Shown here: in pieces, positions 1 to 64,000 of the stretch | Position numbering within the stretch: the first letter of the stretch is position 1 | Layout of the letters: each line of letters begins with the position of its first letter | Origin: an uncultured Bacilli bacterium | GTDB taxonomy: Bacteria; Bacillota_I; Bacilli_A; RF39; UBA660 | Assembly: GCA_934095865.1 (NCBI GenBank) | Contig: CAKOKU010000002.1 | Coordinates: forward strand, 57,495-121,494 | DNA: 64,000 nucleotides | Direction of reading: 5' to 3' | Notes under the pieces: model-generated | What the model was told of the DNA's origin: nothing | Seen by the model: only the letters and a program-made list of their open reading frames with translations | Databases searched by the model: none | Position numbers and translations under genes: made by a program

Positions 1-217
1 AGCCATTTTTATCACCTAATGTATTATATGGATTATTGTTTTTTTTGCTATAAATTAAAATTGAAATTATACAAAAAAGTAACTTTTATCATTTACTACT
101 AATATTTATATAATCATTTCTTTTTGATTGTAGATAACATCTTATGCAAACAAAATCATTTTAATTTTTTATAGCATGCATTATAAATAATCTTCATTTC
201 TTCAACTTAACTTTAAT

Positions 218-1414
218 TCAACTGACTTTAAAAGTCGCTTTTTTGTAATGACTGTAATTTCTAAATAAAATTCTTAATAAAATAATGATTATCAATAAAT
301 AAATCGATGCTTTCAAATAATTCACTTTTATATTTTTGACTTTAACCGGTTCCGAATAAAATAATACGTCATCGTAATAATAATTTATAGTGCCAAGTTG
401 ACTATTAAATATATCAAAAAATGAAATGCTATCTTTACCAACATATTTTGCATCTATTAATGAACTATCATAATCATTTGGTAAATATATTTTAACATCT
501 GTCGATGGGTTAACGTTATAAGGCTCAATTATTCCTATTTTAGAAGATAAAGTTTTAATTGTATCATTAGTGGTAAAAATTATATGTTCAGAATAATTAT
601 TGTCTATGAAATTAATCAAGCTTAAAGTATCAGAAATATTATATACTTCGTTATTCTTGGGTGCATTCAAAGTAATAAGAAGCATTTCATGATTATTAGA
701 TACAAAATATGCACTTATACAAAGGTTAGCTTTGCTAGTAAAACCGGTTTTACTCCCTAAAATTCTACTCACATCCATTGTTCCAGATCTATTATATAAA
801 TTTAAGGTTGATGATATCTTTAAACCATTGCTTAATTCATATTCCTTGGTGGTATATATTTGTTTATAAGCATCATTTTTTATAGCATATTTTAATAACT
901 TTAATAAGTCTTCTAAGGTACTATAATTATTATCATCATCTAAACCGACAACATTTGCAAAATGAGAATTAGTCATGCCAATTAACATTGCTTTTTCATT
1001 CATTTTATTCACAAAATTTTCTTGAGAACCGGCGATGGAAACAGCTAACGCAATAGCAGCATCAGCACCCGACGGTAAAATGCAAGCATAAAATAAATCA
1101 TTATATGTAATTACGTCGCCTGCTTTAAGACCAGCCTTAGAGGTATCCCATCTGACCAAACTTTGCATTTCTTTAGTATATACCACTTGTTCATTAAAAT
1201 TAGAAACCATCTCCATTGCAGTAATAACAGTTAAAATTTTAGTTAAAGAAGCAATATAACTTCGTTCATTAGGATTTAATTCATATAAGATGCGTTCATC
1301 GGTCATATCATAAACAATGGCATTATTATAGTGAAGAGTTGGATATTTTAAAGCTAAAACAATATTAGGATAGATTAAAATTAAAACCCAAAATAAATAT
1401 TGTAATTTTTTCAT
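218..1414 (-). CDS. D-alanyl-D-alanine carboxypeptidase (peptidase S11, low-MW PBP)
   Basis: N-terminal signal/TM segment; SLTK (SxxK) active-site motif; SGAD (SxN-like) motif; C-terminal TM anchor. Length fits DacA/DacB-type PBPs. Confidence 0.7.
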   Translation of the reverse strand: MKKLQYLFWVLILIYPNIVLALKYPTLHYNNAIVYDMTDERILYELNPNERSYIASLTKILTVITAMEMVSNFNEQVVYTKEMQSLVRWDTSKAGLKAGDVITYNDLFYACILPSGADAAIALAVSIAGSQENFVNKMNEKAMLIGMTNSHFANVVGLDDDNNYSTLEDLLKLLKYAIKNDAYKQIYTTKEYELSNGLKISSTLNLYNRSGTMDVSRILGSKTGFTSKANLCISAYFVSNNHEMLLITLNAPKNNEVYNISDTLSLINFIDNNYSEHIIFTTNDTIKTLSSKIGIIEPYNVNPSTDVKIYLPNDYDSSLIDAKYVGKDSISFFDIFNSQLGTINYYYDDVLFYSEPVKVKNIKVNYLKASIYLLIIIILLRILFRNYSHYKKATFKVS

Positions 1415-1428
1415 AACGATCCCTAATC

Positions 1429-2121
1429 TTATTGATTATCTCTAAGAATTAAATACATTACTTTGGCAATATTTGAACACGCCACTGGAAGAAATTCATC
1501 ATAAGTTATTCTGTTGTTATTATTTGGACAATCAGAAATACTTCTTAAAATCACGCAAGGTACACGGCAAAGATAACAAACCTGACCAATTGCCGCACCT
1601 TCCATCTCAACACAAAGAGCTGAAAATTGAGAATGAATTTTTTGAGCCATCTTTTCTTGGGTGCAAAATATATCTCCGGAAGCTATGCAGCCTAATTTAT
1701 AGGATAATTTTTGAGATTTAAAAATTTCAGAAATGTGAGTTACTAAGGAATTATCCACAGGTATAACATCACCAATGTTTGGAATGTATCCTTTTTTATG
1801 ATCGAAAGCTGTTATATCAAAATCATGTTGTATCAATGATGTAGAAATAACAATATCACCAACCGTTAAATCACTGGCAATACCCCCAGCAACACCAATA
1901 TTATAAATTACAGACGGATGGTAATTATCTATCAATATTTGAGCAGTTCTAGCAGCATTGACTTTACCAACTCCACTCTCAACTAATATTACTTTTTGAT
2001 TAGCAATTAAGGCTTCGTAAAATGTTAATTCATATATTTTTTCAATTTTATTTACCATTAAATACTTTTTTAATGCTTGTAATTCTTCTTTCATTGCAAA
2101 AATTATGCCAATATTCTTCAT
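1429..2121 (-). CDS. mtnN: 5'-methylthioadenosine/S-adenosylhomocysteine nucleosidase
   Basis: 230 aa; MKNIGIIFAMKEE start; VGVAGGI and CVEMEGAAIGQVC motifs typical of the Pfs/MtnN purine nucleoside phosphorylase fold. Confidence 0.8.
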   Translation of the reverse strand: MKNIGIIFAMKEELQALKKYLMVNKIEKIYELTFYEALIANQKVILVESGVGKVNAARTAQILIDNYHPSVIYNIGVAGGIASDLTVGDIVISTSLIQHDFDITAFDHKKGYIPNIGDVIPVDNSLVTHISEIFKSQKLSYKLGCIASGDIFCTQEKMAQKIHSQFSALCVEMEGAAIGQVCYLCRVPCVILRSISDCPNNNNRITYDEFLPVACSNIAKVMYLILRDNQ

Positions 2122-2237
2122 AACGCCTCCATTTTAGCAGCAGTTCAACTTGAAAACTAAGTTAAATTTCTTTGATTATACATCAAAGATAGATGAAGAA
2201 AAAGTCCTAATGGTTAAATTAGAACTTTTTATAATTA

Positions 2238-5200
2238 TTAATTTTGTGATTTATTTTTAATTATTAGTTTGTCAGCACAAGCAAGCATACTTGGTAGAAT
2301 AATTAGCATTAATAGCATTGAACAGAAAGTACCAATTGAAATTGTTTTACAAATCATAGCAGCAATGTGTGAAGCAAACTGACCAACTATTAAAGTAACA
2401 ATAATAAGGATAGAAGCACTTGTTAAAATAGTATGAATTGATTTATTGTATGAATTGATTAAAGCTTCCTTGATATCCATAGATTTTCTTGATTCTAAAT
2501 AATATGATGTATAAAGAATTGCATAATCAATTGTTGCGCCCATTAAGATGCTTTGAACAATTAGTAAGGCAATGAAGTAAACAGAGCCACCGGCAAATGT
2601 CAAGGTATCCATTGTAATATATACAGCACATTGAATTAATAAAACTAAAATAATTGGAATTAAAATTGATTTAAATGTAAATGCTACTACGACAAATATG
2701 AAAATCATAGTTAGGATTGTTATTAAATTCATTTCGCCGTCGAACGATTCACTCATTTCAAGAGCCATTGGCGAATCTCCTATAACATAAGCATTTTTGC
2801 CTGTCATGACATTTTTTGCAGAACGAATAAAATCATAAGTTTCTTCGCCTTCAGCATCTAATGTAGTATTAAAAATAGCACGATTATAGTCTTTACCAAC
2901 TAATAATTCTTTAGCATCACTAATTGTTGTTTTGGCATCAGTAATTTTAGTACGCATATCATTATCAATAAAATCATCAAAACGAGTATCTGTTAAAATA
3001 TCTTCATTAATATAGCGAACAAATTCTTCAACTGTTAAAGTCCAATCTTCATTATAGTAATTTTCACTACCATAGTAAATGAACAATAGATCCATTGCAT
3101 TTTCATCAATATTATCTGCTAATGGTTCAATAAGTGCTAGCATCTCACTTAAATTAAATTTTGTATTATTTTTAGTGGCTGTCATTATAGCACGTACTGT
3201 ATTTAATTGACTTTTCATATCATCAGTGAACATTGAAGAATATTTGTTATCATTAACAACATTATCAAGTAAATAATTAACGAAGGTATCTAAAGATAAG
3301 GTTATCTTTTTACCATTTTGAACTTCGTATAATGAATATAATAGTTTTAAATCATCTTTAGAAGTACCTATTAAAGTAGCCATGTCAGTATAACTATATT
3401 TAGTATTGTTATAAACTGAGTCCATTACTGTATTTACTAGGTTTAATTTGGCTAATGACTCAGAATCAAGAGAACCATTTAGCATTTCATCATTTTGATG
3501 TTCTAATAAGAATTTAGCAAACTCCATTGGTGTCACACTGGTATTGGTATTCATGACATGATATAAAGTGTAAATTTGTTTAACCATGGCCTCATCAACA
3601 CTGATTAAGTTAGAAAGTTCGCTATAATTGAATTTAGTATCATTATTAGTAGCAACCATAATATTCTTAGCAAGAGTTAAAGTCTCAATAGTCTTTTCAT
3701 CTAAAATTTTACTTAGAATAGCATTGTCTTTATTCTCTAAAATTAAGTTAACAAATTCATAAGGAGTTAAATATATTTCTTTATTTTGAATAATGGCAAT
3801 TACTTCATCAACTTTTTCTTCTGGTATTCCTAGAGCCGTAGCGATTTGTTTAATGGTCATTATTTCGTCATCAGTGATTTCGGCATTTTTAATGTAATCT
3901 TCTAATTTGGCAAGAAGTTCATCAACGTCAATACCAGTTTTTTCTTCAATTAAATCTTTATATTTAGTAATTAATTCTTTAATTTGAGCTGGTGTGTAAC
4001 CATTAATCGTAACATTTTTTAAATCTAAAATAGAATTAATATCATCTTTTGATAAGTTAAATATTTTAGCTAATCCTTCAGCATCCATTTTGGTATTAAT
4101 TATCTCTTTGTTACTTAAGACTTTTAATAATTTTAAGGACGCAACTGTGTCATCAGTAAATAAACCTTTATATTCAGGATTTGTGTAAACTTTATCTAAA
4201 GTGAAATTAACAAATTCACTAACTGTTAGTTTTTCTGTTATTGGTTGTAATGATTCATAATACATGAATAATTTATCAACATCATCCTTGGATAATTCAA
4301 ACATACTAGCTATTTCACTAGATTGTTTCTTTGATGTAATATTGTTTTTACTTAAGAATGGTTTAGCTTCGGTTAATAAAGTTTTTTGATCATTAGAAAT
4401 GTAAGCTTTATATGTATCATTTTTTAAAACAAAATTATTAATAAAGTTTGCAAGTTCAGGTAATGTGATTTTTGTACTTGGATTAGTGGCATTATAAAGA
4501 ATAAATAATTGATCAACTTGATCCTTTGATACCCCTAAAATATTAGCTATTTCACTAGCTGTTCTCTTTTTATTTAAAGCACCTACGCTAGTAAAATTTT
4601 TAAGTTTAGTGATATTTTCTCTTAATTCTGGTGTAATTTCTTTAGAAAGTTCGGCATTTGTATAAACTTTATTTTCTATGAAATTAACTAAATCATTAAA
4701 AGTCATAGTTGTTTCTTGATTATTATAGTAGTTATAATAAATTAATTTAAGAACATAATCATCAATATCAACATCTTGACCTAAGTCGCTAAATTTTGTT
4801 TTTAGTTCATCATATTTAAGTGGTTCGTTGATAGTATTACCGTAACATAATACTTGATCTATTTTATTAGTGCCAACAAGACTACGGCAGTAAGAGCCGA
4901 CGTAATCTTCTTCGCTACTAGGATAAATCAAAGCAATCTGATTATTTTCTTTAAATACTTTAGCAATATCATCTTGTTCATTTGATGTAAATTCATATTG
5001 TAGATTTCCCTTTAAGAAATAACTTAAAGCAAATATAACAATAAATAAGAAAATAGCAATGTGACGAATTCCAAAACTAAAGTTGCCTAGCCAGTCTAAC
5101 TTCATAGAAAAATGTTTCTTTTGTGTTTTTTCAATTAAACCATCAAACATTAATATTAATGCTGGAAGTGCTAAGAAAATACTTACTAGACTAAAGACAA

Positions 5201-6110
5201 CACCTTTGGCAAGAACAATACCTAAGTCACGACCTATTGTGAAGCTCATAAAAACTAGAGCAAGTAACCCGACGATTGTTGTGATTGAACTACTAGAAAT
5301 AGAGCCGAATGAATGAAATAAGGCATTTTTCATTGCTTGTTCTTTATCTTTTTCATGCTCTTTTTCTTGTGTATATCTATTCATTAACATTATAGAATAA
5401 TCCATAGATAAAGCCATTTGGAGAATAGCACAAATTGATGTAGTAATATTAGATACACTACTAAAGACAATATTTGTTCCTTTATTTAAGAAAACAGCTA
5501 ATCCTATAACAAATAGGAATAAAAATGGCTCTACATAACTATCACACATGATAATTAAGATAATCATAGCGCAGAAAATAGCAAGAGCAATAACAGCTAT
5601 ATTTAATACCGGTGCGTTCCTTGTAGCAACAGCTCCTGATGTATATATTTCATAATTTTGATAATTATTTTTTACGCTGTTATAAACATTGGCAGCATTT
5701 GTTGAGTCGTCCTGCCCATCGACTGTAATTTCGTAAAGTGTATATTCGTCTTTATTATACTTATCAGTATCATCATAAGCAACAGAAGATACACCATCTA
5801 AATTTTTTAATTCTTCTTTAATTTTGTTCTTATCTTCAGAATTTAAATCTTTGAACATTACATTTAATGAACTTGTATCCATTTCTGGAAATTCTGCATT
5901 CATAATGTCCATACCTATTCTTGTTTCTGATGTACTTGGTAAATATTCAGTTAAATCATAATTAATATTTACTTTTGTTGAAAGATATAAACAAACTACT
6001 GATAGAATTATAAAAATAGTTAAAACATAATTTCTTTTTTCAATAATGAAATCAGTAACTTTTCGCATATTTTTTCCTCCCTTTAAACCCCATTTTTCTG
6101 GGACGCACAA
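2238..6110 (-). CDS. MMPL/RND-superfamily membrane transporter with large internal repeat-containing extracytoplasmic insert
   Basis: 1290 aa. N-terminal TM helix then a six-helix TM bundle (MMPL-like); C-terminal second TM bundle. Central ~700 aa hydrophilic region holds about 10 degenerate ~45-aa repeats (LSKDDVDKLF / SKDQVDQLF / SKDDINSIL / SKDDLKLLY). Likely true start at MRKVTDF (6068). Confidence 0.7.
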   Translation of the reverse strand: MCVPEKWGLKGGKNMRKVTDFIIEKRNYVLTIFIILSVVCLYLSTKVNINYDLTEYLPSTSETRIGMDIMNAEFPEMDTSSLNVMFKDLNSEDKNKIKEELKNLDGVSSVAYDDTDKYNKDEYTLYEITVDGQDDSTNAANVYNSVKNNYQNYEIYTSGAVATRNAPVLNIAVIALAIFCAMIILIIMCDSYVEPFLFLFVIGLAVFLNKGTNIVFSSVSNITTSICAILQMALSMDYSIMLMNRYTQEKEHEKDKEQAMKNALFHSFGSISSSSITTIVGLLALVFMSFTIGRDLGIVLAKGVVFSLVSIFLALPALILMFDGLIEKTQKKHFSMKLDWLGNFSFGIRHIAIFLFIVIFALSYFLKGNLQYEFTSNEQDDIAKVFKENNQIALIYPSSEEDYVGSYCRSLVGTNKIDQVLCYGNTINEPLKYDELKTKFSDLGQDVDIDDYVLKLIYYNYYNNQETTMTFNDLVNFIENKVYTNAELSKEITPELRENITKLKNFTSVGALNKKRTASEIANILGVSKDQVDQLFILYNATNPSTKITLPELANFINNFVLKNDTYKAYISNDQKTLLTEAKPFLSKNNITSKKQSSEIASMFELSKDDVDKLFMYYESLQPITEKLTVSEFVNFTLDKVYTNPEYKGLFTDDTVASLKLLKVLSNKEIINTKMDAEGLAKIFNLSKDDINSILDLKNVTINGYTPAQIKELITKYKDLIEEKTGIDVDELLAKLEDYIKNAEITDDEIMTIKQIATALGIPEEKVDEVIAIIQNKEIYLTPYEFVNLILENKDNAILSKILDEKTIETLTLAKNIMVATNNDTKFNYSELSNLISVDEAMVKQIYTLYHVMNTNTSVTPMEFAKFLLEHQNDEMLNGSLDSESLAKLNLVNTVMDSVYNNTKYSYTDMATLIGTSKDDLKLLYSLYEVQNGKKITLSLDTFVNYLLDNVVNDNKYSSMFTDDMKSQLNTVRAIMTATKNNTKFNLSEMLALIEPLADNIDENAMDLLFIYYGSENYYNEDWTLTVEEFVRYINEDILTDTRFDDFIDNDMRTKITDAKTTISDAKELLVGKDYNRAIFNTTLDAEGEETYDFIRSAKNVMTGKNAYVIGDSPMALEMSESFDGEMNLITILTMIFIFVVVAFTFKSILIPIILVLLIQCAVYITMDTLTFAGGSVYFIALLIVQSILMGATIDYAILYTSYYLESRKSMDIKEALINSYNKSIHTILTSASILIIVTLIVGQFASHIAAMICKTISIGTFCSMLLMLIILPSMLACADKLIIKNKSQN

Positions 6111-6226
6111 CAGATTATATGCAAACAGTTCTAATTTATAAAGTACACTTTTATAGATGGCGTCTATTTTTTGACATTTGTTTGCTTTTTGTATGAGTTA
6201 TGTGATATAATTTATCTAGTTTAAAG

Positions 6227-6805
6227 GTGGTTATTATGAAAGTCAAGAATAAAAATCGTTCTTCTATTAAAACTAAGCAAAAAATCAGAGAAGCCTTTGC
6301 CGAGTTGTTAAAAACTAAAAATGAATTGTCAAATATGACAGTTACAGAGTTAGTAAGTATTGCTGATGTTACCCGTTCTACTTTTTATACTCATTATGAC
6401 TCTATTTATGATGTTGCCAAAGAGTTACAAGATGAAACTCTAGAATTAATATCTATTTATGATAAGGATATTAGAAGTATTAATGATTTGGATAAATATA
6501 TAGATAGAGTTATAAGTAATTTAAAAGAAAATGAAGATATGTATAGAACCCTTTTGAGAAGTAGAGAGCCTTTACTTTTTATTGAAAAACTTAGCAATAT
6601 GTTTACTAAGCGACTAGCTAATTTTAATATTTTTCAAGGCTCTAATTACGGTGATTTAATAGTTACTTTTTTTACTTATGGTTGTGTTAATTTATTTGTA
6701 AGATATTTTATGGGTGATTTAGATTGCTCCTTGAATGATATTGGTGATTTTATTAAAGGAATGATTAAAACTTTACTTAATAATGAAAAGAATACCATTG
6801 CTTGA
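6227..6805 (+). CDS. TetR/AcrR family transcriptional regulator
   Basis: 192 aa. N-terminal HTH (TVTELVSIADVTRSTFYTHY). Divergently transcribed from the MMPL transporter, the classic regulator/pump arrangement. Confidence 0.75.
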   Translation: MVIMKVKNKNRSSIKTKQKIREAFAELLKTKNELSNMTVTELVSIADVTRSTFYTHYDSIYDVAKELQDETLELISIYDKDIRSINDLDKYIDRVISNLKENEDMYRTLLRSREPLLFIEKLSNMFTKRLANFNIFQGSNYGDLIVTFFTYGCVNLFVRYFMGDLDCSLNDIGDFIKGMIKTLLNNEKNTIA

Positions 6806-6817
6806 TGAATGGTATTT

Positions 6818-7537
6818 TTATTTTGTTGATTTTTTGCCGGCTCTAGTGGTAGTTGCTGTTTTTTTCTTGGCATTCGCAAGTTTATTAGCACTTGTGGCCT
6901 TAGAAGGCTTAGATGAAGTAGCAAGTGAAGTTTTTGATTTATTAGTCTTATTAAATTCAGCATCAATACGTTTTTGATTATTTAATATAATTTCGTCCAT
7001 ATCAGGTTGAAAAGAGTAATTTATTAGACAAGCGCCTCCGATTAATGTAATAATGATAATTACTAGACCAATGATATAACACTTAATTAAACCAAATGGA
7101 TTTTCTTTAGCGTTTAAAGCACTTTCTATTTTTTCATACTCTTGACGAAGTTGGTTTTTCTTAGCAACACTAGCATATTTCTTACTATCAACTTCTTCAA
7201 TGTTTTTAGTTATCTCTGTTATTTTAGCATCTAATTCTAAATACTTTTCATTTCCTATTTCATCTTGATGTAATTTAGCTATTTCTCTTTGATACTTCTG
7301 CTTAGTAGCCGTTAACTCTTTTGACTTTTCAACATAATAATTATAGTTTTCATCATTTAAAGTGATTTCTTTTTCAACAGCTATTTTATCACTTTCTGTG
7401 TATTTGCTAATTGTATTAGCATAAGTATTTAAATTAAATAATATAATGCATATTCCTAATATTAAACCAATTAAAATTAAACTAATGCCGCCTACTAGCA
7501 TTGATTTATTATATGGTCGACGAGCTTTTTCCTGCAT
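6818..7537 (-). CDS. hypothetical bitopic membrane protein with coiled-coil region and Lys/Thr-rich C-terminal tail
   Basis: 239 aa. TM helix near the N-terminus, charged coiled-coil-like middle, second hydrophobic segment, tail KKKTATTTRAGKKSTK. Confidence 0.4.
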   Translation of the reverse strand: MQEKARRPYNKSMLVGGISLILIGLILGICIILFNLNTYANTISKYTESDKIAVEKEITLNDENYNYYVEKSKELTATKQKYQREIAKLHQDEIGNEKYLELDAKITEITKNIEEVDSKKYASVAKKNQLRQEYEKIESALNAKENPFGLIKCYIIGLVIIIITLIGGACLINYSFQPDMDEIILNNQKRIDAEFNKTNKSKTSLATSSKPSKATSANKLANAKKKTATTTRAGKKSTK

Positions 7538-7747
7538 ATAAAACCTCTTTATATTCTTATAGTTTTATAATATCATATCTCAAAATATAATGCAAAAAAT
7601 TCTTTGTAATTAATTATTTTACTAAAAAAGGTTATTCAAAAATTTGGATTTTATATTATTTTTATCTAAAACACACTTTATATTAATGAGCATCGATTGT
7701 TAAGATTTATTTTAATTTTCAATCGAGATATGTTATATATAATGTAG

Positions 7748-8926
7748 GTGATAGAATTGATTAAAAAAGCTATATTATTAATTATAACTACTTGCGAATT
7801 GTTCTTAGTTAGTGGATGTGGAAAAATACAGGCTGAGGTTAGGGAAAAAGAAAAAACAGATTTTGATGTTTATTCTAAAATAAAATATAGCGATCTTGTT
7901 GATATAGACAGTGGCTATATTAATGATGATAAAGAAATATTACTAGATAATATTGGTTCCCAAACATTAAGTATTGTTTATAAAGATTATAAAAAACATA
8001 AGGCTACATATAAAATAGATATAAGTGTGGTTGATAAGGAGCCGCCAATTTTAAGTATGAGTAGCAATATTTATAAATTGGTTGGGGATGAATATAACTT
8101 ATGTGATGAAGCTTTTTATGGAGATAATTTTGATCGTAACTTAAAATGTGAAATCATCGGTAACTATGATAGAGATACTTTAGGTAAGTACGAATTAACG
8201 TTAAAGGTTAGTGATCAAAGTGAGAATAGTGTGGAAAAACAGTTTAACCTAAATGTAATAGAGAAATTTAATAATCAAGGCAATAATATTCCTGATGGTT
8301 TAAATATAGCTGATGCAATAGCTAGTTACAAAAATGATAAGACTTCCATAGGGATAGATGTTTCAAGTTACCAAGGTAGGATAGATTGGGAACAAGTTAA
8401 AGATAATGGAATCGAATTTGCAATGATAAGACTCGGTTATGGTTATACAAGTGATATGCAACTAATTATAGATAAATATTTTGAAGATAACTTACGAGGT
8501 GCAAAAGAAAATGGCTTAAAAGTTGGTGTATATTTTTATACTTATGCTAATACTTTAAAAGAAATAGATGAACAAGTTGATTTTATTGTTAAAACTTTAA
8601 ATGGCAACACACTAGAATTAGGCATAGCTTATGATTTTGAAAGTTGGAAAAGATTTTACCGTTATGAAATGAATTTTTTCGATTTAAATAATCTTTATAA
8701 TTATTTTTCGGATAAACTTAGTGATTATGGGTATGAAACAATGCTTTATGGCAGTAAATATTATCTGAATACAGCTTGGAATACTGATAGTAAAAAGATT
8801 TGGTTAGCTCATTATACTAGCAAAACAAATTATGATAAAGATTTTGTTATGTGGCAATTTAGCGACGTTGGTTTAGTTAATGGTATTAATGGATTTGTCG
8901 ATTTAGATGTTATGTATTCAAATTAG
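7748..8926 (+). CDS. lipoprotein with C-terminal GH25 muramidase (lysozyme) domain
   Basis: Lipobox LVSGC after the signal peptide. C-terminal IGIDVSSYQGRIDWEQVKDNGIEFAMIRLGYG matches GH25 (Lyz2/Cpl-1-type) catalytic-region signatures. Confidence 0.7.
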   Translation: MIELIKKAILLIITTCELFLVSGCGKIQAEVREKEKTDFDVYSKIKYSDLVDIDSGYINDDKEILLDNIGSQTLSIVYKDYKKHKATYKIDISVVDKEPPILSMSSNIYKLVGDEYNLCDEAFYGDNFDRNLKCEIIGNYDRDTLGKYELTLKVSDQSENSVEKQFNLNVIEKFNNQGNNIPDGLNIADAIASYKNDKTSIGIDVSSYQGRIDWEQVKDNGIEFAMIRLGYGYTSDMQLIIDKYFEDNLRGAKENGLKVGVYFYTYANTLKEIDEQVDFIVKTLNGNTLELGIAYDFESWKRFYRYEMNFFDLNNLYNYFSDKLSDYGYETMLYGSKYYLNTAWNTDSKKIWLAHYTSKTNYDKDFVMWQFSDVGLVNGINGFVDLDVMYSN

Positions 8927-9010
8927 TTTCGGTTGTACTTAAAAAAGCATTCAAAACCATATTATTGAAAAATTATGAATATGATATATTTTTAATTAGA
9001 AATTTAAAAA

Positions 9011-9045
9011 GGACTCACTCTTATTTAAAATTGTGAATCCTTTTT
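9011..9045. terminator. putative bidirectional hairpin between convergent genes
   Basis: ggactcac...gtgaatcc imperfect 8-bp stem flanked by A/T runs, between the GH25 gene (+) and htrA (-). Confidence 0.3.
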
Positions 9046-9054
9046 ATTATGAAA

Positions 9055-10170
9055 CTATTTCTTTAATTTAATCTTTAATTCTTTTTCAAAACCATTACGA
9101 TTGATTTTTATAGTTACTGTGTCACCAACATTATGACGGTATAATTCATATTTTAATTTGGCTGAACTTGATACTTTAACATTATCAAATTCTAAAATTA
9201 TATCTTGTGATTTTAAGCCAGCTTCTTCAGCAGATGAACCACTTTCAACTTCGTAAACAACAACGCCACTAGTAACATTATCTGGAATATTCATACGGTA
9301 ATAACTTTCCGCAACAGATAATTCTATCATACTAATTCCTAAACGAGGTCTTGTAATATCTTCACCATTGATTATTTTAGTAGCAAATTCAATAGCGTCT
9401 TCGATTGGAATAGCAAAGCCCATTCCCTCAACACCGCTTGATACTAATTTCATGTTGGTTACGCCAATGACTTGACCATTAGAATTACATAAAGGACCAC
9501 CTGAGTTACCACTGTTAATAGCAGCATCTGTTTGTAAAACACGCATTATATAATCACTAGAGCTACTGTTAGTAGTTGAAACAGCAACCATTCTATCTTT
9601 TCCTGATAAAATACCTCTTGTTACAGTCCACGAATAAGTTGAACTATCTAAAGGGGCACCGACAGCGAAAGTTGTATCACCTACGCGGCCATCAGTACTT
9701 GAACCAATTTCAGCAACAGTCATATCTTTTGATGAAGTAAATGATAATACGGCAATATCTGCATATTTGTCGCCGCCAACCACTTCAACTTCCGTTGTTG
9801 TATCATCAGTAAAGACTATATTTACTTTTGATGAGCTTTCAATTACATGATAATTTGTCATGACATAATATTTATTATTATCTTTTTTAAAGATAAAACC
9901 GGTCCCAGTTGCTTGAAGCTTATTACTGCGGTAATTTTCTACAACTACTACGGAATCGTATACTTTTTCAACCGCATCAGCAATGCCATTTTCATTTACT
10001 GTTACTTCTTTTTCTAGTTTATTAACAACAGTCGTACTTGGATTAAGTCTAATTATTTCGTACATGGCAAAAGCACCAACGGCAATTAATAACAAGGAAA
10101 TAAATATTTTATTCCAAACATTATTTTTTTCACCAACTACTTTAGCATTAACATAATTTTTTTCATTCAT
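9055..10170 (-). CDS. htrA: HtrA/DegP-family membrane-anchored serine protease with PDZ domain
   Basis: N-terminal TM. Catalytic triad context TNYHVI (His), DIAVL (Asp), GNSGGPL (Ser). C-terminal PDZ-like region. Start ATG overlaps the stop of the upstream Abi_2 gene (TAATG). Confidence 0.85.
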   Translation of the reverse strand: MNEKNYVNAKVVGEKNNVWNKIFISLLLIAVGAFAMYEIIRLNPSTTVVNKLEKEVTVNENGIADAVEKVYDSVVVVENYRSNKLQATGTGFIFKKDNNKYYVMTNYHVIESSSKVNIVFTDDTTTEVEVVGGDKYADIAVLSFTSSKDMTVAEIGSSTDGRVGDTTFAVGAPLDSSTYSWTVTRGILSGKDRMVAVSTTNSSSSDYIMRVLQTDAAINSGNSGGPLCNSNGQVIGVTNMKLVSSGVEGMGFAIPIEDAIEFATKIINGEDITRPRLGISMIELSVAESYYRMNIPDNVTSGVVVYEVESGSSAEEAGLKSQDIILEFDNVKVSSSAKLKYELYRHNVGDTVTIKINRNGFEKELKIKLKK

Positions 10171-11120
10171 TATATATCCATCCTTACTATTTCTTTATAA
10201 TTTTGAGGGAATCCCATCGCATCCATTACTTTATCTATATTAATAGTTTTTAATTTTCCAGCTAGAATGTCTAACTCATATGATATTTCATTTACTAATA
10301 ATCTAAAATCTTCATTTCTTAGTATCTGTCTTAATATAATAATTAATGCAAATAAATCGTCTTTTCCATAAATATATTCACCGTTCATTTTTGGAATATT
10401 TAAGTAATAATGATATTTGTTATCTTCAACAACTCTTTGGGAGCGGTGATTATATAAGATATCTTCATGGGCACATAAGTTACGGTAATTAGACATAATT
10501 GGGAAATACTGACATAGTTGTTCAGAGGATAAGTTATAAATGTCAGCAATTGCTTTTTGATCTTCAGGTTTTAAAATATTATATAATTCACTTATGATAC
10601 CAAAAGATAAGACTTTTACTACAATCCATAAAGGTACATACCCATAATTTGTCATGTAGTGCATGGTTGCAGAATGTTGACCACCATTTACCCGAATTTG
10701 ACGTTGCATTTTTTTAATTAAATCATTAACTTGGCGTTTTTTAGTTGGGTCAGTATTAAAATTTTTAGGATTTAAATAATGTTTTTCTTTAATACCATAT
10801 TTTTTGGAGAGTTGGTATGAGAAAATACTTTTAGCATTATTTTCAACTATTAAGATGTTTTTGAAAATAATATTACGAACTTGGCGGTCGAAATTGAAAA
10901 CAGCATATAATTCGCGAAAATTAGTATTTGTAATGAATGTACGGTCTGTTTCACTTTTTATGAACAAGTGACGGTATCCCATTAAAAAGAAATAATTTTC
11001 TCTTAAAAGAATATCTTTAGCATACTCAATATCATCAATGATTAAACCTTTTTCTTCTAAAATGGTTACTTGTTCATCAATTGTTTTAAATGTCTTTTGT
11101 CTGGACGCCATATAATTCAC
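10170..11120 (-). CDS. Abi_2 (AbiD/AbiF-like) abortive-infection family protein
   Basis: 316 aa. N-terminus KTFKTIDEQVTILEEKGLIIDD...NYFFLMGY matches the conserved N-terminal signature of Abi_2/AbiD/AbiF proteins. Translationally coupled to htrA. Confidence 0.65.
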   Translation of the reverse strand: MNYMASRQKTFKTIDEQVTILEEKGLIIDDIEYAKDILLRENYFFLMGYRHLFIKSETDRTFITNTNFRELYAVFNFDRQVRNIIFKNILIVENNAKSIFSYQLSKKYGIKEKHYLNPKNFNTDPTKKRQVNDLIKKMQRQIRVNGGQHSATMHYMTNYGYVPLWIVVKVLSFGIISELYNILKPEDQKAIADIYNLSSEQLCQYFPIMSNYRNLCAHEDILYNHRSQRVVEDNKYHYYLNIPKMNGEYIYGKDDLFALIIILRQILRNEDFRLLVNEISYELDILAGKLKTINIDKVMDAMGFPQNYKEIVRMDI

Positions 11121-11198
11121 CTATTATTAAATTATATCACACCTGACTAGTAAATGATATCTAATTTAAGTGGTGGTTAAGTCAAAAAATTGTGAAGT

Positions 11199-11756
11199 TT
11201 AAGTGAAATAGTCGATTATCCCAGATGTGATGACTTCGGCGATTTGGGTCTGATATTCTTTGGTTTGTAACTTTTCTCGTTCGTTGGCATTAGAAATAAA
11301 GCCACATTCGACTAATACCCCCGGAAGCTTTAGGCGTCTATACATATATATATTAGGCATATTTTTTATAGAGCGGGGATAACTTATCTCGTTAAAACGT
11401 GCTTGAATTTTCTCGGCTAATTTTTTATTTTCTTCACCATAATAAAATATTTGACCGCCATAATATGATTTATCATCTAAATAATTAATATGAATAGAAA
11501 CATAGAGGTCTGCTTTGGAATTATTTATTAAATCAATACGATTGTCGAAGTCGCTTTTCTTTCTTCTCTTGGCATTAGGTGTTGATAAATCATAATCGCC
11601 ATCTCTAGTTAAAATTACACTAGCTCCATTTTTTATAATTGTTTCTTCTAGGGCATGACTAATTTGTAAGTTTAAGTCCTTTTCTAAAACATTTTGATAA
11701 CTGGTTCCTGGATCATCACCACCATGTCCAAGAATCGGAAAAGTCCAAATTATCAT
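11199..11756 (-). pseudogene. cwlD: 3' portion of split cwlD-like N-acetylmuramoyl-L-alanine amidase gene (Amidase_3)
   Basis: Encodes ...ILGHGGDDPGTSY...ADLYVSIHINY...LVECGFISN...IDYFT (Amidase_3, CwlD-like) but lacks signal peptide/TM. The missing N-terminus is found at 21872-21988. The listed ATG at 11756 is probably fortuitous element-derived sequence. Confidence 0.8.
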
Positions 11757-11764
11757 CTTTTATC

Positions 11765-13372
11765 TTAAAATTCTAAGTTCCATTCTATTTCAATATCTCG
11801 TGTTTTCGTTTCTTTATCATAAACTCCGACATAAACCTTATCAATAAATTCATCAACTATTACTTTGTTTAATTCTTTGATATGCTTATATTTTTTTAGT
11901 ATTTCATCAGCTTGTTTTCGTTCTTCTTTAACAACTTGTAGGTTATTTATCTCATTATCAATCGTTTCAACTCTTTTTGTCATTGATTCGATTTCTCTTA
12001 AATAATCACTAGACATCATACTAAACATATCTTCAGTAATAGTTCCTTTTACCTTATCTTCATATAGATTTCTATAAAAGGTTTTATTATCTTCTATTTT
12101 TTTGTTAAGATTATATTTTTCTTTTTCTAAAACTTTTATTATTTCACAATTACTTGTGTCTTGTTGATTTCTTCTATTATAGAGTTCTTGTAAATTATTT
12201 TGATCGTAGTAATTATCTAGTAAATCATTAATTGCATTAAGTAGTATAGTTTCTAATTCATCCATTCTAATTGCTTTGTTATTATCGCAAGTGTGATATT
12301 TTTTAGCACCTTTACATTGTAGGTATGCTCTTTTACCTGTCTTTTCTCCTTTAACATTGTACACATTTCTCATAAAAACCTTATCACATTCCATACAATA
12401 CACTTTTCTACTTAAATAATGTATCTCTCCTGTTTTAATCGGTTCTTGATGTGTACCTAGTATCTTTTGCACTTTGTTCCATGTTTCCTTATCAATAATA
12501 GCCTCGTGTGAGTTTTCTATTCTACACCAATCTTTTTCTGCTACTTTTTTAAACTTATGAACTTTATATCCCATTGAAGTTATTTTTCCTTGTACAAGAT
12601 TACCTATATAAAATTCATTTCGTAGCATTTGGGCTATGGTATCAGGATTCCATCTTACATTTTTATAATCACAATTAGAACATACAAATTTACTTCCTTT
12701 TTGTTTCTTATATACTGACCTTGGTGGAATATTATTGTTATTTAGATATTCACAGATTTTATGGTAACCATTTCCCTCTGCATACATTTGAAATATCTTT
12801 TTAACAACTTCAGCAGCCACAGGATCAACAACTAACTTGTGTTTATCTTCTTCACTTCTATCATAACCATAAGGAGCAAAACTTCCCATAAATAAACCAT
12901 CTTCTCGTTTATTCTTTAATGACTTTTTGATATTTGTTGATAAATCATCTAAATACCATTCATTGATAAGCCCATTTATTTGTCTTGATTTCTTGTTAGA
13001 TTCAATACTTGTATCAGCGTTATCAACAATACTTACAAATCTTACTCCCCATTCAATAAATTTATTGTGTAAATATCTTTCAATGACTTCCATATCTCTT
13101 GAAAATCTTGATTGACTTTTGCATAAAACTAAATTGATTTTACCACTTTCACAATCTTTGATAAGTCTTTCAAAGTCAGGTCTATAAGTTCCTGCTCCTG
13201 AAAAATCATCATCTGAATAAATATCTACAACATTCCATCCATTTTGATTAGCATATTTTAAACACATACTTCTTTGATTTACTATACTATCACTATCATC
13301 ATTTTTATTTATCTTATCTCTATCTTCATCAGATAATCTACAATATACACCTACCTTTTCTATCATAGCCAT
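11765..13372 (-). CDS. large serine recombinase (resolvase/invertase N-domain + recombinase + zinc-ribbon + coiled coil)
   Basis: 535 aa. N-terminal VGVYCRLSDEDRD (catalytic Ser context). Cys cluster CSNCDYK...CMECDK...CKGAKKYHTCDN. C-terminal coiled coil. Situated 9 bp upstream of the cwlD 3' fragment, as spoIVCA is in skin. Confidence 0.85.
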   Translation of the reverse strand: MAMIEKVGVYCRLSDEDRDKINKNDDSDSIVNQRSMCLKYANQNGWNVVDIYSDDDFSGAGTYRPDFERLIKDCESGKINLVLCKSQSRFSRDMEVIERYLHNKFIEWGVRFVSIVDNADTSIESNKKSRQINGLINEWYLDDLSTNIKKSLKNKREDGLFMGSFAPYGYDRSEEDKHKLVVDPVAAEVVKKIFQMYAEGNGYHKICEYLNNNNIPPRSVYKKQKGSKFVCSNCDYKNVRWNPDTIAQMLRNEFYIGNLVQGKITSMGYKVHKFKKVAEKDWCRIENSHEAIIDKETWNKVQKILGTHQEPIKTGEIHYLSRKVYCMECDKVFMRNVYNVKGEKTGKRAYLQCKGAKKYHTCDNNKAIRMDELETILLNAINDLLDNYYDQNNLQELYNRRNQQDTSNCEIIKVLEKEKYNLNKKIEDNKTFYRNLYEDKVKGTITEDMFSMMSSDYLREIESMTKRVETIDNEINNLQVVKEERKQADEILKKYKHIKELNKVIVDEFIDKVYVGVYDKETKTRDIEIEWNLEF

Positions 13373-13642
13373 TCCTCCAATACTAGAGAACAGCTATAAA
13401 TATTTGTAAATACAAGTATATTATATCTCATATTTAGGATTCTTTAAATGCTAGTTTTTGATTTTCTAAAATCATAATGACATTTAACAATTTATTATTA
13501 AATATACTTTTTAATTCATCATCAGTTCTATTTTCATTTGTCTTAAATTTATATTTTACATTATATACTACCTCCATTTTCTTACTTCCCCCTTTTTTCA
13601 TATTCTATAATCTAAATCCTCCAATCATACACATCTCTCCTT

Positions 13643-14119
13643 TCATTTATAATCTTTCATTAGTTCTTCCATTTCTTTTTGTTCTTCTTCATTTAATGGG
13701 ACTGAAACACATACTTCAGGGTGTTCCAGCCAATAAGGAATTATTTCTTTTCTTTTATTATTCTTTTTATATTTATTATTATTTATATTATGGGTGCAAT
13801 TGCTTGCACTATCATTACTGCAATTTTCTGCATCTTCATCTGCAACTTTTGTTGGTATCTTTTCCATATTTAAATATATTCTTCGTTTACTATTTTCATT
13901 TTTTACTATGATATAGCCTAGTTTCTTTAATTTAGACAATGAGTAATTTATCGTTCTTTCTGATGAATTTATATACTCTTTTAGATAATCATTAGTAGCA
14001 TAACAATACCCTTTATTTAAGGCAAGTGATATGATAAGACTTAAAACATCAATATCAGTTCTTGATAAGTTCTTATCTCTAAATAATATTCGTGGAGTTA
14101 TGATAAATTCACTAGTCAA
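13643..14119 (-). CDS. winged-helix DNA-binding protein (possible replication initiator/regulator of the element)
   Basis: 158 aa. N-terminal wHTH-like DIDVLSLIISLALNKGYCYATNDYLKEYINSSERTINYSLSKLKKLGYI. Confidence 0.45.
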   Translation of the reverse strand: MTSEFIITPRILFRDKNLSRTDIDVLSLIISLALNKGYCYATNDYLKEYINSSERTINYSLSKLKKLGYIIVKNENSKRRIYLNMEKIPTKVADEDAENCSNDSASNCTHNINNNKYKKNNKRKEIIPYWLEHPEVCVSVPLNEEEQKEMEELMKDYK

Positions 14120-14171
14120 TTTTAAAATAATTATTCTCCTTAAATCTAAAATGATATTGGACTTTTTCCTA

Positions 14172-14188
14172 GCCTATTAAAAATAGGC
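14172..14188. promoter_or_regulatory. perfect inverted repeat GCCTATT-AAA-AATAGGC (candidate operator)
   Basis: 7-bp arms with 3-bp spacer, ~55 bp upstream of the wHTH gene start. No T-tract follows, so it is unlikely to be a terminator. Confidence 0.3.
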
Positions 14189-14314
14189 AAAGTTATCCCC
14201 AGAACATAATTTTAAATCCTGTCCCTAGGATTGAATGAAGTTTATTCTATTTTGATAGAAAAGGTACTAACATAAGCCTATATATCTTACTGTACCATAT
14301 CTACTAGGAGTTAT

Positions 14315-14578
14315 TTAACAACCTAGTAGATTTATTGTGTACATTCCTGTATCATATTCCTTGTAGATTAGATACTTTAATTGTTCCAATATTTCAAGAT
14401 TCCTTTTTAAACCTTTATTTTTAATTTTTACTACTTGTTGTAATTCTCCAACATTTAAATCTGTGATAATCCTATCTTGTCCTTTAGCGTAGATATATGA
14501 ATATATCAGTTTTCCCTCAGGTTTGATTCTCTTATCCTTTAAAATCTTTGTTGGCATTTCCTGATGTCTTTTATTCAT
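14315..14578 (-). CDS. small winged-helix DNA-binding protein
   Basis: 87 aa. Pattern similar to the adjacent wHTH protein (IYSYIYAKGQDRIITDLNVGELQQVVKIKNKGLKRNLEILEQLKYLI). Confidence 0.4.
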   Translation of the reverse strand: MNKRHQEMPTKILKDKRIKPEGKLIYSYIYAKGQDRIITDLNVGELQQVVKIKNKGLKRNLEILEQLKYLIYKEYDTGMYTINLLGC

Positions 14579-14753
14579 TCATAGATTTCCTCCTTTCTTG
14601 TCAATTAACATTTTAAGTATAATGTTAACTTTCAGAAACATCTATAATATACATAATAATTACTAACTTGTCAACACTTTTAGAAACAATTTTAATTATT
14701 TTGTTGATTTTAGTTAACATATATGCTATTATGTACTTGTGAGGTGTATTACA

Positions 14754-15257
14754 ATGCAAGAAAAAAAGATTGGCGAAATTATTGCCGAAGCACGAGAAAA
14801 AGCAGGTTATTCGCAAAGGCAACTTGCAAAAGAAGCAAATATTAGTAATGCCGAATTATCTAAAATAGAATCAGGAGAAAGAGAAATACCAAATCCTAAA
14901 ACATTAAGAAAAATAAGTAAATATATAAATGTTAATTATAATGAAATGATGTATAAAATAGGTTTAGGTATGGAAGTCAGTTCATTAAACCCATTTATTA
15001 AAGCCTATTATGAAAAGATGAATTTAGATGAACTGAATGAGGCTGAAATCAATGTTTTAGGTAGTATCGAAAATTCAAGAAAACTTGTTGATTCGTGCAA
15101 AGAGAATTTAAAAAAGAAAAACATATTAGAAAACGAAAAAGAACTACTACTACATACAATAGAAGATACTGAATATCAAATCAATACTTCTAGAGAAATT
15201 GTAAATTTGATTCAAAGTTTAAAAGTAAAGGAGAGAAACAAAAATGCAAAAAAGTAA
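14754..15257 (+). CDS. XRE-family HTH transcriptional regulator
   Basis: IGEIIAEAREKAGYSQRQLAKEANISNAELSKIESGER is a canonical HTH_XRE. Divergent from the wHTH gene, a switch-like arrangement. Start taken at MQEKKIGE. Confidence 0.75.
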   Translation: MQEKKIGEIIAEAREKAGYSQRQLAKEANISNAELSKIESGEREIPNPKTLRKISKYINVNYNEMMYKIGLGMEVSSLNPFIKAYYEKMNLDELNEAEINVLGSIENSRKLVDSCKENLKKKNILENEKELLLHTIEDTEYQINTSREIVNLIQSLKVKERNKNAKK

Positions 15258-15690
15258 AATTTTAATAAGAAATATTGGAATCATATTATTAAATATTTTT
15301 ATGGTAGTAAGCTTGGTATTAGTTTTATTTCAGAAAAATGATTATGGCTATAATTTATATTGGGTTATTAGTCCATTTCTAATGGTATTAGTGTTAATGG
15401 TGATAGGTAGGTGGAGCATAAGAGGATTAAATGTTGATAGAGAAGAATCCCAAGTGATACAACGATCTTTTGATGATACAACAACTATATCAACAGTAAT
15501 CTTTGGAATAATATATCTAACTATACAATTTATAGACTATGTAAAAAATGGTCTAACAAATAATTCAATAATTATTATAATCTTCTTCGTTGTCATGATT
15601 ACCTATGAACTTATAACCTACTTAGCTATATATGTAGCCATAAGAGATACTGCAAGATTATTAGAGAAAACATATAATAAGAAAAAATAG
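15244..15690 (+). CDS. hypothetical multi-pass membrane protein
   Basis: 148 aa, 3-4 predicted TM helices. Overlaps the 3' end of the XRE gene (operon). Confidence 0.45.
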   Translation: MQKSKILIRNIGIILLNIFMVVSLVLVLFQKNDYGYNLYWVISPFLMVLVLMVIGRWSIRGLNVDREESQVIQRSFDDTTTISTVIFGIIYLTIQFIDYVKNGLTNNSIIIIIFFVVMITYELITYLAIYVAIRDTARLLEKTYNKKK

Positions 15691-15876
15691 TCTTTTTCGC
15701 TTTTCGTAAGATTAGCGATTAGACTATTCTTTTATAAAAAGGCGAGGCACGTTTTGTTTGCTTTAGAAAATGAAAGTGGCGATAGCCTTTTTCTTTTTAT
15801 GTAACGATAGTGAAATAAAAAGGCAACTATATTACATTGTGAAACTTTGTAATATAAGTTGCTTCTAGGGTTTCCA

Positions 15877-15892
15877 AAGGGAATATTCCCTT
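15877..15892. promoter_or_regulatory. 16-bp perfect palindrome AAGGGAATATTCCCTT
   Basis: Seen directly, in a 350-bp non-coding region inside the element. Candidate protein-binding site. Confidence 0.3.
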
Positions 15893-16047
15893 GGCACACA
15901 TCGTTATTGGCTTGCCAATACCGTAGTGTGTTACTATAATGAAATTATAGTCTATAAAATCGAGCCATTAGTTGCTTAATTTCTTTTGGCTCGGTTTTTA
16001 TTTTAAACTGTTTTATAGATTGTAATTTGTAATTATTTCTATATATG

Positions 16048-18147
16048 CTATTTAGTATTTATTTTTTTACAAATTGGACATCCTCTACCTCTATTTCTAT
16101 TTGATATAATTGCTTCCCACTCATGTCCTTTGTTACATTTCCACCATACCTTTTTTCCACTGTTTGATGCAACCATATCTGGTTTTAAATCACCATTTTT
16201 TTCATAATTCCATTCTTTTGTAAGTGTTGGATTAATAGTTGCAAGATCATTATATCCTTTAAGTATTTGTTTATTTTTACAAACTGGGCATCCTTTTCCT
16301 TTATTTCTATTATCAATACTTGCTTCCCACTCATGTCCTTTGTTGCATTTCCACCATACCTTCTTATTAGCATTTGCTGTAACCATATCTGGTTTTAAAT
16401 CACCATTTTTTGAATAATTCCATTCTTTTGCAAGTTCTGGATTAATAGTTGCAAGATCATTATATCCTTTAAGTATTTGTTTGTTTTTACAAATTGGACA
16501 GTCATTTCCATTTGTCCTATTTGATATAGTTGCTTCCCACTCATGACCTTTGTTACATTTCCACCATACCTTTTTATTACTTCCTAAAGTTACATCTTTA
16601 GGGGTTAATGATGCGTTCTTTTCATAGTTCCATTCTTTCGCAAGTATTGGATTAGTAGTTGCAAGGTCATTATACCCTTTATGTATTTGCTTGTTTTTAC
16701 AAATTGGACATCCTCTGCCTTTATTTCTATTTGATATATAGGTTTCCCACTCATGACCTTTATTACATTTCCACCATACCTTTTTATTAGCATTTACTGT
16801 AACCATGTCAGGTTTTAAATCACCATTTTTTTCATAATTCCATTCTTTTGCAAGTGCTGGGTTAATAGTTGCAAGATCATTATACCCTTTAAGTATTTGT
16901 TGACTTGCACAAATTGGACAACCAACTCCATCTGTTCTACTATATATACTTGCTTCCCACTCATGACCTTTATTACATTTCCACCATACCTTTTTTCCAC
17001 TGTTTGATGCAACCATATCTGGTTTTAAATCACCATTTTTTTCATAATTCCATTCTTTTGCAAGTTCTGGATTAATAACCATTAATGAATGTTTCTTTTG
17101 TCTTTTTATAAATGATGTATATATTAAAATACGGTCTCTATCCAAATTAACATCTATGGTTTTATTAAAATGTTTTACTATATGTTCGATGGCAAATTTA
17201 ATTCCTTCATCAGAATATGTACATGGTATTATTTTTAAATAATCATTTTCTATAATTTCTTCTTTGAAATCTTCCTTTACTCTAAAAAGAAGAATTTCAT
17301 TTTCTTTACAAAGTTTATTTTTTCTTTCATCTTTTTCTGGATTCTGATGCCAAAATATCCCATCATATTCAACAGCAACTTTTTGTGATGGAATAAAAAT
17401 ATCTAACTCCATTTTCAAATGGCGATCACCATTTATAGCATCTGGAAACAATTTTTTTAAATAAAAATAAATTGCCTGCTCTGGAAAAGAAGTTTGTAAT
17501 TCTCTTGCACAAATTGGGCAACCATTACCTTTATTTCGACTAGATATAATTGCTTCCCACTCATGCCCTTTAACACATTTCCACCATACTTTTTTATCAC
17601 TATTTGGCTTTACCATATTTGGTTTTAAATCACCATTCTTTTTGTAATTCCATTCTTTTGCGAGTGTTGGATTTATAGTTGCTAGATCATTATACCCCAT
17701 GATTGATTGCCTACCTGAGCAAAAAGGACATCCAATGCTCTTACTTCTACTTTTTATACAGGCTTCCCATTCATGTCCTTCAGAACATTTCCACCATACC
17801 TTCTTACTGCTCCCTATGGTTACATCTTTAGGGGTTAATGGTGCATTCTTTTCATAATTCCATTCTTTTACTAAATCCGATCTTTTGTCAAATAGACTGC
17901 CATTTTTTTCTACTAAGGCTTTAATCCTATTTTTTCCTCTTTTAGAAAGTGAGCATATCGGACAGCCTCTACCTTTATTTCTATTTGATATACTTGCTTC
18001 CCACTCATTTCCACATTCGGAACATTTCCACCATACCTTTTTATCGCTTCCTGTTGTTAATAACTTTGGATTTAATCCTTCATTTTTTGAATAATTCCAT
18101 TCTTTCATTAGATATTCATTATCGATTAAATATTTTTTGTCTTTCAT
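16048..18147 (-). CDS. multi-zinc-ribbon (treble-clef) repeat protein with central Vsr/DUF559-like PD-(D/E)xK nuclease domain
   Basis: 699 aa from MKDKKYL (GGTGA-type RBS upstream). Eight ~57-aa repeats LAKEWNYEKNGDLKPDMV...KKVWWKC.KGHEWEA.IS.R.KG.GCPIC, three before and five after a core ELDIFIPSQKVAVEYDGIFWHQ...ILLFRVKE resembling Vsr/DUF559 endonuclease folds. Confidence 0.6.
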   Translation of the reverse strand: MKDKKYLIDNEYLMKEWNYSKNEGLNPKLLTTGSDKKVWWKCSECGNEWEASISNRNKGRGCPICSLSKRGKNRIKALVEKNGSLFDKRSDLVKEWNYEKNAPLTPKDVTIGSSKKVWWKCSEGHEWEACIKSRSKSIGCPFCSGRQSIMGYNDLATINPTLAKEWNYKKNGDLKPNMVKPNSDKKVWWKCVKGHEWEAIISSRNKGNGCPICARELQTSFPEQAIYFYLKKLFPDAINGDRHLKMELDIFIPSQKVAVEYDGIFWHQNPEKDERKNKLCKENEILLFRVKEDFKEEIIENDYLKIIPCTYSDEGIKFAIEHIVKHFNKTIDVNLDRDRILIYTSFIKRQKKHSLMVINPELAKEWNYEKNGDLKPDMVASNSGKKVWWKCNKGHEWEASIYSRTDGVGCPICASQQILKGYNDLATINPALAKEWNYEKNGDLKPDMVTVNANKKVWWKCNKGHEWETYISNRNKGRGCPICKNKQIHKGYNDLATTNPILAKEWNYEKNASLTPKDVTLGSNKKVWWKCNKGHEWEATISNRTNGNDCPICKNKQILKGYNDLATINPELAKEWNYSKNGDLKPDMVTANANKKVWWKCNKGHEWEASIDNRNKGKGCPVCKNKQILKGYNDLATINPTLTKEWNYEKNGDLKPDMVASNSGKKVWWKCNKGHEWEAIISNRNRGRGCPICKKINTK
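16050..18100. repeat. intragenic tandem ~171-bp coding repeats with long near-identical stretches
   Basis: For example 16141-16230 and 16981-17070 are essentially identical. Several alternate-frame ORFs in the six-frame track are artefacts of this repetition. Confidence 0.8.
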
Positions 18148-18258
18148 TTTCTCACCTTGCTTCAACAAATTATTATTTCTAGCTAAATTACATAAATAAT
18201 TATACCAAAAAAAACAACTCATATACTAGCAGTTGTTATTTAGTTTCGTCTTACTTTT

Positions 18259-19536
18259 TTACATACTTATTTCATAATCATTCTTTTCTTTTTCTTTAGA
18301 TTTTTTACTAGTTTTTAAATAACTAGGTGCTTTTACATAATCAAATAATTCATCTTCTTTGGTAGTTCCTCTTAATATTTTAACAACATCATTCATATCA
18401 AAATCGTTGTTATCAAAATAGTCTTTTATTTCAGTTGTAGTGGCTTCTTTCGTAGGTTCATTACCAATTTGTAATAATTTTCTGAAAAAGTGTTTTATAG
18501 CCTCCAAAATGGCTTTTAAATAGTCTTTAAGATGGTTATTCTCTTTTGTTAAGTTTTGATTTCTTGTAGTAAGTGCTTTTACTTCTCGTTGTAGATTTGC
18601 ATTTTCTTTTTCTAATGTTTGATGACTTTTACTAAAAGTATTTACCTCGTTAAATAATTGTTCCATTTTAGGTTGAAATTCCATAACCTTTTTAGTTTCT
18701 TTTATTACATTTTGCATACTAGCAAAAGTATCTTTTCGTACCTTTACATATTCTTTATCTATTAAAGTATTTTTAGTAGTTTTCATTTTTTCTTCAAATT
18801 CATTCATAGCATTATCAAGATTTTTATTTATAGTAGTTACTTTAGTTTCATAATATCTTGTTGTTTTCTTGAATTCCTTTACTTTTTGATGTTTTCTATC
18901 ACTACCCTTAATACCTCTTTCTAATTCAAAACCATTTTCTCTTAATCTTAAATTATAAATATCTTGCAATTCAGATAAGTGTATATTGTCTCTAATATAT
19001 TGCTTTTTAGAGATAGTAAACCTTTCTGTATTTGTTCTTTTATCAAACTTCTTAATAAGGGGTACAACAACACAATGAATATGAGGTGTTAGTTCATCCA
19101 TGTGTATTGTTGCGTGTAATATTTGTTCTTTCTTATAACCTAAATCATTGTAAACAAAATCCATACAAGTATCAGCCCATCTCATTATTTCATCTTCACT
19201 CATATTATCAAAAAATTTATGTGTTGCAGTAAACATGAGTTCATCAGCTACAACACTTTTAGATTTATTTAACATTTCATTAAATGTCTTTTTTCTTTCA
19301 GGTCGTTCATTTTTCATACGTTCATTATGCTCTTTTTCATAATCTTTTACAAGCAATTTAAAACCCTTAACATATTTCTCTGCTAAGGGTACTAATTCTA
19401 TATTATTTTTAGTTAATTCTAATTTAATATCTTTATTACTTTTATATGCTTTTTTCTCTCGTTTATTGTGTGATCCTATTTGTGCTAAATCGTTTATAGT
19501 CATTATTGGTTGACTTCTAAATATTCCATAATTCAT
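18259..19536 (-). CDS. mob: MobV-family (Mob_Pre) mobilization relaxase
   Basis: N-terminus MTINDLAQIGSHNKRE (HN.R motif); HIHCVVVP (HxH motif); long coiled-coil C-terminal half. Typical plasmid/IME Pre/Mob architecture. Confidence 0.75.
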   Translation of the reverse strand: MNYGIFRSQPIMTINDLAQIGSHNKREKKAYKSNKDIKLELTKNNIELVPLAEKYVKGFKLLVKDYEKEHNERMKNERPERKKTFNEMLNKSKSVVADELMFTATHKFFDNMSEDEIMRWADTCMDFVYNDLGYKKEQILHATIHMDELTPHIHCVVVPLIKKFDKRTNTERFTISKKQYIRDNIHLSELQDIYNLRLRENGFELERGIKGSDRKHQKVKEFKKTTRYYETKVTTINKNLDNAMNEFEEKMKTTKNTLIDKEYVKVRKDTFASMQNVIKETKKVMEFQPKMEQLFNEVNTFSKSHQTLEKENANLQREVKALTTRNQNLTKENNHLKDYLKAILEAIKHFFRKLLQIGNEPTKEATTTEIKDYFDNNDFDMNDVVKILRGTTKEDELFDYVKAPSYLKTSKKSKEKEKNDYEISM

Positions 19537-19607
19537 TTATCGTTCCTCTCTTTCTTAAAAAATTGCATAATAAAAGACACTTCACTATTAAAGTATCTTT
19601 TTGAAAT

Positions 19608-20120
19608 CTATTTTTTTTTGCTTATTCTCTTTACTCTTGAAGATATAAATCTATTTTGCTTAACAAACGAAAAAGCAAAAAGTATTGTCAGTAATGTAAA
19701 CATTACCAAAATTAAAATATCTTTATTAATCAAACTTGAAATTTCAAACATCACCATTATTTTTAACGCCAATTCAATTAGCATTAAAGTACATAAGCTT
19801 CTATACATATTACAATCTTGATTTAAAATTTCTAGTTTGTCATCTTTCTTATTTGCTTCTATATATTTATCATAAGGTTCTTTTTTCAATTTCCATATTT
19901 TAACTATTATCTTCTCAATTACTAATGAGGATATTCTACTAATTATAATACCTATAAAATATGCTTCAAAAAATGAATAAATTAGACTATCTATAATTAG
20001 ATTTTTTTCCATTATTTGACCACTAATAATTAAAAATAAATAACCTGGTACTAAATAGTTAAATATGTGATAGCTACTGATTTTCTCTATTATTTTATCC
20101 ATTTTAATTAATCCTTTCAA
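19608..20120 (-). CDS. hypothetical membrane protein (4 TM)
   Basis: 170 aa hydrophobic. Overlaps the upstream gene by 17 nt (operon with 20104-20535 and the MBL gene). Confidence 0.4.
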   Translation of the reverse strand: MKGLIKMDKIIEKISSYHIFNYLVPGYLFLIISGQIMEKNLIIDSLIYSFFEAYFIGIIISRISSLVIEKIIVKIWKLKKEPYDKYIEANKKDDKLEILNQDCNMYRSLCTLMLIELALKIMVMFEISSLINKDILILVMFTLLTILFAFSFVKQNRFISSRVKRISKKK

Positions 20121-20535
20121 ACGAATAGTTAATCTTATCTTTTACCGAAGTATAAGAACAGTTATATAAATCAAGCTCCGAATTAGTTATTTCAAAATCA
20201 AAACCATATTCTTTTCCATTTAATTTATCAGTTGTAGTATCAGTAAAAAACATATCTTTATTAGGAAACTTTATTTTTTTTACTAATCCTTGATAACAAG
20301 TAATCATCACTATATCATGTTCTTTTGGTTCTTCATTCATTAAAAAACTATAAACCTGGTTATTATGTCCATTTATGAATACTACATTACCATAATTTTC
20401 TGGTATTGACCTTAATTCAATATAATTGTCAAAGAAAAAAGGAATTGTATAAATCTTAAAAACATCATATAGATATTCTTGTCTAGATCTTATTTCTTCA
20501 AAAGTTATTTTTTTTCTTAAAAGGATATATCTCAT
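20104..20535 (-). CDS. hypothetical protein
   Basis: 143 aa, no recognisable motifs. Overlaps both neighbours. Confidence 0.35.
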   Translation of the reverse strand: MRYILLRKKITFEEIRSRQEYLYDVFKIYTIPFFFDNYIELRSIPENYGNVVFINGHNNQVYSFLMNEEPKEHDIVMITCYQGLVKKIKFPNKDMFFTDTTTDKLNGKEYGFDFEITNSELDLYNCSYTSVKDKINYSFERIN

Positions 20536-21397
20536 AACAATTTAAAGTTCCCCTTCTTTCTGCTTTAAATGAATTTTGATTTATACTAAAAGCACCATTT
20601 TTAGTATTCATAATTCGATGTCCCTTAACCTCTAAGTTGTCAGAGCCACCATTAATGTCAGCACCTTTATTATCAGAAACAATATACAACACATCGTTTC
20701 GTTTTTCATTTTTTTCAAATACTTTCTGAGCCATATCATTGTTTCCATGGTGAGGTAATTGAATAGCATCATAATTTCTAGTTTTATCATCAAAAGCAGC
20801 AAAGTCGGCATCTCCAGTTAACAATAACTTTTGTCCATTAAAATTTACTTCTAATTGAACGCTTATAGCATTCATTATCGTACTGCTATCTATATTATTA
20901 CTCTCATTTGGGGTAAATTGTTTAGCAACAGCATCAATAAAATATTCTGTTGCAGGTCCTACAATCTTTAAATTGTCAGATAAATTATTATCATCATCTA
21001 AAGCATCCTTTAAATTTTGTCCTGATAAAGAATAAATGTTACTATACATATCTTTAATATTCTGGGTTAAGGAGTCCCTAGTAACTCTATTATCCTCTAT
21101 TTTATCAAAGATTGCATCTTTATATTTTAATAACAATAATGTTGTAATAGAATTAACTACACCATTATCAACTAATTTTGGTATTCCATCAAAATGATCG
21201 CTATCATTATGTGATAAAACTAAATCAACTTTATCTATATTTTTTTCCTCTAAATAGTGTAGTACTTGATCTGCCAATTCTTCAGAACCACAATCGTACA
21301 CTGTAACACTACCATTATCATTAATAATAAAGCAGTCTCCATAATCAACATTATCTTTTTGCTCCTTAGGAGCAAGAACTTTTATTTCTAAATTCAT
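20498..21397 (-). CDS. ComEC-type metallo-beta-lactamase fold protein
   Basis: Start MNLEIKV with GGAGG RBS. LVLSHNDSDHFDG (H.D.DH variant of HxHxDH); TGDADF; LPHHGNND (the HHG motif of ComEC/Rec2-type MBL domains). Confidence 0.6.
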   Translation of the reverse strand: MNLEIKVLAPKEQKDNVDYGDCFIINDNGSVTVYDCGSEELADQVLHYLEEKNIDKVDLVLSHNDSDHFDGIPKLVDNGVVNSITTLLLLKYKDAIFDKIEDNRVTRDSLTQNIKDMYSNIYSLSGQNLKDALDDDNNLSDNLKIVGPATEYFIDAVAKQFTPNESNNIDSSTIMNAISVQLEVNFNGQKLLLTGDADFAAFDDKTRNYDAIQLPHHGNNDMAQKVFEKNEKRNDVLYIVSDNKGADINGGSDNLEVKGHRIMNTKNGAFSINQNSFKAERRGTLNCYEIYPFKKKNNF

Positions 21398-21466
21398 ATT
21401 ATTCCTCCTCTTTTTAAAAATAAAATCAGAGGTAGATACCAACTTCATTAAACTAATTCAAAATAA

Positions 21467-21510
21467 AACATATTTTACCTCCCTTCCTGTTGAAGAAAAG
21501 GGTAAAATAT
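21467..21510. promoter_or_regulatory. 13-bp-arm inverted repeat AACATATTTTACC...GGTAAAATATGTT upstream of the MBL operon
   Basis: Seen directly. Sits in the 5' region of the minus-strand operon. Candidate operator or structured RNA leader. Confidence 0.3.
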
Positions 21511-21871
21511 GTTAACTACCAATTTTTTATGTTTGACATTTTATCAAAAAATGTGTAATATTATAGTAGGAATTGATTTCATATTTTTCCAATCAGTTCT
21601 TCAAACATTTCGTTATTGTTTGTCTTAATTCGTTGGTAGTTAGTATCTACCGATAAGGAAATATGCTTATTGCCTGAGCATATTTTTTTCTTGTCTTCTT
21701 GTCTTAATTGACATATATCCTTATAGACAAAATATATCATAAAATCACATGATTGGCAATAGATATATAACAGTGCTAATTATTTTTATGAAAAAAGATA
21801 CTTTTTTATCAAAGTACCTTAATTTCTTGTATTTACTTATCTTTATAGCTATTATTTTATTTTTGGATTTT

Positions 21872-21988
21872 TCAGTATCCTCCATGGCCAACATCAATAA
21901 CTATTAGTTTTCCACTTAATGGTAAGGAAGCTCTCGCACACGTTATGGATAGGAAAAAACATAAGATTAACATTATTATCTTTCTCAT
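21872..21988 (-). pseudogene. cwlD: 5' portion of split cwlD: signal peptide/TM and start of amidase domain
   Basis: Minus-strand translation MRKIIMLILCFFLSITCARASLPLSGKLIVIDVGHGGY* matches the B. subtilis CwlD N-terminus (...SLPLSGKIIYLDPGHGG...). It ends exactly where the 3' fragment at 11756 begins (..ILGHGGDDPG). Too short to appear in the ORF track. Confidence 0.8.
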
Positions 21989-22064
21989 ACTAAAACTTAT
22001 GTATAACGTGTAAAAATAATGTTGATTTTATTATATTTGATAATATTTACAAAAAGAAACCAGG

Positions 22065-23693
22065 GTGTTAAAATTATTAGCAAGTGAGGTTAAAATGAAT
22101 TGGAATAAATTTTTCAAAGTGTTTTCAAGTTTAGTTTTAGCTTTTAGTGTACTTTTTTTAGGATACATATTTTTTTCTAATGACACAGATATTTATCATA
22201 AAAGAAATCTAAATCGATTAGAAGAATATAAAAATATGAAGTACGATGAAAGTAATGATGAAAAGACACCCATTAAGGTTAAAAGAACTTTCACAACTAC
22301 CATTGATGATACTTTTGTACAAGATGATTATTTAGCGTTTTATGTTCCACAAAGTTATGTTAATGTGTATATAGATTCCAATCTTATTTATCAAGTAAAT
22401 AATAATGAAGTAAAAAGTGTTGGTAATAATTATGTGTTGATACCTATTACTGAAAATGTCGTTGGAAAGGAACTAAAGGTAGAAATTTATCCCGTATATA
22501 AATTCTTTGCTGATCGGGATATAACCTTTTATAAGGGGCCTTTAGAAAATATATATAATAAAGAAATAGGTAATAATATTTTAGAATTACTGTTAGGTTC
22601 TGTTTGTGTTTTGCTGGGCTTTATATTATGCTGCTTATCAATTTATTTATTGCTAAGTAAAAATTATAAAGGAAAATTGAGTTATTTAGGTGTTTTTGTA
22701 TTAAGTATTGGTTTATGGAAAATATGTGATATGCGTTGTACACCTTTATTATTCCCAAATTATCCAACAATTATTTCGTATATATCTTTAACTATGCTTT
22801 ATGTTGCACCACTTTGTTTTTTAGCTTCTATTTATACTGAATTAGATAGTAGGGGCTTTAACTTAATTAAATTAGCTTTAGGAATTGCAATATCATTACC
22901 AATGATTGTTATGATAATGGATTTGACTGATATATTAGACATGCGTAATTCCTTAGTTTTATGTCATATTGCTTTAGTCTTTTATGTTATTGTGCTAATA
23001 TATTATTGCATAAAAAATTATATCATAAACAAAAAAATAAGTTCTGCCAGTTGGTTGGCTTTAGCTTTAATATTAGGGGTTGCTAGCGATTTAATCACTT
23101 ATTATGTTAATGATTCTTCATCTAATACAATTTTCTTACTTGTAGCTATTATAATCAGTGTCATGATATCTACTATAAACGTTATAAAAGAGTTGGAATC
23201 TAAATCAGTAATAGATACTTTAACTGGTTTAAATAATAATAATGCTTGTAAAGAAAAGCTAGAGAATGAAGATATTTTAGCCAAAGATATTGGTCTTATA
23301 GTATTTGATATAAATGGGCTTAAAGAAGTTAATGATACCTATGGTCATGCGTGCGGTGATGAATTTATAAAAGATTTTGCTAATATTTTAAGAAAATGTA
23401 TGGTTAAAAATTCGTTTATAGGGCGTTTTGGTGGTGATGAGTTTATTGTCATCTTATATTCATGTTCAGAAAAAAAGATTAAAGATTTTTTACTTGATGT
23501 TAAAGAAAAAACAAAGCGAATTAATAAAGAATTACATAATACTAAGTTAAGTTATTCGTGTGGATATGCCTTATCTACAACTGAGAATAGTATAACAATG
23601 AAAGAATTATTTAATACGGCTGATGAGAGAATGTATAATGAGAAAAAGGCTTATCACAAAAAATATGATAGTATTAAGAAGACAAATAATTAG
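22065..23693 (+). CDS. 7TM sensor diguanylate cyclase (7TMR-DISM-like N-terminus + GGDEF)
   Basis: N-terminal signal and extracytoplasmic domain, about 7 TM helices, C-terminal GGDEF domain with RFGGDEFIVIL. Start may be the downstream MNWNKFF. Confidence 0.75.
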   Translation: MLKLLASEVKMNWNKFFKVFSSLVLAFSVLFLGYIFFSNDTDIYHKRNLNRLEEYKNMKYDESNDEKTPIKVKRTFTTTIDDTFVQDDYLAFYVPQSYVNVYIDSNLIYQVNNNEVKSVGNNYVLIPITENVVGKELKVEIYPVYKFFADRDITFYKGPLENIYNKEIGNNILELLLGSVCVLLGFILCCLSIYLLLSKNYKGKLSYLGVFVLSIGLWKICDMRCTPLLFPNYPTIISYISLTMLYVAPLCFLASIYTELDSRGFNLIKLALGIAISLPMIVMIMDLTDILDMRNSLVLCHIALVFYVIVLIYYCIKNYIINKKISSASWLALALILGVASDLITYYVNDSSSNTIFLLVAIIISVMISTINVIKELESKSVIDTLTGLNNNNACKEKLENEDILAKDIGLIVFDINGLKEVNDTYGHACGDEFIKDFANILRKCMVKNSFIGRFGGDEFIVILYSCSEKKIKDFLLDVKEKTKRINKELHNTKLSYSCGYALSTTENSITMKELFNTADERMYNEKKAYHKKYDSIKKTNN

Positions 23694-23714
23694 GCTTTAA
23701 GCCTATTTTTTTAT

Positions 23715-23744
23715 GCAAAAAACCTCACAGCCAAAGCCATGAGG
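23715..23744 (-). terminator. rho-independent terminator downstream of rpsI
   Basis: On the minus strand, CCUCAUGGCUUUGGCUGUGAGG hairpin followed by UUUUUU. Confidence 0.55.
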
Positions 23745-23762
23745 AATGAAACTATAAATATA

Positions 23763-24182
23763 TTATCTCTTACTGAATTGTGGAGCACGACGAGCTTTTT
23801 TAAGTCCGTATTTCTTACGTTCTTTAACACGAGGATCTCTCTTAACAAAACCAGCTTTTTTAAGAACTTTACGATAACTATCTTCTCTTGTTTGATCAGT
23901 ATTAGCATCGAATTCTAATAATGCTCTTGTAATAGCATGACGAATAGCGCCAGCTTGACCTGAGAAGCCACCACCTTTAACTGTAACTTCAATGTCGAAT
24001 TTATCTTCATTACCAGTTGCAGCTAATGGTTGTTTAATATCCATTACTAAAGTTTGATAAGGCATATATTCATCAACAGGTGTTCCATTAACAATAATAT
24101 TACCTTTACCTAGAGTTAATCTAGCTTGTGCAGTAGAACGTTTTCTACGGCCAGTTCCAGTCCATATTTTCTTATCTGTCAT
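23763..24182 (-). CDS. rpsI: 30S ribosomal protein S9
   Basis: 139 aa. GTGRRK near the N-terminus; C-terminal RRAPQFSKR. Confidence 0.9.
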
Positions 24183-24194
24183 AAATTATACCTC

Positions 24195-24626
24195 CTATTT
24201 AACTTCTAACTTTTCTGGTTTTTGAGCAACTTGTTCATATTCTGAACCAGCATAAACAAATAACTTACGATACATTTGTCTTCCTAAAGGTCCTTTTGGT
24301 AACATACCTTTAACAGCTCTTTCTACCATTTCTTCTGGATACTTTGTTATCATTTCTTGGGCAGTTCTTTCTCTTAAGCCACCAGCATATCTACTATGAT
24401 TGTAGTACATCTTATCATTTAATTTATTGCCAGTTAATACAACTTTACTAGCATTAATAACGATAACATAGTCACCACAGTCAATGTGTGGAGTATAAGT
24501 TGGCTTATGTTTACCTTTAAGAACAGTAGCAACCTTAGTTGCAAGACGTCCTAAAGTTTGGCCTTCAGCGTCAATAACATACCATTTACGGTCAACAGTT
24601 TCTTTTTTTTGCATGAATGTATTCAT
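24195..24626 (-). CDS. rplM: 50S ribosomal protein L13
   Basis: [19 protein letters not shown]-terminal signature. Start taken at MNTFMQ. Confidence 0.9.
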
Positions 24627-24837
24627 ATTATATCCTTTCAATTATACTAATCATTATTGGATTTCCCACGTCAAATAATTTTTGTATAAATAAAATGTAC
24701 CAGTTAAAAGTATATAGTAAGTAGGTAATAAAGTCAAATAAAACTTTGATTATTTTAGTAAATTTGACATTATTAGAAAATTTTATTATTATAAATCTTA
24801 ATTTAAAAACACCAACTAAAATAATTGGCGTTCTAAC

Positions 24838-25377
24838 TTATAAGTCATTAATATCTAATAACTGTTGAAAATCTCCTTTTTCAAAAAGATTATCATCTAA
24901 TCTAGTAATAATATTACCTTTTTTTACCTTACCGTCAGTTACATAAATAATAGTTGGAACTTTTGTAACTTGGACTTCATCTAGGCCTAATAAATTGTTT
25001 ATTGCAGCAATTTTATTATCATCATTTTGTAAAGAATCGATGTTGATATAGTAAAATTCTGACTTTAATTTATATTGTTTAATTAAGCTTTTTAAGCTTT
25101 TCTCTAAATTATAGATTTCTTTATTTCCTGTGTAAGATAAATAAATGAAATAATTTCCATCTTTATTTTTTAGTTCACTTAAATCTTCATTTATATTATA
25201 AGACTTGGTAACTAATTTCTTTTTAACTAGATAAGAAGTGTTTGCTTTATTTGCATCAAATTCTTTATACAAAGAATATCCTAAAAAAGAAATAGTAAAT
25301 ACCCCTAAAATAATAACGATTAGTATAGTATACTTTTGATACTGCTTAGGAAGTTTCTTTTTTGCCATAATATTCAA
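24838..25377 (-). CDS. hypothetical N-terminally membrane-anchored protein
   Basis: 179 aa. Basic N-terminus, one TM helix, hydrophilic extracytoplasmic domain. No motifs recognised. Confidence 0.4.
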   Translation of the reverse strand: MNIMAKKKLPKQYQKYTILIVIILGVFTISFLGYSLYKEFDANKANTSYLVKKKLVTKSYNINEDLSELKNKDGNYFIYLSYTGNKEIYNLEKSLKSLIKQYKLKSEFYYINIDSLQNDDNKIAAINNLLGLDEVQVTKVPTIIYVTDGKVKKGNIITRLDDNLFEKGDFQQLLDINDL

Positions 25378-25484
25378 CTACTTTCTATAATAGAAGTATA
25401 GCATACATTCAATAATTAGAAAATAGGTATTTTTCTGTGGTAGTTATAATCTATCTCAACTGTTAAATTTTTAATTATTTATCC

Positions 25485-26015
25485 ATGTATAAACTTATAA
25501 ATTATGGTTATCATATGAATATGAAATGGATTAGTTATTATATATATTATAGTATTTTAGGTTTTTTATTTGAAACTACTTGTAATGTTTTCATACGTAG
25601 TAATCATTCTAGTGGTATTCTCTTTGGACCTTTTACTCCAATATATTTCTTTGGATTTTTAATTATTGTTTTTTTAGATAAAATTTTAGAAAAGCAAGAA
25701 AACAAAAAATTTAGAGCGCTTATTTTTTTAATTCTTAGTTTTATAAGTCTTACTTTAGTAGAATTTATTGGCGGCCACTTGTCTTACTTAATTATTGGTC
25801 ATGCCAAATGGTCATATGAAAACTGGCCTCTTAGTATTGGTAAATATATAAATATTCTCGTTTCTTTAGGTTGGAGTGTTGGGGCCTTTATTTATGATAA
25901 ATACTTTTTAAAAAAAGTGAATAGAATTATTGATAGAATGCCAAAGAAATTAACATTGTTATTAGTAGGCTTATACTTACTAGATACTTTTTTATCTTTT
26001 AAAAATGGGTTTTAG
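25485..26015 (+). CDS. DUF1113-like small membrane protein (putative ABC-transporter type IV family)
   Basis: GFLFETT...GILFGPFTPIYFFGF resembles the conserved W/F-E-T...G-P-x-x-P-I-Y-G-F motif of that family. 4-5 TM helices. Confidence 0.45.
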   Translation: MYKLINYGYHMNMKWISYYIYYSILGFLFETTCNVFIRSNHSSGILFGPFTPIYFFGFLIIVFLDKILEKQENKKFRALIFLILSFISLTLVEFIGGHLSYLIIGHAKWSYENWPLSIGKYINILVSLGWSVGAFIYDKYFLKKVNRIIDRMPKKLTLLLVGLYLLDTFLSFKNGF

Positions 26016-26064
26016 CATAGGCACTAATGATATCTTAACATAGCTTATTTTTAGGAGGATATGT

Positions 26065-26499
26065 ATGTTTTTTGAAGATGTTGATTTTTTAGTTAATGGC
26101 AGTATACCAAATTATAATTCTTTTAATCATACTAATAATGGGCTTGTTGATTGTAAAATGGGGTATCTTAGAGGAAATATGTTTAAAAATGAATATATTC
26201 CATATAAAAATTATAACGTTAAAGAATTAATTCCCAAAACTGAAGAAGAAGCTTTAATGTTAAAGTTAAATGAAGCTGAGTTTGCTTTAAATGATATAAG
26301 TTTATATTTAGATTTACATCCAAATGATGATGATATGTACAATATTTTTCGTGAAGAAGTAAAAAAATATAAATCTTACTTAGAACAATATGAGAAGATG
26401 TATAAACCACTAAATTTAACTAGCACTTATAGTGATGCTTATGATTATTATAAAAATCCATGGCCTTGGGATAATGATGGAGGTGTAAAATATGTATAA
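26065..26499 (+). CDS. cotJB: CotJA/CotJB-like spore coat protein (apparent fusion)
   Basis: C-terminal half (...ISLYLDLHPNDDDMYNIF...KNPWPWDN) matches CotJB (LYLDTHPED...KYPWEW...PWPW). N-terminal ~55 aa with PY motifs could correspond to CotJA. Overlaps the cotJC start. Confidence 0.6.
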   Translation: MFFEDVDFLVNGSIPNYNSFNHTNNGLVDCKMGYLRGNMFKNEYIPYKNYNVKELIPKTEEEALMLKLNEAEFALNDISLYLDLHPNDDDMYNIFREEVKKYKSYLEQYEKMYKPLNLTSTYSDAYDYYKNPWPWDNDGGVKYV

Positions 26500-27052
26500 A
26501 TATGAAAAACACCTAGCTTATCCAGTTAATATTAAGAAAAAAGATTTAAAAATGGCTAAATATATTATTGCTGGTTTAGGTGGATATGCTGGTGAGTTAG
26601 CCGCCGCTTTAAGATATTTTAATCAAAGTTTCTCTATGCCAGATGCTAAAGGTAAAGCACTGCTTAATATGATTGCCACTGAAGAATTAGGCCATTGTGA
26701 AATGATTGCTACTATGTTTAGACAATTAATTAAAGATGCTACTTTACAAGAATTAGAAGCAGCGGGCTTAGCTGAGTATTATGTGGAACATGGAAAAGGT
26801 GTTTATCCTATAAATCCAGCTGGGGTACCATTTACTGTTAGTTATTTTGCCTCGACTGGTGATCCTGTTGTAGATTTATGTGAAGATATGGCAGCGGAAG
26901 AAAAAGCGAGGGCAGGTTATGAAAATATGTTAAACCTAGCTACTGATGAAGATTTAATCGGACCGTTATTATTTTTAAGGCAAAGGGAAATTATTCACTA
27001 TAATAGATTTAAAGAATTATATGAATATTATAAAAATAAAGATAACAAATAA
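26492..27052 (+). CDS. cotJC: spore coat protein CotJC (manganese-catalase/ferritin-like)
   Basis: MYKYEKHLAYPVNI...GELAAALRYFNQ...TEELGHCEMIATMF...AAEEKARAGYE match the B. subtilis CotJC signature almost motif-for-motif. Confidence 0.85.
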   Translation: MYKYEKHLAYPVNIKKKDLKMAKYIIAGLGGYAGELAAALRYFNQSFSMPDAKGKALLNMIATEELGHCEMIATMFRQLIKDATLQELEAAGLAEYYVEHGKGVYPINPAGVPFTVSYFASTGDPVVDLCEDMAAEEKARAGYENMLNLATDEDLIGPLLFLRQREIIHYNRFKELYEYYKNKDNK

Positions 27053-27153
27053 GTTAAAGATAGACAGATAAAACTGTTTATTTTTTTACTCTTCACACAA
27101 ACATATGTTAAAATAATAGCGATTTAGATTTTAAAACTTACTAGAAAGGTTAT

Positions 27154-28680
27154 ATGGATATTAAAATTAATGGGTATCCATTAGATACTGAGCAGTTAAA
27201 AATTGCAACTAGCACTTGTCAGGAACTTTTAGTAGTAGCAGGTGCAGGATCTGGTAAAACATTTACAATATTAGGTAGAATCTGGTATTTAATAAATATT
27301 AAAAAAATAGAAGCAAAAAATATTTTATGTATATCATATACCCGTGAAGCCGCTAATAGTTTGAAAGAGAAGTTAAAAAAAGAACTTAATATAGACATAG
27401 ATGTATTTACATTCCATAAATTGGCTCTTAATATCTTAAAAGAAAATGCAGCTAACTTTAGTATAGCTAATGCTGATACTTTAGAACTTTGTATAGAAGA
27501 ATATTTAAAAATAGACATCTTAAATTATCCTGAACAGCTTAAATATCTGCGTTTTATTTTAAAGATTAATTGGCACAGTAACGAGGAGTATCTTCAAAAA
27601 CTAGAAGAAAATGAGGATGAAGTAAATAAATTTATTAATATAATAGCTACATTTATAAAATTATATAAATGTAATGGGTATAATGTAACTTTTTTTAGCA
27701 ATCTCTTAAATAAATTACAAAAAAATTTCTGGAAAAAGATAGATAGTTTTTATATTTTGATCATATTTAATATTTATTTAAAATATAGTACCTATTTAAA
27801 AGATAATAATGAATATGATTTTGATGATTTAATTATTGAAGCTACTAAAATTATTAACAAAAATGATACAGTTAAGAATTACAAGCACTTTATAATTGAT
27901 GAATATCAGGATAGTTCTTTTATTCGATTCAATCTAATTAAAACAATCGTTGACAGGAATAATAGCTATTTTATGGCAGTTGGTGACGACTTTCAATCAA
28001 TATATAAATTTTCTGGAAGTGATATAAATTTATTTATTAATTTTAATAGTTTCTTTAGAGCTGGAAAAATTCTAAAAATCCAAACAACATACCGTAATAG
28101 TCAAGAATTAGTTAATGTAGCCGGTGATTTTATTATGCAAAATAAGAAGCAAATAAAAAAGGAAATGCGATCAAATATTCATATAGATAGGCCAATTAAA
28201 ATTGTTTATTATTCTAATGACAAAAAAGACTTTTTCACATTATTATCATATCTTTATAAAATCGAAAGTTATAAGTTGTTTATACTAAGTAGAAATAATA
28301 AAGATATAGAAAATTTTATTAATGATAAAGTTATTTATAGTGATGGGAACGTAAAAATTGAAGGTAAAAGCCGATTCATTATTAGACATATGACGATTCA
28401 CAAGTCGAAGGGCTTAGAATGTGATGATGTAATTTTAATTAATTTGATTGATGATAAATTAGGATTTCCTTCAATGATGGAACAAGATAAAATATTAAAT
28501 TATATTCGGAAAGATACTAAAAAAGATTTTATAGAAGAGGAAAGAAGATTGTTTTATGTTGCTTTAACCCGTGCGAAAAGAAATTGTTATTTATTTGTTC
28601 CAAGAGAAAAGCCCTCTATTTTTGTAAGAGAGCTATTGAAGAATTACAAAGAATACATTGAATTTATTAACATCCATTAG
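27154..28680 (+). CDS. UvrD/Rep-family (superfamily 1) DNA helicase, short form
   Basis: Walker A VVAGAGSGKTFTI; motif II FIIDEYQDSS; motif VI-like VALTRAKR. 508 aa, compact for the family. Confidence 0.65.
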   Translation: MDIKINGYPLDTEQLKIATSTCQELLVVAGAGSGKTFTILGRIWYLINIKKIEAKNILCISYTREAANSLKEKLKKELNIDIDVFTFHKLALNILKENAANFSIANADTLELCIEEYLKIDILNYPEQLKYLRFILKINWHSNEEYLQKLEENEDEVNKFINIIATFIKLYKCNGYNVTFFSNLLNKLQKNFWKKIDSFYILIIFNIYLKYSTYLKDNNEYDFDDLIIEATKIINKNDTVKNYKHFIIDEYQDSSFIRFNLIKTIVDRNNSYFMAVGDDFQSIYKFSGSDINLFINFNSFFRAGKILKIQTTYRNSQELVNVAGDFIMQNKKQIKKEMRSNIHIDRPIKIVYYSNDKKDFFTLLSYLYKIESYKLFILSRNNKDIENFINDKVIYSDGNVKIEGKSRFIIRHMTIHKSKGLECDDVILINLIDDKLGFPSMMEQDKILNYIRKDTKKDFIEEERRLFYVALTRAKRNCYLFVPREKPSIFVRELLKNYKEYIEFINIH

Positions 28681-29203
28681 AGCAAGTAAAACCATCAGTT
28701 TTACCGATTATTGTTAAATCAACATCATATTTACGGCGAGTTGTGTTATCAACATTTTTTACTGGGATGTGAATTGTTAATAAGTAATCAGGAGTAGAGG
28801 TGCCATTAACTTTATTAATAAAATTAACTTTTATATTGCTAATATCATACTCACCATATTCTAAATTCCATTTTTCTAAACTGTTAGAGGGACCATAAGC
28901 AATAAAGTTAGTACCTACATATAAATATTTAGTCGTTGAAGAGAAAGTAAAACTGTAACAAGCTTTGGCACCACTTTTATTAAGACTACAATTTTTATAA
29001 AATCTTGTAAGATTATTATTTATTAAATCGCCTTCAATAACATTAATTAAAGAGGCTCTTGTTAGAGAATCAGCATTTCTAGTAGTACTAATAGTTTCTT
29101 CATTTTTTATATCAGCAAGAAGATTAGTTAAAAATATCATGACAATAGCTATTAAGACTAAACTTACTAAAACTTCCATTAAGGTCATACCTTTTCTATT
29201 CAT
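28667..29203 (-). CDS. prepilin-type (type IV pilin-like / pseudopilin) protein
   Basis: N-terminal MNRKG|MTLMEVLVSLVLIAIV class III signal (G at -1, E at +5). C-terminal Cys pair (CSNGC). Confidence 0.65.
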   Translation of the reverse strand: MNRKGMTLMEVLVSLVLIAIVMIFLTNLLADIKNEETISTTRNADSLTRASLINVIEGDLINNNLTRFYKNCSLNKSGAKACYSFTFSSTTKYLYVGTNFIAYGPSNSLEKWNLEYGEYDISNIKVNFINKVNGTSTPDYLLTIHIPVKNVDNTTRRKYDVDLTIIGKTDGFTCSNGC

Positions 29204-29205
29204 AA

Positions 29206-29913
29206 TTAAGCACCCCTTATAAATAATTTAACGCTATTATAATAATATTTTGTTACGTTTTTGTAGCACTTATTAGTACTTCTATCTAATGTATAGCCGG
29301 TCTGGCAAGTACTTCCGTTTGGTGTTTGACTACGGGTATAATCAACCGTGTTTTCTTGATATTCAACTATTAAGCGGTATCCATCATCCGTTCCTGATAA
29401 AGTTTTTAAATAAAGAATAGCATTGGTACTCATGTTATTTAAGGCATCAATGGTTTCTTTTGAACATCTAGAACTGGCATTGGTCGTTTTACCACTTTTG
29501 GTAGTACAAGATTTTAAATCATTAACATTATAATATGTAATATAAATCTTATTAACATTTAACGTGTTAAGTGTATTAAATAAAAGTGATGAAAATAACT
29601 GACGATTGGCTTCTTCTTTATTTTCGGTACCATTTTCATATAAATTATACAAGGAATTGTCAGTTGTATTTAAAACAATAATTCTTTTTGAAGTATTATT
29701 TAGATACTTATTAATGTAGTCATAAAGATTTAATGATACTAAGTAGTCTTCTATGAAGTAAGTGCGGTATATGTATGCCGTATCATCAAAAGCTACACGT
29801 CTTTTTTCGTTAGTTAGAACCCTAGAAAAAGACACGTATATCATAATTAAAGAAGTAGTTAATATAGTTATAACCATAATTGTTTCAACAAACATAAATC
29901 CTTTTTTATTCAT
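29206..29913 (-). CDS. prepilin-type (pseudopilin-like) protein
   Basis: MNKKG|FMFVETIMVITIL class III signal peptide with E+5. Several Cys in the C-terminal domain. Confidence 0.6.
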   Translation of the reverse strand: MNKKGFMFVETIMVITILTTSLIMIYVSFSRVLTNEKRRVAFDDTAYIYRTYFIEDYLVSLNLYDYINKYLNNTSKRIIVLNTTDNSLYNLYENGTENKEEANRQLFSSLLFNTLNTLNVNKIYITYYNVNDLKSCTTKSGKTTNASSRCSKETIDALNNMSTNAILYLKTLSGTDDGYRLIVEYQENTVDYTRSQTPNGSTCQTGYTLDRSTNKCYKNVTKYYYNSVKLFIRGA

Positions 29914-30030
29914 ATTCTTTCCTTATCTTATAGTAATAGGATATCATATTTCTTAGCATAATTAAAGATTATAGGATAGTATAAATTGTTAAGGTATGTT
30001 AATATTATTTTAGAAAGGATAGGGTTAATT

Positions 30031-30963
30031 GTGAAGAGAAGTAGTAAAATTTTAATCATTGTGTTGGTTATTGTAGCTACATTTAGTTTAGGTACTGTTG
30101 GAGGTTATTTATTATATAAGGGAAAATATGTTAATAATAAAGATAACGTGCAAATTAATAATGATAAAGGAAATAATTCTAATAAAGAAGAAAATTTAAG
30201 TTTAGATAATAATGTAATTAAAGAATTGTTTGATAGAAAGACTAATTTTCATACAACAAATAAGGTTACTTATGATACTTTAAGTGATCAAAAGAAGTTA
30301 GAGGTAGATTTAACTGGACTTAAAAAGAAAGCTTTTACTAATCTTAGTTATAAAGAAGTATGTACTAAGCTTAAAAATAGTGGTAACAAAATAATGACCG
30401 ATTTTTATGATACCTGTATGAGTTTAGAAGGGAAATGGGAAGGTTATGAAGATCTTGTTGCTTATTATACTTTAGATGACGTTAGAAATAATAATATCAA
30501 GTATTTTAATAAAAGTGATGACTTGCCAAAAGAATATAATTATGTTATGTCAACAACGCTTAAATTAGAGCCTAGATGTGAAAAAGTTGTATTACAAAGT
30601 AATGATAATTATTATTTAGATTTAGATACACAATGTGGTTATGGTGGTTTATCTCCTCAATCAAAGAGAGAATTTGTTAAAGCGGAAAAAGATGATAATG
30701 AATTATATATTTATGATAAGTATATTATTGGTACGATGAGTGATTCTTCTAAAGGAAAAATTGTATATGATTTTTATACTGACGATGATTTAACTAAAGC
30801 TGTGACACATTATAGTTTCGATGAAGACACCTTTGATGATGAAAAAGAATTAGAAGTTGCAGAAGTTTTAAAATTTATGCAAACTTATAAACATACGTAT
30901 AAGTTAAATGATAATGGTGAATACTACTGGATTTCTAGTGAGCCAGTTGATAATATTGAATAA
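30031..30963 (+). CDS. hypothetical N-terminally anchored protein, paralog A of tandem pair
   Basis: Probable GTG start (VKRSSKILIIV), by analogy with paralog B. Shares N-terminal TM, NNDKGNNSNKEE...IKELFDRKTNFH and C-terminal TYKHTYKLNDNGEYYWISSEPVDNIE with the downstream gene. Confidence 0.6.
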   Translation: MKRSSKILIIVLVIVATFSLGTVGGYLLYKGKYVNNKDNVQINNDKGNNSNKEENLSLDNNVIKELFDRKTNFHTTNKVTYDTLSDQKKLEVDLTGLKKKAFTNLSYKEVCTKLKNSGNKIMTDFYDTCMSLEGKWEGYEDLVAYYTLDDVRNNNIKYFNKSDDLPKEYNYVMSTTLKLEPRCEKVVLQSNDNYYLDLDTQCGYGGLSPQSKREFVKAEKDDNELYIYDKYIIGTMSDSSKGKIVYDFYTDDDLTKAVTHYSFDEDTFDDEKELEVAEVLKFMQTYKHTYKLNDNGEYYWISSEPVDNIE

Positions 30964-31098
30964 TAATAAAAATTTACTTAATGGTGTAAGTTCTATTTTA
31001 AAGCATCATGAAACAAGTAGATTTTTTTAAAGTTTTATTATTGTTGAATATGTCAAATTAATTGTGTTAATATTATTTTAGAAAGGGTATGATGAAGT

Positions 31099-32040
31099 GT
31101 GAGAAATAGTAGTAAAATTTTAATTGTTGTGGTGGTTATTGTAGCTACCTTTAGTTTAGGTACTGTTGGAGGTTATTTATTATTTAAAGAAAAATATGTT
31201 AGTAACAAAGATAATACACAAATTAATAATGATAAAGGAAATAAATCTAATAAAGAAGAAGATTTAAGTTTAGATAATGATATAATTAAAGAATTATTTG
31301 ATAGAAAAACCAACTTTCATTATGGAAAAAAAGTTACTTATAATGATTTAAGCAATCAAGCGAAAATGAAAAACGATTTGATTAATGTTACTCGTAAATC
31401 TTTTGACAATCTTGATTATGATAAACAATGTGAATTAATTCTCAAACTAAATTATGATGATAAACAGGAACTTTATAATCAATGTATGTCTACATTGAAG
31501 CAAGAAGACAGCCCTTATTCATTATCATATTTTGAAGTTGATGACATTAAAAATAACAATTTAAAATATTTTAATGATAGTGAAAATCTTCCTAGCAGTT
31601 TTGAATTTCATAATTGCAATAGCAGTGGATTAGACCTTAGCCCCGTTGGCAATATTTTTCTAGTTCCTAATAGTAATTATTACTTGGTAAGTAGCTCTGA
31701 AGGTGGTGCTGGTGGCTGCCCTAAAGAAAAATCAATCTTTCTAAAAGCTCAAAAGACAAATGATGAACTAGTTATTTATGATAAATTTGCTTATATGACT
31801 TTAGAAGATAGTGTTGATTATGATAGTACTTCTATTAATTTATATGGAACTCATATTGATACTGATAATAGTTGGTTTGGTGAAAATAGTGATTTTTTAG
31901 GAACGTTTATTGTTTCTAACTTTGATGATTTTTCTGATGATGTAATTAAAATTATGAAAACTTATAAACATATTTATAAATTAAATGATAGCGGTAAATA
32001 CTACTGGGTTTCTAGTGAACCAGTTAATAACATTGAATAA
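31099..32040 (+). CDS. hypothetical N-terminally anchored protein, paralog B of tandem pair
   Basis: GTG start. The upstream 40 bp (gttaatattattttagaaagg...) is also duplicated from paralog A. The middle region has diverged. Confidence 0.6.
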   Translation: MRNSSKILIVVVVIVATFSLGTVGGYLLFKEKYVSNKDNTQINNDKGNKSNKEEDLSLDNDIIKELFDRKTNFHYGKKVTYNDLSNQAKMKNDLINVTRKSFDNLDYDKQCELILKLNYDDKQELYNQCMSTLKQEDSPYSLSYFEVDDIKNNNLKYFNDSENLPSSFEFHNCNSSGLDLSPVGNIFLVPNSNYYLVSSSEGGAGGCPKEKSIFLKAQKTNDELVIYDKFAYMTLEDSVDYDSTSINLYGTHIDTDNSWFGENSDFLGTFIVSNFDDFSDDVIKIMKTYKHIYKLNDSGKYYWVSSEPVNNIE

Positions 32041-32100
32041 AAAAAGAATCTACTTAAAGATATTTTCCACACGGAATTGATATCAAAAGAGTAGATTTTT

Positions 32101-34611
32101 TTATAAAACTTTATCAGATTTCTTCATTAATGACTTTCTTAACCAGTCAAATGGAATGACACTTAAAGATAAAAATAAAACAAACAATAATTCTTTTAGA
32201 GTCAATCCATAAGTACGAAATAAATCACCGCCAAAGTAAATTAAATATAATTGAATTAAAAAAATGGTTGTAAAAATAAATATAAATGGTTTATTTTTAG
32301 AAATATTAGCTATAATATTTAATCTTGTTGTTCTAGCATTTAAAGCATTAAATAATGAAGAAAAGATGAAGAAAGCAAAATAAGCGGTGTACAAATAACG
32401 GCCATCCGTAGAATAACGGATAAAATTATAAATCAAATTTGACTTCAAAAAGAATATTCCTAATAAAGATGTATAAATTCCAGATATTAAAATTTCATTT
32501 ATCATATATTTGTTAATTATAGATATGTCTTTTGTCTTAGGCGGTTCATCCATATATTCCAAAAGTGGTGGTTCACTAGCAAAAGCAATCCCTGCAAGAG
32601 TATCCATAATCATATTAATCCATAGCATTTGAATAACTGTAACAGGTGTTCCAATATCTAAAATTGGCCCTAAAATAGCCATTAACATCGCACATATATT
32701 GACTGTTAATTGAAATATTATAAATTTACGAATGCTTTTAAAAATAGTACGGCCAAAAAGTATAGCTTGAGTAATTGAAGCAATGTTATTATCAATTATT
32801 ATAATGTCACTTGCTTCCTTACTAACTTCTGTACCATCGCCCATAGCAAAGCCGACGTCAGCACATTTTAAGGCACCGGCATCATTGATACCATCACCAG
32901 TCATACCAACTACCAGTCCGTGTTCTTTCAGGATATTAACAAGACGAGTTTTGTCTTTAGGGAGCGCTCTGGCAATCACTTTCAACTTAGGATATATAGT
33001 TACGATTTCTTCATCAGTAAGTTTATTTATTTCTTTACTTGTAAGTGCTAAATCAGTTCGATCTTTTATAATACCAGCTTCTTTAGCAATGGATGTTGCC
33101 GTATCAATGTTATCACCGGTAATCATAATGACATTAATTCCAGCATTTTTTAAAGTAGCAATTGATGGGATTGTTGTATCCCTGATAGAATCTTTTATTA
33201 TTAGAAAACCAAGATATGTGTGAGATGTTGATTCAATAGATTTACTAGTTAAAATTATTATTCTGGAACCAGTTTTGGCTTCATTATCAATATTTTGAGA
33301 AATTTTTTCTTTATCAAGAAGGACTTTTTTATTACCAGCCTCATCTAAATAATAAAGACATTTATCCAATAATACTTCCTTCGCGCCTTTAAAATAAGTG
33401 ATATTATTAGAAATAGTTACAGAACTATATTTGTCTTTACTGTCAAATAATTTTTTGTCAATTATTTTACTTTCTTTTTTAGGGCAATTTATGAAAGCCA
33501 TAATTGATTTATCTGTTTGATTACCACCCGTTATTTCTCCATTATTGTTGTAATAACTGGAATTGTTATAATATAAATTATTAGTTATTTCTTCTTGCAA
33601 AGATGAAGATAGACTATCTAAGTTGAAATACTTTTTGGAACTAGGACTGACATAATTTGTTACTTTAAGGTTTCCTTCTGTTAAAGTACCGGTCTTATCC
33701 GTAAGTAAACAGTTAATGTTGCCACTGGTTTCTATACCTATAAGGCGACGAACTAATACATTATTTTTTAGTAGACGCTTCATATTGGAAGAAAGAACTA
33801 AAGTTATCATCATTGGTAACCCTTCAGGAACAGTTACAACTATAACAGTAACACTTAGAGTTAAAGAGAAAAGAATATTTTTTATTGAAAAGTCTTTAGT
33901 TGTCAAAAGATAAACAATTGCTACTAACGCTGCACCAGCATAACCAAAAATACTAATTATTTTAGCTAATTTAGTAAGTCTTTCTTTTAAAGGGCTTTTC
34001 GTTGGAGGTGTCTGAATATCTTTTGCTAAGCCACCTATTAAAGTAGCGTCGCCAACTTTATCAACTTTAATTTTAGCTTCGCCGTCATATACAATTGTCG
34101 ATGAATAGACATACTCGCCTTTAGTTTTTTCTTTATCTTTACTTTCACCATTAATACTGGCTTCATTAATATTTAATCGCCCTTCAATAATATATCCATC
34201 CGCAGGGATAGCATCACCACTAGAAATAATAACTAAATCACCAACTACGATTTCAGTAACCGGAATAGTTTCTACTTTACCATTACGAATTACATTACAA
34301 TTAATACGACTAGCTTCGGCTTCTAATCTAGAAAATGCTTCTTCGCTACCATATTCAGCAATGGAGCCAATAGTAGCGGCTAAAATTATGGATATTAAAA
34401 TGCCTATTGTTTCAAATAAATCATGATTTTGAAATAAAAAAACAATCTTTATAGCTAAAACAATTAACAAGATTTTAATAATGGGATCACTTAAAGCTTC
34501 TAAAATTAAATGTAATAATGTTTTCTTCTTATGTTTTGTTAAGGTATTACTACCGTACTTATTTCTGCTTTGTATTACTTCTTTATTAGTCAATCCATTC
34601 ATACTTTGCAC
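32101..34611 (-). CDS. cation-transporting P-type ATPase (Ca2+-type, P2 family-like)
   Basis: CLLTDKTGTLTEGN (DKTGT phosphorylation motif); MITGDN; GDGINDAGALKCADVGFAMG; 10 TM helices. Confidence 0.85.
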   Translation of the reverse strand: MQSMNGLTNKEVIQSRNKYGSNTLTKHKKKTLLHLILEALSDPIIKILLIVLAIKIVFLFQNHDLFETIGILISIILAATIGSIAEYGSEEAFSRLEAEASRINCNVIRNGKVETIPVTEIVVGDLVIISSGDAIPADGYIIEGRLNINEASINGESKDKEKTKGEYVYSSTIVYDGEAKIKVDKVGDATLIGGLAKDIQTPPTKSPLKERLTKLAKIISIFGYAGAALVAIVYLLTTKDFSIKNILFSLTLSVTVIVVTVPEGLPMMITLVLSSNMKRLLKNNVLVRRLIGIETSGNINCLLTDKTGTLTEGNLKVTNYVSPSSKKYFNLDSLSSSLQEEITNNLYYNNSSYYNNNGEITGGNQTDKSIMAFINCPKKESKIIDKKLFDSKDKYSSVTISNNITYFKGAKEVLLDKCLYYLDEAGNKKVLLDKEKISQNIDNEAKTGSRIIILTSKSIESTSHTYLGFLIIKDSIRDTTIPSIATLKNAGINVIMITGDNIDTATSIAKEAGIIKDRTDLALTSKEINKLTDEEIVTIYPKLKVIARALPKDKTRLVNILKEHGLVVGMTGDGINDAGALKCADVGFAMGDGTEVSKEASDIIIIDNNIASITQAILFGRTIFKSIRKFIIFQLTVNICAMLMAILGPILDIGTPVTVIQMLWINMIMDTLAGIAFASEPPLLEYMDEPPKTKDISIINKYMINEILISGIYTSLLGIFFLKSNLIYNFIRYSTDGRYLYTAYFAFFIFSSLFNALNARTTRLNIIANISKNKPFIFIFTTIFLIQLYLIYFGGDLFRTYGLTLKELLFVLFLSLSVIPFDWLRKSLMKKSDKVL

Positions 34612-34660
34612 CCATTTAATAGTATGAATAGACGAACTTAATTATTAAAAAAAGAGCTTG

Positions 34661-35287
34661 TTATTTTCTTGTAAATTTAACTAAAGCTCTTTTTAGTTGA
34701 CGACTAATATCTAAAACAGTTAATGGGTATGATTTTAATAACCAGCTAGGTAATGATTCTCTAGAGACTGGTATTAATTCAAGACTTGATGGAGCATCCG
34801 CATTATAATTAGTATAATCATATTTTACAACTTGTGAGTTTTTGCCTTTTATTTTTATTTCTGAGTCAGTAATTGTTGCTGAAATATTTTTATTTAGGCA
34901 CTCTAAATCAGCTTGTTTTCTTATCAAATAATCAGTATAATTAATTGCCTCAAAAAATAATAAATTTAAAATTATTGTTAATAAGCTAAGTGATATATTC
35001 TCACTTAAAGATGATGAACCTTTAGGGCAATTAATCTTAGGACCCGAATCAGTTAACGTTATAGTAATTCTAGTCATAAGTGATATAGCTTCAATTGTTT
35101 CTCCAGTTTGAACATAAAGTTCAATCTTTTTTTCACGACAATTTATTCTTTCAATAATTACTGATTGGCATTTTAGAACTTTGGCCAAACGATTATTATA
35201 ACGCTTGATTATTTGTGATACATTTTCATTTATCTTAGTTGCTTCTGAATAAACGTCTAATAAACTTATGTATTCTCCGCTTTTCAT
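34661..35287 (-). CDS. hypothetical protein
   Basis: 208 aa; one internal hydrophobic segment; nothing recognisable. Confidence 0.35.
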   Translation of the reverse strand: MKSGEYISLLDVYSEATKINENVSQIIKRYNNRLAKVLKCQSVIIERINCREKKIELYVQTGETIEAISLMTRITITLTDSGPKINCPKGSSSLSENISLSLLTIILNLLFFEAINYTDYLIRKQADLECLNKNISATITDSEIKIKGKNSQVVKYDYTNYNADAPSSLELIPVSRESLPSWLLKSYPLTVLDISRQLKRALVKFTRK

Positions 35288-35355
35288 AAAAAATTAACTC
35301 CCCGCTTTGATAAGGCATATATTAACACAAAAATTTAAAAAAGCAAGCATTTTTA

Positions 35356-35850
35356 TTAAGAATGATTGCTGGTTAACAACTTGTTAAAAAATAGCTCTTT
35401 GGCTTCATTATATGTGATTTGCATAGAATAGGCAATTTCATTAAAAAGATATTTTTCGGCTAATTCGTTATAATAAGTATCTTTATCACTTGGACGCTTT
35501 TTATTGTTCTCACGTATTTTATTACGTAAGAAAGTAGTCTTTAAGATTACTATTAAGTCGGCTAGAGTATTACCTTGTAGTAAAACTTTGTATTTTTCTT
35601 CTAAATTATGTTCCTGTAAATCTAGTGGCTCTATTTTATCTAAATTATCTAAGGTATTAGTAATATCATTAAAAGTAGATAAGGCGCGAAGTAATATTTT
35701 TTCCTGTGATACTGGAAGACTTACTTTCAAAGATGGGTCTTCTAAATTCTCTAAAATATAGTATTGTTGAGTATTAATCATAGTTATATCTTTAATACAA
35801 CAAACCTCTCTTTTATATATAACATAATCATTTTTCTTGTACATTTTCAT
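35356..35850 (-). CDS. CarD/CdnL-family RNA-polymerase-binding transcription factor
   Basis: 164 aa. N-terminal MYKKNDYVIYKREVCCIKDI resembles the Tudor-like RNAP-interaction domain start of CarD/CdnL/TRCF (M.K.GD.VVY..HG.G.I). Confidence 0.5.
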   Translation of the reverse strand: MKMYKKNDYVIYKREVCCIKDITMINTQQYYILENLEDPSLKVSLPVSQEKILLRALSTFNDITNTLDNLDKIEPLDLQEHNLEEKYKVLLQGNTLADLIVILKTTFLRNKIRENNKKRPSDKDTYYNELAEKYLFNEIAYSMQITYNEAKELFFNKLLTSNHS

Positions 35851-35988
35851 CCTCCATAGTTATATTTATTATACCTTTTTTCAAGATTTTTTTCTAATGC
35901 TTTTTAGATGATAAAAGTTAAAAATTCATTATAAAATTGGTATTTACGCCAATGAATTATCTATGATAAAATTAATAACGGTGATGAT

Positions 35989-36870
35989 ATGAAGAAAAAG
36001 AATTTGAAGGATTTATCATTTTTGGGAGTTTTATTTGTTTTAATTGCTACTTTCACTATAAGTTATGGCTATCAAAGTAGTGATAACGAAAATACAATTG
36101 ATAATAGTAATGAATTATTAGTATATTTTATTGATGTTGGTCAAGCTGATGCAATTTATATTAAAGATAACGATGAAAATATGTTGATTGATGCGGGAAA
36201 TAATACTGACGGAAAGTTATTAGTAAACTATCTAAAAGGACTTGGAGTTACTAGTTTTAAATATGTAGTAGGTACCCATGCTCATGAAGATCATATTGGT
36301 GGGATGGATAATATAATTAATAATTTTAAAATCAATACTTTTTATATGCCAGATGCAATAAGTACGAGTAAAACCTTTGAAGATGTGTTAGATGCTTTAG
36401 AAAGTAATAAAGTGGCATTTAATACGCCAAAGATAGGGGATACTTTTAATTTAAAAAAGGCTATGTTTGAAGTTTTAAGTTTAGGTACTGATACTAGTGA
36501 TTTAAATGATACATCAATTGTTTTGAAAATGACTTATAATAATACTTGTACTTTATTCATGGGTGATGCTTCTAGTGCTGTTGAAAAAAATTTGTTAGAT
36601 AAGAATATCAATTGTGATGTTTTAAAAGTAGGGCACCACGGTTCAAAATATTCTAGCAGTGAAGCTTTTATAAAAACAGTTAAACCAACTTATGGAATTA
36701 TTATGGTTGGTAAGGATAACAAATATGGTCATCCAACAGAAAAGACTTTACAAACTTTGCAAAAATACAATGTTAATATTCATCGTACTGATGAAGAAGG
36801 CACTATCATAATGAAAATAAAAGGGGATACTATTAGCTTTGAAAGTGAGAAAACAGATACTAATGGATAA
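35989..36870 (+). CDS. secreted ComEC-type metallo-beta-lactamase domain protein
   Basis: Signal peptide; YFIDVGQADAIYI; GTHAHEDHIGG (HxHxDH); LKVGHHGSKYSSS (HHGS motif of ComEC MBL domains). Paralogous in fold to 20498-21397. Confidence 0.7.
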   Translation: MKKKNLKDLSFLGVLFVLIATFTISYGYQSSDNENTIDNSNELLVYFIDVGQADAIYIKDNDENMLIDAGNNTDGKLLVNYLKGLGVTSFKYVVGTHAHEDHIGGMDNIINNFKINTFYMPDAISTSKTFEDVLDALESNKVAFNTPKIGDTFNLKKAMFEVLSLGTDTSDLNDTSIVLKMTYNNTCTLFMGDASSAVEKNLLDKNINCDVLKVGHHGSKYSSSEAFIKTVKPTYGIIMVGKDNKYGHPTEKTLQTLQKYNVNIHRTDEEGTIIMKIKGDTISFESEKTDTNG

Positions 36871-37117
36871 TAATAAGTTTTGTGTTGATGAAATTATTGA
36901 TGATATTATTAAATTAGAAAATTTGACGACTAGAGAAATAATATACATAAATTTGAGCGAATTAGATTTTAGTGTTGTAGATGGAGATATTTTATATTAT
37001 AAAGATGATAAATATTATAAAGATGATAATGCTAAAAAAGAACGAATGAAAATGTTGCAAGAAAAACTTGAGCGACTTAAAAAAGCCCAGTTTTAAAAAA
37101 GCTTCCTTAATGGAGGC

Positions 37118-37813
37118 TTATTTTTTGAATCTTAATCCTGGTAATACTAGTTTTCTTGTTTTCCCAACAATTTCTCGATGAATTTCTTCTATGCTTTTTA
37201 CTTGACCATCAGCATCCACACAATTTATAGTTTGAAAATGATATAACTTGGCTAACTCAACAAAGACGGCTTCGCTATTAATTTGATGCTGTTTGTTTTT
37301 TTCTGATTCATCTAAGACTTCTGGCCGATGACTACGCAATTGTTCAGCAGCTTCATTAGGCAAATAAAGAAAAAATACATTATCTGGTTTGGGTAATTCT
37401 AAAAGTTTAAATTCTAATTCTTCTAAAAAATGATACAATTCTTCACGCTTTTCTGGATCAGGAATTTTACTACCTTGATGAGCCATATTAGAATAAACAT
37501 ATCTATCAAGAATTACAATGTCATTGGTTCTTATTAAGTTTTGCAATTCTGGTAAAGAGGCCCTTCTATCAGCAGCATATAAAAGAGAAGCAACTTTTGA
37601 ATCTAAATTCATTGGATCATCAAACCAAGTTTCACATATTGCTGGTTTTCCTAATAATGGACCACCAATTATGCGACCCGTTGGCGTATGATATTGTGGA
37701 TAGCTCATTGTACCGACTGAAACACCATTATTTTGTAGATATTCTTTTAATAACCTAGTTTGGGTTTCTTTTCCAGAACAATCAGTTCCTTCTATTACTA
37801 TTATTTTTCCCAT
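37118..37813 (-). CDS. tmk: thymidylate kinase
   Basis: IVIEGTDCSGKETQ P-loop; DRYVYSNMAHQG (DRY motif). Start at MGKIIVIEG with GGTGA RBS. Confidence 0.7.
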   Translation of the reverse strand: MGKIIVIEGTDCSGKETQTRLLKEYLQNNGVSVGTMSYPQYHTPTGRIIGGPLLGKPAICETWFDDPMNLDSKVASLLYAADRRASLPELQNLIRTNDIVILDRYVYSNMAHQGSKIPDPEKREELYHFLEELEFKLLELPKPDNVFFLYLPNEAAEQLRSHRPEVLDESEKNKQHQINSEAVFVELAKLYHFQTINCVDADGQVKSIEEIHREIVGKTRKLVLPGLRFKK

Positions 37814-37922
37814 TCTTATCACCATATACAATTGTAACTTATAAGTTTTGATTTGACTAGGTATTATTGCTTACTTTAAAAAGAAAAACTATTCATATGA
37901 ATAGCTGAAATTAAAACTAGAA

Positions 37923-38582
37923 TTAATTATTGTTAATAACATCATTGTAATCTAAAAGATAAAATTCTTCTGGATTAAATACTTCACCTTTATAGAATAC
38001 TTCAAAATGAAGAGCATTGCTTGAATCTGTTGTTATTTTGTTTTGACCACTGGTTGCTATAATATCACCTTGTTTAACAACATCACCGACTTTAACTTTT
38101 ACTTCGCCAAGACTTTGATAAATAGTTGTTAAATTATTTGTGTGTTCAATTTCTACAATATTTCCCATTAAACTGTCTTCTTTAATATTTTTTATTGTTC
38201 CATCTAAAATAGCTATAACATCGAAGGTATTATTTGAAGTGTATAAGACACCTGTATTTTGCATATAAATCCCTTCATAATAAATTAAAGATGCTGCCTG
38301 CTCATCATTTGTTCCGGTCATACTATAAAAAGGAATAGTAGCAGTTACATCGGTATTCGTATAGGGACGAATTATCTTTTTAGCTTCATTAATAGTTGGG
38401 GTTATGTTACTATCAGAATCATTATTTACTTCATTTGTTTTTTCGCCACTATTACTTGGAGTAATGGGAACATTATAACTTAGAATTTCATACATTTTGT
38501 AGCTACTGAAAATAATGGTACAAATTAGCATTAAACAGATTGTTGGGATAACAAATTTTTTTAATCTTCTTCTTTTTTTCAT
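37923..38582 (-). CDS. M23 (LytM-type) peptidase domain protein
   Basis: N-terminal TM; C-terminal GNIVEIEHTNNLTTIYQSL...GDIIATSGQ...LHFEVF resembles an M23 fold. Confidence 0.65.
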   Translation of the reverse strand: MKKRRRLKKFVIPTICLMLICTIIFSSYKMYEILSYNVPITPSNSGEKTNEVNNDSDSNITPTINEAKKIIRPYTNTDVTATIPFYSMTGTNDEQAASLIYYEGIYMQNTGVLYTSNNTFDVIAILDGTIKNIKEDSLMGNIVEIEHTNNLTTIYQSLGEVKVKVGDVVKQGDIIATSGQNKITTDSSNALHFEVFYKGEVFNPEEFYLLDYNDVINNN

Positions 38583-38628
38583 ATATAATTCACCTTTCTA
38601 TTAAGAAGTGTGAACTATTTTTCTTTTT

Positions 38629-39537
38629 TTATACATTAAATTTCTGTATTTCAGTGCCTTGATAATAAAATTGTAATATATCTTGGTAAGAAGAGCCATT
38701 TTTAGCCATCGCATTCGCCCCATACTGGCTCATACCAACGCCGTGACCGTAACCTTTGGTTGTAATAATAATATTATCCTGATCTTCTTGAAGTGTAAAA
38801 TCGGTTGAACGTAAATTAAATTGCTGGCGAAGATTTAAACCAGTATACTCATGGTTATTAATTGTTATCATTGTTACTCGATTAGATTCATCTCTTTTAG
38901 GTGAAGATATATTTAACTTGCTACAATCTAAAGCTAACTTTTCACAGAATTGAGTCTTGGATATTGTTTTAGTGACTTCAAAATTATTGGTATTAGAATT
39001 ATCTAAGGTTGGGATTATTATATTTAAATAGGGTAATTCTTCATTAAATACTGCTAAGGAAGTAGTGGTATAGCCGTTACTCATAGCATAAAAATAAGCT
39101 TTTATTAATTTGTTATCATAATATAAAACCTCATTTTGGGTAGAGGTTATTGCTGCTTTTATTTTATTATAATATTCATCATATTTAGTTTGCCACTTAG
39201 TTTTAAGTTCTTCTTCGGTTGCAAAAGCTTGATCACCAGTAGTAACATATCCTCTTTTTTCTTGTTGATATAATGCAAAGGTTCGGCTGGCAACCGCTTG
39301 AGCTTTTAAAGCTTCAATATTAAAAGAAGCAGGTGATTCTGCTCCTAAAACACCAATTAAATATTCTTCAATTGGTAAAGAAATAGTTTCATTATTATAT
39401 GAGAAATTTATTAATATTTCAGAAGAGGCTAAATAAGCATCTGCCGATGGATTGTTAGTTGCATCTTGATTTAATAAGCTAATTATTGTAAATGGTATTA
39501 AAATAACACTAATTAAAGCCAAGATTTTGTTTTTCAT
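38629..39537 (-). CDS. spoIID: SpoIID/LytB-family protein (stage II sporulation protein D-like)
   Basis: Signal peptide; conserved C-terminal [17 protein letters not shown] motif of SpoIID. Confidence 0.75.
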
Positions 39538-39717
39538 AACTCTCCTTATGATATAAAATCTATTATAAAGTTAGAAACTAAATAACTCATGGCAAAGCCT
39601 AACATGAGAACCAATATTCTAGCCTCATATGGTTTATTTCTTTTCATAATATTGTCAAAATTAACTCCACTTAAAGCGGCCATACTTAATAAAAGAGTTG
39701 TAGCATATATAATAATT

Positions 39718-40167
39718 TTATAGTTCATTATATGCGGCCTTTTCATAAGATATGATTTTATTTATTCTTCTAAGATGTCTTTCTTCCATACTGGGATCTG
39801 TATTTAAAAAAGCTTCAATAATTTTTAATGCTTCCTCATTAGATAAGTAAGCTGGTAGGGCAATAATATTAGCATGATTATGTTGTCTACTACTGATAGC
39901 GTCATCTATATTATTAACCCGTGCACATCTTATTCCTTGAACTTTATTAGCAGCAATAGATATGCCAACACCTGTACCACATATTAAAATCCCTAAATCA
40001 TTTTCTTTATCCATCTCAGTTGCTATATCAAAAGCAAAATCTGGATAATCATCTTCACTTGAATTCTGTATAGCACTTGGAATAATATTGTAGGTTGGCT
40101 CCAATTCTTTTATTAAGTAATCTTTCATAGAAGTCCCTCTATGATCACAAGCAATATATAATTTCAT
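39718..40167 (-). CDS. rpiB: ribose-5-phosphate isomerase B
   Basis: MKLYIACDHRGTSMK...ILICGTGVGISIAANKVQGIRCA matches RpiB/LacAB. Confidence 0.85.
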   Translation of the reverse strand: MKLYIACDHRGTSMKDYLIKELEPTYNIIPSAIQNSSEDDYPDFAFDIATEMDKENDLGILICGTGVGISIAANKVQGIRCARVNNIDDAISSRQHNHANIIALPAYLSNEEALKIIEAFLNTDPSMEERHLRRINKIISYEKAAYNEL

Positions 40168-40168
40168 A

Positions 40169-40657
40169 TTAATTTTCTTCTTTCTTTATAAATTTATTTT
40201 TTAGACCGTCGTGATGATTTAATATATTAAGCAATTGAAATTCTTGATAATTTGGAAATAAAGATATATCTTTTAAACTTGGGCCATCATTAGTTACAAC
40301 AATATCTATTGATAAATATTTATCATTCATTAAAGTGGTAGCAATTTTAGTTACTAGGCGCTTAGTACGCGGCCATTTAGGAATAGGTAACCACAAAATC
40401 GGCTCTTTGGTTAAAGGATGCTCTTCGTAGACATTTTTATCAAAGTCGTAACCGGGAGAATCAATAAGTCCTGTATCAATATTTATAGAAGCAATTATTT
40501 CATTGGCTGGAATAACTTCAGAATTTACTTTACTTGTTACTAAATAAGATGCAATTATTTCATTATTGAACATAATAAATCTAATAAAGGATAAGTTGTC
40601 AGGATTTAGTCTTTTTATTGACTCCTCTTGTTCAATTACACTCTCAATTATATTCAT
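40169..40657 (-). CDS. hypothetical protein
   Basis: 162 aa, no recognisable motif. 1-bp gap to rpiB (operon). Confidence 0.35.
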   Translation of the reverse strand: MNIIESVIEQEESIKRLNPDNLSFIRFIMFNNEIIASYLVTSKVNSEVIPANEIIASINIDTGLIDSPGYDFDKNVYEEHPLTKEPILWLPIPKWPRTKRLVTKIATTLMNDKYLSIDIVVTNDGPSLKDISLFPNYQEFQLLNILNHHDGLKNKFIKKEEN

Positions 40658-40737
40658 TTTACTTAAATATAGGTCGTTATAAACATTTGTATAATTTTTA
40701 GTATCTATCTTAATTTTTTTAGTATCATTTTGAGCTT

Positions 40738-41151
40738 TTAAGTCATATTTCGCATATATGTATTCTTTATCTCAATAAATTTAGAAAATTCTGTAATGTT
40801 TTCGCCTGTTAGCTCTAACCATTTATAATTTAAAAAAGCATAAAATTTTTTATTAAACTTATGGCGTGTTTTGGTTATTTCAATTAAAGTTTTGCCGTTA
40901 TTTAATTTAATTAGCCTCTTGTTATCTTTTTTAGTTAAAATATTTAATCTTTTTGCCATAGGTATATTATAAATATTAAAAAGCTGATATTCTTCTAAAG
41001 AAATATTGTATTTGAAGGAAGATAAAATAATATCTTTAATCAGGTAACTTCTTGAAAAATTAGTTGATGATTTTAAACTACTTACTGCTTTAAATATATT
41101 TTTGTAAATCATATTTCGCTCCATAGTTTTATTATAACAAAAAAACTGCAC
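40738..41151 (-). CDS. hypothetical protein
   Basis: 137 aa, basic. Confidence 0.3.
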   Translation of the reverse strand: MQFFCYNKTMERNMIYKNIFKAVSSLKSSTNFSRSYLIKDIILSSFKYNISLEEYQLFNIYNIPMAKRLNILTKKDNKRLIKLNNGKTLIEITKTRHKFNKKFYAFLNYKWLELTGENITEFSKFIEIKNTYMRNMT

Positions 41152-41373
41152 TTATGCAGCTTTTGTATCATCTTGATTAAATCCGTATTTACGATTAAAC
41201 TTTTCAACAGAACCAGTCTTTTTAGCACGAGCTTGTGAACCAGTATAGAATGGATGGCAAGCACTGCAAACATCACATTGAATACTATCTTTTATTGACT
41301 TTACTGTGAAAGTATTACCACATGCGCAATGTACTTCTACTTCATGCATTTGTGGATGAATTCCCTTTTTCAT
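41152..41373 (-). CDS. rpmE: 50S ribosomal protein L31
   Basis: MKKGIHPQMHEVEVHCACGNTF...CSACHPFYTG with the Zn-binding CxxC pairs of L31 type A. Confidence 0.9.
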   Translation of the reverse strand: MKKGIHPQMHEVEVHCACGNTFTVKSIKDSIQCDVCSACHPFYTGSQARAKKTGSVEKFNRKYGFNQDDTKAA

Positions 41374-41481
41374 TTTTACTCTCCTTCCGCCATGTTAAAT
41401 TATTAACATAGAAATTTGTTTGTCTTGTATATTATAACATAAGTTTTAGCTTTTGCAATGTATAATTTACTGTTGGTCGAG

Positions 41482-42675
41482 TTACTGGCTATTTTGCTCT
41501 AATAAGGGCAATATACATAAATAAATTGATACGGCAGTTGATGTTAAGACATGACCAGCAATTAAGGAAATAAAAATTAATAAGAAAAATGTAAATTTAT
41601 AACTATTATGAAATTTTATATTTTTTAAACTTGTTATCATTAAAATTATATATACTATTATTCCTAATATACCAATGCTGTAAAAAATATCAAAAATATC
41701 AATTTCAATTAATTTAATTGCAGAAGTCGTTGTAATTCCTAAACCGAATAAATAAGAAATAAAGTTTTGATTAATAAATATATTGTTCATGTTTTGAAAA
41801 AAGGAAAGCCGACCACTAAAAATCAATTTATCTAATGTGTACATAGAAAATAAATTACTAAAATTTATGTTGAAAAAATTAATAGTTGTCATGATGTTTT
41901 GATAAAGTGGGGTAAATGGTAATATTATACAAATACCAATAATAGTTAGAGCAGGAATAAGAAAAATTAGAACCTTTGTTGATTTATGAAAACTGGAAAC
42001 GTTACATTTAATTTCTTTTATAAAATTATATATTAAAGTTAATAAAACGCCTAACATTAATGTTTTCGTACCAATTAAAATAGTAGAAAAGATTAAGGAT
42101 ATAAAATAACTAATTTTAATAAAGATATTTTTCTCTTTTTTTAAAGCACCTAAAGATATTGGAAATAGGCCAACTAATATATTACTTATTTCATTACCAC
42201 CATAGAATAAACCAATAAAACCTTTCTTTTCTTCATAGAAGTCACTAATATAATAACCAAATTTCAAAAAGTAGGGAACTATTATTAAGCTCAGATAGAT
42301 GAAATTCATTAGTAAAATAAACTTGGTATTTATTTTAGAATTTTTAATATTTTGAAAAAACAGCAATAGCACAGGCAAGTAAAATATTTGTAACAAATTA
42401 GCTAATTCTCTAGTTATACTATTAGAAGTAAAAACTAAAGTATATATTATAAATATAAAAGCATAACCCATTAATAAGCATAAATATTTAAAGTTAATTT
42501 TACTTTTTATTAAGTAGAATAGAGCAAAACAAAAAAACAATCCTCTAACTAAAGAAGAAATCGTAATAAAAGAAAGATTATTTTTTAGTTGAATACAAGT
42601 AATAGCGTCCAACCATGGCTGTAAAAAAAGAAAAATTAATACAATGTATTCAAATATTTTAGATTTTTTAGACAT
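41482..42675 (-). CDS. polytopic membrane protein, O-antigen polymerase/ligase (Wzy/WaaL)-like
   Basis: 397 aa, about 10-12 TM helices. Adjacent to glycosyltransferase genes. Confidence 0.45.
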   Translation of the reverse strand: MSKKSKIFEYIVLIFLFLQPWLDAITCIQLKNNLSFITISSLVRGLFFCFALFYLIKSKINFKYLCLLMGYAFIFIIYTLVFTSNSITRELANLLQIFYLPVLLLFFQNIKNSKINTKFILLMNFIYLSLIIVPYFLKFGYYISDFYEEKKGFIGLFYGGNEISNILVGLFPISLGALKKEKNIFIKISYFISLIFSTILIGTKTLMLGVLLTLIYNFIKEIKCNVSSFHKSTKVLIFLIPALTIIGICIILPFTPLYQNIMTTINFFNINFSNLFSMYTLDKLIFSGRLSFFQNMNNIFINQNFISYLFGLGITTTSAIKLIEIDIFDIFYSIGILGIIVYIILMITSLKNIKFHNSYKFTFFLLIFISLIAGHVLTSTAVSIYLCILPLLEQNSQ

Positions 42676-42689
42676 ACTACACCTACTTT

Positions 42690-43166
42690 TTATTTTTCTA
42701 TTAATTCGGATACTAAGGATAACATTTTACTGTTGTCATGGGTAAACTTCTTAGGTTTAAATTTTGGTAGTTTTTTATAGGCTCGTTCTAATTCGGTTAC
42801 ATCTTCAACCCCAATTATATACCCCAATGCAGAAAACTTTGTAACTATTTGTTTTTGATGATCGTTTATATGCTCTTTATATTTAGCTAAGCGGGGAACT
42901 GCAATGACTTTTTTATCATATTTTAAAGCTGTTATGATGCTGCCAACACCACCATGAGTGATGATAACATCAGCAGTTGATAATAATTGATTAAATTTTT
43001 CGCTAGGAATTAAATCAAATACTTCCATATTATTTGAAGAAAATTTAGTATAGCCAGCCTGAGCAATAACTTTATCTTTTATTACTTTTTTTGCAATTAA
43101 CCTGTCAATTTCCACTAATAAACGATGAAAATCTTTATCTTGGGTTCCTAAAGTAACTAATATCAT
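42690..43166 (-). CDS. glycosyltransferase family 28 C-terminal domain protein (Alg13/EpsF/Cps14G-like)
   Basis: MILVTLGTQDKDFHRLL...THGGVGSI... is the typical Alg13-like catalytic half. Confidence 0.65.
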   Translation of the reverse strand: MILVTLGTQDKDFHRLLVEIDRLIAKKVIKDKVIAQAGYTKFSSNNMEVFDLIPSEKFNQLLSTADVIITHGGVGSIITALKYDKKVIAVPRLAKYKEHINDHQKQIVTKFSALGYIIGVEDVTELERAYKKLPKFKPKKFTHDNSKMLSLVSELIEK

Positions 43167-43177
43167 TTAAATCCTTT

Positions 43178-43672
43178 CTAAAATATCCAACCACCATAGA
43201 TGGCCTTAGGATAAACTTTTAACATTTCTTCCCATTGAACTATAAAGTAATCAGCAAATTTATAAATAAGTCGTCCAGCTCTAGTTGGACTTGTTATATT
43301 AGCAATGGTTTCTATAAAAATTATTTTTTTATGAAATATTTTACCTAAGCAGCATATGGGACCGACATTGTGAGAACCTGTTGTAACTATAACATCAGGA
43401 TTAATTTTTATAAGTAAAAATAGTGAAATAAAACAATTTAAAAGTAACTTAAAAGGATATATTAACTTAGCTTTGAAATTAGTATATGTCCCACTGATAA
43501 TGAAATGTACTCGCTTTGGATATTTTTGACGGAGAGAAATATTACTTTTAGTTTTCTCGGTAACTATAAAATAATCATATTTCTCAAATAGAGGGGATAG
43601 TTGCAACAATTCATTTAAATGCCCACCTGTACTAGCAATAAACATAACTCTTTTTTTTCGTTTTTCCTTCAT
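43178..43672 (-). CDS. Alg14-like oligosaccharide biosynthesis protein (Cps14F-like membrane-associated partner)
   Basis: MFIASTGGHLNELLQL...; paired with the downstream Alg13-like gene as in cps14FG. Confidence 0.6.
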   Translation of the reverse strand: MKEKRKKRVMFIASTGGHLNELLQLSPLFEKYDYFIVTEKTKSNISLRQKYPKRVHFIISGTYTNFKAKLIYPFKLLLNCFISLFLLIKINPDVIVTTGSHNVGPICCLGKIFHKKIIFIETIANITSPTRAGRLIYKFADYFIVQWEEMLKVYPKAIYGGWIF

Positions 43673-43745
43673 AACAAATCCCTCATTTTAAAAAAATAAT
43701 TCTCTTTAATTATACTATATTTTTTAATAATTAAAAAAAATATTA

Positions 43746-44342
43746 TTAGTTTTCTACTTTCCATGTAGACATAATAATATTTTGTAATTTTTGCGCGATG
43801 ATTTTATGGTCTTCTTCACTAAGCTGATAATTATAAACCATTCTTTTATTTAGAAGACTTGGTGTATTAAAAAATTCTATTTTATATTTTTTGGCTAAAT
43901 CTTCTAGTAAGTACGATGATGACATATTAACTGGACTTATAAAAATAATTTGTTTAGAATTATATTTACGCAATGTTATAAACAATTTTTGTAATTCATT
44001 ATAAATATTAATGGTAGCATTTTTTTCATATAATACTTCGAAATCACCTAAATACACTAAAATAATATTCGAAGAATCTAGTTTTTCTTGAATATTATCA
44101 ACGTTATCTTGAATTTTATCAACTACATTTTCAATTTCAAAATTTTCACGATGAAAGGTATAATAGGATGTTGGTATTGACATATTCAGACTTTGGTTCA
44201 AATGAACATTATAGCTTTCTTTAATAGTAGTAGAGTCATCATAGATGGAAGTTATGGTTAAATATTGTCTGTTATTAGCGGTAAAAATAAGATAAGTTAA
44301 TATGCAAGCACCAATTGTTAAGAAGAACAGTTTTATTTTCAT
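43746..44342 (-). CDS. hypothetical secreted/membrane-anchored protein
   Basis: 198 aa with N-terminal TM/signal. Confidence 0.35.
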   Translation of the reverse strand: MKIKLFFLTIGACILTYLIFTANNRQYLTITSIYDDSTTIKESYNVHLNQSLNMSIPTSYYTFHRENFEIENVVDKIQDNVDNIQEKLDSSNIILVYLGDFEVLYEKNATINIYNELQKLFITLRKYNSKQIIFISPVNMSSSYLLEDLAKKYKIEFFNTPSLLNKRMVYNYQLSEEDHKIIAQKLQNIIMSTWKVEN

Positions 44343-44363
44343 AAGTCCTCGCTTATTAAATAT

Positions 44364-45614
44364 TTATTCTTCTATTTTTATTTTAGCACCAACCTTGGAT
44401 AATTTTATATTTATATTTTCGTAACCTCTAAGAATATGCTCTGCTTTTGAAATAGTTGTAGTTCCCTTGGCAATTAAAGCGGCTAAAGTTAAAGCGGCGC
44501 CAGCTCGTAAGTCACTAGCTTCGACATCAGCACCATATAATTTTGTAGGACCTGTTATAAAAGCTTTTGTCGATGTATTAGCTATATTAGCGCCCATTTT
44601 GTTTAGGTAATCTATATGACCCATACGAGTTTCATATATTGTCTCATTAAATGTAGATATTCCTGTTGCTTGAGTTAATAAAGTCTGCATCGGTTGACCT
44701 AAGTCTGTAACAAAATTTGGGTACACACCGGATGTTATATTTATAGCTTTTATCTTATCTTGTCTTGAGATTATAATTGAATTTTCTTCCAAAATATAAT
44801 TAACACCCATATTTTTTAAATTTACTAAAAGACTCTCTAAATGTTTTGGCTCTATTTTGTCTATAACAAGATTATCTCCTGCTAGAGCGCCCGCTATTAT
44901 ATAAGTACCAGCTTCAATACGGTCAGGAATAGTTGTAACTAAACCTTTTTTTAGATTATTAACGCCAACTATGGTTATCTCATCTGTACCTGCACCTTTT
45001 ATCTTAGCTCCCATACTATTTAAAAACTCAGCAACATTTTCAATTTCAGGCTCTTTAGCAGCATTTATTATATGAGTAGTGCCACTGGCTTTAACAGCTG
45101 CTAGCATGACATTTATAGTAGCTCCAACAGAAGGAAAATCAAATTTTATATCATTGCCAACTAATTTATCTGCTGAAATGATATATTTATCTCCAGTTAT
45201 TTCGACGGTAGCGCCAAGGGCTTCAAAACCTTTAATATGATAATCTATTGGTCTTTTTCCTATTTTACAACCACCAGGGAAATACATTTCAACATGATGA
45301 TATTTAGCAAGTAAGGCTCCCATAAAATAATATGAAGCTCGTAATTTTTTAGCTAAACTTTCTTCTATTACTTTATTTTTTATGTTATGAGTATCAATTC
45401 TTAAAATATTATTTTGATATCTATAATTAGCATTTAAAGTAGTAAGTATTTCTAAAAGAGCTCTAGTATCTGTTATATCAGGAACATTATCTATTTCAGC
45501 TTCATCATCACAAAGAATAGCAGCAGGAATTAAGGCAACAACACTGTTTTTAGCACCACTTATTTCTATGGTGCCACTTAATTTACTAGGTCCTTCAATT
45601 ATTAATTTTGTCAT
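44364..45614 (-). CDS. murA: UDP-N-acetylglucosamine 1-carboxyvinyltransferase
   Basis: MTKLIIEGPSKLSGTIEISGAKNS N-terminus; full-length EPT-fold; active-site Cys region ...PGGCKIG. Confidence 0.9.
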   Translation of the reverse strand: MTKLIIEGPSKLSGTIEISGAKNSVVALIPAAILCDDEAEIDNVPDITDTRALLEILTTLNANYRYQNNILRIDTHNIKNKVIEESLAKKLRASYYFMGALLAKYHHVEMYFPGGCKIGKRPIDYHIKGFEALGATVEITGDKYIISADKLVGNDIKFDFPSVGATINVMLAAVKASGTTHIINAAKEPEIENVAEFLNSMGAKIKGAGTDEITIVGVNNLKKGLVTTIPDRIEAGTYIIAGALAGDNLVIDKIEPKHLESLLVNLKNMGVNYILEENSIIISRQDKIKAINITSGVYPNFVTDLGQPMQTLLTQATGISTFNETIYETRMGHIDYLNKMGANIANTSTKAFITGPTKLYGADVEASDLRAGAALTLAALIAKGTTTISKAEHILRGYENINIKLSKVGAKIKIEE

Positions 45615-45754
45615 TATTTTGCACCCCATAACTAACTATTAATAACTATATCTAATTTATGATATGAAGTCAATTGAAACAACACAAGGTCTCTTTTTTC
45701 TACATAAATTTTATTCTTAAGATATAAGAAATTAAAAAAAATAATGGCTTATTT

Positions 45755-46261
45755 CTAGTCATTATTAGTATATTTCATAAGTGTTTCTTTAATAAATGAT
45801 TTATATTCAACATCATTCATATTGTTATTATCAATAAGACATAAAGGAGGGTACATAATACACCAAAAATTTTCTCCTTGCCCTTGACCTAAAGTTATTA
45901 CTAAGGAATTATAGTATCCAGGTTTATAAGTCACTCCTTTGTATTTTTTCATAGGAAAATAATTTTGACCATACGAAATTGTATAAGCTACGTTGTGACT
46001 ATTTAAAATTTGCTTTATATAAGGGATGCTTTCGCTTATAGAGGCATCAATATTACTAGTATTAGTAAATTTAGGCATAACTTGCTTTAGAATATCTTCT
46101 TTGATGTATTGCTTTGTTAATTGATCACTAACCGAATTAGAAGAAGCAATTATTCGGAATCTAATGGCATTGTTTGGAATTATAACCTCTTCTTTAGCGG
46201 TTGTTAGATAAAGTAAGGATACGATTGCTAATAAAACTATTATCTTTTTTATAAAAATCAC
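45755..46261 (-). CDS. spoIIR: SpoIIR-like protein (stage II sporulation protein R)
   Basis: Signal peptide; IRFRIIASSNSVSDQLTKQYIKEDILKQV matches the conserved IRLHV(I/L)ANSDS..DQ.LK..VRD motif of SpoIIR. Confidence 0.6.
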   Translation of the reverse strand: MIFIKKIIVLLAIVSLLYLTTAKEEVIIPNNAIRFRIIASSNSVSDQLTKQYIKEDILKQVMPKFTNTSNIDASISESIPYIKQILNSHNVAYTISYGQNYFPMKKYKGVTYKPGYYNSLVITLGQGQGENFWCIMYPPLCLIDNNNMNDVEYKSFIKETLMKYTNND

Positions 46262-46307
46262 CCAATTTAATATTGAGTGATATTTTTAAATTTTATTCTT
46301 TTTCTTT

Positions 46308-47039
46308 TTATTTATTGATAATAAATAAGTAACGGTCACGATTACTAAGGTCTTTTTTTACATAAATAGTAGCTTTAGGATATAAATTACGAGCTATGTT
46401 TGTTATTTCTTGACCTTGAGTAGCACCTATTTCAAAAGCAATTATACTTTGCGTAGCTAAAAATTCCTTGCTACGTTTTAAAATAACTTCATAAAATTCT
46501 AGACCATTATTACTGGCAAATAGGGCATTTTGAGGTTCATATTTAGTTGCCTCATCTACTTCTTCATCGTATCTAACATATGGGGGATTGCTAACTAATA
46601 AATTATATTTTTTCTTTATTTCACAGGTTTTAATATCTCCAAGTTGAAAATTTACATCAGCTTGATTTAAGGCAGCATTATTACTGGCAACTTCAATTGC
46701 TCCTTTAGATATATCAATAGTATCTACTGTGGTATTGAGTTCTTTAGCAAGAGAAATAGCAATACAGCCACTACCGGTTCCAACTTCTAAAATATGCAAA
46801 TTTTTTATAGGCTTAACCAATTTTATTATTTCATCAACTAAACCTTCAGTTTCATAACGAGGAATAAGAACTCGTGGATCTACATTTATTTTATAACCAT
46901 AAAAATCAACGTATCCAATTAAATATTGAATTGGATAATTATTATTTATTTTCTGAATTATTTCTTCCAAATTATCTGGATATATTTTTTTTAACAATTC
47001 ATAATCATTTTGACTTATAAATCTTTCTTGTATTTTCAT
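46308..47039 (-). CDS. prmC: release factor glutamine methyltransferase (HemK/PrmC)
   Basis: VGTGSGCIAI (SAM-binding) and VSNPPYV (NPPY) motifs. Immediately downstream of prfA. Confidence 0.85.
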   Translation of the reverse strand: MKIQERFISQNDYELLKKIYPDNLEEIIQKINNNYPIQYLIGYVDFYGYKINVDPRVLIPRYETEGLVDEIIKLVKPIKNLHILEVGTGSGCIAISLAKELNTTVDTIDISKGAIEVASNNAALNQADVNFQLGDIKTCEIKKKYNLLVSNPPYVRYDEEVDEATKYEPQNALFASNNGLEFYEVILKRSKEFLATQSIIAFEIGATQGQEITNIARNLYPKATIYVKKDLSNRDRYLFIINK

Positions 47040-48091
47040 TATTCTCCCATTAATTTTAATCTTTGATCTTCTGTTATTAATGCCTCGATTATTGGGTCAA
47101 TATTGCCTTCCATGACACGATCTAATTCCATAATTGAGAAATTTATACGATGGTCAGTAACACGATTTTGAGGATAATTATAAGTTCTTATTTTTTCAGA
47201 GCGATCACCGGTACCGATTTTTTTACGGGATTCACCAACTTGGGATTCTTTTTCAGCAACAGCCATATCATGAAGTTTGGCTGCTAACATTTTCATAGCT
47301 TTTTCTTTATTCTTTAACTGAGATCTTTCTACCTGGCAAGTTACGATTGTATTTGTAGGTATATGAGTGATACGTACAGCTGAGTTAGATGTATTTACCG
47401 ATTGACCACCAGCACCACTAGAATGGTAAACATCTATTTTTAAATCACTTTCTTTAATTTCAACATCATTGATATTTACCTCTGGCATAACTAAAACCGT
47501 TGCAGTTGAGGTATGAACACGGCCACCAGCTTCAGTTACAGGTACTCTTTGTACACGATGCGATCCGCTTTCAAATTTTAATTTAGAATAAACATTTTCA
47601 CCACGAATCATAAATTCTATTTGAGAAAAACCACCAGCAGAGCCTTCTAGTTCATGCAAAACTTCAATTTTCCAATTGTTTTTTTCAGCATAGCGAGTAT
47701 ACATACGGTATAAATCACCAGCAAAGATATTTGCTTCATCACCACCGGCAGCGCCACGAATTTCCATAATAATATTTTTATCATCGTTAGGATCTTTAGG
47801 AATTAATAGTAGTTGAAGCTCTTTTTCTAAACGCTCTTTATCCTCTTGAGCTTGAGTTATTTCTTCTTCGGCTAAATCACGCATTTCTGGGTCATTTAAC
47901 ATTTGCTTTGCTTCTTCAATCGTTGTATCACATTTTAAATATTCACGGTATTTTAAAACAATTTCTTCTAAATCAGCTTTTTCTTTGGATAGTTTACGTA
48001 ATAAGTTATAGTCTTGTAAAACTTCACTTTTAGTTAGTTCTTCTAATAATTCTTCGTATTTTGCAGTAATATTTTGTAATCTTTCTTTCAT
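47039..48091 (-). CDS. prfA: peptide chain release factor 1
   Basis: [19 protein letters not shown] (GGQ motif); RF1-type domain. Start at MKERLQNI. Confidence 0.9.
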
Positions 48092-48167
48092 AAAGTTTCC
48101 TTTCAAATCAATTTAATTATATAAATTTTAATGAAAAAAAGCAAATTTTCATTGCTCTTTTTGACTA

Positions 48168-48611
48168 TTAATCTAAATTAGCATTTTCTTCATCAGAATC
48201 GTCAGAGACAACTACTAAGCCTTGAAGGTCATCATCATTGTCATCTTCTGGTTCATCTTCATCATAGTAGACATTATTTGAATCTTCTTCAGCTTCATCT
48301 TCTTCTGGTTCTTCGTTATCAGACTCAATATCATCTTCTTCATCTTCAATTATTATTTTAGCTTGATGACGGCTCTTTAAATCCCAAAAACCTTTTTCTA
48401 ACATCATAAAGCGTTGATCGGTAGATAATACTTGAAAGAAATCAGCTATTTTTGCTTCATATTCACTATCACTAAGACCTAATAAATCACATATTTGTTT
48501 GAATAAATCAGTTATTTTTATTTTTTCTCCTGAGTTTTCTAAAATCATATAGGCGATATCGTCATAACTTTTTGATTCTAGTTCTTCTTTGGATAAATCA
48601 GTTATTTTCAT
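48168..48611 (-). CDS. rpoE: DNA-directed RNA polymerase delta subunit
   Basis: N-terminal HARE-HTH-like domain followed by a long poly-acidic (D/E) C-terminal tail. Typical Firmicutes/Mollicutes RpoE. Confidence 0.7.
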   Translation of the reverse strand: MKITDLSKEELESKSYDDIAYMILENSGEKIKITDLFKQICDLLGLSDSEYEAKIADFFQVLSTDQRFMMLEKGFWDLKSRHQAKIIIEDEEDDIESDNEEPEEDEAEEDSNNVYYDEDEPEDDNDDDLQGLVVVSDDSDEENANLD

Positions 48612-48622
48612 ATATATTCCTC

Positions 48623-50374
48623 CTACATTTTATTGGGTATTTCTATACCTAGTATATTCAATAATTTAATATTATTCTCATAAATTATTTTGGTCAATAC
48701 TAACCATGATTCTTTCTTATTTATATCTCCCTCAATTAGGACCTTATTTGAAGAATAAAAGTTATTATAAAGATTAGTAATTTTATATAAATAATCAGTT
48801 ATATCATTTAATGATTTACTAGTAAACGATTTTATTATAGTACTTCTTAACGTCGTTGTTAGTAATATTATTTCTTTTTCTATTGGTGTTGTAACTTGAT
48901 GGTATTTGCTATATTTTATCCCAGCTTCTTGAGCTTTAGTTAAAAGTGATTTCATTCTAATTGTTGAGTAAAGTAGGTAAGGACCCGTTTTTCCTTGTAA
49001 ATCGCTAAATTTTACTGGGTCAAAATTATAATCTTTGCCGCGGAAAGGAATTAAGTCTGCATATTTTACAGTAGCTATTCCTACTGTTTCCGCAATTTGT
49101 TTTCTTTCTTCGCCAACTATACTTGGCATAATTTTCTTTTCACACTCAGAAACCACCATATCAAGTAATTCTTCTAGGGCCATGACGCCACCATCTCTAG
49201 TTTTAAATGGTGTACCATCGCTGCCATTCATAGTTCCAAATGGAATAAATTCTAATTTTGTTTCAGGCTTAACCATTTCAGATTTTCTGGCAGCTCTAAA
49301 AACTTGTTCAAAGTGAAGAGCTTGACGATTATCAGCTAAGTACCATATTTCATCTGGATTCCATATTTTCATACGTTCCCAAATACAAGCTAAATCTGTT
49401 GTTTCATAAGAAGCTGTTCCATTACTTTTAACTAGTAATAGTGGGGGAATTTCATGGTCGTCATCTTCTTTGTTAACAAATATTACTTTCGCACCATCAG
49501 AATCCTTGACAACGCCTCTATTAAATAGGTACTCATTCATTTCTGGAATATAACGATTACCATCACTTTCACCTTCTAAAATATCAAAAGTAGTATTTAA
49601 CCTTTTATAAACTCTTGTAATATCTGTTTTAGAAATATTCATGATTGCGTGCCATAAAGCAGTGTATCCTGGTTCGCCATCCTGAAATTTGGCAGTTATT
49701 AGACGTGCTTCTTCTAAGTAAGCAGCATCTTCTTTAGCCTTTGTACTTGCTAATGGATAGATTTTGATTAAGTCATTATTATCTATTGGTAAGGTTTTAG
49801 GATATTCTCCTTGAAATTTTTCATCAAAAAATGGCAATGTAGGATAGCGTTTTTTAATTTCTAACATTACTAACCCAATTGGACGGCCCCAATCGCCAAA
49901 ATGCGCATCGCTATAAGTTTTATAGCCAAGAGCTGAGGCTAGTCTTTTTAGGGCTTCGCCTATATTAGCGGAGCGCAAATGACCAACATGTAGGGCTTTA
50001 GCTACATTAGCACCGCCATAATCAAAGAAAATAGTCTTTTTAGCATTATTATAATAATTCCACTCAATATTAGAATTTAGGCGATTAAAATAATCAACTA
50101 AGCTTTGACTTTTAAAAGAAAAGTTAATAAATCCGGGACCTGCTACATTAACATTTTCATATCTATCATCCTTAGTTAAAGCTTCTATTATATTGTTAGC
50201 TATTTCTCTTGGATTTTGATGATAAATACTTGCTAACTGCATAGCGCCATTGTATTGATAGTCGCCCAACTCTTTTCGTGAAGATGGATTTAATACTACA
50301 TCATCAACTTCATAACCACATTTTTTTAAAATATGTTGCCAATATTGTTGTTCTTCTTCTATAAAACTCATCAT
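48623..50374 (-). CDS. argS: arginine--tRNA ligase
   Basis: 583 aa; HVGHLRS (HIGH motif); class I aaRS with anticodon-binding DALR-type C-terminus. Confidence 0.9.
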   Translation of the reverse strand: MMSFIEEEQQYWQHILKKCGYEVDDVVLNPSSRKELGDYQYNGAMQLASIYHQNPREIANNIIEALTKDDRYENVNVAGPGFINFSFKSQSLVDYFNRLNSNIEWNYYNNAKKTIFFDYGGANVAKALHVGHLRSANIGEALKRLASALGYKTYSDAHFGDWGRPIGLVMLEIKKRYPTLPFFDEKFQGEYPKTLPIDNNDLIKIYPLASTKAKEDAAYLEEARLITAKFQDGEPGYTALWHAIMNISKTDITRVYKRLNTTFDILEGESDGNRYIPEMNEYLFNRGVVKDSDGAKVIFVNKEDDDHEIPPLLLVKSNGTASYETTDLACIWERMKIWNPDEIWYLADNRQALHFEQVFRAARKSEMVKPETKLEFIPFGTMNGSDGTPFKTRDGGVMALEELLDMVVSECEKKIMPSIVGEERKQIAETVGIATVKYADLIPFRGKDYNFDPVKFSDLQGKTGPYLLYSTIRMKSLLTKAQEAGIKYSKYHQVTTPIEKEIILLTTTLRSTIIKSFTSKSLNDITDYLYKITNLYNNFYSSNKVLIEGDINKKESWLVLTKIIYENNIKLLNILGIEIPNKM

Positions 50375-50394
50375 AAGACCGCTCCTTTTTTAGC

Positions 50395-50751
50395 TTATAA
50401 TTTTATCTCGATTTTAGTAAAAGCATCATCGGTTTCTAATTGATAATATATTTCTAGAAAATCATCGGTAAAACTAAATTCAGCACTATCAACCATAATA
50501 TCTACATAACAATCAAGTTCTTTTAATAAGTATTCGCAAGTATGTTGACCATTTTTATTTATTGTTAACTTTAAGTTATACTCTTGATTATCTCTAACTA
50601 AAACGAGTTGCTCTTCACCAATTAAAATACTATTTTGAACATCATCTAAAATAAACTTATATCTGTTATCTGAAAGATTATAATTTACTTCTTTTTGATT
50701 TAAACATAAGTCATTATTTTTATAAAGTTTTATACTTAACGAATTATTCAA
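50395..50751 (-). CDS. DUF1934-family protein (YwiB-like)
   Basis: 118 aa. Conserved position immediately upstream of argS, as with B. subtilis ywiB. Confidence 0.5.
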   Translation of the reverse strand: MNNSLSIKLYKNNDLCLNQKEVNYNLSDNRYKFILDDVQNSILIGEEQLVLVRDNQEYNLKLTINKNGQHTCEYLLKELDCYVDIMVDSAEFSFTDDFLEIYYQLETDDAFTKIEIKL

Positions 50752-50851
50752 AAAGCATACCTCCGTTTTTTTCTAAAACATTATAACATAGGTATTTTAA
50801 AATAACTACATAAATTAATTATTTTTTTCCATAATAAAATTAGGTGAGAGT

Positions 50852-52786
50852 ATGAAGTTAGCAAAGAAAACTATCAAACTCGGTATTTTCTTTAGTATCT
50901 TAGGCATTTTAACATTAATAAGTCTATATGTTGTTGCTTATTTTTCGCCGGTTTTAGATATTAAAAGTACGGGGCAATATTATATTTATGATAATGATAA
51001 TAATTTAGTTTTTCAGGGAAGTGGCAATGCAAAGTGGGTTAATTTAGAAGATGTTTCTCCTTATTTTATTGATGCAATTATAAGTACAGAAGATAAAAAT
51101 TTTTACAAGCATAATGGATTTGACTATTTACGTATTTTGAAAACTTTATTTTTGAATTTTAAAACTAGAAGTATTGTTGGTGGAGCATCAACAATATCAC
51201 AGCAATATGTAAAAAATTTATATTTAGATTTTGATAAAACTTGGGAGCGAAAATTAGAAGAAGCTTGGTTAACTTTAAAATTAGAAGTACACTATGATAA
51301 AGATGATATCTTAGAAGGATATATAAATACAATCAATTTTGGTCAAGGAAATTTTGGAATTGAAAATGCCGCTAATTATTATTTTAATAAAAGTGCTAAA
51401 AATTTAACTTTGGAAGAAAGTATTATTCTTTCTGGTATTCCTAAAGGACCGAGTTATTACAATCCTGTTAGTAATTATGATAATGCAATTAAACGTGCCA
51501 ATGTAGTGGCAAAAGCTATGGTTAACAATAAAAAAATTAGTGAAGATACTAAAAACAATTTATTTCAAAATAAAATTGAAATTTATGGAAAAAGAACAGA
51601 AAATAATTTAGATACAATTATGTACTATCAAGATTTAGTAATTAAAGAACTAGAAAGCATAAGTGCAATTCCAACATCACTTATTGAAACTGGTGGCTTA
51701 AAAATATACACTTCTTTTGATTTAAAATTACAAACCATTTTAGAAAATAGTATTAATAATAATATTAAAGATGATTTACAGGTAGCTAGTGTTGTAATTG
51801 ATCCTAAAACCGGTAATATCATGGCTCTAACTGGTGGCAAAAATTATGCGGAAAGTCAGTATAACAGAGCTTCAGTTATGAAAAGACAAGTTGGTAGTAC
51901 TATGAAACCTTTACTTTATTATGCGGCTTTAGAAAATGGAATGACTTCTACTTCAACTTTCCTTAGCCAAGAAACCACTTTCGTCTTTTCTAATAATGAA
52001 ACATATTCACCACAAAATTATAATCAAAGATATGGAAATAAAGATATTACAATGGCAGCTGCTCTTAGTTACAGTGATAATATTTATGCAGTTAAAACAC
52101 ACCTATTTTTGGGAACCGATGCGTTAGTAAACATATCAAAAAGAATGGGAATTAACGAGTACTTACCTAATATTGCTTCGTTACCGCTAGGAACTGTGGA
52201 GTTGTCAATGCTAGATTTTGCCAATGCTTATACAACTTTAGCAAGCGGTGGATATAAAAAAGATTTATCTTTTATTAGAAAAGTCACTGATATTAATGGC
52301 AATATTTTATATGAGAAAAAAGATAATAGTACGCAAGTTCTAAATGAAAGTTACACCTATATTTTAAATGAACTTTTAACTTCTACATATAGTAGTGCTT
52401 TTAAAGATTATAATACGCCAACAATTATTGGCTTGGCTTCAAAAATAAGTCGTAAATATGCGATGAAAACAGGGTCAACTGGTACTGATTGTTGGATGAT
52501 TGGTTACAATCCTGATATTTTAATGATGGTTTGGAACGGTTATGATGATAATAAGGAACTAAATGGAACACATAGTAAAATCAATAAAAATATTTGGGTA
52601 GAAACAGTAGAGGAGTATGTTAAAGATAAGGAAGCTCATTGGTATGAAAAGCCCGAAAATGTCGTGGGGATTCCAAGAGATGCTGTTACTGGTGGGGAAG
52701 TTACTGATATAAATAAATCCTTTGTTTATTATTATGTAAAAGGAAGCGAAATTGTTGTTAGCAATGAAAGCAAAGAAAATGAATAA
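50852..52786 (+). CDS. class A penicillin-binding protein (glycosyltransferase GT51 + transpeptidase)
   Basis: N-terminal TM; GT51 motifs ISTEDKNFYKHNGFD and RKLEEAW; transpeptidase STMKP (SxxK), SDN-like, KTGS. Confidence 0.85.
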   Translation: MKLAKKTIKLGIFFSILGILTLISLYVVAYFSPVLDIKSTGQYYIYDNDNNLVFQGSGNAKWVNLEDVSPYFIDAIISTEDKNFYKHNGFDYLRILKTLFLNFKTRSIVGGASTISQQYVKNLYLDFDKTWERKLEEAWLTLKLEVHYDKDDILEGYINTINFGQGNFGIENAANYYFNKSAKNLTLEESIILSGIPKGPSYYNPVSNYDNAIKRANVVAKAMVNNKKISEDTKNNLFQNKIEIYGKRTENNLDTIMYYQDLVIKELESISAIPTSLIETGGLKIYTSFDLKLQTILENSINNNIKDDLQVASVVIDPKTGNIMALTGGKNYAESQYNRASVMKRQVGSTMKPLLYYAALENGMTSTSTFLSQETTFVFSNNETYSPQNYNQRYGNKDITMAAALSYSDNIYAVKTHLFLGTDALVNISKRMGINEYLPNIASLPLGTVELSMLDFANAYTTLASGGYKKDLSFIRKVTDINGNILYEKKDNSTQVLNESYTYILNELLTSTYSSAFKDYNTPTIIGLASKISRKYAMKTGSTGTDCWMIGYNPDILMMVWNGYDDNKELNGTHSKINKNIWVETVEEYVKDKEAHWYEKPENVVGIPRDAVTGGEVTDINKSFVYYYVKGSEIVVSNESKENE

Positions 52787-52868
52787 AAAAAGTATAGAAA
52801 TTTAATAAAAGCTTTTTAACTCATTATCTTAGTTAATTTTAAAAACTTATTATTAAAAACTATACTTA

Positions 52869-54269
52869 TTAATTAACATTAATAGTTATTTGATAGCCAT
52901 CTGCTGAATTTGTTTCATTGTATTTTACATTAAATCCCTGACGACGAAGTTCAGAAATAACAGATTGTAAGCTTTCTTTGGCAGATGTTAAATCTTTCAC
53001 AGATTTTTCTGTTGGAGCTTCATCGTTAGTTAAACCATTTAATAAGCTCATTGGATCAAACAATTCATCGCTAGAACTAGATTCTGGTTCATTAGCTGTA
53101 AATTCATTTGTACTTGGTGGTGTAAAAAATTTATTATTTGGATTTAATGGACTTACTTGTTCACTAAACAATGTATTATCTAGTGGTGTTTGGGTTGGTG
53201 AATTGAATGTATCTGTATTCGTTATCATACCTAAATCAGACTTGGTATCTGATGGTAAAACTTCAATATCTTTTTTTGTTGCTGGAGATGATTGGACATT
53301 ATCAGGTTGAAGAAAATCGAAGGAAAAATATCCTTTATTTGAATTATTAACTTTCTTTTTCTCATCATCACTTATTGGTTCCAAAGTTTCATATAAAACA
53401 GGCTTTTTTAATGATTCAAAATTACCTAATGTATCATTATTTAGCATTGCTTCGTTTAAACTTTCACTCGAGTTATCCACAGGTTCATCTAGAGCATCAA
53501 TTATTTTGACAGAATTTAGACTACTTTCTGAAGTATCATTACTATAATCTTTTAATATATCATCTTCCATAGTTGGTATATTTTTTTTATTTATATCAGT
53601 AGCGTTACTTTTAATACTATCTATATTAGGATTGATATCAACTAGAGGTATTTCTGATTTCTTAGAATCATCTTTTAATTTCTTTAATTCTTGATCTAGC
53701 TGACGAACTGTTAAGCGTTCAGTTATTATACGCGTTAACCATTCTTTTTCTTTTTCCGGATCATTTAGCACTAATAAACTACGGGCATGGCGTTCACTTA
53801 TTTTACCTTCTAATAAAGCTTGTTGTACTTCATCATCAAGATTTAATAGTCTTAATTTATTGGCAACAGATGACTGAGAAATTCCCATTTTTTGGGCAAG
53901 TTGTTCTTGAGTATAGCCCTTATCTAACAAATTTTTATAACTTCTTGCTTCTTCGATTGGGGTAAGATTGCGTCTTTGAATATTTTCAACAAGAGCTATT
54001 TCTGCAGAAGAATTATCATCTATATTAGAGATTACTGCCGGAACTGTTGTAAGACCGGCCATAATAGAAGCTTTGTAACGTCTTTCACCAGCTATAATTT
54101 CATATTTGCTGCCTAATTTACGTAAAACTAATGGTTGAATAATTCCATGTTCTTTAATTGAGGCTGCTAATTCTTTTAAACCTTGTTCATCAAATGACAA
54201 TCTTGGTTGAAAACGATTTGGGATTATATCATCTATATTTACTTGTAAAACATTGTCTTCCATTTTCAT
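52869..54269 (-). CDS. ParB/Spo0J/Noc-family protein with long disordered C-terminal extension
   Basis: N-terminal ParB domain with AGERRYKAS (GERRxRA) and HTH YTQEQLAQKMGISQSSVANKLRLL. Residues ~200-420 are S/N/T/P/D-rich low complexity. No parA adjacent. Confidence 0.75.
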   Translation of the reverse strand: MKMEDNVLQVNIDDIIPNRFQPRLSFDEQGLKELAASIKEHGIIQPLVLRKLGSKYEIIAGERRYKASIMAGLTTVPAVISNIDDNSSAEIALVENIQRRNLTPIEEARSYKNLLDKGYTQEQLAQKMGISQSSVANKLRLLNLDDEVQQALLEGKISERHARSLLVLNDPEKEKEWLTRIITERLTVRQLDQELKKLKDDSKKSEIPLVDINPNIDSIKSNATDINKKNIPTMEDDILKDYSNDTSESSLNSVKIIDALDEPVDNSSESLNEAMLNNDTLGNFESLKKPVLYETLEPISDDEKKKVNNSNKGYFSFDFLQPDNVQSSPATKKDIEVLPSDTKSDLGMITNTDTFNSPTQTPLDNTLFSEQVSPLNPNNKFFTPPSTNEFTANEPESSSSDELFDPMSLLNGLTNDEAPTEKSVKDLTSAKESLQSVISELRRQGFNVKYNETNSADGYQITINVN

Positions 54270-54390
54270 ATCTCTAGACCCCTTTACTGTTATAGTCTAT
54301 ATTTATAATAACTTATAATCCTAATTTTTGCAACTCAAATCAAAATTTACTAATAATAAATATTAGCAAAAAAATGAAGGCAAATATAAG

Positions 54391-55116
54391 TTATTTTTGA
54401 TGTTTAAATTTTAAATTAGTATTTTGTTTAATTATTTTATTATATTCACGTGGATATACATGACTTGTTGGTTTATATTTTTGAATTTTTATAAGTGCAC
54501 GATTCGAATTTTCAACTGGTAGAGAAAATTCTTGAATATCAATTACTTTAGAAGACAGTTTTGTTAAAATTGATTTGCTATTTTCTAATTCTGATTGATA
54601 ATTTGATTTCATAGCAATAAAGTAGCCATTAACTCTTACATAGGGAATAGCTAGTTCAGATAAAACTGCTAAATCAGCAACGGCACGGGATGTTACTATA
54701 TCATAAGTTTCACGACGATTTTTAATAAATTCTTCAGCGCGAGTATGAACAAGTTCAACTTGAATATTTAATTTGGTTGCTAATTCATTTAAAAAAGTAA
54801 TTTTTTTATTATTACTGTCCATCAAGGTTACATTTAAATTTGGATAGCATATTTTTAATACCATCCCAGGAAAACCAGCACCAGTGCCTATATCCAATAG
54901 AGAGTCTATTCCAGATAAGTCAACCATTTTAATAATTGTTAAACTATCATAAAAATGTTTTAAATAAACTTCTTCTGTTGTTTTAATGGCCGTTAAATTA
55001 GTGTGCTTATTATATTCCAATAAAAAATCGGCATACAATTTCAATTGTTGTAGTTGAGCATCAGATAATTTCAAATTTAATTTAACTAGTTCTTCCTTAA
55101 ATTGTTCTTCAGTCAT
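54391..55116 (-). CDS. rsmG: 16S rRNA (guanine527-N7)-methyltransferase
   Basis: DIGTGAGFPGMVL SAM motif. Conserved position downstream of mnmG. Confidence 0.85.
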   Translation of the reverse strand: MTEEQFKEELVKLNLKLSDAQLQQLKLYADFLLEYNKHTNLTAIKTTEEVYLKHFYDSLTIIKMVDLSGIDSLLDIGTGAGFPGMVLKICYPNLNVTLMDSNNKKITFLNELATKLNIQVELVHTRAEEFIKNRRETYDIVTSRAVADLAVLSELAIPYVRVNGYFIAMKSNYQSELENSKSILTKLSSKVIDIQEFSLPVENSNRALIKIQKYKPTSHVYPREYNKIIKQNTNLKFKHQK

Positions 55117-56974
55117 TATTATATTCCTTTCGCAAATAGATAGTAAGAATTGAAATATCAGCAGGATTTACACCACTAATTCTCATGGCTTGAGCAATTG
55201 TTTGGGGACGAACTTTCTTTAGCTTCTGACGAGCTTCACTGGCTAGATTAATAACTTTATTATAATCAATATCATTAGGAATCTGCTTTGTTTCTAGCTT
55301 AAGCATTTTCTCAACTTCTTTGAAAGTTTTAGCAATATATCCTTCATATTTAATGCTTATTTCTACTTGTTCTTTTACTTGGTCAGTATAATTAAGTGGG
55401 GTTATTTTATTTAAAAATTCCATATTAATTTCTGGGCGTTTTAGTAAATCATATAAGGACATTGAATGAGTTGGTACTTGTTTTTCTGAGGAGATAAATA
55501 ATTCTTTAACTTCACTAGTTAATTTTAATTTTGTATTTTGTAAATGATTAGTTAATTCTTTGATATCATTTTCTTTAGTGATCAAATTTTGATATTGTTG
55601 TTCAGTGATAGTATTGAATTCTTTAGCAATATGACGTAAGCGTAAATCAGCATTGTCATGACGCAAAATTAGGCGGAACTCAGCACGAGATGTCAACATA
55701 CGGTATGGTTCTTGAGTACCTTTTGTTACTAAATCGTCAATCAATACGCCTATATAAGCTTCATTTCGTTTTAGAATAAGTGGCTCTTTATTTTCTACTT
55801 TTTGGGCAGCATTGATACCGGCAATTATACCTTGACCTGCAGCTTCTTCATAACCACTGGTGCCATTTATTTGACCGGCAGTAAAAAGACCAGAAATAAC
55901 TTTTGATTCTAGAGAAGGTTTTATTTGTAATGGATCAATAGCATCATATTCAATGGCATAGGCATATTTACTAATTATAGCATTTTCCAAGCCGGGAAGA
56001 GAATGGACCATTTGCTCTTGAATATCATGAGGCATTGATGTTGAGAATCCTTGAAGATACCAATCATCATAGTACAAACTTTCTGGTTCTAAAAATAATT
56101 GATGGCGATCTTTATCATGAAAACGAACTATTTTATCTTCAATAGATGGACAGTATCTTGGACCAATTCCTTCAACATATCCGCCATACATGCTTGATTT
56201 ACTTAAGTTATCTTCTATGATTTTTTTTGTTTCTAGAGTTGTGTACAAAAGATAACATTTTTGTTGCTTAGAAATGTCATAGGTTGCTGGATTATCATTA
56301 GAAAATGTCCAGTAAGTATTATCTCCACATTCAGCATGAAGTTTAGAAAAATCAATAGAAGAAGCTTTGATTCTTTGAGGAGTACCAGTTTTTAATCTTT
56401 GGATAGTTAGGCCGTTTTCTTTTAAATGCGTACTTAAATTTTCACTGCGGCGTTCTCCGTGAGGACCACCATCATGTTTTTCAGCACCACACAAAATACT
56501 ACCACGTAGGTAAGTACCAGTTGTTAAAATTAAAGTTTGAGTAAATATTTTGCTGCCATCTTCAAGAATGATACCCTTTATTTTCTTATTTTCAACAATG
56601 ATGTTATCAACCATACCTTCAATAATATCTAGATTAGGTGTATTTCGTAATTCTTTTAACATTTCTTCTGGATAGGTTATCTTATCTGCTTGAGCACGTA
56701 AACTACGTACCGCAGGACCTTTACCACTGTTTAACATTTTTATTTGAAAATGGGATCTATCGGCAACACGCCCCATTAACCCACCTAAAGCATCTATTTC
56801 ACGAACAATTATCCCTTTAGCAGTACCACCAATCGAAGGATTACATGGCATATCAGCTATATTTTTTATATTCATAGTTACAAGTGCAGTTTTATGGCCT
56901 TTAAAAGCCGCGATGTGAGCAGCCTCACATCCCGCATGACCACCACCAACTACAATGATTTCATAATTATTCAT
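55109..56974 (-). CDS. mnmG: tRNA uridine 5-carboxymethylaminomethyl modification enzyme
   Basis: YEIIVVGGGHAGCEAA FAD-binding N-terminus. Full-length GidA. Confidence 0.9.
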   Translation of the reverse strand: MNNYEIIVVGGGHAGCEAAHIAAFKGHKTALVTMNIKNIADMPCNPSIGGTAKGIIVREIDALGGLMGRVADRSHFQIKMLNSGKGPAVRSLRAQADKITYPEEMLKELRNTPNLDIIEGMVDNIIVENKKIKGIILEDGSKIFTQTLILTTGTYLRGSILCGAEKHDGGPHGERRSENLSTHLKENGLTIQRLKTGTPQRIKASSIDFSKLHAECGDNTYWTFSNDNPATYDISKQQKCYLLYTTLETKKIIEDNLSKSSMYGGYVEGIGPRYCPSIEDKIVRFHDKDRHQLFLEPESLYYDDWYLQGFSTSMPHDIQEQMVHSLPGLENAIISKYAYAIEYDAIDPLQIKPSLESKVISGLFTAGQINGTSGYEEAAGQGIIAGINAAQKVENKEPLILKRNEAYIGVLIDDLVTKGTQEPYRMLTSRAEFRLILRHDNADLRLRHIAKEFNTITEQQYQNLITKENDIKELTNHLQNTKLKLTSEVKELFISSEKQVPTHSMSLYDLLKRPEINMEFLNKITPLNYTDQVKEQVEISIKYEGYIAKTFKEVEKMLKLETKQIPNDIDYNKVINLASEARQKLKKVRPQTIAQAMRISGVNPADISILTIYLRKEYNND

Positions 56975-56982
56975 TTTTATCA

Positions 56983-58332
56983 CTACTTTCCTAAACAGAA
57001 ATTACTAAACAATTCGTCCAGCAACTCATCTTTATATGTTTCACCAATTATTTCTCCTAAAGTATCCCAACAAGCACGAATATCAATTTCTAACATATCA
57101 ACAGAATAACCTTTATCTATATTTTCTAAAGCTGATTCTAAATAATTAACGGCGATTTTAATAAGAGCCTGATGACGAGCATTTGTAATGTATGTTGCAT
57201 CGGTATTATTTATTTTTTCTAAATCAAATAATTTAACAATAGCCTCTTTTAAGTCTTTAATACCATTTGATGTCAAAGTATTACCGTATACCGTATTTTC
57301 TTCAGAAATATTTATTTTTGTTGGAAGATCATTTTTATTTATAAATATAATATGAGGTTTGTTTTTTATCAATTCTAAAAGCTCTTGATCTTCTTTAGTT
57401 AAACTTTCATTATTATTTAAAACTAAAATTACTAAATCAGCTGTGGATAATAATTTTTTACTTTTATCAACACCTAATTTTTCCACAGTATCAGTTGTTT
57501 GGCGAATTCCGGCAGTATCAATAAAGTTTAATTTTATTCCAGAAATGATGGTACTACCCTCGATTGTATCTCTTGTAGTTCCAGCTATATCCGTAACAAT
57601 CGCTTTATCCTCTTCTAAAAAAGCATTTAAAAGACTTGATTTGCCTACATTTGGGCGACCAACTAAACATACATCAATACCATCTTTAATAATTTTGGCA
57701 TCTTTGGCGTTTTTTAATAAATTAGATAGTTCACTTTTTATGGTAAGTAATTTTTCTTTTAATAAAGAAATAGTTATATCCTCAGCATCTTCATATTCAG
57801 GATAATCAATATTTACCTCAATATTAGCTATTAGGGCCATAATATCTTTACGAATTTTTACAATTAATTCTTTTAAAGAACCAGTTAGTTGGTTAACAGA
57901 TATTTTTAAGGCGCTATCAGTTGTGGAAGTTATTACATCTTCTATTGCTTCGGCTTCAGTTAAATCGATGCGACCATTTAAGAAAGCACGTTTCGTAAAC
58001 TCGCCTGGAGTAGCAAGTCTTGCGCCATTTAGTAAACACAATTCTAAAACTTTATTAGTAGAAGCTATGCCACCATGGGTATTAATTTCAACTATATCTT
58101 CTGTTGTATAAGTTTTTGGCGCTAACATTATAGACACTAAAACTTCATCAACAATATGTTTTTCTTCATCAATGATATAACCATGGTTGATTGTATGACT
58201 AGCTACTGTGGATAAATCTTTTCCTTTAAAAATTTTATTAACAATTTCAATTGATTTACTGCCGCTTAATCTAATTATTGATATTGCTCCGATGCCACGT
58301 GATGTTGATATTGCAACTATTGTATCATCCAT
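56983..58332 (-). CDS. mnmE: tRNA modification GTPase
   Basis: GRPNVGKSSLLN G1 motif; DTAGIR G3; C-terminal CLGK. Confidence 0.9.
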   Translation of the reverse strand: MDDTIVAISTSRGIGAISIIRLSGSKSIEIVNKIFKGKDLSTVASHTINHGYIIDEEKHIVDEVLVSIMLAPKTYTTEDIVEINTHGGIASTNKVLELCLLNGARLATPGEFTKRAFLNGRIDLTEAEAIEDVITSTTDSALKISVNQLTGSLKELIVKIRKDIMALIANIEVNIDYPEYEDAEDITISLLKEKLLTIKSELSNLLKNAKDAKIIKDGIDVCLVGRPNVGKSSLLNAFLEEDKAIVTDIAGTTRDTIEGSTIISGIKLNFIDTAGIRQTTDTVEKLGVDKSKKLLSTADLVILVLNNNESLTKEDQELLELIKNKPHIIFINKNDLPTKINISEENTVYGNTLTSNGIKDLKEAIVKLFDLEKINNTDATYITNARHQALIKIAVNYLESALENIDKGYSVDMLEIDIRACWDTLGEIIGETYKDELLDELFSNFCLGK

Positions 58333-58436
58333 AAAAACCGCTCCTTTAAGATTAGTAATAAATTACTTCTAACGGTGGTATTATATCATTTGTTATTTAG
58401 AAATAAAAGATTAAATTAAGGTAGAAAAAAAGAAGA

Positions 58437-58916
58437 CTAATCTTCTTTAAGTTGAATTACGACATGTCTATTTGGTTCTTCACCTGTTGATGTCGTTATA
58501 AGTTCTTTGTCATCTTTTAGGGCATTATGAATTATTAAGCGTTCATACGAATTCATTGCATCTAATTCAATTGGGTTTTTGGTTATTTTTACATCTTTAG
58601 CTAATTTTTTAGCTAAGCGAATTAAATTCTCTTCTCTTTGTTGTTGATAGTTACCAACATTTAAAATAATATTAACATTTATTTTTTCTTTTTTATAAAG
58701 ATATTTTCGTAAAATGTTTTGAAGAGCTTTTAGGGTTCTACCATCACGACCGATTAAAATAGAATTATTATTTGAGTCCATATCTAAAATAATTTGGTTT
58801 TCTTTTATTCTTGGCTCAATTGTAACTTCTAATCCCATATTAGTTAATAATTCTTTTAGAAATTCAACACTTTCAGGAATTAATGTTGTCTTAGCATCTG
58901 GTGTAACTTCTATCAT
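58437..58916 (-). CDS. jag: KH/R3H-domain RNA-binding protein (Jag/KhpB-like)
   Basis: 159 aa. Conserved position between yidC and mnmE. Basic KH-like middle and a C-terminal R3H-like region. Confidence 0.6.
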   Translation of the reverse strand: MIEVTPDAKTTLIPESVEFLKELLTNMGLEVTIEPRIKENQIILDMDSNNNSILIGRDGRTLKALQNILRKYLYKKEKINVNIILNVGNYQQQREENLIRLAKKLAKDVKITKNPIELDAMNSYERLIIHNALKDDKELITTSTGEEPNRHVVIQLKED

Positions 58917-58917
58917 T

Positions 58918-59862
58918 TTATTTTGCCTCTTTCATTTTCTTTAAAACAGCATTTTGTACTAAACCAAAGATGTTACTAACAATCCAATATAGAGCTAGGG
59001 CTGTTGGTAAAGATAGGGAAGCCATTAATATCATAAACATCATAATATATGTCATCATTTTTGTTTGACGCATCATATCACTATTGGTATCAGTTGGTTG
59101 ATTAGCCATTGCTTGTTTGAATGAAAAATATGTACTTAAAGCAATAATAACAAGTAAGATTATATAAATATAATTTCCTTGAGATAAAGCCTTACTTGGT
59201 GTCATTCCTAGATTCATATTCCATAAAGTTCCTTCAAAGATAGCAGGAACACGATTAATTGCTTCTAAAAAGGCAAATAATAATGGTAACTGAATTAGTG
59301 AACTTAAGCAACTAGTGGCTGGATTAATGTTATATTTGCGGTATATCAACATCATTTCTTGACTTTTAGCCATCATGGCTTCATTATCAGTACGATTAGC
59401 ATATTTAGCTTCTAGTTTATTTAATTCTTTCGAAGCTTTTTTCATATTTTCAGACTGATTTACAGTATTCTTGGTTAATGGAATCAAAATAACACGTAGT
59501 AATAAACTTATAATAATTACAGATAATCCATAATTTTTAACTAAATCACCCAATTTCAAGATTAACCAAGCTAAAGGTTTAACAAAAATTGATTCCCATA
59601 AACTAACATATTTGATATCAGTTGGTTTAAAATCGCTACAAGATGGTAAATCTTCTAATTTTGTCGTAAGCTTATTATTATTTTGTTCATAAATTGAGTA
59701 TAATTCATCACTAGTTGGTTTACACAAAATGTTAGCAGTTAATGTTTGACCAGTCGTTTCATTAATAACTTGTCTTTTATTATCATCTTTAACATATTTT
59801 GTACATCCCACTGTTAATAATAGCATTAGCATTAGAACAGCTGTTTTAATTTTTTTATTCAT
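58918..59862 (-). CDS. yidC: membrane protein insertase YidC/SpoIIIJ (Oxa1 family) lipoprotein
   Basis: Lipobox LTVGCTK; five TM helices. Conserved rnpA-yidC-jag order. Confidence 0.85.
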   Translation of the reverse strand: MNKKIKTAVLMLMLLLTVGCTKYVKDDNKRQVINETTGQTLTANILCKPTSDELYSIYEQNNNKLTTKLEDLPSCSDFKPTDIKYVSLWESIFVKPLAWLILKLGDLVKNYGLSVIIISLLLRVILIPLTKNTVNQSENMKKASKELNKLEAKYANRTDNEAMMAKSQEMMLIYRKYNINPATSCLSSLIQLPLLFAFLEAINRVPAIFEGTLWNMNLGMTPSKALSQGNYIYIILLVIIALSTYFSFKQAMANQPTDTNSDMMRQTKMMTYIMMFMILMASLSLPTALALYWIVSNIFGLVQNAVLKKMKEAK

Positions 59863-59871
59863 TTATTCTCC

Positions 59872-60195
59872 TTATATTTCTTTTATTAAGCTTGTAAGAT
59901 TTTTATTTAGTTCTTCAAATGTTTTATTATTACAAGCATTCTTTACCATTATAATATATCTATATTGTTTTTGAAATAACATTTTATTATTATCTACAAT
60001 ATTTCTTATTTGTCTTTTTATTCTATTTCTATCCACAGCTGATCCAAAACTTTTTTTAATAGCAATACCAAACTGTGGATAACTTTGTGAATAACTAAGT
60101 TTATAGATTGTGAATAAACTATTGGTTTTAAATTTTTTAGCTTTGAATACTTCTTGAAAGTCTTCATTGCGTTTTATCATTTCATATTTTTTCAT
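59872..60195 (-). CDS. rnpA: ribonuclease P protein component
   Basis: 107 aa, basic; ...RNRIKRQIRNI... (RNR motif). Downstream of rpmH. Confidence 0.85.
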   Translation of the reverse strand: MKKYEMIKRNEDFQEVFKAKKFKTNSLFTIYKLSYSQSYPQFGIAIKKSFGSAVDRNRIKRQIRNIVDNNKMLFQKQYRYIIMVKNACNNKTFEELNKNLTSLIKEI

Positions 60196-60238
60196 AAAAA
60201 CATCCTTTAATTAGGAAAAAACCACTTGGTTAGTGGTT

Positions 60239-60361
60239 TTATTTACATAAAATTTTACGTCCTTTTTTTCTTCTTGATTTAAGAATATTGCTTTCTTTTC
60301 TAGCAAAGAAACCGTGTTTTTTAGATTTTTTACGATTATTTGGTTGATAAGTTCTCTTCAT
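60239..60361 (-). CDS. rpmH: 50S ribosomal protein L34
   Basis: Manual minus-strand translation [40 protein letters not shown] (40 aa, not in the ORF track) matches L34 (MKRTFQPS.RKR...HGFR.R). Confidence 0.85.
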
Positions 60362-60569
60362 TTTTCACACCTCCACATCTAATAAGTAAAGTTATTATAA
60401 TATTTTCTTCTTAAAATTGTCAAGGTTATAATGACAAAGTTAATTTTTAGTAATTGATAGAGAAAGGATTATGCCATGTTGTATTTTTATGTATTGTTTG
60501 TTGATAGAATGTGTATTAAAAAGTGGTTTTTGGTGTTTCTTATTATTATATATTTATATAATCATCATC

Positions 60570-61095
60570 ATAATACTGTTGATAGTGTGGATAACTTTTA
60601 TAAAAGTGCCGAATTTATTGGGGAAAAATAGTAAAAATGGGCTGTGGATAACTAATGAATTATCCACAATTTAACTGTTGATAACTAAAAAAAGGTGTGG
60701 ATAAAGTAAAAAAGTTGTCATTTTTTTGTTAAAAAAATTAAAAAAATATTGTTGATTTTGTGAATAATCTATAAGTTATCCACAGAAGAGATAAAAAAAG
60801 TACATAAAAATCGTAGTTATCAACAGCTTTAAATGCAGTAAATATAAGGCTTTGAAGCGGTTATCCACATTATCAACAGGTACTATGTATATAGTTATCC
60901 ACAATTTTTGTATCAAAAAATAGTCAACCTGTGGATAACTTAAAAATTTCCCTAAAAGCAGCCAAAAAATCTGTGGATAAACTGTTGATAAGTTGTTAGC
61001 AACCTGTTGATAATTTTGTGGATAACTTTTATCCAGAAAAAAGTAAAAATGTCTTTACAAAAATTAATCTTATGGTATAAAATAGGTGTTGATTA
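60570..61095. promoter_or_regulatory. oriC: oriC: DnaA-box cluster plus AT-rich unwinding region upstream of dnaA
   Basis: Ten perfect TTATCCACA boxes (either orientation) starting at 60586, 60643, 60660, 60696, 60776, 60861, 60895, 60930, 60972 and 61017. At least five 1-mismatch boxes (TTATCAACA/TGTTGATAA) at 60676, 60817, 60870, 60983 and 61005. A/T runs at 60705-60760. Confidence 0.9.
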
Positions 61096-62472
61096 TTGGT
61101 TATAAGTGGGGTGATAATTTTGCAATCTCAGGATTTATGGGATAAATTTTTGAATATATTACAAGAAAAAATGAATCCTATATCCTTTAATACTTGGTTT
61201 AAACCGTTGAAATTACAAGAAATATCAAAAAAAGATAACAAAATTATTATTCAGGTGCCTATGGGAGTACATAAAACAACGTTGGAAACAAGTTGGCATA
61301 AGATTATTGAAGAAGCCCTTTTAGAGGCTACTGGCAATTCTTATGAAATTGTTTATACGTTGGAAAGTATGACTACTCAAAATAAAGAAGATTCTTCCTC
61401 TTTAAATGGTAAAAAAGAAGAAGAATCTTTTAATACGAATTTAAAAAAAGAGTTTACTTTTGATAATTTTGTAACAGGAGATACTAATAAATTTGCTAAG
61501 ACAGCAGCGATTGCTGTTGCTGAAGCTCCTGGTAAAGTTTATAATCCATTATTTATGTATGGGAAAAGTGGTGTTGGTAAGACTCATTTAATGCATGCAA
61601 TAGGCAATTATATAACTGAACATACTAATTTGAAGGTTTTATACACAACTAGTGATAGCTTTAAAGATGATTATACTAGTATTGCTGGTGGTGGTAGTGA
61701 TAGTACTTTTTCAAGAGCTGAATATTTTAAAAATAAGTATCGTGATGTTGATGTTTTGTTGATTGATGATATTCAGTTTTTGGTTGGAGCTGAAAAAACT
61801 CAACAAGGGTTCTTTCATACTTTTAATGAGCTACATGATAAGAATAAACAAATAATTATTACATCTGATCGTTCGCCGGAAGATTTAAAACTTTTAGAAG
61901 AACGTTTAAGAAGTAGATTTGCTTGGGGATTACCTGTTGATATTTATCCACCAGACTACGAACTACGTTGTCGAATTATTAGAGATAAAGTTAGATATTT
62001 GAATTTGGCATCAATGTTAAATGATGATGTTGTTAATTATATTGCTAATTCATGTGATACTGATGTTCGTGAAATCGAAGGTGCGATTAATAGATTACAA
62101 GCTTATACAGCTGTTTATGCCCCAGCAAATATCACTTTGGATTTTGCGATGGAAGCTTTGGGAGATTATGTTAATAATAATATTTACTCTATAAGTAACA
62201 TTTCGTTAGTTCAAAAAGCGGTTGCTGATTACTATGGAATAACTGTTGAAGCTTTGAAAGGTAAGAAAAAATCAAAGAATATTGCTTATCCAAGGATGCT
62301 TGGAATGTATATGGCGAGAATAATGACAAATGAATCATTTCCGCGAATTGGTTTGGAATTTGGTGGTAGAGACCATTCTACGGTTATCCATGCTTGTGAT
62401 AAAATAGAAGAAGATTTAAAGGATAATAAAAAATTACAAGAAATAATAAATGAAATAAAAACAAAGGTTTAA
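61096..62472 (+). CDS. dnaA: chromosomal replication initiator protein DnaA
   Basis: Walker A GKSGVGKTHL; AAA+ box; C-terminal DNA-binding domain with ...DHSTVIHA. Start codon uncertain (TTG 61096, GTG 61111 or TTG 61120). Confidence 0.9.
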   Translation: MVISGVIILQSQDLWDKFLNILQEKMNPISFNTWFKPLKLQEISKKDNKIIIQVPMGVHKTTLETSWHKIIEEALLEATGNSYEIVYTLESMTTQNKEDSSSLNGKKEEESFNTNLKKEFTFDNFVTGDTNKFAKTAAIAVAEAPGKVYNPLFMYGKSGVGKTHLMHAIGNYITEHTNLKVLYTTSDSFKDDYTSIAGGGSDSTFSRAEYFKNKYRDVDVLLIDDIQFLVGAEKTQQGFFHTFNELHDKNKQIIITSDRSPEDLKLLEERLRSRFAWGLPVDIYPPDYELRCRIIRDKVRYLNLASMLNDDVVNYIANSCDTDVREIEGAINRLQAYTAVYAPANITLDFAMEALGDYVNNNIYSISNISLVQKAVADYYGITVEALKGKKKSKNIAYPRMLGMYMARIMTNESFPRIGLEFGGRDHSTVIHACDKIEEDLKDNKKLQEIINEIKTKV

Positions 62473-62494
62473 TATATATAGAAAGAGGTAAGTT

Positions 62495-63613
62495 ATGAAA
62501 TTTACAATTGAAAAAAATATAATTTTAGAAAATTTAATGAATGTAGCAAGAGCTATTTCTACTAAAAATGTTATACCTGTTTTAAATGGTATAAAGTTTG
62601 AAATGCTAGAAGACGGTTTATATTTAACGGCAAGTGATGCAGAATTAACTATAAAATCTTTTATTGCTAAAAAGGATATAAAGGAAGTAAAAGCGTTAGG
62701 CAGTATAATTATTCAAAGTAAATTCATTGTTGATATAATTAGAAAAATGCCTAGTGATATCATCGATTTTGAAGTAGTAGATGGGTTAAAAATAAGATTG
62801 GTAAGTGGTAATAGTGAATGTAGTCTAAATTGTTTAGATTCAAGTGATTATCCACAAATAGCTTTAGATGAACATAAAAATCCTATCATTATTAATAGTT
62901 CATTATTTAAGAAAATAATTAGTCAAACAGCTTTTGCTATTTCAACTCAAGAATTAAGACCTCTTCTTACTGGTTTAAATTTTAAAATTACTGGTGATAT
63001 TTTAGAGTGTATTGCTACTGATTCATACCGTTTAGCTAAGAAAACTGTTTCTTTAAATAGTGGCGCTGAAAATGATGTCAATATGGTAATACCTGGTAGA
63101 AATGTTTTAGAGCTAGATAAAATCATAAATGATGATGTTGATATGGAGTTGCATGTATTTAGTAATAAAGTGTTATTTAAATATAAAAATATTGTTTTCC
63201 AAAGTAATCTTTTAGCTGGTAATTATCCAAATACTAATAATTTAATACCTACTAATTTTGAAATGATGATGAGTACTAATTTAAATGATTTTTATAATGC
63301 AATAGATAGAGCTTCATTAGTTACTCAAAGTAAAGATAAAAATATAGTAAGAATGAAATTAGAAAACAATAAGTTGGTTATAAATTCTTATGCTTCTGAA
63401 ATTGGTAAAGTAGAAGAAACAATTGATGTAGAATGTAATGGTGAATTTGATATAGCTGTATCTTTTAGTGCAAAATATATGTTGGAAGCTTTAAGAACAT
63501 TTAAAGATGAAAAGATAATGATATTGTTAAATGGTGATATTAAGCCTATTGTAATTAAATCTACTGAAGATGAAACATTAATACAATTAATATTACCTAT
63601 AAAAACATATTAA
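62495..63613 (+). CDS. dnaN: DNA polymerase III beta sliding clamp
   Basis: 372 aa; three-domain clamp; MKFTIEK...ILENL start typical of DnaN. Directly downstream of dnaA. Confidence 0.9.
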   Translation: MKFTIEKNIILENLMNVARAISTKNVIPVLNGIKFEMLEDGLYLTASDAELTIKSFIAKKDIKEVKALGSIIIQSKFIVDIIRKMPSDIIDFEVVDGLKIRLVSGNSECSLNCLDSSDYPQIALDEHKNPIIINSSLFKKIISQTAFAISTQELRPLLTGLNFKITGDILECIATDSYRLAKKTVSLNSGAENDVNMVIPGRNVLELDKIINDDVDMELHVFSNKVLFKYKNIVFQSNLLAGNYPNTNNLIPTNFEMMMSTNLNDFYNAIDRASLVTQSKDKNIVRMKLENNKLVINSYASEIGKVEETIDVECNGEFDIAVSFSAKYMLEALRTFKDEKIMILLNGDIKPIVIKSTEDETLIQLILPIKTY

Positions 63614-63676
63614 TTTGTAGTAAATTTTTGATATAAGGGAATCATAAAAATGGTTCTCTTTTTAAAAGTTCTTTTT

Positions 63677-63706
63677 TTCGACAAAGTTCGACAAAATTCG
63701 ACAATA
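63677..63706. promoter_or_regulatory. three tandem, 10-bp-phased copies of TTCGACA (reverse complement TGTCGAA, the Spo0A '0A box' consensus)
   Basis: TTCGACAAAG TTCGACAAAA TTCGACAATA read directly from the sequence. Lies between the dnaN stop and the comK-like start (63753). Confidence 0.5.
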
Positions 63707-63752
63707 TATTTGTGTTATATTAAGCCAAATTCATAAACAAGGGGGAATTTTT

Positions 63753-64000
63753 ATGGAATTTTATGAAATTAATATGGATACTTTATTTTTGAAAGGAGTT
63801 ATTAATGCTTTAGGGGAAGTAAGCACACTTATAATAGAAAATGATAAGGAATTTGGTTTAAAAATATCACCAACAGAAGTAATAAAATATAGTTGTGAAT
63901 TCTTTGGCACGACTTTAGAAGGACGTCAAAAAGGATCAATGAATTTATTGGGAATAAAGCATAAGGTACCAATAGTAGTAGAAAGTAGTATGGAGTTAAT
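63753..64000 (+). CDS. comK: ComK-family competence transcription factor (N-terminal part; truncated by window end)
   Basis: Translation MEFYEINMDTLFLKGV...YSCEFFGTTLEGRQKGSMNLLGIKHKVPIVVESS follows the ComK pattern YEVN..T.A..P...SC.FFGSSY.GRK.GT...I.HK.PI.V. Confidence 0.55.
   Translation, partial: MEFYEINMDTLFLKGVINALGEVSTLIIENDKEFGLKISPTEVIKYSCEFFGTTLEGRQKGSMNLLGIKHKVPIVVESSMEL

Follow-up and report, generated by a model that had tools for sequence, protein, structure and literature searches.

The cwlD gene in the window, as we call the whole 64,000 nt stretch of DNA analysed here, is split by an insert of 10,160 bp (counting one copy of a 5-bp core), which by its gene content is an intact-looking integrative mobilizable element (IME) and not prophage-like. 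Spores require cwlD for germination. Both halves of the gene were undamaged, and excision at the shared core CATGG would restore it exactly. Ordinary excision controlled by the element is the best-supported reading of this arrangement, over a dedicated sporulation switch, and we hold it with about even confidence.

The split cwlD gene and its uninterrupted allele

Translation of the minus strand at 21988-21872 resulted in MRKIIMLILCFFLSITCARASLPLSGKLIVIDVGHGGY followed by a stop codon, and confirmed the CwlD N-terminus ending after GHGG that was described in the first-pass annotation. Host sequence in this fragment stops at the core (21882) and matches the first 37 residues of the uninterrupted allele P0001 without a difference; the element then contributes a single codon (Y) before the stop. 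The rest of the amidase was also found as described: the ORF at 11756-11199 on the minus strand (185 aa) covered positions 5-173 of the 174 in the Pfam Amidase_3 profile (E 5.7e-42), and the 3' fragment is 100% identical to P0001. The ATG at 11756 sits in element DNA and has no counterpart in most related elements; from this comparison, the start of the listed ORF is fortuitous. The 17-mers reported as imperfect repeats at the two junctions were present and had 12 of 17 positions in common. Their sole exact shared run was the 5 bp CCATG of the plus strand at 11722-11726 and 21882-21886, where cwlD is interrupted (Table 1).

Joining both fragments in silico at CATGG gave, in frame as expected earlier, a protein of 209 aa with 100% identity to the natural uninterrupted ORF P0001. 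This identity over the full 209 aa puts a split gene with an inserted element far beyond chance. Among families, TIGR02883 by a wide margin gave the joined gene its best match, which spans the full length; the gene has a signal/TM N-terminus and adjoins rplM-rpsI. Judged by these features, it is a cwlD-type amidase gene. The insertion cuts it after codon 37. Since the signal peptide and the first strand are thereby parted from the catalytic body, the integrated state cannot yield a functional CwlD.

Uninterrupted cwlD does occur in this species. Alleles matching the joined protein were present in other metagenomes next to the same neighbour genes, and conspecific strains with an empty site exist: blastn aligned two contigs (L001 and L002) to both window flanks, with overlap solely at the core (L001 1-1091 corresponds to window 22969-21879, L001 1079-2812 to window 11731-9998). 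About one third of the conspecific assemblies carried the insertion, all in one haplotype. The split allele was found in 13-14 contigs and the main intact allele in 24-25, in addition to further intact cluster members. This one carrier haplotype was seen in the 10 contigs examined, which came from at least nine different samples. Misassembly was ruled out, as ten independently assembled contigs showed the same junction between recombinase and 3' fragment or an identical 3' fragment. Several contigs do stop about 111 nt inside the 3' end of the recombinase gene, as an artefact fusing a mobile element to cwlD might produce, and this indicates that the element is repeated in these metagenomes; but independent assemblies of different studies share the junction, its architecture is conserved in 57 other loci and the halves join in frame with base precision, which leaves an artefact a negligible probability.

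Table 1. Features of the split cwlD gene and of the inserted element (window coordinates).
Feature	Position	Strand	Evidence or remarks
cwlD 5' fragment	21872..21988	-	Translation; signal/TM segment and first Amidase_3 strand to GHGG
cwlD 3' fragment	11199..11726	-	Amidase_3 match; HGGDDPG... to IDYFT, 175 aa
5'-side junction core CATGG (cwlD strand)	21882..21886	-	Comparison with empty sites
3'-side junction core CATGG	11722..11726	-	38 nt downstream of LSR stop codon
Candidate sigma-E-type cwlD promoter	21994..22020	-	ATTAT (22020-22016), 14 nt, CATAAGTT (22001-21994)
Body of the integrative mobilizable element	11727..21881	-	Empty-site contigs vs. window (blastn)
Large serine recombinase (LSR), 535 aa	11765..13372	-	Pfam Resolvase, Recombinase, Zn_ribbon_recom, DUF4368
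Promoter-like box before LSR	13420..13448	-	TTTAAA-17-TATAAT, then ACTTGTATTT; conserved, consensus-scan match
47-aa protein (MEVVYNVKYKFK...LLNVIMILENQKL)	13434..13577	-	Immediately upstream of LSR in 20/20 elements
HTH_36 / DnaD-like replication-initiator-like protein, 158 aa	13643..14119	-	Pfam HTH_36; PHROG replication-initiation families
87-aa protein, first gene of leftward operon	14315..14578	-	In 17/20 elements
Palindromic operator GTTAACATT..AATGTTAA	about 14600-14630		Follows sigma-A-type operon promoter
Sigma-A-type promoter of the 87aa / HTH_36 / 47aa / LSR operon	14646..14674	-	TTGACA-17-TATATT; sequence
XRE/Cro-CI-type repressor	14739..15257	+	Pfam HTH_3, HTH_19; PHROG repressor families
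148-aa predicted membrane protein, cargo	15244..15690	+	ORF list
724-aa cargo protein	16048..18222	-	Pfam DUF4379, 8 treble-clef zinc-finger repeats
MobV (Mob_Pre) relaxase, 425 aa	18259..19536	-	HMDELTPHIH motif; Pfam Mob_Pre 3.9e-29
PDC-M48 cargo block	19608..21448	-	PADLOC and Pfam
PDC-M48A	19608-20120	-	PADLOC 2.8e-44
143-aa cargo ORF between PDC-M48A and PDC-M48B	20104-20535	-
PDC-M48B, MBL-fold	20498-21448	-	PADLOC 1.5e-20; Pfam Lactamase_B

Gene content and target range of the element

The ends of the window element were conserved in 19 other delimited elements, and the counts for the backbone were taken over these 20. Pfam confirmed the domains of the LSR already recognised beside the 3' fragment. 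The protein has the catalytic-serine motif VYCRLSDED close to its N-terminus and matched PHROG integrase (2.9e-109), and 8 nt separate its stop codon from the fortuitous ATG that opens the 3' ORF. The 47-aa protein, a candidate accessory or directionality factor, had no match in Pfam, PHROG or PADLOC, nor had the 87-aa protein. The replication-initiator-like protein was found in 19 of 20 elements, and the XRE repressor, divergent from the LSR operon, and the relaxase (108.8 bits against NCBIfam MobV, cutoff 100) in 17 each. The family backbone consists of LSR, 47-aa protein, replication-initiator-like protein, XRE repressor and MobV relaxase. While the insert was first named skin-like, its relaxase, repressor and replication-initiator-like protein make it a complete IME instead. 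The catalytic motif of the LSR, the relaxase motif and the conserved backbone all look intact. A PHROG search returned no phage structural genes in the element. As cargo, the element carries a membrane protein of 148 aa without family match in Pfam, PHROG or PADLOC, the 724-aa protein with an endonuclease-like centre (PHROG HNH/endonuclease families), and the PDC-M48 block, a candidate anti-phage defence system.

Of 79 loci in species-representative MAGs of uncultured gut Bacilli (at least one of them from RF39), 57 had an LSR of this family at the very H-G-G codons of an Amidase_3 gene that are cut in the window, and the attP arms were conserved in 57/79 related loci and in the 19 delimited elements. 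The gene hit was cwlD in 12 further species; the other target was a CwlC-like Amidase_3-LysM gene, which adjoins a SleB-like gene. The cut in cwlD was at the same codon in all 12 species, with a full-length open frame as 3' half, and the split halves were intact in 13/13 cases. An LSR with 99% identity was located in a different amidase gene. The view of cwlD as split by an LSR element was upheld, but not that of cwlD as such being the target, which by comparison of these sites is the GHGG-coding motif of Amidase_3 genes. In relatives, as many as two or three elements, in part with other LSRs, had inserted separately into the same Amidase_3-LysM gene, and one related locus (L011) had a frameshifted cwlD. 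LSR identity was 80-93% vs. 40-50% for the CwlD of the hosts; that the recombinases are far more conserved than their hosts indicates recent horizontal transfer. The first-pass annotation did not count cwlD among the known targets of intervening elements, and we likewise found neither cwlD nor Amidase_3 genes as such a target in the literature searched.

Crossover is predicted at the dinucleotide CA (21886-21885), on which the dyad symmetry of attP (15/22 and 17/22) is centred. A metagenome contig (L093) contained an LSR with 80% identity and the attP junction, without amidase DNA, and thus the element of this relative occurs in an excised (circularly permuted) form. Unlike for this relative, no excision product of the window element itself was seen.

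Comparison to known elements

Tn4451/Tn4453 (TnpX and TnpZ) and Tn5397 (TndX) match the window element in architecture, with an LSR, a MobV/Pre relaxase and few small genes, and in size (about 6-11 kb). In the Tn4451 group as in the window family a circular excised form exists and crossover takes place at a 2-bp core. The dinucleotide is GA in the Tn4451 group, while CA is predicted for the window family. The target specificity of Tn4451 is low, whereas the window family inserts with strict specificity into one sequence encoding a protein motif, carries defence-type cargo instead of catP and has, unlike Tn4451, an XRE repressor and operator module. The closest solved or annotated relatives of the window LSR, which carries DUF4368, are TnpX (PDB 2mhc) and TndX (32.5% identity). 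Within this group, at least TnpX needs no directionality factor (PMC5704250).

Skin in sigK (SpoIVCA in B. subtilis; CD1231 with CD1234 in C. difficile) likewise has an LSR at one element end and splits a mother-cell sporulation gene in a conserved coding region, and precise excision rebuilds the ORF. However, skin is a defective prophage, its recombinase or directionality factor is under sporulation control with demonstrated excision in the mother cell, and the window LSR family also uses a second gene. The window LSR was first thought to be placed like SpoIVCA, but the skin recombinase adjoins the 5' gene fragment (PMC10747680) and the window LSR the 3' fragment. SPbeta in spsM (SprA/SprB) and gin in gerE of B. 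cereus also split mother-cell genes by serine integrases. SPbeta remains an active mobile element with an induction circuit of its own, and its excision also takes place in sporulation; SprB has a mapped mother-cell promoter (PMC4191935), of which no equivalent was detectable in the window element. The gin element is non-prophage like the window element, but minimal and without mobilisation genes.

The rumA-targeting streptococcal IMEs also reside inside a conserved gene dispensable in vegetative growth, and diverse LSRs sharing one conserved coding attB across species have been described (Durrant et al. 2022). Different from rumA-type IMEs, the window LSR family targets a catalytic motif shared by a family of sporulation enzymes, and near-identical LSRs use two paralogous gene classes. 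XisF of the Anabaena heterocyst elements (nifD, fdxN/XisF, hupL) was among the best NCBIfam matches of the LSR (106 bits), and as in Anabaena several elements in window relatives interrupt genes of one terminal-differentiation programme. The Anabaena elements are cyanobacterial and non-mobilizable with demonstrated developmental excision, and the homology seen lies within the LSR superfamily.

Excision and its possible control

Upstream of cwlD, a single site may represent a sigma-E-type promoter (consensus features from PMC3789822), and AT(A/T)AT-N13-14-CATAnnnT was present upstream in 3 of 4 cwlD-type loci. In C. difficile, cwlD is expressed in the mother cell as part of the sigma-E regulon (PMC6021603; PMC3789822). 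In the Amidase_3-LysM class, a sigma-K-type AC-N16-CATAnnnTA promoter preceded the gene at almost every one of 15 loci (CATA in all 15, C at -17 in 14). Both target classes look like mother-cell sporulation genes. A sigma-E or sigma-K promoter was also envisaged for the recombinase, but none could be detected ahead of the operon, its 47-aa gene or the LSR, nor in a conserved place anywhere in the elements; such motifs did not exceed shuffle expectation, were not positionally conserved and were missing from the window element. The sigma-A-type operon promoter was the best minus-strand match of the consensus scan (11/12). Of 17 elements with the 87-aa gene, 15 had TTGACA ahead of it, in most cases followed by a palindrome. 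The promoter-like box was conserved across 20 elements within the 61-nt gap before the LSR. No terminator that would block read-through from the cwlD promoter was found. We give the missing sigma-E/K promoter little weight as a negative.

In element-controlled excision, the LSR would recognise the stretch of Amidase_3 genes that encodes the Zn-binding ..D-x-G-H-G-G-x-D-P-G.. motif and recombine it with attP at the CA within CATGG. The sigma-A promoter would drive the LSR operon, and the XRE repressor would keep it silent via the palindromic operator. Once the operon is on, the TnpX/TndX-like LSR would excise the element, possibly helped by the 47-aa protein, rebuilding cwlD and releasing a circle that could replicate briefly. 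MobV and a co-resident conjugative element could mobilise the circle, which might reintegrate into any motif-bearing Amidase_3 gene.

A programmed rearrangement as in skin is the main alternative, although we rate it as somewhat improbable. The element would be kept in the forespore germ line and excised by the LSR in the mother cell early in sporulation. The 47-aa protein might serve as directionality factor in this, or the trigger might be the conserved box or transcription running on from the cwlD promoter. The sigma-E-type promoter of the rebuilt cwlD would then allow its expression early enough for delta-lactam synthesis in the cortex. The sigma-E-like -10 of this mother-cell gene, the canonical sigma-K-type promoters of the second target class beside a SleB-like gene and the excised relative fit this course of events. 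The experimentally studied elements in mother-cell sporulation genes (sigK, spsM, spoVFB, spoVR, gerE) are all excised in sporulation according to the literature searched, and multiple insertions in the Amidase_3-LysM gene are the pattern expected of a safe harbour. An element abolishing germination should be costly to a spore-transmitted anaerobe. Restoration in sporulating cells better fits the common and widespread carriers (one haplotype across at least nine samples), the same-codon cuts with open 3' halves in 12 further species and the mother-cell character of both target classes. But the LSR is the last gene of a repressor-controlled sigma-A operon, sigma-E/K-type matches stay within chance, and the 47-aa protein resembles nothing detectable. 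The elements, moreover, move between distant species, and since they are recent arrivals, the intact cwlD halves (13/13) are no proof of selection. Hosts are RF39-type, and RF39 and related orders lost sporulation several times independently (PMC10868615). The missing sigma-E/K promoter, the operator-controlled sigma-A operon and the recent transfer thus leave sporulation-timed excision plausible only.

These losses, the frameshifted cwlD at L011, the single carrier haplotype, which fits one event, and the known disruption of dispensable genes by serine-recombinase IMEs would also agree with dead-end inactivation, in which cwlD was pseudogenised in one clone of a lineage losing or independent of sporulation and decays with negligible excision. 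We consider this unlikely. All functions of the element look intact, a relative is excised, neither half of cwlD is damaged or differs from the intact allele, and many species are hit at the same site with every 3' half open. The host genome also retains sporulation genes, as noted before: SpoIID scored above cutoff, SpoIIR-, SpoIIQ- and CotJC-like proteins were present, and the neighbouring genes spoIID, spoIIR, spoIIQ and cotJC are intact. That an N-terminus supplied by the element (MIIWTFPILGHGG...) turns the open 185-aa ORF, which keeps GHGG, into a functional amidase is very improbable: its ATG is missing from most related elements, which largely refutes it, no ribosome-binding site is evident, and the replacement has neither the signal/TM segment needed by CwlD for membrane crossing nor, in aligned junction sequences, the conserved Asp of D-x-GHGG.

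Under element-controlled excision, the insertion would be a reversible, conditional knock-out of a gene used solely in spore cortex maturation, and would be free of cost in vegetative growth. Related elements hit this one site of sporulation amidase genes across dozens of uncultured gut bacteria.

The split cwlD gene and its intact allele

The first-pass annotation had described a cwlD germination amidase gene split by an insert that carries a gene for a large serine recombinase (LSR). This was confirmed, since joining of the two halves in silico gave a protein with 100% identity to an intact allele that occurs naturally (P0001). The 5' fragment translates to MRKIIMLILCFFLSITCARASLPLSGKLIVIDVGHGGY followed by a stop codon and comprises the CwlD N-terminus (MRKIIMLILCFFLSITCARA) with a signal/transmembrane segment ahead of Amidase_3. 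The 185-aa ORF at the other end of the insert matched positions 5-173 of the 174 positions of the Amidase_3 profile (Pfam, E 5.7e-42). Joined at the shared CATGG, the halves give a protein of 209 aa. The gene is interrupted after codon 37. The joined protein aligned end to end with TIGR02883 (positions 1-189 of 189) with 193.6 bits, which falls short of the curated cutoff of 221.55 bits but is far ahead of the runner-up family AmiC (69 bits). A CwlD-type layout was defined as Amidase_3 after an N-terminal signal/transmembrane segment, about 210-240 aa in total, without cell-wall-binding repeats; the joined protein has this arrangement with its 209 aa. CwlD proteins are needed for the formation of muramic delta-lactam and for germination.

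In public metagenomes, P0001 is present as an uninterrupted ORF with residue for residue the same 209 aa. Two contigs with the intact allele share the neighbors of the gene in the window, a GGDEF gene upstream and Abi_2 downstream. Nucleotides 1-1091 of the empty-site contig L001 aligned to 22969-21879 of the window, and nucleotides 1079-2812 to 11731-9998. On the cwlD strand, attB reads GATGTTGGC-CATGG-TGGTGATGATCC, the 5' junction ..GGC-CATGG-AGGATACTGAAAA and the 3' junction ..TTCTTGGA-CATGG-TGGTGATG. The element has a length of 10,160 bp, one copy of the core included. For identification of the junctions, the attB sequence is GATGTTGGCCATGGTGGTGATGATCC and its attP counterpart TTCCGATTCTTGGACATGGAGGATACTGAAAAATCC. 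The imperfect 17-bp repeats noticed earlier at 11719-11735 and 21879-21895 were present and agree in 12 of 17 positions. The splitting of cwlD cannot be due to chance.

In conspecific loci, genes for Ribosomal_L13 and Ribosomal_S9 are located 1.8-2.7 kb upstream of cwlD, and in B. subtilis and C. difficile cwlD also lies near rplM-rpsI. A candidate sigma-E-like promoter, ATTAT-N14-CATAAGTT, precedes cwlD in the window. In C. difficile, cwlD is a member of the sigma-E regulon (PMC6021603; PMC3789822), and in B. subtilis it is transcribed in both compartments (PMC6021603). No further cwlD copy was found in the 64-kb window. We also considered that the element supplies a functional N-terminus for the 3' half, and this was ruled out by the lack of a conserved start codon, signal peptide or ribosome-binding site.

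The window adjoins the replication origin region, with dnaA, dnaN and mnmG/mnmE assigned by eye from N-terminal sequences, yidC/jag by position and N-termini only, and a ParB/Noc-like gene by eye. It also harbors genes for SpoIID, SpoIIQ-like and SpoIIR-like proteins and a cotJB/cotJC-like pair. Such a gene set fits a small genome (about 27% GC) that is competent for sporulation.

The exact 185-aa split product was present on 13-14 contigs, and the 10 that are listed stem from different studies, Hadza and MERR22 samples among them. Metagenomes with the split allele are, for example, ERZ27287094, ERZ4561781, ERZ28614456 and ERR7747522. The main intact allele was found on 24-25 contigs with the gene order rplM, rpsI, GGDEF, cwlD, Abi_2, HtrA, to which other members of the intact cluster have to be added. 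Compared over as much as 1,100 nt on the 3' side of the junction, the occupied contigs were all 100% identical to the window, and the empty-site contigs 99.4-100%. The identity of all occupied contigs to the window points to a single insertion event, and the resulting clone would have spread between hosts to make up about one-third of the assemblies.

In two contigs with the split allele (L084 and L085, 1706-2768), the HtrA-like protease was called as two ORFs of 135 and 222 aa, while it is one ORF of 371 aa in the window and in the empty-site contigs; a frameshift or an assembly difference is possible. The occupied contigs L084-L086 and L092 start near the junction or within the LSR gene, about 111 nt from its 3' end, as expected if the element occurs in several copies or genomes in those metagenomes.

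Gene content and attachment sites of the element, and a probable excised form of a relative

The first-pass annotation had likened the insert to the skin element. No phage structural or lysis genes were found in the element with PHROGs and Pfam, and a prophage or skin-like remnant was ruled out by its backbone of integrase, relaxase, repressor and replication-initiator-like protein. As LSR we defined proteins with a Resolvase domain with serine nucleophile, a Recombinase domain, a zinc ribbon and a C-terminal coiled-coil region. The 535-aa protein belongs to this class: its Resolvase, Recombinase, Zn_ribbon_recom and DUF4368 domains (Pfam PF00239, PF07508, PF13408, PF14287) all scored above cutoff, and the catalytic motif YCRLS comprises residues 10-14. 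DUF4368 marks an LSR clade that was termed multi-targeting in one survey (PMC10083194). Among characterised recombinases, TnpX of Tn4451 (catalytic domain, PDB 2mhc) and TndX of Tn5397 come closest, the latter with 32.5% identity over the full length. Since it combines an LSR module with its own MobV relaxase, the element is an integrative mobilizable element (IME); a type IV secretion system or coupling protein was not found among its ORFs.

Features of the split cwlD locus and its surroundings, with positions in the window
Feature	Position	Strand	Remarks
HtrA-like protease	9055-10170		single ORF
AbiD/Abi_2 abortive-infection homologue	10170-11120		host gene directly downstream of cwlD; also at empty sites
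cwlD 3' fragment	11756-11199	minus	coordinates of the 185-aa ORF that includes the fragment
Core CCATG (plus-strand terms)	11722-11726 and 21882-21886		
LSR	11765-13372	minus	stop codon 38 nt from the crossover core
Operon for 87-aa protein, HTH_36/DnaD-like replication-initiator-like protein, 47-aa protein and 535-aa LSR			
Operon promoter	14674-14646		consensus sigma-A, TTGACA-17-TATATT, followed by a palindrome
XRE repressor and small membrane protein			transcribed divergently from the LSR operon
724-aa protein	16048-18222		eight DUF4379 zinc-finger repeats, endonuclease-like centre
MobV relaxase			after the PDC-M48 pair along the cwlD strand; NCBIfam MobV 108.8 bits (cutoff 100)
PDC-M48B (MBL fold) and PDC-M48A	19608-21448		candidate defence pair (PADLOC), nearest the 5' junction
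cwlD 5' fragment	21988-21872	minus	
Ribosomal_L13 and Ribosomal_S9 genes	23763-24641		
Origin and sporulation loci	61096-63613, 52869-59862, 37923-39537, 45755-46261, 26065-27052		

The repeats of the 724-aa cargo protein are near-identical, about 55 aa long, with the pattern (A)KEWNYEKNGDLKPDMV...KKVWWKCxKGHEWEAxIxxRxxGxGCPIC, and flank a Vsr/endonuclease-like core. The corresponding repeats in the DNA are so long that they could mislead assembly.

Relatives of the LSR were found in 167 genomes of a one-genome-per-species scan, and 80 loci were fetched. Nearly all belong to gut MAGs that carry the label uncultured Bacilli, Tenericutes, Mollicutes or Bacillales and that were obtained from mouse, rabbit, ruminants, chicken and Hadza humans; the host Ca. 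Fimihabitans has been placed in the order RF39 (PMC8035907). In 57 of 79 loci, a conserved arm (..AATTTGGACTTTTCCGATTCCTGCA) lies downstream of the LSR gene and precedes CATGG-TGG-nnn-GAT-CCn-GG, which encodes H-G-G-x-D-P-G; the first of these codons is precisely where the Amidase_3 fragment begins. The LSR gene and the arm are adjacent or separated by one extra gene (with a Bro-N domain in the locus examined). A matching 5' fragment of the amidase was present 6-11 kb upstream in 19 loci. These fragments end with ..D-x-G-H-G-G plus 0-12 codons (most commonly 1-3) and a stop codon, and the other conserved arm, AGGATACTGAAAAATCCAAAAAT, directly follows. The attP site shows dyad symmetry in 15 of 22 positions as reconstructed and in 17 of 22 in a real attP. 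The center of the dyad is the CA of CATGG, in agreement with the one position immediately 5' of the core at which attB and attP differ. The 20 elements that could be delimited have 6.0-11.4 kb and share a backbone with variable cargo: the LSR and the 47-aa protein occur in all 20, the HTH_36 protein in 19, and the relaxase, the 87-aa protein and the XRE repressor in 17 each.

In L004, L006, L007, L012, L020, L031-L033, L038, L042 and L105, the LSR stop codon and the att site are separated by one more gene of about 0.9 kb, by which the LSR is moved about 900 bp from the junction; in L105 this gene encodes a 277-aa protein with Bro-N domain. Several of these genes start with MNEIKEYNE.., those of L004, L012, L032, L033, L038 and L042 otherwise. 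Two loci (L041 and L054) have an LSR subfamily with 70% identity, other attP arms and the amidase 5' half in opposite orientation. Their junction lies just after the LSR stop codon (about 11605-11650) and reads ..CCACCATGGCCGGCATCAATTAC, the reverse complement of VVIDAGHG. This subfamily uses the palindromic CCATGG from the other strand.

The attP-junction pattern was found on one JGI metagenome contig of 9,859 bp (L093, Ga0352976_1036818) and was absent from IMG/VR viral contigs and the fetched loci. On this contig, an LSR gene with 80% identity to that of the window is followed by ..TTTGGACTTTTCCGATACCTCGACATGG-AGGAATAGGATAAATCCAAAAATA and then by the remainder of the element. It has no amidase or other host DNA, and both contig ends lie in the HTH_36 region, so that the sequence is circularly permuted; a terminal overlap that would prove circularity was not found. 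Judged from this attP junction without amidase DNA, a family member appears to exist in excised form, either circular or tandem. L093 is the only direct sign of such a form.

Two amidase genes as targets

Besides the window, 12 loci have cwlD-like targets, with 3' halves of 175-185 aa and a signal peptide wherever the 5' half is visible. In about 44 loci the target is a second gene, encoding Amidase_3 followed by LysM repeats (five in L003) without signal peptide. We presume it to be a counterpart of cwlC, a late mother-cell gene. It is chromosomal, has an uninterrupted length of 380-460 aa and adjoins a SleB-like Hydrolase_2 gene and relA. When the upstream regions of 15 loci were anchored at CATA (15/15), A was found at -18 in 11, C at -17 in 14, T at +7 in all 15 and A at +8 in 14. 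The resulting motif AC-N16-CATAnnnTA lies 20-29 nt upstream of the gene start (e.g., about 2320-2350 in L003) and fits the description of sigma-K promoters for C. difficile and B. subtilis (PMC3789822). Due to this promoter we take the second target as a late mother-cell gene. A textbook sigma-K-type promoter is thus present in an uncultured RF39-like lineage. The choice of the target is not gene-specific, since an LSR 99% identical to that of the window sits in the LysM-type gene (L003 and L104, the latter from the same study series as occupied cwlD contigs).

The CwlC-like gene shows further breaks. A second one, about 250-280 nt past the LSR-side junction and right after the second Zn-ligand motif HINAGG(G), was seen in L005, L006, L007, L009, L013, L024, L025, L029, L033, L044, L050, L053, L062, L068 and L079, with at least three different junction sequences. 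One of these is common to L006, L009, L013, L025, L062 and L079 and leads to an ORF starting with MNISYTK; L029 has the same type of junction, and its contig stops before the ORF. Further LSR-like genes are present several kb downstream of this break in L025 and L079 (30-37% identity) and about 0.9 kb after it in L068. A third break lies in the first LysM repeat (..VKSGD|; L011 12640-16030, L047 12250-19717, L038 about 13135). The insert of about 3.4 kb at this site in L011 encodes a 498-aa LSR (32% identity) with Resolvase, Recombinase and Zn ribbon but without DUF4368, which abuts the downstream gene fragment as the window LSR does. In some genomes, cwlD and the CwlC-like gene are about 2.2 kb apart (L013/L052 on contig CAJLIR010000005.1; L011 562-1165 and 3401). 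In one MAG both amidase genes are broken at the GHGG codons, with LSRs 52% and 84% identical to that of the window, and the second gene is broken again at HINAGG.

Possible control of excision and relation to known elements

An ordinary, reversible insertion controlled by the element itself is the reading we favor, at about even confidence. A real, if doubtful, possibility is excision of the cwlD element as a programmed step of sporulation. In its favor, both target classes are plausibly mother-cell sporulation genes, and all tested elements in mother-cell genes leave during sporulation. Carriers are frequent, additional unrelated insertions are stacked in the LysM-type gene of relatives, and the 3' halves were intact in 13 of 13 cwlD cases. 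However, the LSRs are 80-93% identical where the host CwlDs are 40-50% identical, and the insertions must therefore be recent; intact 3' halves from 13 species are then uninformative on purifying selection after insertion, and we gave up this argument. The sigma-E or sigma-K promoter that the first-pass annotation suggested to look for upstream of the LSR gene was not found, as neither AC-N16-17-CATAnnnTA nor ATWAT-N13-15-CATAnnnT had a match in the window element on the strand of the LSR gene. In the set of 20 elements, these motifs were at or below shuffle expectation with positions not conserved, a weak negative from a pattern search. Also against programmed excision, the operon promoter is of the sigma-A type with an operator in the majority of those elements that possess the 87-aa gene. 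The tight packing of the genes upstream of the LSR argues against it or is neutral, as is one related locus with a frameshifted cwlD. In this locus (L011, 562-1165), cwlD is in two reading frames with a shift near codon 60, either a true pseudogene or an assembly error. A dead-end knock-out of cwlD is improbable.

The regions ahead of the operon, of the 47-aa gene and of the LSR gene were aligned by eye. A conserved box, TATAAT..ACTTGTATTT, is present in the 61-nt gap before every LSR gene (13373-13450 in the window); its reverse complement, ATACAAGTAT, may resemble a SpoIIID site. The stretch from the cwlD promoter to the minus-strand cargo genes gave no terminator-like match, and the sole such match on the minus strand falls inside the relaxase gene. 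The 47-aa protein is a candidate directionality factor; known directionality factors have no common fold. [quoted passage not shown] No fewer than three families of serine-recombinase elements would be involved, with as many as two or three insertions in a single gene, and excision might be triggered by the host sporulation promoter, through read-through, or by the conserved box ahead of the LSR gene. Such pads would recall the programmed rearrangement by multiple elements in nifD, fdxN and hupL of Anabaena heterocysts, but here the elements are currently mobile and mobilizable, with TnpX/TndX-like recombinases and no recognisable sporulation promoter.

The element-controlled insertion can be compared with two known kinds of elements. 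Like the sporulation intervening elements (skin, SPbeta, vfbin, vrin, gin), the window element interrupts the coding region of a mother-cell-type gene, has its own site-specific recombinase and would rebuild the ORF by precise excision, and its mode of action may be that of skin, SPbeta or gin. In contrast to these developmental elements, no sporulation promoter, the one feature of the class that can be judged from sequence, was detected on the recombinase or candidate directionality factor of the window element. With LSR and MobV relaxase it has the IME architecture of Tn4451, which inserts with low specificity, whereas 57 of 79 loci related to the window LSR share one motif-coding target. 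Functionally it resembles a Tn4451-type IME with site specificity and is not a member of the Tn4451 family. Lacking both a sporulation promoter and the low specificity of Tn4451, it was placed in neither family, and we describe it as a site-specific LSR-IME with a sporulation-gene target.

Elements that split sporulation genes are a textbook case of programmed DNA rearrangement in bacteria. In the literature searched, the short list of targets comprises sigK, spsM, spoVFB, spoVR, gerE and yabG, nearly all from cultured Bacillus or Clostridium, and yaaH appears as a tip label in the supplementary recombinase tree of one survey. The first-pass annotation did not list cwlD among the known targets. 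This agrees with the literature searched: neither cwlD nor Amidase_3 was named as a target in the main texts of Abe 2014, Abe 2017, Douillard 2023 and Durrant 2022, in the main text and supplements of Mageeney 2020 or in full-text searches, a coverage that is incomplete and leaves novelty unproven. The list of targets gains cwlD, a gene for cortex maturation and germination, and in dozens of gut Bacilli that are uncultured and have small genomes, one recombinase family occupies one catalytic-motif codon block of sporulation amidases. Whether or not excision is coupled to sporulation, the LSR, its attP of about 48 bp and a protein-motif attB together make up a well-defined integrase/att pair. 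The host clade of the window was already noted for repeated loss of sporulation (PMC10868615). If excision is not coupled, the elements would be a frequent and reversible route to loss of germination. If it is coupled, active mobilizable elements, beyond decayed prophages, could ride the split between mother cell and forespore, and spores of a poorly known gut lineage would depend on a mobile element for their competence to germinate.

Follow-up and report, generated by a model that had tools for sequence, protein, structure and literature searches.

The 10,160-bp insert that splits a cwlD-like gene in an uncultured Bacilli bacterium is probably an integrative mobilizable element (IME) with relaxase-only mobilization, of a previously undescribed family widespread in uncultured low-GC gut Bacilli. 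The kind of family, combining a MobV relaxase with a serine recombinase, is already known; its target site is new. Within the window, the 64,000-nucleotide stretch of DNA that was analyzed, the insert contains an intact MobV relaxase, a large serine recombinase and an XRE regulator with a divergent operon. It has its own integrase, defined att sites and precise integration, as seen from seven copies and two empty sites, and it encodes its own relaxase while a mating pore (T4SS) and a coupling protein are absent. Searches of its 11 ORFs against Pfam, NCBIfam, PHROGs and PADLOC gave no match to capsid, terminase, T4SS or coupling-protein families, which bears out the first-pass annotation in its statement that capsid and T4SS genes are lacking.

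Element boundaries and the interrupted gene

Sequence comparison places the element at 11722-21886 with a CATGG core at either end. Homology to seven other copies (99.4-100% identity) ends exactly at both cores, the attR core at 11722-11726 and the attL core at 21882-21886 (both minus strand). The attR core represents His-Gly codons in the crossover region, and the sequences flanking it differ among four targets. The coordinates 11765-21448 of the first-pass annotation are limits of genes; the element itself extends to the cores. Beside the right core lies a conserved, putative recombinase-binding arm, ATTTGGACTTTTCCGATTCTTGGA (11727-11750, minus strand), which is kept as ATTTGGACTTTTCCGATTC(C/T)TG(C/G)A in family members down to ca. 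75% recombinase identity. Near the left end a 28-nt repeat (21826-21853; AATAGCTATAAAGATAAGTAAATACAAG on the minus strand; inverted repeat I7) is also retained at the left end of relatives. Its inverted copy, 86% complementary, is located at 13389-13416 between the −10 box and the ribosome binding site of the recombinase gene and may serve as an operator.

The insert interrupts a cwlD-like Amidase_3 gene at its Gly-His-Gly-Gly codons. The 3′ part (11199-11721, minus strand) runs from the codons for GG-DDPGTSYQ to the stop, and the 5′ part (MRKIIMLILCFFLSITCARASLPLSGKLIVIDVG...) occupies 21887-21988 on the same strand. The annotated ORF 11199-11756 opens with nine codons contributed by the element (MIIWTFPIL). 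Joining the two parts yields an ORF of 209 aa, which has a full-length match to TIGR02883 spore_cwlD with 193.6 bits (cut-off 221.55) and is 100% identical to an uninterrupted protein (P0001), the intact allele being present in two other metagenomes. The empty site occurs in two contigs, L089 and L090, which share 99.4% and 98.9% identity with the window flanks and encode exactly the joined CwlD. Excision at the core would restore a cwlD-like ORF identical to this intact allele. The gene adjoins rpsI, and cotJB and cotJC are nearby. These comparisons show the insertion in cwlD to be recent and polymorphic in the species.

Target range of the family

At least three further Amidase_3 genes contain copies with 99.4-100% identity to the element, giving four targets in total, which may belong to one species or several and are all cut at G-H-G-G. 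With three other amidase genes carrying it, the element is not dedicated to one sporulation gene. The occurrence of an identical relaxase in 42 collection blocks, together with the four target genes and the empty sites, makes recent mobility visible. The insert in cwlD is thus recently active, and cwlD is one landing site among others because the family inserts into the conserved catalytic motif of amidase genes generally.

The GTDB species-representative genomes contain 167 relatives of the recombinase. In about 50 of the 80 loci that were fetched, an Amidase_3 remainder beginning at the His codon follows the recombinase gene, at a distance of 25-75 nt (mostly ca. 40) or, in a dozen loci, of ca. 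0.4-1.2 kb. These relatives, from uncultured gut Bacilli species, all interrupt the same His-Gly-Gly codons. Any Amidase_3 gene may therefore be an attB site, because the recombinase targets the DNA for the conserved Gly-His-Gly-Gly zinc-site motif. Genes of the cwlD type are interrupted in 11 species; for nine of these insertions the nearest recombinase resides in a LysM-type amidase gene, including two pairs that are 100% identical. Recombinases with 98-100% identity serve both types of target alike, and in one genome (L017) cwlD is intact and the element sits in another amidase gene. Where the surroundings of LysM-type target genes were checked, they proved to be ordinary chromosome and not prophage. 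Among the 2.9 million viral contigs of IMG/VR the family is essentially absent, with only two distant relatives. The backbone is 92-94% identical at the nucleotide level to elements in mouse-gut MAGs, one host of which has an RpsI that is only 81% identical in amino acid sequence, a disparity that points to horizontal spread of the family. Many of the host MAGs are labelled Mollicutes/Tenericutes.

Relaxase and origin of transfer

The relaxase (425 aa; 18259-19536, minus strand) was identified as MobV/Pre in the first-pass annotation, and this assignment is confirmed by matches to Mob_Pre of Pfam (E 3.9e-29) and to NCBIfam MobV NF041497 (108.8 bits, cut-off 100), and by an alignment to the MobM structure 4lvi (E 1e-14) that covers only about 200 residues. 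In this alignment the MOBV1 motifs H23-N-K-R26, A-D-E-L (acidic motif II) and H-M-D-E-L-T-P-H-I-H are all present. A check for inactivating changes revealed none: the catalytic motifs HxxR and HxDExxPHxH are intact and are invariant across 22 distinct family relaxases. A dN/dS of 0.10-0.14 against close relatives indicates purifying selection.

Two regions had been proposed for an oriT search, 15700-16047 and 19537-19610. The first yielded a strong candidate of the MOBV1 type at 15930-15895. It lies in the 5′ part of a conserved non-coding backbone block with multiple hairpins (15700-15951, minus strand), which retains 70-93% nucleotide identity in ca. 40 family loci where the flanking proteins are just 30-60% identical. 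The 3′ part of this block is possibly a single-strand origin. The candidate, CACAC-TAC-GGTATTGGC-AA-GCCAATAAC-GA-TGTGTG on the minus strand, forms a nested hairpin like that of pMV158, for which the oriT is GCACAC-ACTTTAT-GAAT-ATAAAGT-ATA-GTGTG/TT (PMC3105389). It is present once per element on the mob strand, covaries in both stems and folds as single-stranded DNA with −19.5 kcal/mol (z = −6.3). A Priestia plasmid with a related relaxase likewise has the CACAC...GTGTG/TT design, there upstream of mobV. The predicted nick follows G15895 (GTGTG/CC), so that a C comes after it, whereas characterized MOBV1 nick sites have a T. The position also differs, ca. 2.3 kb downstream of mob instead of upstream as in MOBV plasmids.

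The second region, directly upstream of mob, does contain a hairpin, AAAGATACTT-TAATAGTG-AAGTGTCTTT and then a T-rich tract (hairpin B; 19573-19600, minus strand), and a second copy, hairpin A (21795-21820, minus strand; I12), is found just inside the left end. That this hairpin (19600-19573, with its copy at 21820-21795) is the oriT and the block at 15.9 kb something else, such as a single-strand origin or regulatory RNA, seems unlikely, even though the hairpin holds the canonical position of the oriT in MOBV plasmids. Across 19 sequences its 9-bp stem is retained, and four positions show compensatory changes; its G-T pairs form on the minus strand only, which implies strand specificity, and the two copies flank the PDC-M48 cargo described below as Pre/RSA-type recombination could yield. 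On the other hand, a stem of 9-11 bp with a T-rich tract behind it is the form of an intrinsic terminator, and the GTG(T/C)G/ nick motif found in characterized MOBV1 origins is missing from the copy in the window, whereas the block at 15.9 kb has it in a pMV158-like nested hairpin. The structure in front of mob more closely resembles a terminator.

Recombinase, regulators and cargo

The large serine recombinase (535 aa; 11765-13372, minus strand) has Resolvase, Recombinase, Zn_ribbon_recom and DUF4368 domains and matches a PHROG integrase family (E 3e-109). About 65 nt upstream lies a conserved 47-aa ORF (MEVVYNVKYKFKT...; 13434-13577, minus strand) that gave no match in family searches and occurs in essentially every family locus, the 50%-identity clade included; we infer that it is a candidate recombination directionality factor. 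The first-pass annotation lists two winged-helix proteins. The 158-aa protein (13643-14119, minus strand) indeed matches HTH_36 (E 2.8e-8) and is similar to the DNA-binding N terminus of phage and plasmid replication initiators, but the 87-aa protein (14315-14578, minus strand), conserved with 42-97% identity across the family, has no detectable family and a single-sequence AlphaFold prediction (pLDDT 55) too poor to use, so that its winged helix is at most putative. For the divergent XRE-type repressor annotated within 13643-15257, an XRE-family regulator was found at 14739-15257 on the plus strand (HTH_3, E 1.8e-15), opposite to the minus-strand operon. It is co-transcribed with a 148-aa membrane protein (15244-15690, plus strand) that matches no family and is kept with xre in relatives.

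The region shared with the divergent xre contains a sigma-70-like promoter (TTGACA-17-TATATT; 14646-14674, minus strand; 11 of 12 consensus positions) that precedes the operon for the 87-aa, HTH_36 and 47-aa proteins and the recombinase. A second one, TTTAAA-17-TATAAT at 13448-13420, precedes the recombinase gene itself. A consensus search gave 69 sites where 75 were expected and is not discriminating in DNA of 27% GC. Only sigma-70-like promoters were recognized in the element, with no sporulation-type signal identified.

Cargo is carried in two variable slots. The slot between the mob gene and the oriT block holds a 724-aa protein (16048-18222, minus strand) with eight DUF4379 zinc-finger repeats (E 9e-174; 210-nt tandem repeats in the DNA) and, in its centre, a Vsr-like nuclease region, for which the Vsr match is faint and PHROG HNH/homing endonuclease families are also matched; in relatives this protein is missing or different. 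The slot between the left end and mob contains an operon (19608-21448, minus strand) for a PDC-M48B-like MBL-fold protein (Lactamase_B; PADLOC E 1.5e-20; start probably at 21397), a 143-aa protein and a PDC-M48A membrane protein (E 2.8e-44). Adjacent PDC-M48A and PDC-M48B genes are thus present with one 143-aa ORF in between, and the operon is a candidate defence cargo. Most relatives have nothing in this slot, and their left end directly adjoins mob.

Proposed life cycle and alternative explanations

For integration, sequence comparison shows that the recombinase joins the element site ...TTCTTGGA-CATGG-AGGATACTG... with the Gly-His-Gly-Gly DNA of an Amidase_3 gene. Excision would be controlled by the XRE protein, which is proposed to repress the divergent sigma-70-type promoter driving the 87-aa, HTH_36 and 47-aa proteins and the recombinase; de-repression would then lead to precise excision and a circle. 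For transfer, the relaxase would act on the nested hairpin 15930-15895, nicking its 3′ end after GTGTG on the mob-sense strand, with His23 as the predicted catalytic residue by homology to His22 of MobM. To leave the cell, the relaxase-DNA complex would depend on a conjugative element in the same host for a coupling protein and a pore, since the IME encodes neither. Ten of the larger window ORFs outside the element were searched and revealed no helper conjugative element.

A scan of one metagenome collection revealed no circular attP junction, as would suit a decayed island with a non-functional relaxase and recombinase. Near-identical copies in four targets, the empty sites, the intact state of all backbone ORFs and the purifying selection on mob make such an immobile remnant highly improbable. 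Equally hard to credit is a degenerate prophage or phage satellite moved by transduction: an XRE switch, the replication-initiator-like HTH_36 protein and a PHROG 'tail protein' match of the MBL-fold protein would fit it, but the last is confined to the MBL domain, capsid, terminase, portal and packaging genes are absent, the family is nearly missing from the viral contigs, and the LysM-type targets checked are in ordinary chromosomal contexts.

Developmental excision deserves more weight, but is still doubtful. The IME copy in cwlD might also be excised specifically in the mother cell, so that cwlD is rebuilt for muramic-δ-lactam synthesis in the cortex while the forespore keeps the element. 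The split gene is cwlD-like by its full-length TIGR02883 match and its neighbors rpsI, cotJB and cotJC, excision at the core would give exactly the wild-type ORF, and interrupted cwlD-type genes occur in 11 species, the cwlD-inserted form recurring in several metagenomes. Mother-cell expression is taken from C. difficile rather than from the window host: there SigE controls cwlD, the gene is specific to the mother cell, and germination is impaired when it is lost (PMC3789822, PMC6021603). Against this, the element and its closest relatives are found equally in non-cwlD amidase genes, the promoters seen are sigma-70-like, a recent and polymorphic insertion means that its tolerance has not yet been tried by time, and many hosts, given their Mollicutes/Tenericutes labels, may or may not sporulate. 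The first-pass annotation regarded the insert as a hybrid of a skin-like element and an IME. Our results support this in part: they agree with a relaxase-only integrative element, but lend no support to a sporulation intervening element that gained mobilization genes. Any Amidase_3 gene can be targeted by the family recombinases at its His-Gly-Gly codons, and for nine of the 11 cwlD-type insertions the nearest recombinase resides in a LysM-type amidase gene.

Comparison with known systems

Sporulation intervening elements include skin in sigK, SPbeta in spsM, gin in gerE and yin in yabG (PMC4191935, PMC5595907, PMC10747680); cwlD was not found as a target in the literature searched. Like skin-type elements, the IME is a large-serine-recombinase element lying in frame in a mother-cell sporulation gene that precise excision would rebuild. 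Skin-type elements occupy one gene each with excision wired to the sporulation cascade, whereas this element is polymorphic, uses many amidase genes and carries a conjugative relaxase, and a sporulation control signal was not identified.

With pMV158 the IME shares the catalytic His and HxDExxPHxH of MobM and, in the oriT candidate, the layout of CACAC, inner hairpin, bulge and GTGTG-nick on the mob-sense strand. The inner hairpin sequence (GATATTGGC/GCCAATAAC), the C instead of T after the predicted nick and the location away from the mob promoter are different, and the relaxases align over only ca. 200 residues (E 1e-14).

Tn4451/Tn4453 of C. perfringens and C. difficile, with TnpX, the MobV protein TnpZ and an RSA/oriT, the RSA site being upstream of tnpZ, form an excised circle that is mobilized in trans (PMC5704250). 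They similarly combine one large serine recombinase with one MobV relaxase and no T4SS. By their published description, rather than by TnpX/TnpZ sequences, the present family is set apart from them: TnpX has a low target specificity (GA dinucleotides) and the family is specific for Amidase_3 His-Gly-Gly codons, the cargo consists of candidate defence genes instead of catP, the gene order is different, and the oriT candidate is away from mob.

Other Firmicutes IMEs with a serine recombinase and a MOBV1 relaxase are IME_SsuNSUI084_SNF2 and those of Faecalibacterium; IMESag-rpsI is also known, but has a tyrosine integrase and an oriT directly upstream of mob (PMC5704250, PMC12084326, PMC5090054). 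The family resembles these IMEs in its MOBV1 relaxase, its gene-disrupting site-specific integration and its pMV158-type oriT, here a candidate, ending in GTG(T/C)G/. It differs in its uncultured gut Bacilli hosts and in a target motif common to a whole protein-domain family, which provides several alternative attB sites per genome.

Precise insertion into cwlD

The cwlD-like Amidase_3 gene of the window is split by an insert. Its 5' part (21988-21887, minus strand) encodes MRKIIMLILCFFLSITCARASLPLSGKLIVIDVG and is followed by CATGG (21886-21882) and then by element DNA; a second CATGG (11726-11722, minus strand) precedes the GGDDPGTSYQ... of the interrupted gene. When the two halves are joined at the core, the result is a 209-aa ORF that was matched end to end by the spore_cwlD model with 193.6 bits, the cut-off of 221.55 being somewhat higher. 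The interrupted gene adjoins rpsI, as it does in Bacillus and Clostridium, and cotJB and cotJC are nearby. Since the CATGG cores and the joined halves define its limits, the element measures 10,160 bp (11722-21886). The first-pass annotation correctly placed an element here but drew it too narrowly, at 11765-21448.

Two contigs carry the same locus without the element. Their identity to the window flanks is 99.4% and 98.9%, and they encode an uninterrupted protein that matches the joined CwlD at 100% identity. The attB sequence seen in these contigs is GTTGGC-CATGG-TGGTGAT, and the predicted attP of the element is TTCTTGGA-CATGG-AGGATACTG. Because near-identical empty-site contigs encode the joined CwlD, the insertion is precise, recent and polymorphic. 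Exact and degenerate attP patterns representing the excised circle had no match in JGI metagenome contigs, a weak result as carrier samples may be missing there.

In public assemblies the exact relaxase protein was found in 42 blocks. The element was 99.4-100% identical in seven fetched loci, with homology ending exactly at both cores. Near-identical copies occur in four flank classes, the cwlD locus of the window and three other genes, all four of which are Amidase_3 genes, with the cut falling in each at the same Gly-His-Gly-Gly codons (...VIDAGH/GG..., ...VVDAGH/GG... and ...VIDPGH/GG..., cut at the slash). The flanks at four insertion sites of near-identical copies have no DNA in common with the 64-kb window. 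A tandem arrangement was also seen, in which the element follows a different element with a 51% identical recombinase (L006 1-5531 and L007 1-5182); these loci represent accretion at one attachment site. The upstream partner has its own copy of the oriT-like motif (L006 881-921), and therefore appears to use an amidase site as well.

The element supplies an in-frame ATG to the amidase remainder (MIIWTFPIL-GHGG..., ORF 11199-11756). A conserved device for amidase re-expression was considered and rejected; the ATG is probably incidental, since it is absent outside the closest clade. An AbiD/Abi_2 abortive-infection gene (10170-11120, minus strand; PADLOC E 4.5e-59) lies directly downstream of cwlD, outside the element, and also adjoins the empty site in one of the contigs lacking the insert (L089).

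Gene content, spread and cargo

The region is AT-rich (~27% GC) and nearly all its genes are on the minus strand. In that order the element encodes an MBL-fold protein (21448/21397-20498), a 143-aa unknown protein, a 170-aa membrane protein, a MobV relaxase of 425 aa (mob, 19536-18259) and a 724-aa protein with DUF4379 repeats and a Vsr-like nuclease (18222-16048). An XRE-family regulator (xre, 14739-15257) and a 148-aa membrane protein are on the plus strand, followed on the minus strand by genes for an 87-aa protein, a 158-aa HTH_36 protein, a small ORF and a large serine recombinase of 535 aa (rec, 13372-11765). These identities are backed by Pfam, NCBIfam, PHROGs and PADLOC, and in the same four libraries the element proteins had no match to capsid, packaging, T4SS or coupling-protein families. 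The profile searches thus bear out the initial description of an element with a MobV relaxase and XRE regulator and without capsid or T4SS genes. Of the two winged-helix proteins also proposed, the 158-aa HTH_36 protein stands; the 87-aa protein had no family match, its BLASTP comparison with the HTH_36 protein was empty, and its single-sequence AlphaFold model reached a pLDDT of only 55.

The relaxase scored above the curated MobV threshold (108.8 vs 100 bits) and could be aligned to the MobM crystal structure, with the catalytic His (H23) and the HxDExxPHxH metal site kept. A search for inactivating changes in the HN.R/HxH motifs found none: in all 22 distinct relaxases of the family the catalytic motifs are invariant and there are no internal stops. 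The dN/dS against close relatives was 0.10-0.14. Elements in mouse-gut MAGs match the backbone DNA (mob, and the stretch from the block with the oriT candidate to rec) at 92-94% identity, but ribosomal protein S9 of one such host is only 81% identical, which indicates horizontal spread.

Cargo varies between relatives in two slots, from the left end to mob and from mob to a conserved non-coding block. In most relatives the left end is followed directly by mob. In the window, a PDC-M48 candidate defence operon (19608-21448) is bracketed by two diverged copies of the hairpin found upstream of mob; the hairpin seems to be where this cargo came in, possibly through Pre/RSA-type recombination. An untranslated leader of ~390 nt runs from the left-end copy of that hairpin (hairpin A, 21820-21795) to the MBL-fold gene (21400-21790, minus strand), with a sigma-70-like promoter (TTGCCA-17-TATATT with TG, 21759-21731). 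The leader matched no Rfam family, and an Rfam E-value scan of the element gave chance-level matches only. The DUF4379 repeat/Vsr-like nuclease gene (16048-18222, minus strand) is made of 210-nt tandem repeats, and repeat number varies among near-identical copies (629 aa in L003, 11389-13278, vs 699-724 aa).

A candidate origin of transfer

Two intervals had been proposed for a MobV oriT, 19537-19610 and 15700-16047; each holds a candidate structure, the stronger one lying in the latter. Every relative has, immediately before mob, an AT-rich hairpin of 9-11 bp with a T-rich tract after it. Compensatory changes affect four stem positions of this hairpin, whose G-T pairs work on the mob-sense strand only. 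Its copies in the window (21820-21795 and 19600-19573, minus strand) flank the PDC-M48 cargo, and the MOBV1 nick motif is absent from the window copy. As its form is that of an intrinsic terminator, we infer that the mob-proximal hairpin is a terminator or attenuator that would shield mob from read-through.

The non-coding block at 15951-15700 (minus strand), between the repeat-protein gene and the 148-aa gene, retains 70-93% nucleotide identity in ~40 loci, far above that of neighboring proteins. Its 5' part forms three hairpins in a single-stranded DNA fold (−19.5 kcal/mol, z = −6.3). The middle hairpin (15930-15895, minus strand) reads CACAC-TAC-GGTATTGGC-AA-GCCAATAAC-GA-TGTGTG/CC; the corresponding oligonucleotide sequence, with GTGTG, is AACACACTACGGTATTGGCAAGCCAATAACGATGTGTGCCAAGGGAA. 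The same layout is found in the oriT of pMV158, GCACAC-ACTTTAT-GAAT-ATAAAGT-ATA-GTGTG/TT (sequence taken from PMC3105389), whose nick site on the coding strand is the outer arm's 3' end (PMC3105389, PMC5863519). Covariation is seen in the inner stem (GATATTGGC/GCCAATAAC, CAAGTTGG/CCAACTAGG, TAAGTCGGT/ACCAACTTA) and also in the outer stem, where CACAC/GTGTG becomes CCCAC/GTGGG in seven sequences. The motif is present once per element, always on the mob strand. The same design, CACAC...GTGTG/TT, also precedes mobV on a Priestia plasmid, whose relaxase, at 38% identity, is the closest from a plasmid. On these grounds the oriT is rather likely to be at 15930-15895, with a predicted nick after G15895. 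Within the 3' two-thirds of the block (15700-15873, minus strand) are a hairpin resembling a terminator and two conserved strings, TATCGCCACTTTCAT and ACAAAACGTGCCACG; this part might, at a guess, be a single-strand origin like ssoA of IMESag-rpsI.

A family directed at the amidase catalytic motif

A scan of one genome per species gave 167 recombinase relatives, of which 80 were fetched. All 80 are from uncultured gut MAGs (human, mouse, rabbit, ruminant and chicken), nearly all labelled Bacilli, Mollicutes or Tenericutes. The common backbone consists of mob, the conserved non-coding block, xre on the opposite strand, the 87-aa and HTH_36 genes, a 47-aa ORF and rec. In ~50 of the 80 loci an Amidase_3 remainder starts at the His codon after rec, at a distance of 25-75 nt (~40 nt in most) or, in a dozen loci, ~0.4-1.2 kb. 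The targets form three groups. Genes of cwlD type were hit in 11 species and scored 169-195 bits on TIGR02883, and long amidases with LysM were hit in ~24 species and scored 54-63 bits; the third group consists of truncated fragments.

Among the longer gaps, those of ~0.9-1.2 kb occur in L010, L018, L023, L026, L038, L039, L044 and L048 and those of ~0.4 kb in L017 and L034; some relatives have an extra module of ~0.9 kb here, preceded by an incomplete right-end arm (ATTTGGACTTTTC...). The amidase remainder is as short as 79-92 aa in ~11 loci. Downstream of it, at least L001 (17780-21278), L031 (11641-19920) and L074 (11622-13725) have genes of other mobile elements or of unrelated serine recombinases, a hint that these amidase genes contain a second hotspot for insertion, deeper in the coding sequence; in L001 TnpV and a type I restriction-modification system lie there. 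Two loci with 70% recombinase identity (L047 and L060) have the opposite orientation relative to the amidase gene, and their flank just downstream of rec (~11600-11680) contains CCACCATGGCCGGCATCAAT, the reverse complement of the IDAGHGG code. The extended core CCATGG is a palindrome.

Regulation

The gene xre and the 87aa-HTH_36-47aa-rec operon diverge from a common region with a near-consensus sigma-70 promoter (TTGACA-17-TATATT, 14674-14646, minus strand), and rec has sigma-70-like boxes of its own. A 28-nt sequence directly after these boxes and before the rec RBS (13389-13416) recurs inverted inside the left end (21826-21853, 86% match), which suggests that one protein binds both copies; a common operator is plausible. 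Wherever rec occurs the 47-aa ORF is present too, the 50%-identity clade included, and its product is therefore the leading candidate for a directionality factor. When the sequences preceding rec, the 47-aa ORF and the operon were read for sporulation promoters, only sigma-70-like boxes were seen and nothing pointed to sporulation sigma factors. Such signals are hard to judge in this AT-rich DNA, where the promoter scan did no better than shuffles.

Sporulation element or mobilizable island

The first-pass annotation proposed a hybrid between a skin-like sporulation-gene element and an integrative mobilizable element. The mobilizable half is well supported for 11722-21886 by the element's own relaxase, the oriT candidate and the spread; the skin-like half is not supported, given the targeting of any Amidase_3 gene. 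As cwlD is a mother-cell gene in C. difficile (PMC3789822, PMC6021603), rescue of cwlD through mother-cell excision is conceivable. A recombinase clade dedicated to cwlD was ruled out by nearest-neighbor analysis: recombinases are not sorted by target, the nearest one sits in a LysM-type gene for 9 of the 11 cwlD-type insertions, and two of these pairs are 100% identical. The L017 genome has an intact cwlD orthologue and carries its element in another amidase. This indifference to which amidase is hit argues against a dedicated developmental role. In L009 a SleB-type cortex-lytic hydrolase gene (Hydrolase_2, 13042-13464, minus strand) adjoins the LysM-type target, which hints that some LysM-type targets are also in spore formers. 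It seems unlikely that the mother cell of spore formers excises copies from cwlD, or perhaps from other sporulation amidases, as a cortex-modification switch, or that the presence or absence of such copies sets germination of gut commensals. If true, sporulation-gene intervening elements would have a source in mobilizable islands as well as in defective prophages. An origin as prophage or satellite was rejected: only two distant recombinase relatives were found in IMG/VR viral contigs, so the family is practically absent there, and the LysM-type targets checked (L009, L020) lie among ordinary chromosomal genes.

For the mobilizable island, a serine integrase that recognizes DNA kept conserved as the catalytic-motif code of a ubiquitous enzyme domain can open up a wide range of hosts, with several possible insertion sites in each genome. 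Variable cargo of a defence-like kind appears to be commonly carried by this family in uncultured gut Bacilli. The attP/attB pair and the oriT candidate could serve as genetic tools for these hard-to-study bacteria. As a recurrent natural insertion target, cwlD raises the question whether insertions are rescued by excision or change germination.

Known sporulation intervening elements target sigK, spsM, gerE, yabG and other genes; the literature found by our search did not mention cwlD or describe a relaxase-bearing element. The combination of a MobV relaxase and a large serine recombinase without pore genes is shared with Tn4451/Tn4453 and with site-specific MOBV1 IMEs of streptococci and Faecalibacterium (PMC5704250, PMC12084326). 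The present family differs from those systems in its target, a catalytic-motif-coding sequence common to all of a domain family, in its hosts, which are uncultured gut Bacilli, in the separation of its oriT candidate from mob, and in its defence-like cargo. The family and its target are thus new, whereas the kind of element is already known.

Follow-up and report, generated by a model that had tools for sequence, protein, structure and literature searches.

The window analysed here, a 64,000-nt stretch of DNA from an uncultured gut Bacilli bacterium (GCA_934095865.1, CAKOKU010000002.1:57495-121494), carries on its minus strand an ORF at positions 16048-18147 that encodes a 699-aa protein. According to the ORF call and Pfam, eight DUF4379 zinc modules surround a Vsr/EDxHD-type nuclease core. 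The ATG start codon (18147-18145, minus) follows, after 4 nt, a Shine-Dalgarno sequence read from the DNA, AGGTGA (18152-18157, minus), and the stop codon occupies 16048-16050 (minus). Just upstream of the gene lies an extended -10 promoter-like element, TGGTATAAT (18199-18207, minus), which was picked out by eye and is absent from the consensus scan list; it falls within the DNA common to the closest homolog in an unrelated context (L106), homology to which begins at window position 18210. A longer ORF of 724 aa is unlikely to be used, since its ATG lies inside the upstream hairpin and promoter and lacks a ribosome-binding site. Small ORFs of 62-77 aa in other frames and on the opposite strand within the gene are by-products of the repeats, since they recur with the 210-nt period.

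A transferable one-gene cassette spans 15998-18210 (minus). This is the only DNA common to the window and the closest homolog, a protein with 84% identity, and it consists of just the promoter, the ORF and the 3' end. Past the relaxase stop codon, an A/T-rich hairpin, AACAACT...AGTTGTT, followed by a T run (18213-18237, minus; read from the sequence), is probably both the relaxase terminator and the upstream cassette border; the terminator scan missed it for having fewer than three G-C pairs. A terminator-like hairpin 3' of the nuclease stop codon, CCGAGCCA...TGGCTCG and then ATTTTAT (15954-15994, minus; likewise read by eye), could possibly, if tenuously, be a terminator at the downstream border of the cassette and of the slot described below. 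This hairpin has a long loop and does not appear in the terminator scan.

The cassette is carried by an integrative mobilizable element of ~10.2 kb (11712-21904, borders approximate to ~50 nt). The element encodes a serine recombinase (11765-13372, minus), an HTH_36 protein (13643-14119, minus), an HTH_3 regulator (14739-15257, plus), an 87-aa protein between these two HTH genes, and a 148-aa membrane protein (15244-15690, plus). Immediately upstream of the nuclease gene lies a MobV relaxase gene (18259-19536, minus), in agreement with the first-pass annotation, which had placed the gene on a mobile element beside a relaxase. Farther on come a PDC-M48A-like gene (19608-20120, minus; defence model match E 2.8e-44), a gene for a 143-aa protein, and a gene for a PDC-M48B-like protein of metallo-beta-lactamase fold (20498-21448, minus; defence model match E 1.5e-20). 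Copies of the element are 99.3-99.96% identical in at least four different flanks. The element is known from metagenomes and metagenome-assembled genomes only, and a near-identity DNA search of window positions 8,000-28,000 against plasmid and phage collections returned no match. An exact-repeat search for the att core of the recombinase gave 6-mers only.

Pfam detects DUF4379 (PF14311) eight times in the protein (564.7 bits against a cut-off of 24.5, E 6.7e-174), three times N-terminal and five times C-terminal to the core, exactly as had been proposed. By these matches, all on the minus strand, the N-terminal array consists of r1 (aa 4-67, 17947-18138), whose first zinc knuckle is CxxC and not Cx3H, r2 (aa 83-146, 17710-17901) and r3 (aa 153-216, 17500-17691). 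The C-terminal array comprises r4 (aa 353-416, 16900-17091), r5 (aa 423-486, 16690-16881), r6 (aa 493-556, 16480-16671), r7 (aa 563-626, 16270-16461) and r8 (aa 633-696, 16060-16251). Between r1 and r2 the spacer is longer, being what remains of a deleted module that a 758-aa allele retains. The modules had been described as near-identical units of ~57 aa. This length fits the portion covered by the Pfam model (56 aa), but the repeat period is 70 aa or 210 nt (TRF: 4.9 copies, 81% match) and protein identity between modules is 52-88%, with r3-r8 at 62-88% and r1 and r2 at 52-59% to the others. The motif reads WWxCxxGHEW(6)RxxGxGCPxC, so that it opens with WWxC and not, as first given, with W.W.C.

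In the 1,289 modules that 120 homologs contribute, Cx3H makes up 79% of first knuckles, a shifted CxH 8% and CxxC 3-4%, with compensating ligand swaps; the second knuckle is CxxC in about 99% and essentially invariant. Four predicted metal ligands in two knuckles, as expected of DUF4379, are found across these 1,289 modules. A two-module AlphaFold model (pLDDT 96.5, pTM 0.80) has the same fold as the solved DUF4379 domains, matching mt-SAF33, mS66 and 6yxx_E2 with a Foldseek probability of 1.00, and the module sequence profile reaches these domains with a best E of 2.3e-10. The only solved DUF4379 structures are the kinetoplastid mt-SAF33 and mS66 (6SGA, 7AOR, 6HIV, 6YXX; profile E 2e-10 to 9e-07, Foldseek E 7e-07 to 7e-06). 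These proteins are components or assembly factors of the trypanosome mitoribosome that have one or two modules and no nuclease domain and sit in RNA-protein complexes. A literature search found no paper on mS66 with zinc.

The nuclease core, delimited by profile, fold model and conservation, covers aa 217-352 (~140 aa; 17092-17499, minus) and includes at aa 247-292 the central block ELDIFIPSQKVAVEYDGIFWHQ...LLFRVKE. In 39 diverse cores, S220, D249 (17401-17403), E260 (17368-17370), D262 (17362-17364), G263, K276 (17320-17322) and R289 are invariant, and E223 (17479-17481), H267 (17347-17349) and E292 are at least 90% conserved; D273 (17329-17331) is the majority residue only (all coordinates minus strand). 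These conserved residues map onto the EDxHD residues defined in PMC3239194. The prototype of that group, I-Bth0305I (3R3P), has E170, D196, N208, H213 and D222 where the window protein has E223, D249, D262, H267 and D273, and the acidic E260 stands at the position of Vsr F62. The composite E-D-x-H-D motif is therefore present, with E260 accompanying D262. The active site is a Vsr/EDxHD variant (E, D, E/D, H, D) with an invariant Lys on the next helix. Of the PD-(D/E)xK core of Vsr/DUF559 type suggested by the first-pass annotation, the Vsr-type restriction-endonuclease-like fold is upheld, but the site is of Vsr/EDxHD form and not a classical D...(D/E)xK.

Fold and profile agree on this placement. 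The AlphaFold model of the core (pLDDT 89.7) retrieves 3r3p (I-Bth0305I) with a Foldseek probability of 1.00 and Vsr (1cw0 and 1vsr) with 0.99 as its top PDB matches, although at E-values of merely 0.01-0.05, and matches the DUF559-like structure 3hrl with 0.84. The core family profile has 3r3p as its best PDB match (E 0.0022), with E/N-D/H/D/K aligned. E-values against Vsr and I-Bth0305I are thus modest (0.002-0.05 by fold and profile), and the core sequence searched singly against the PDB gave noise alone, the family profile being needed to reach I-Bth0305I. The curated Vsr models stayed below their cut-offs (TIGR00632, 17.3 bits against 97.85; PF03852, 13.5 against 27), and DUF559 (PF04480) and MTES_1575 (PF18741) gave no match to the core with E-values allowed up to 10. 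Some homologs do carry a PF18741 annotation. Profile searches therefore bear out the DUF4379 modules and not a curated Vsr or DUF559 assignment, while structure prediction returned a DUF4379 fold for the repeats and a Vsr-type nuclease fold with intact catalytic residues for the core. The central domain can confidently be modelled as a Vsr-type fold in which the EDxHD-type catalytic residues are all kept, and these provide concrete candidate catalytic residues for the family.

I-Bth0305I is the best PDB match by both profile and fold, at about 17% identity over 76 aligned columns. It is a protein of 266 aa, intron-encoded in phage recA, for which dimerisation is important for activity, and unlike the window protein it has two N-terminal NUMOD/HTH elements and no zinc modules. 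E. coli Vsr (1VSR, 1CW0) is alike in fold and in the arrangement of the catalytic Asp and His, but the window protein gives sixteen-fold more sequence over to zinc modules than Vsr possesses beyond its own core. This likeness raises the question of Vsr-style DNA repair, in which the protein would be a mismatch- or lesion-specific nickase serving the host or the element. Besides fold and residues, the F-W-H tripeptide of Vsr (GCFWHHH) has a counterpart here in GIFWHQ. However, the Trp of this tripeptide is not conserved in the family, the curated Vsr models match only far below cut-off, no cognate cytosine methyltransferase gene lies beside the nuclease gene, and the gene is accessory cargo that is missing from 80 related elements. 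A repair role is very improbable.

The core is neutral, and the arrays on either side of it are basic, with a pI of 9.3-9.4 and net charges of +17 and +22. Multivalent nucleic-acid binding by the arrays is plausible, given this basic pI and the analogy of the related CapR module, whose zinc-dependent binding of a specific DNA site requires its four cysteines (PMC8096241). Binding might even be the main function, the protein being a domesticated CapR-like repressor or an RNA or ribosome binder whose nuclease fold is a scaffold or acts on RNA. CapR is itself a repressor with a homing-endonuclease-derived zinc module (PMC8096241), every DUF4379 domain with a solved structure belongs to a mitoribosomal RNA-protein assembly, and the long, basic arrays are predicted to be rigid. 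Yet the full Vsr/EDxHD residue set is invariant or nearly so in diverse homologs, which argues for catalysis, and those enzymes of the Vsr family whose substrate is known act on DNA. Furthermore, 116 of the 120 best homologs have the same architecture and only four lack the core. A domesticated binder is accordingly considered improbable, and the protein is probably an active endonuclease that reads sites in DNA.

This architecture is not rare. The core profile matches 28,400 cluster representatives, and the family is very large; databases name its members merely "zinc-ribbon domain-containing protein". The same architecture has already been called an "unrecognized outgroup" of EDxHD homing endonucleases with thousands of unannotated relatives (PMC12350094, NAR 2025). 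The closest relatives that carry a functional annotation or have been studied are homing endonucleases, a link absent from the first-pass annotation. The intron-encoded "Hef-like" homing endonuclease g146 of Bacillus phage AR9 gives a BLASTP alignment that is collinear over three zinc modules and the core (E 7e-20), and Pfam finds both CapR and DUF4379 on it. PHROG matches spanning repeats and core (phrog_559, phrog_681 and phrog_3339) are annotated as endonuclease or homing endonuclease. In the AR9/PBS1 g146-type phage proteins, as in the window protein, a zinc module ending in CPxC runs straight into an S..E...ExDIFIPS...E(Y/F)(D/N)G..WH core. They differ in having three to five modules followed by a C-terminal nuclease, whereas three and five modules flank the nuclease of the window protein; in reading E(F/V)NG where the latter reads EYDG; and in lying inside group I or II introns of an RNA polymerase gene, whereas the window gene is a free cassette in a bacterial element slot. 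The sources consulted report no cleavage assay for either the phage g146-type proteins or the window protein. On these sequence comparisons, descent of the core from the EDxHD/Vsr homing-endonuclease lineage is the best reading, and it is the bacterial long-array form that is tied to this lineage here. A combination of four DUF4379 domains with a restriction-endonuclease-like domain has also been annotated, as a "putative restriction endonuclease", in the eukaryotic giant viruses Lausannevirus and Insectomime of the Marseilleviridae (PMC5513546), a protein likened to the window protein by its described domains.

Comparison with related elements defines where the gene resides. It is absent from all 80 elements whose relaxases are 55-95% identical, which rules out a fixed backbone gene, an idea raised by its occurrence in a variant element (L012). 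Both borders of the insertion site are kept in 43 of these 80 elements, where they enclose 0.47-5.7 kb of unrelated cargo from 113 protein clusters, and backbone homology resumes at 15,934-16,059. The nuclease gene is a self-contained cassette in this variable cargo slot. The nearest homologs (84%, 70% and 68% identical) all lie in other contexts, and two alleles on the same element backbone differ far more in the nuclease (68% identical) than in the backbone proteins (86-97%). An addition made here to what was known of the family is that the gene behaves as single-gene cargo, occupying a defined slot in a mobilizable element with recent activity.

The kinship and the slot together bear on the main rival explanation, a selfish free-standing homing endonuclease gene that would cut gene-less alleles of the element or another target and spread by repair, at no benefit to element or host. 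The closest annotated or studied relatives of the gene are of that kind, the cassette is autonomous, with a predicted promoter of its own, and the conserved backbone shows the presence or absence of the gene at a single position. On viral contigs, some copies are split or frameshifted, in keeping with the decay cycle of homing genes, and long target sites would explain how a methylase-free nuclease spares the genome. But the slot borders are common to 113 unrelated cargo clusters, and the polymorphism therefore reflects general cargo exchange and not a specific homing insertion. Homing would place copies at one and the same site, whereas the three nearest homologs have no common flanks. The gene lies outside any intron or intein, in a general cargo slot with no conserved target gene adjoining. 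Moreover, proteins of 700-1,200 aa are far above typical homing endonuclease size, and the catalytic residues kept in 39 diverse cores together with a dN/dS of 0.2 give little sign of decay among chromosomal copies. Selfish homing is on balance unlikely, even if it deserves more attention than any other rival. An apparent set of "four copies" in gut phage MT835483 consists of repeat-on-repeat matches inside a single 709-aa gene and carries no multi-copy signal.

Elsewhere, the slot holds ZorD-like SNF2+Mrr proteins, type II restriction enzymes and restriction-modification control proteins, but also tRNA synthetases, VanZ, GNAT, peptidases and permeases. This mixture makes slot occupancy weak evidence for defence. 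No PADLOC-DB 2.0 family matches the nuclease protein at E up to 1. Among about ten sampled contexts are homologs that adjoin HEPN_AbiU2, HEPN, ApeA-HEPN and SIR2_2 genes, and the window element itself holds the PDC-M48 candidate defence pair, on which the literature search found no paper. Slot cargo, PDC-M48 pair and HEPN/SIR2 neighbours favour an exclusion or defence role circumstantially. Two systems offer precedents for such a role. In CapR, of the Vibrio cholerae PLE satellite (PMC8096241), a homing-endonuclease zinc module binds DNA sequence-specifically; in phage ICP1, the nuclease Odn, likewise of homing descent, provides sequence-specific immunity against a rival element (PMC8263062). 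Both differ from the window protein in nuclease superfamily (T5orf172/GIY-YIG), in their single DNA-binding domain and in their Gram-negative phage and satellite hosts, and the likeness would be one of functional analogy.

A nuclease on a small mobilizable element beside HTH regulators could instead act as a post-segregational killing or addiction toxin, a role suggested in the first-pass annotation beside defence, and harm the chromosome in cells from which the element is lost; downstream of each of two homologs (P0002 and P0003) there is in fact a small HEPN gene, which in one case overlaps. The transferable unit, however, is a single gene, and the cassette contains no partner, antitoxin, immunity or methylase gene. 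The adjoining 148-aa membrane protein and HTH_3 regulator were considered as immunity partners and rejected: they are backbone genes, conserved in elements with other cargo and present in nuclease-free relatives, and are thus not partners of the nuclease. No significant toxin-antitoxin match was obtained, the sole hit of this kind, to the MazE antitoxin model, remaining below threshold (E 0.019, 15.1 against 108 bits). Addiction is highly improbable.

The reading preferred here is that of a zinc-module-array DNA endonuclease of homing-endonuclease descent, carried as mobile-element cargo, with an exclusion or defence role. As a whole it is advanced tentatively, as one that may or may not hold in full. 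The basic arrays of three and five modules would lie along the DNA and read an extended site, contacting it at the few positions where one module differs from another. Between the arrays, the nuclease domain would nick or cut in the Mg2+-dependent manner of Vsr. With a single active site, a monomer would be expected to nick, and a double-strand break would need dimerisation. The element would deploy the nuclease against foreign or competing DNA, not for intron-style homing. Counting against this reading, no methylase or immunity gene accounts for the sparing of self DNA, the solved DUF4379 structures are in RNA-protein complexes and not on DNA, and a single Vsr-type site suggests a nick, which would restrict DNA poorly in the absence of dimerisation. 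If such proteins do exclude phages or rival elements, they would represent a new single-gene, methylase-free type of defence that originated from homing endonucleases.

The module positions that vary can also be specified. In module numbering, the hypervariable positions are 48, 50, 53, 54 and 56, around the invariant Arg52, and 21, 25, 26, 29 and 32. Between the two alleles on one element backbone, dN/dS reaches 0.68 at the family-hypervariable positions, against 0.08 for the remainder of the module, the classes being defined from the same family. Positive selection on the modules was rejected, as dN/dS is below 1 in every class, which leaves only relaxed or diversifying constraint at defined positions to be claimed. 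A speculative extension, which we hold to be a long shot, is that DUF4379 arrays form a natural modular DNA-reading scaffold: each 70-aa module would contact a few base pairs through its hypervariable positions, so that the proteins would be natural counterparts of zinc-finger or TALE nucleases, here with a cutter placed mid-array, and bacteria and their mobile elements would retune specificity by module swap, addition or deletion. Arrays that read DNA module by module would be of interest to genome engineers, and a module-to-sequence code, if one exists, would make the family a new platform for programmable nickases or nucleases. The window gene is a clean, complete example of this very large family, and its identical 699-aa protein is present on 19 metagenome or genome contigs.

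The nuclease gene is a genuine reading frame: the minus-strand ORF at 16048-18147 encodes 699 aa (the window protein), with its ATG at 18147 preceded by an AGGTGA ribosome-binding site. The mechanically longest ORF, of 724 aa from 18222, is not credible, as its start falls within the upstream hairpin and promoter. Pfam DUF4379 ("probable treble clef zinc finger") matches the protein eight times (564.7 bits, E 6.7e-174), with three modules (aa 4-67, 83-146 and 153-216) preceding and five (aa 353-416, 423-486, 493-556, 563-626 and 633-696) following a central block of ~140 aa. This is the three-plus-five arrangement described in the first-pass annotation, whose account of the repeat itself required revision. 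The repeats recur every 70 aa (210 nt; TRF: 4.9 copies, 81% match) rather than every ~57 aa; the modules called near-identical share 52-88% pairwise identity; and the motif given as W.W.C is corrected to WWxCxxGHEW(6)RxxGxGCPxC. The long spacer between the first two modules is the scar of a module deletion, the module still being kept in a 758-aa allele.

An alignment of 1,289 modules, drawn from the best 120 of at least 7,984 homologs, revealed near-invariant W14, N19, W36, W37, W45, R52, C58, P59 and C61. Of these modules, 79% have Cx3H as the first metal knuckle, 8% a shifted CxH and 3-4% CxxC, and the second knuckle is always CxxC, indicating that metal ligands are swapped rather than lost. 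Judged from their sequences, the DUF4379 modules of the window protein are real zinc domains. A two-module AlphaFold model is very confident, inter-module orientation included (pLDDT 96.5, pTM 0.80), and each module is built as a beta-hairpin carrying the first knuckle, a short R52-centred helix and then the CPxC knuckle; in such a model, secondary structure alone does not separate the treble clef and zinc ribbon labels. The sole solved relatives are the trypanosome mitoribosome DUF4379 proteins mt-SAF33, mS66 and a large-subunit assembly factor, matched by both sequence profile (E 2e-10) and fold (probability 1.00). No DNA-bound structure of a DUF4379 module exists. A regulatory or RNA-binding role for the window protein is one of the less likely readings. 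Both arrays have a basic pI (9.3-9.4), and the core between them is neutral.

Searched alone, this core (aa 217-352) matched only Vsr models, weakly and far below both cut-offs (TIGR00632, E 0.004; PF03852, E 0.067). With a profile of 39 diverse cores, the best-scoring PDB sequence was the catalytic domain of I-Bth0305I (3r3p), a homing endonuclease (E 0.0022). The AlphaFold model of the core (pLDDT 89.7; order alpha-beta-beta-beta-alpha-beta) has as its top fold matches I-Bth0305I (probability 1.00), Vsr (0.99) and a DUF559-like protein (0.84). Conserved residues are S220, E223, Y229, E247, D249, P253, E260, Y261, D262, G263, H267, K276, R289, E292 and D338. Using the EDxHD residues of I-Bth0305I as defined in PMC3239194, E170 maps to E223, D196 to D249, N208 to D262, H213 to H267 and D222 to D273, the last being a majority residue only; E260 occupies the position of an extra acidic residue in the I-Bth0305I (EDxHD) family. 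The core is thus best described as a predicted Vsr/EDxHD-type nuclease domain with an intact active site. The Vsr-like nuclease proposed at first reading is borne out by these fold matches and conserved catalytic residues, and since both are present, the model and mapping speak against a non-nuclease fold. A repair role is less likely. The core model also weakly matches chains Xr and Xl of the Toxoplasma mitoribosome large subunit (PDB 9i05; probability 0.77 and 0.44), which is curious because the only solved relatives of the DUF4379 module are also mitoribosomal, from kinetoplastids.

At least 7,984 database proteins match the full-length window protein. The core is shared by 116 of the best 120, flanked by 1-10 N-terminal and 0-13 C-terminal modules, and in the family it usually starts at multiples of ~70 aa. 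The core profile retrieved 28,400 cluster representatives at E ≤1e-3 and 1,218 at E ≤1e-30; NCBI labels family members only "zinc-ribbon domain-containing protein". [quoted passage not shown] The AR9 intron protein, which has Pfam CapR and DUF4379 matches, aligns with the window protein over three modules plus the core (E 7e-20), and has the same junction between module and core. These very intron proteins have been described as CapR/DUF4379/DUF723-like modules joined to an EDxHD/Vsr domain, with thousands of unannotated relatives forming "a large unrecognized outgroup" (PMC12350094, 2025), and the related CapR module depends on its four cysteines to bind a specific DNA site (PMC8096241). By sequence kinship, the window protein is one of a huge family with ties to homing endonucleases. 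Earlier work had already noted the domain combination, and nuclease function in this very large family is a prediction from sequence. The first-pass annotation, essentially right on structure, had missed the homing-endonuclease ancestry. The main rival to an exclusion or defence role for the element is a purely selfish, free-standing homing gene.

The genomic context was then compared. The identical protein occurs on 19 contigs, within a ~10.2-kb block (window ~11,71x-21,90x) that is 99.3-99.96% identical across at least four different genomic flanks. In order, the block encodes a large serine recombinase, an HTH_36 protein, an 87-aa protein, an HTH_3 regulator, a 148-aa membrane protein, the nuclease, a MobV relaxase and three more genes. 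Its near-identity in these flanks and its recombinase and relaxase content identify it as a recently active integrative mobilizable element, in line with the original placement of the gene beside a relaxase on a mobile element. Judging by relatives of the relaxase, the hosts are uncultured, small-genome Bacilli of the gut (MAG labels Tenericutes, Mollicutes or Erysipelotrichaceae). The recombinase side always abuts an Amidase_3 gene in at least four contexts (window fragment 11199-11756, minus strand), and CCxCCATGxCCAA, the reverse complement of G-H-G-G codons, lies at both junctions (window ~11,700-11,740 and 21,880-21,905). Together these suggest that the recombinase may target a GHGG-coding motif that N-acetylmuramoyl-L-alanine amidase genes conserve near their 5' end.

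Among 80 related elements (relaxase 55-95% identical), none carries a DUF4379 gene. In 43 of them, backbone homology ends directly past the relaxase stop codon (window 18,249-18,272) and restarts directly past the nuclease stop codon (15,934-16,059), enclosing 0.47-5.7 kb of unrelated genes in 113 protein clusters (loci L017-L096 compared). Elements of this family thus share a cargo hotspot immediately downstream of the MobV relaxase. Its mixed cargo comprises HTH regulators, integrases, VanZ, GNAT, peptidases, tRNA synthetases, a permease and a 1,749-aa protein, and also ZorD-like SNF2+Mrr proteins, type II restriction enzymes with control proteins and a 5-hmdU DNA kinase. The homolog closest to the window protein (84% identity) lies in an unrelated context and has only 15,998-18,210 in common with the window: the extended -10 element TGGTATAAT, ribosome-binding site, ORF and ~50 nt past the stop codon. 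As only these parts are common, the transferable unit is a single gene that brings its own promoter but no partner. An addiction role for this partnerless nuclease is less likely. The 68% and 70% homologs belong to other elements, and directly after each comes a small HEPN-family gene (L011:3295-3735 and L009:10530-11150), one overlapping the stop codon and the other being HEPN_AbiU2; the window copy has no HEPN neighbour directly after it.

Comparison with the allele on a variant element (L012) gave 86-97% identity and dN/dS of 0.04-0.14 for backbone proteins, and 68% and 0.20 for the nuclease, the two alleles differing by one module. Within modules, the 20 positions that vary most across the family have a dN/dS of 0.68 and the others one of 0.08, values that do not show positive selection. 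Synonymous divergence is higher in the repeats (1.25) than in the core (0.66), which points to modules having been shuffled rather than simply inherited. The most variable positions (6, 9, 21, 25, 26, 29, 32, 40, 48, 50, 54 and 56) lie around invariant R52 in a framework that is otherwise rigid, a pattern that fits each module contacting nucleic acid itself. A modular code in which each module reads a few base pairs of DNA is improbable.

Further cargo of the element matches the PADLOC candidate defence pair PDC-M48A/B, for which a literature search found no paper: a 170-aa membrane protein (19608-20120, minus strand; E 2.8e-44) and a 316-aa metallo-beta-lactamase-fold protein (20498-21448, minus strand; E 1.5e-20), separated by a 143-aa protein with no match. 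A variant of the element has an ApeA-type HEPN gene in place of this pair. A Clostridium perfringens homolog adjoins a SIR2_2 gene near smpB, and the remaining sampled contexts are ICE-like, prophage-like or uninformative. The movement of the gene between unrelated contexts without shared flanks, catalytic residues kept under purifying selection and defence-type company favour, over the selfish homing gene, an element-carried exclusion or defence gene whose nuclease is of homing-endonuclease descent. The defence-or-addiction role first proposed is possible. Precedents for such re-use are ICP1 Odn and PLE CapR (PMC8096241, PMC8263062), and Vsr-like domains are also effectors in predicted defence systems (PMC11090510). 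In the proposed mechanism, the two basic arrays would lie along DNA and read an extended site, and the central domain would nick it in a Mg2+-dependent manner, or cut both strands if the protein, like I-Bth0305I, forms a dimer. Because there is no methylase or immunity gene, self-sparing would have to come from a long or rare target, modified-DNA specificity or regulation.

Several minor observations concern the surroundings and gene integrity. Annotation transferred from contig L002, which is identical here, places an Abi_2 (abortive infection) family gene (10170-11120, minus strand) and, after it, a trypsin/PDZ protease gene immediately beyond the recombinase end of the element. In one metagenome, an identical element lies ~1.8 kb downstream of csn2, the last gene of a type II-A CRISPR-Cas locus (Cas9, Cas1, Cas2, Csn2; L001:1-4454), with a type I restriction-modification pair and a reverse transcriptase on its other side. 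In an otherwise 99.3% identical copy, the relaxase gene is split into 268-aa and 152-aa ORFs (L005:8351-9671), by either a frameshift or an assembly error. Some viral-contig family members are likewise broken into two ORFs where near-identical copies have one intact frame (L113:4741-6849 versus L114:4741-6837; L118:5806-6862), and are possibly pseudogenes or sequencing errors.

Follow-up and report, generated by a model that had tools for sequence, protein, structure and literature searches.

A conserved triple array of 0A-type boxes as a probable Spo0A operator at the promoter of a ComK-family gene in uncultured gut Bacilli

The DNA analysed here, referred to throughout as the window, is a single stretch of 64 kb in which the gene order rpmH-rnpA-yidC-jag-mnmE (on the minus strand) is followed by an intergenic region, dnaA, dnaN and a ComK-family gene, beyond which lie recF, gyrB and gyrA. 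Between dnaN and the ComK-family gene, the plus strand carries three copies of the heptamer TTCGACA in an exact 10-bp register at 63677–63706 (TTCGACAAAG TTCGACAAAA TTCGACAATA). This array starts 63 nt past the dnaN stop codon (63613), just beyond a terminator hairpin. The original prediction had described a triple TTCGACA in perfect 10-bp register, placed 47 bp upstream of a ComK-like open reading frame, and had identified its reverse complement with the canonical 0A box, the binding site of Spo0A. All three statements hold on re-examination: the copies start at 63677, 63687 and 63697, in an arrangement far above chance expectation, the last base of the 30-bp stretch lies 47 nt before the ATG at 63753, and the match to the 0A core is complete (7/7). 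The rest of the window contains four further copies of TTCGACA, each within coding sequence. For the spaced pair TTCGACA-N3-TTCGACA, with up to two mismatches allowed, 0.15 occurrences would be expected by chance in the window and two were observed, both of them in the array.

Table 1 Coordinates of the features around the array and of the sporulation genes found in the window
Feature	Position	Strand	Remarks
dnaA	61096–62472		Gene upstream of dnaN
dnaN (DNA polymerase III beta clamp)	62495–63613	+	372-aa ORF; Pfam DNA_pol3_beta domains 1–3 on the identical protein
dnaN intrinsic terminator hairpin, then T-run	63635–63660	+	RNA fold -15.3 kcal/mol, z = -3.86
0A-type box 1, TTCGACA	63677–63683	+	About -51 to -45 from the inferred start site; 32 nt to the -10 element
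0A-type box 2, TTCGACA	63687–63693	+	About -41 to -35; 22 nt to the -10 element
0A-type box 3, TTCGACA	63697–63703	+	About -31 to -25, within the promoter spacer; 12 nt to the -10 element
Extended -10 element TGTTATATT (TGnTATAAT type)	63713–63721	+	Read from the sequence
Ribosome-binding site GGGGG	63741–63745	+	7 nt before the ATG; kept in all relatives
ComK-family gene	63753–64000, truncated at the window edge	+	153 aa when complete, own terminator behind
CwlD-like amidase	11202–11756
cotJB and cotJC	26065–27049
SpoIIQ-like M23 protein beside spoIID	37926–39537
spoIIR	45758–46261

The hairpin behind dnaN separates dnaN transcription from the comK promoter. None of 200 shuffled sequences folded as well, and a simple terminator scan had missed the structure because its stem uses G-U pairs. 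On the other side of the array lies the extended -10 element TGTTATATT, to which the distances in Table 1 are counted from the TCGACA part of each box. No -35-like hexamer was found 16–18 nt upstream of TGTTATATT, and we infer a transcription start site for the ComK-family gene near 63728. The sole match of a sigma-70 promoter scan near the array, TCGACA-16-GACAAT, would use a box as its -35 element; this match is weak, lies inside the array and was set aside in favour of the conserved TGnTAnnnT element. The complete ComK-family gene was taken from an identical contig (L001:11259-11720). With a promoter and a terminator of its own, the gene forms a monocistronic unit whose promoter carries the array.

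The protein encoded by this gene matches the Pfam ComK model PF06338 with 138 bits (cut-off 22.3) over model positions 2–146 of 152, and returned no match in an NCBIfam search. Compared with B. subtilis ComK, it shows 33% identity and lacks the C-terminal ~40 residues. Elsewhere in the window, at 28670–29913, a protein with a prepilin-type N-terminal methylation motif and a weak ComGE-like match is followed by an unannotated 235-aa ORF. The prepilin-like protein may be left over from a competence pseudopilus operon or belong to one, and no obvious 0A box or K-box pair was seen upstream of it.

In eight other assemblies of the same species the array is identical, apart from one strain (L006) in which box 3 reads TTTGACA, and the whole dnaN-comK spacer is likewise identical in the eight places read, with the exception of that strain. 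The DnaN protein of the window is found unchanged on 23 or more contigs of human-gut assemblies, the MAG GCA_029100845.1 among them. Conservation beyond the species was assessed in loci collected by a ComK alignment search with one genome per species, which gave 45 loci from uncultured Bacilli. Record titles among the 45 include 'Mycoplasma sp. CAG:956', 'Clostridium sp. CAG:710' and 'uncultured Tenericutes', and their ComK proteins share between 31% and 68% identity with the query.

Of 46 related species-level loci with dnaN-comK(-recF) synteny, 32 have one or more perfect copies of TTCGACA in the 150 nt upstream of comK. The perfect boxes number 54 in total, all in the coding-strand orientation, against an expectation of 0.005 per region. 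A TGnTAnnnT element stands at a quantised distance from the boxes in 33 of the 46 loci; to within 1 nt, the box-to-element spacer is 11 nt in 16 cases, 21 nt in 12 and 31 nt in another 16. When the loci are aligned on their -10 elements, they carry one, two or three boxes, always on this 11/21/31-nt grid. The heptamer is constant across species while the 3-nt gaps between boxes vary (AAA, AAG, AAT, AAC, TAA, TTT), and little else in the sequence upstream of comK is conserved among the relatives. The fixed orientation, the quantised spacing and the constant heptamer together are the signature of a protein-binding site belonging to the comK promoter. Conservation in relatives, which had been put forward earlier as a check on the array, is thereby borne out, with both position and orientation kept.

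Most related species, and most single-box species among them, have a box at the position of box 2, which lies 21 nt from the -10 element in the relatives. In the clade nearest to the window, boxes 1 and 3 are perfect, and variants such as TTTGACA and TATGACA take the place of the middle box. Throughout 673 kb of related DNA, tandem boxes occur solely at the comK promoter, bar one antisense pair within the dnaA coding sequence of one locus (L043), which we judged to be a coding by-product. A perfect box is missing from the remaining 14 loci, some of which have one-mismatch versions only, so control through these boxes is not universal.

Two variations on this arrangement were seen among the relatives. 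Four loci (L037, L029, L040 and L046) retain the 10-bp grid upstream of comK with decayed boxes, as in the TTCGCTA-AAA-TAAGACA-AAA-TTAGACA of L037; such decay would be consistent with these species having lost the regulator. In single-box species, TTCGACA often sits inside the dnaN terminator hairpin, as in L035, L039, L044 and L058, where it lies ~65 nt upstream of comK. A hairpin-embedded box of this kind reads GACTATA-TTCGACAAAA-TATAGTC, then a T-run, so that one stretch of DNA would be both terminator and operator.

The binding protein suggested by the heptamer is Spo0A. The 7-bp core of the 0A box is TGTCGAA (PMC3485338, PMC2731898), and in the three boxes of the array, read as the reverse complement, G2, C4 and G5 are all intact. 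These are the contacted positions, and B. subtilis and C. difficile Spo0A recognise the core alike (PMC3485338). The boxes of the array follow one another head to tail with a 3-bp gap, which is the spacing of described Spo0A sites; a pair of boxes with this gap forms a single footprinted Spo0A site in the phages phi29 and Nf (PMC2731898). In B. subtilis, moreover, Spo0A~P binds the comK promoter directly (PMC3297582). Judging from the sequence, we consider it likely that the three TTCGACA copies are a Spo0A operator that controls the ComK-family gene.

A scan of public metagenomes for the perfect triple array gave at least 120 loci, and many of the matches listed are plain 10-bp tandem repeats in unrelated DNA (e.g. 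L099, L100, L115). Among the matches listed there are nine further AT-rich loci with the order dnaN-array-comK, and recF comes next in the seven whose contig reaches it. As far as can be read from such contigs and from the related loci, some 40 uncultured Bacilli from gut and other metagenomes share this arrangement. Other AT-rich loci among the matches listed carry the array and an extended -10 element before unrelated genes, and the use of one design before several unrelated genes is as expected of a regulon.

In other Firmicutes, the same scan found the array at spo0A and abrB, which are canonical direct Spo0A targets. On gut contigs of 60–64% GC, a triple array (TGTCGAA-N3 three times) lies ~130 nt upstream of spo0A (L093:1031-1057, L202:773-799), and the L202 array recurs among the matches listed in L102, L134, L149, L159 and L160. 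A further triple array (L120:3110-3136) lies ~100 nt upstream of an abrB promoter. Arrays were also seen before genes for small soluble HATPase_c histidine kinases, spoVS and parA/soj (L121, L135, L191; L116, L198; L126; L096). The histidine kinases behind triple arrays sit on high-GC gut contigs and could be orphan sporulation kinases under Spo0A feedback.

Searching with B. subtilis Spo0A by tblastn, we found no spo0A in the 64-kb window or in any of the fetched loci and flanks, and a search of 90% clusters with the Spo0A DNA-binding domain gave Bacillus-like matches only. When 50%-identity representatives were filtered for AT-rich amino-acid composition, a Spo0A family of 263–269 aa emerged, whose nearest named relatives there, at ~43–50% identity, belong to the Erysipelotrichaceae and to related MAGs (Merdibacter, for example). 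The genes of this family stand in the canonical dxs-tlyA-recN-spoIVB-spo0A context on contigs of 24–28% GC from rabbit and human gut assemblies. One cluster comes from the Hadza/Nepal, MERR22-1 and HILD21-1 gut assemblies, the first two series of which also gave the DnaN of the window, and the contig counts are similar (23 contigs in 32 index blocks for the Spo0A cluster, 23 in 31 for the DnaN). None of the AT-rich Spo0A contigs looked up was tied to GCA_029100845.1 or, by tetranucleotide similarity, to the window.

The DNA-binding domains of the AT-rich Spo0A proteins keep the motif GVPAHIKGY and the recognition helix RVERAIRHAIEVAW unchanged, so these proteins should read the same box. No perfect 0A box was found upstream of the lineage's own spo0A genes. 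In three of the proteins (P0155, P0283 and P0286, from L060, L063 and L064) the receiver domain is degenerate, with the acidic DD replaced by EN or DN and Asp56 by Asn, and a related Spo0A (P0444) retains the phospho-acceptor Asp. With Asn in place of the phospho-acceptor in some of these proteins, phosphorylation control may not apply to them, and their degenerate receivers hint at a Spo0A that could act independently of phosphorylation.

The window itself contains a set of sporulation genes (Table 1), most of them within 40 kb of the origin, including a SpoIID that scores 274 bits, above the cut-off of the NCBIfam equivalog. These genes indicate a lineage that retains the endospore programme. 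In a survey of these orders, RF39 is described as keeping spo0A together with a pared-down set of sporulation genes, spoIIQ among them, and ML615J-28 and RFN20 as mostly lacking spoIID (PMC10868615); the gene set of the window fits RF39. Apart from these genes, the window carries an apparent integrated mobile element at ~11768–21448, which encodes a large serine recombinase (Resolvase, Recombinase and Zn ribbon domains plus DUF4368), a regulator of the HTH_3 type, a Mob_Pre relaxase and a protein of 724 aa in which the DUF4379 zinc finger is repeated eight times. At 10173–11120 there is also an abortive-infection gene of the Abi_2 type.

The original prediction had coupled Spo0A to comK expression, to origin-proximal control or to both, and the array could indeed be imagined to serve the replication origin, with Spo0A or another factor restraining initiation beside dnaN and the nearness of comK being incidental. 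The array lies 2.6 kb from a cluster of DnaA boxes, and B. subtilis Spo0A blocks initiation at origin 0A boxes according to work cited in PMC2731898. Boxes of 0A type are also present upstream of dnaA in three relatives (L023:2924, L025:2921, L030:3078), and on this pattern Spo0A may also touch the origins of these three species. The DnaA boxes of the window, however, are upstream of dnaA, in an intergenic cluster at 60586–61037 with ten perfect and several one-mismatch copies (TTATCCACA); the sole perfect DnaA box nearer to the array, at 62848, is within the dnaN coding sequence. The dnaN-comK spacer (63614–63752) contains no DnaA box, the dnaA-dnaN gap measures 22 bp, and the window's own oriC is without a perfect 0A box. 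Moreover, in all species the boxes point the same way relative to comK, and their distances to its -10 element are quantised. With the DnaA boxes upstream of dnaA and the 0A-type boxes tracking the comK -10 element, we regard origin control as very improbable; that part of the earlier claim is not supported, nor is a competence role of the ComK-family protein in this organism, and the part concerning the comK promoter is upheld by the fixed spacing between the boxes and the -10 element. Two further sequences in the origin regions were recorded. In L030, TTCGACA-AAT-ACTGACA-AAA-TTCAGCA abuts a DnaA-box-like sequence (TATCCACA). A TGTCGAA at 61969–61975, inside dnaA, is conserved in several relatives, probably because it reads through the Cys-Arg-Ile codons of DnaA, and was dismissed as an operator in favour of a coding by-product.

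Another protein might instead bind the 10-bp-phased heptamers, for which a CtsR-like repressor, an OmpR/PhoB-type response regulator and the ComK-family protein itself come into question; we find this unlikely. CtsR is the class III heat-shock repressor, whose operators overlap Gram-positive promoters and consist of a direct heptad repeat with a 3-nt gap and the consensus (A/G)GTCAAA, or TTTGACY-NTN-TTTGACY as the reverse complement. The array resembles such an operator as a direct heptad repeat with a 3-nt gap at a promoter, and the middle box is TTTGACA in many relatives, but the array precedes a comK gene and not a clp gene, and differs in the central CG, the mark of a 0A box. The conserved TTCGACA matches the CtsR heptad at 5/7 positions as against 7/7 for the 0A core, and no CtsR homologue was found in the fetched DNA. 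With two of seven positions mismatched, the central CG among them, and no homologue in that DNA, a CtsR operator was rejected. As for ComK itself, K-box pairs are spaced by whole helical turns. Autoregulation would have a precedent in B. subtilis ComK, which activates its own promoter (PMC3297582), and ComK boxes are described as AAAA-N5-TTTT pairs (Hamoen 1998, as cited in PMC3297582); near the array, however, there is a single K-box half-site (63664–63676), which is absent from the relatives inspected, and a K-box pair at the array was rejected on this count. The failure to find spo0A in the window or the fetched flanks leaves room for a binder other than Spo0A, and the array with a -10 element before unrelated genes on AT-rich contigs would fit any regulon. 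Against this stand the identical triple arrays upstream of spo0A and abrB, including those on gut contigs of 60–64% GC, from organisms in which ComK would not be expected. It is also highly unlikely, in our estimation, that no dedicated factor is involved and that the array arose by tandem duplication or boosts a housekeeping promoter as an UP-like element or as bent DNA with phased A-tracts. The units do have the form TTCGACAAA(N), with A-tracts phased at 10 bp, and plain 10-bp tandem repeats bearing TTCGACA exist in unrelated DNA (L099, L100, L115). Across species, however, the heptamer is kept while the gaps vary, the number of boxes changes from one to three yet always at 11, 21 or 31 nt, and single boxes persist even in the loop of the dnaN terminator. 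Varying gaps, a fixed grid and persistent single boxes mark a recognised site rather than a repeat or a bend.

Our verdict, drawn by analogy, is that the array would be a Spo0A operator on a spoIIG-like promoter. At spoIIG and spoIIE, 0A boxes in the TTCGNCA orientation reportedly overlap a -35-like hexamer, which is said to lie 21–22 bp from the -10 element, too far for sigma-A alone, and an extended -10 element is reportedly needed there. The promoter studied here has this layout, with TCGACA 22 nt (21 nt in relatives) before a TG-extended -10 element, and TCGACA or TTGACA stands 21–22 nt from TGnTAnnnT in the promoter family; the comparison with spoIIG and spoIIE serves as a lead rather than as a test. 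The target, in contrast to spoIIG and spoIIE, is a ComK-family gene and not a sporulation sigma-factor operon, and the third box reaches into the promoter spacer. All three boxes of the array match the consensus perfectly, in contrast to the spoIIG boxes, which are termed weak in the title of Baldus 1994, as cited in PMC4168254.

On such a promoter, Spo0A molecules would bind adjacent boxes head to tail, and the one on the box near -40 would contact sigma-A/RNA polymerase, supplying a contact that sigma-A alone cannot make. Rising Spo0A activity would then switch on the ComK-family gene. The box near -40 is retained in most species, which argues for activation. Box 3 sits between -35 and -10, a place from which a site usually represses, and could sharpen cooperativity or shut the promoter at high Spo0A. 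The latter would yield a band-pass or pulse similar to that of B. subtilis comK and sinI, for which pulse-type behaviour is described (PMC3297582). Whether Spo0A activates or represses here is the least certain part of this proposal.

The array shares features with several known Spo0A targets and departs from each. Like the B. subtilis comK promoter with its sites A1–A3 and R1–R2, it would place Spo0A directly on comK (PMC3297582), and activation at low and repression at high regulator levels could occur at both promoters. The B. subtilis comK sites, however, have one or two mismatches, are spread out and largely counter Rok alongside ComK autoregulation (PMC3297582), whereas the present boxes, all three perfect and in strict 10-bp register, lie directly against the core promoter of a gene in the dnaN-recF gap, with no K-box pair. 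The heptamer and the 10-bp start-to-start spacing are shared with the abrB and phi29/Nf A2c sites (PMC3485338, PMC2731898), and, as at A2c, the array covers part of the core promoter. Those tandem sites repress, in contrast to the action proposed here. The abrB and spo0A arrays, furthermore, read TGTCGAA relative to the gene and lie farther from the core promoter, while the array at comK reads TTCGACA and extends from -25 upstream.

The type of site, the regulator and the pairing of Spo0A with comK are thus known already. What would be new, as read from these genomes, is the strong-consensus, core-promoter form of the link and its conservation across an uncultured lineage. The literature searched contained no description of the fixed dnaN-comK-recF order and none of Spo0A with an RF39 ComK. 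More speculatively, and in our view with little likelihood, the ComK-family protein might be a principal direct output of Spo0A in these reduced-genome gut Bacilli and, fixed as it is beside recF, might regulate sporulation entry or DNA repair instead of competence; its place beside oriC would tie its dosage and early capture in the forespore to replication and chromosome translocation, and its driver, a Spo0A that in some relatives is without the phospho-acceptor Asp, may need no phosphorelay.

For these uncultured small-genome gut Bacilli, apparently of the RF39 type by record titles and gene content, sporulation is known solely from gene inventories, and a regulator gene under a conserved Spo0A operator of consensus sequence would, if true, be a concrete wire in their developmental circuit. 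Since the recognition helix of Spo0A is invariant, the proposal can be tested without culture: the DNA-binding domain of B. subtilis or C. difficile Spo0A should read the array, and so should B. subtilis reporter strains. The finding also flags the fixed dnaN-comK-recF gene order, and it suggests that a Spo0A-to-comK link that looks weak and indirect in B. subtilis may exist elsewhere as a strong core-promoter design.
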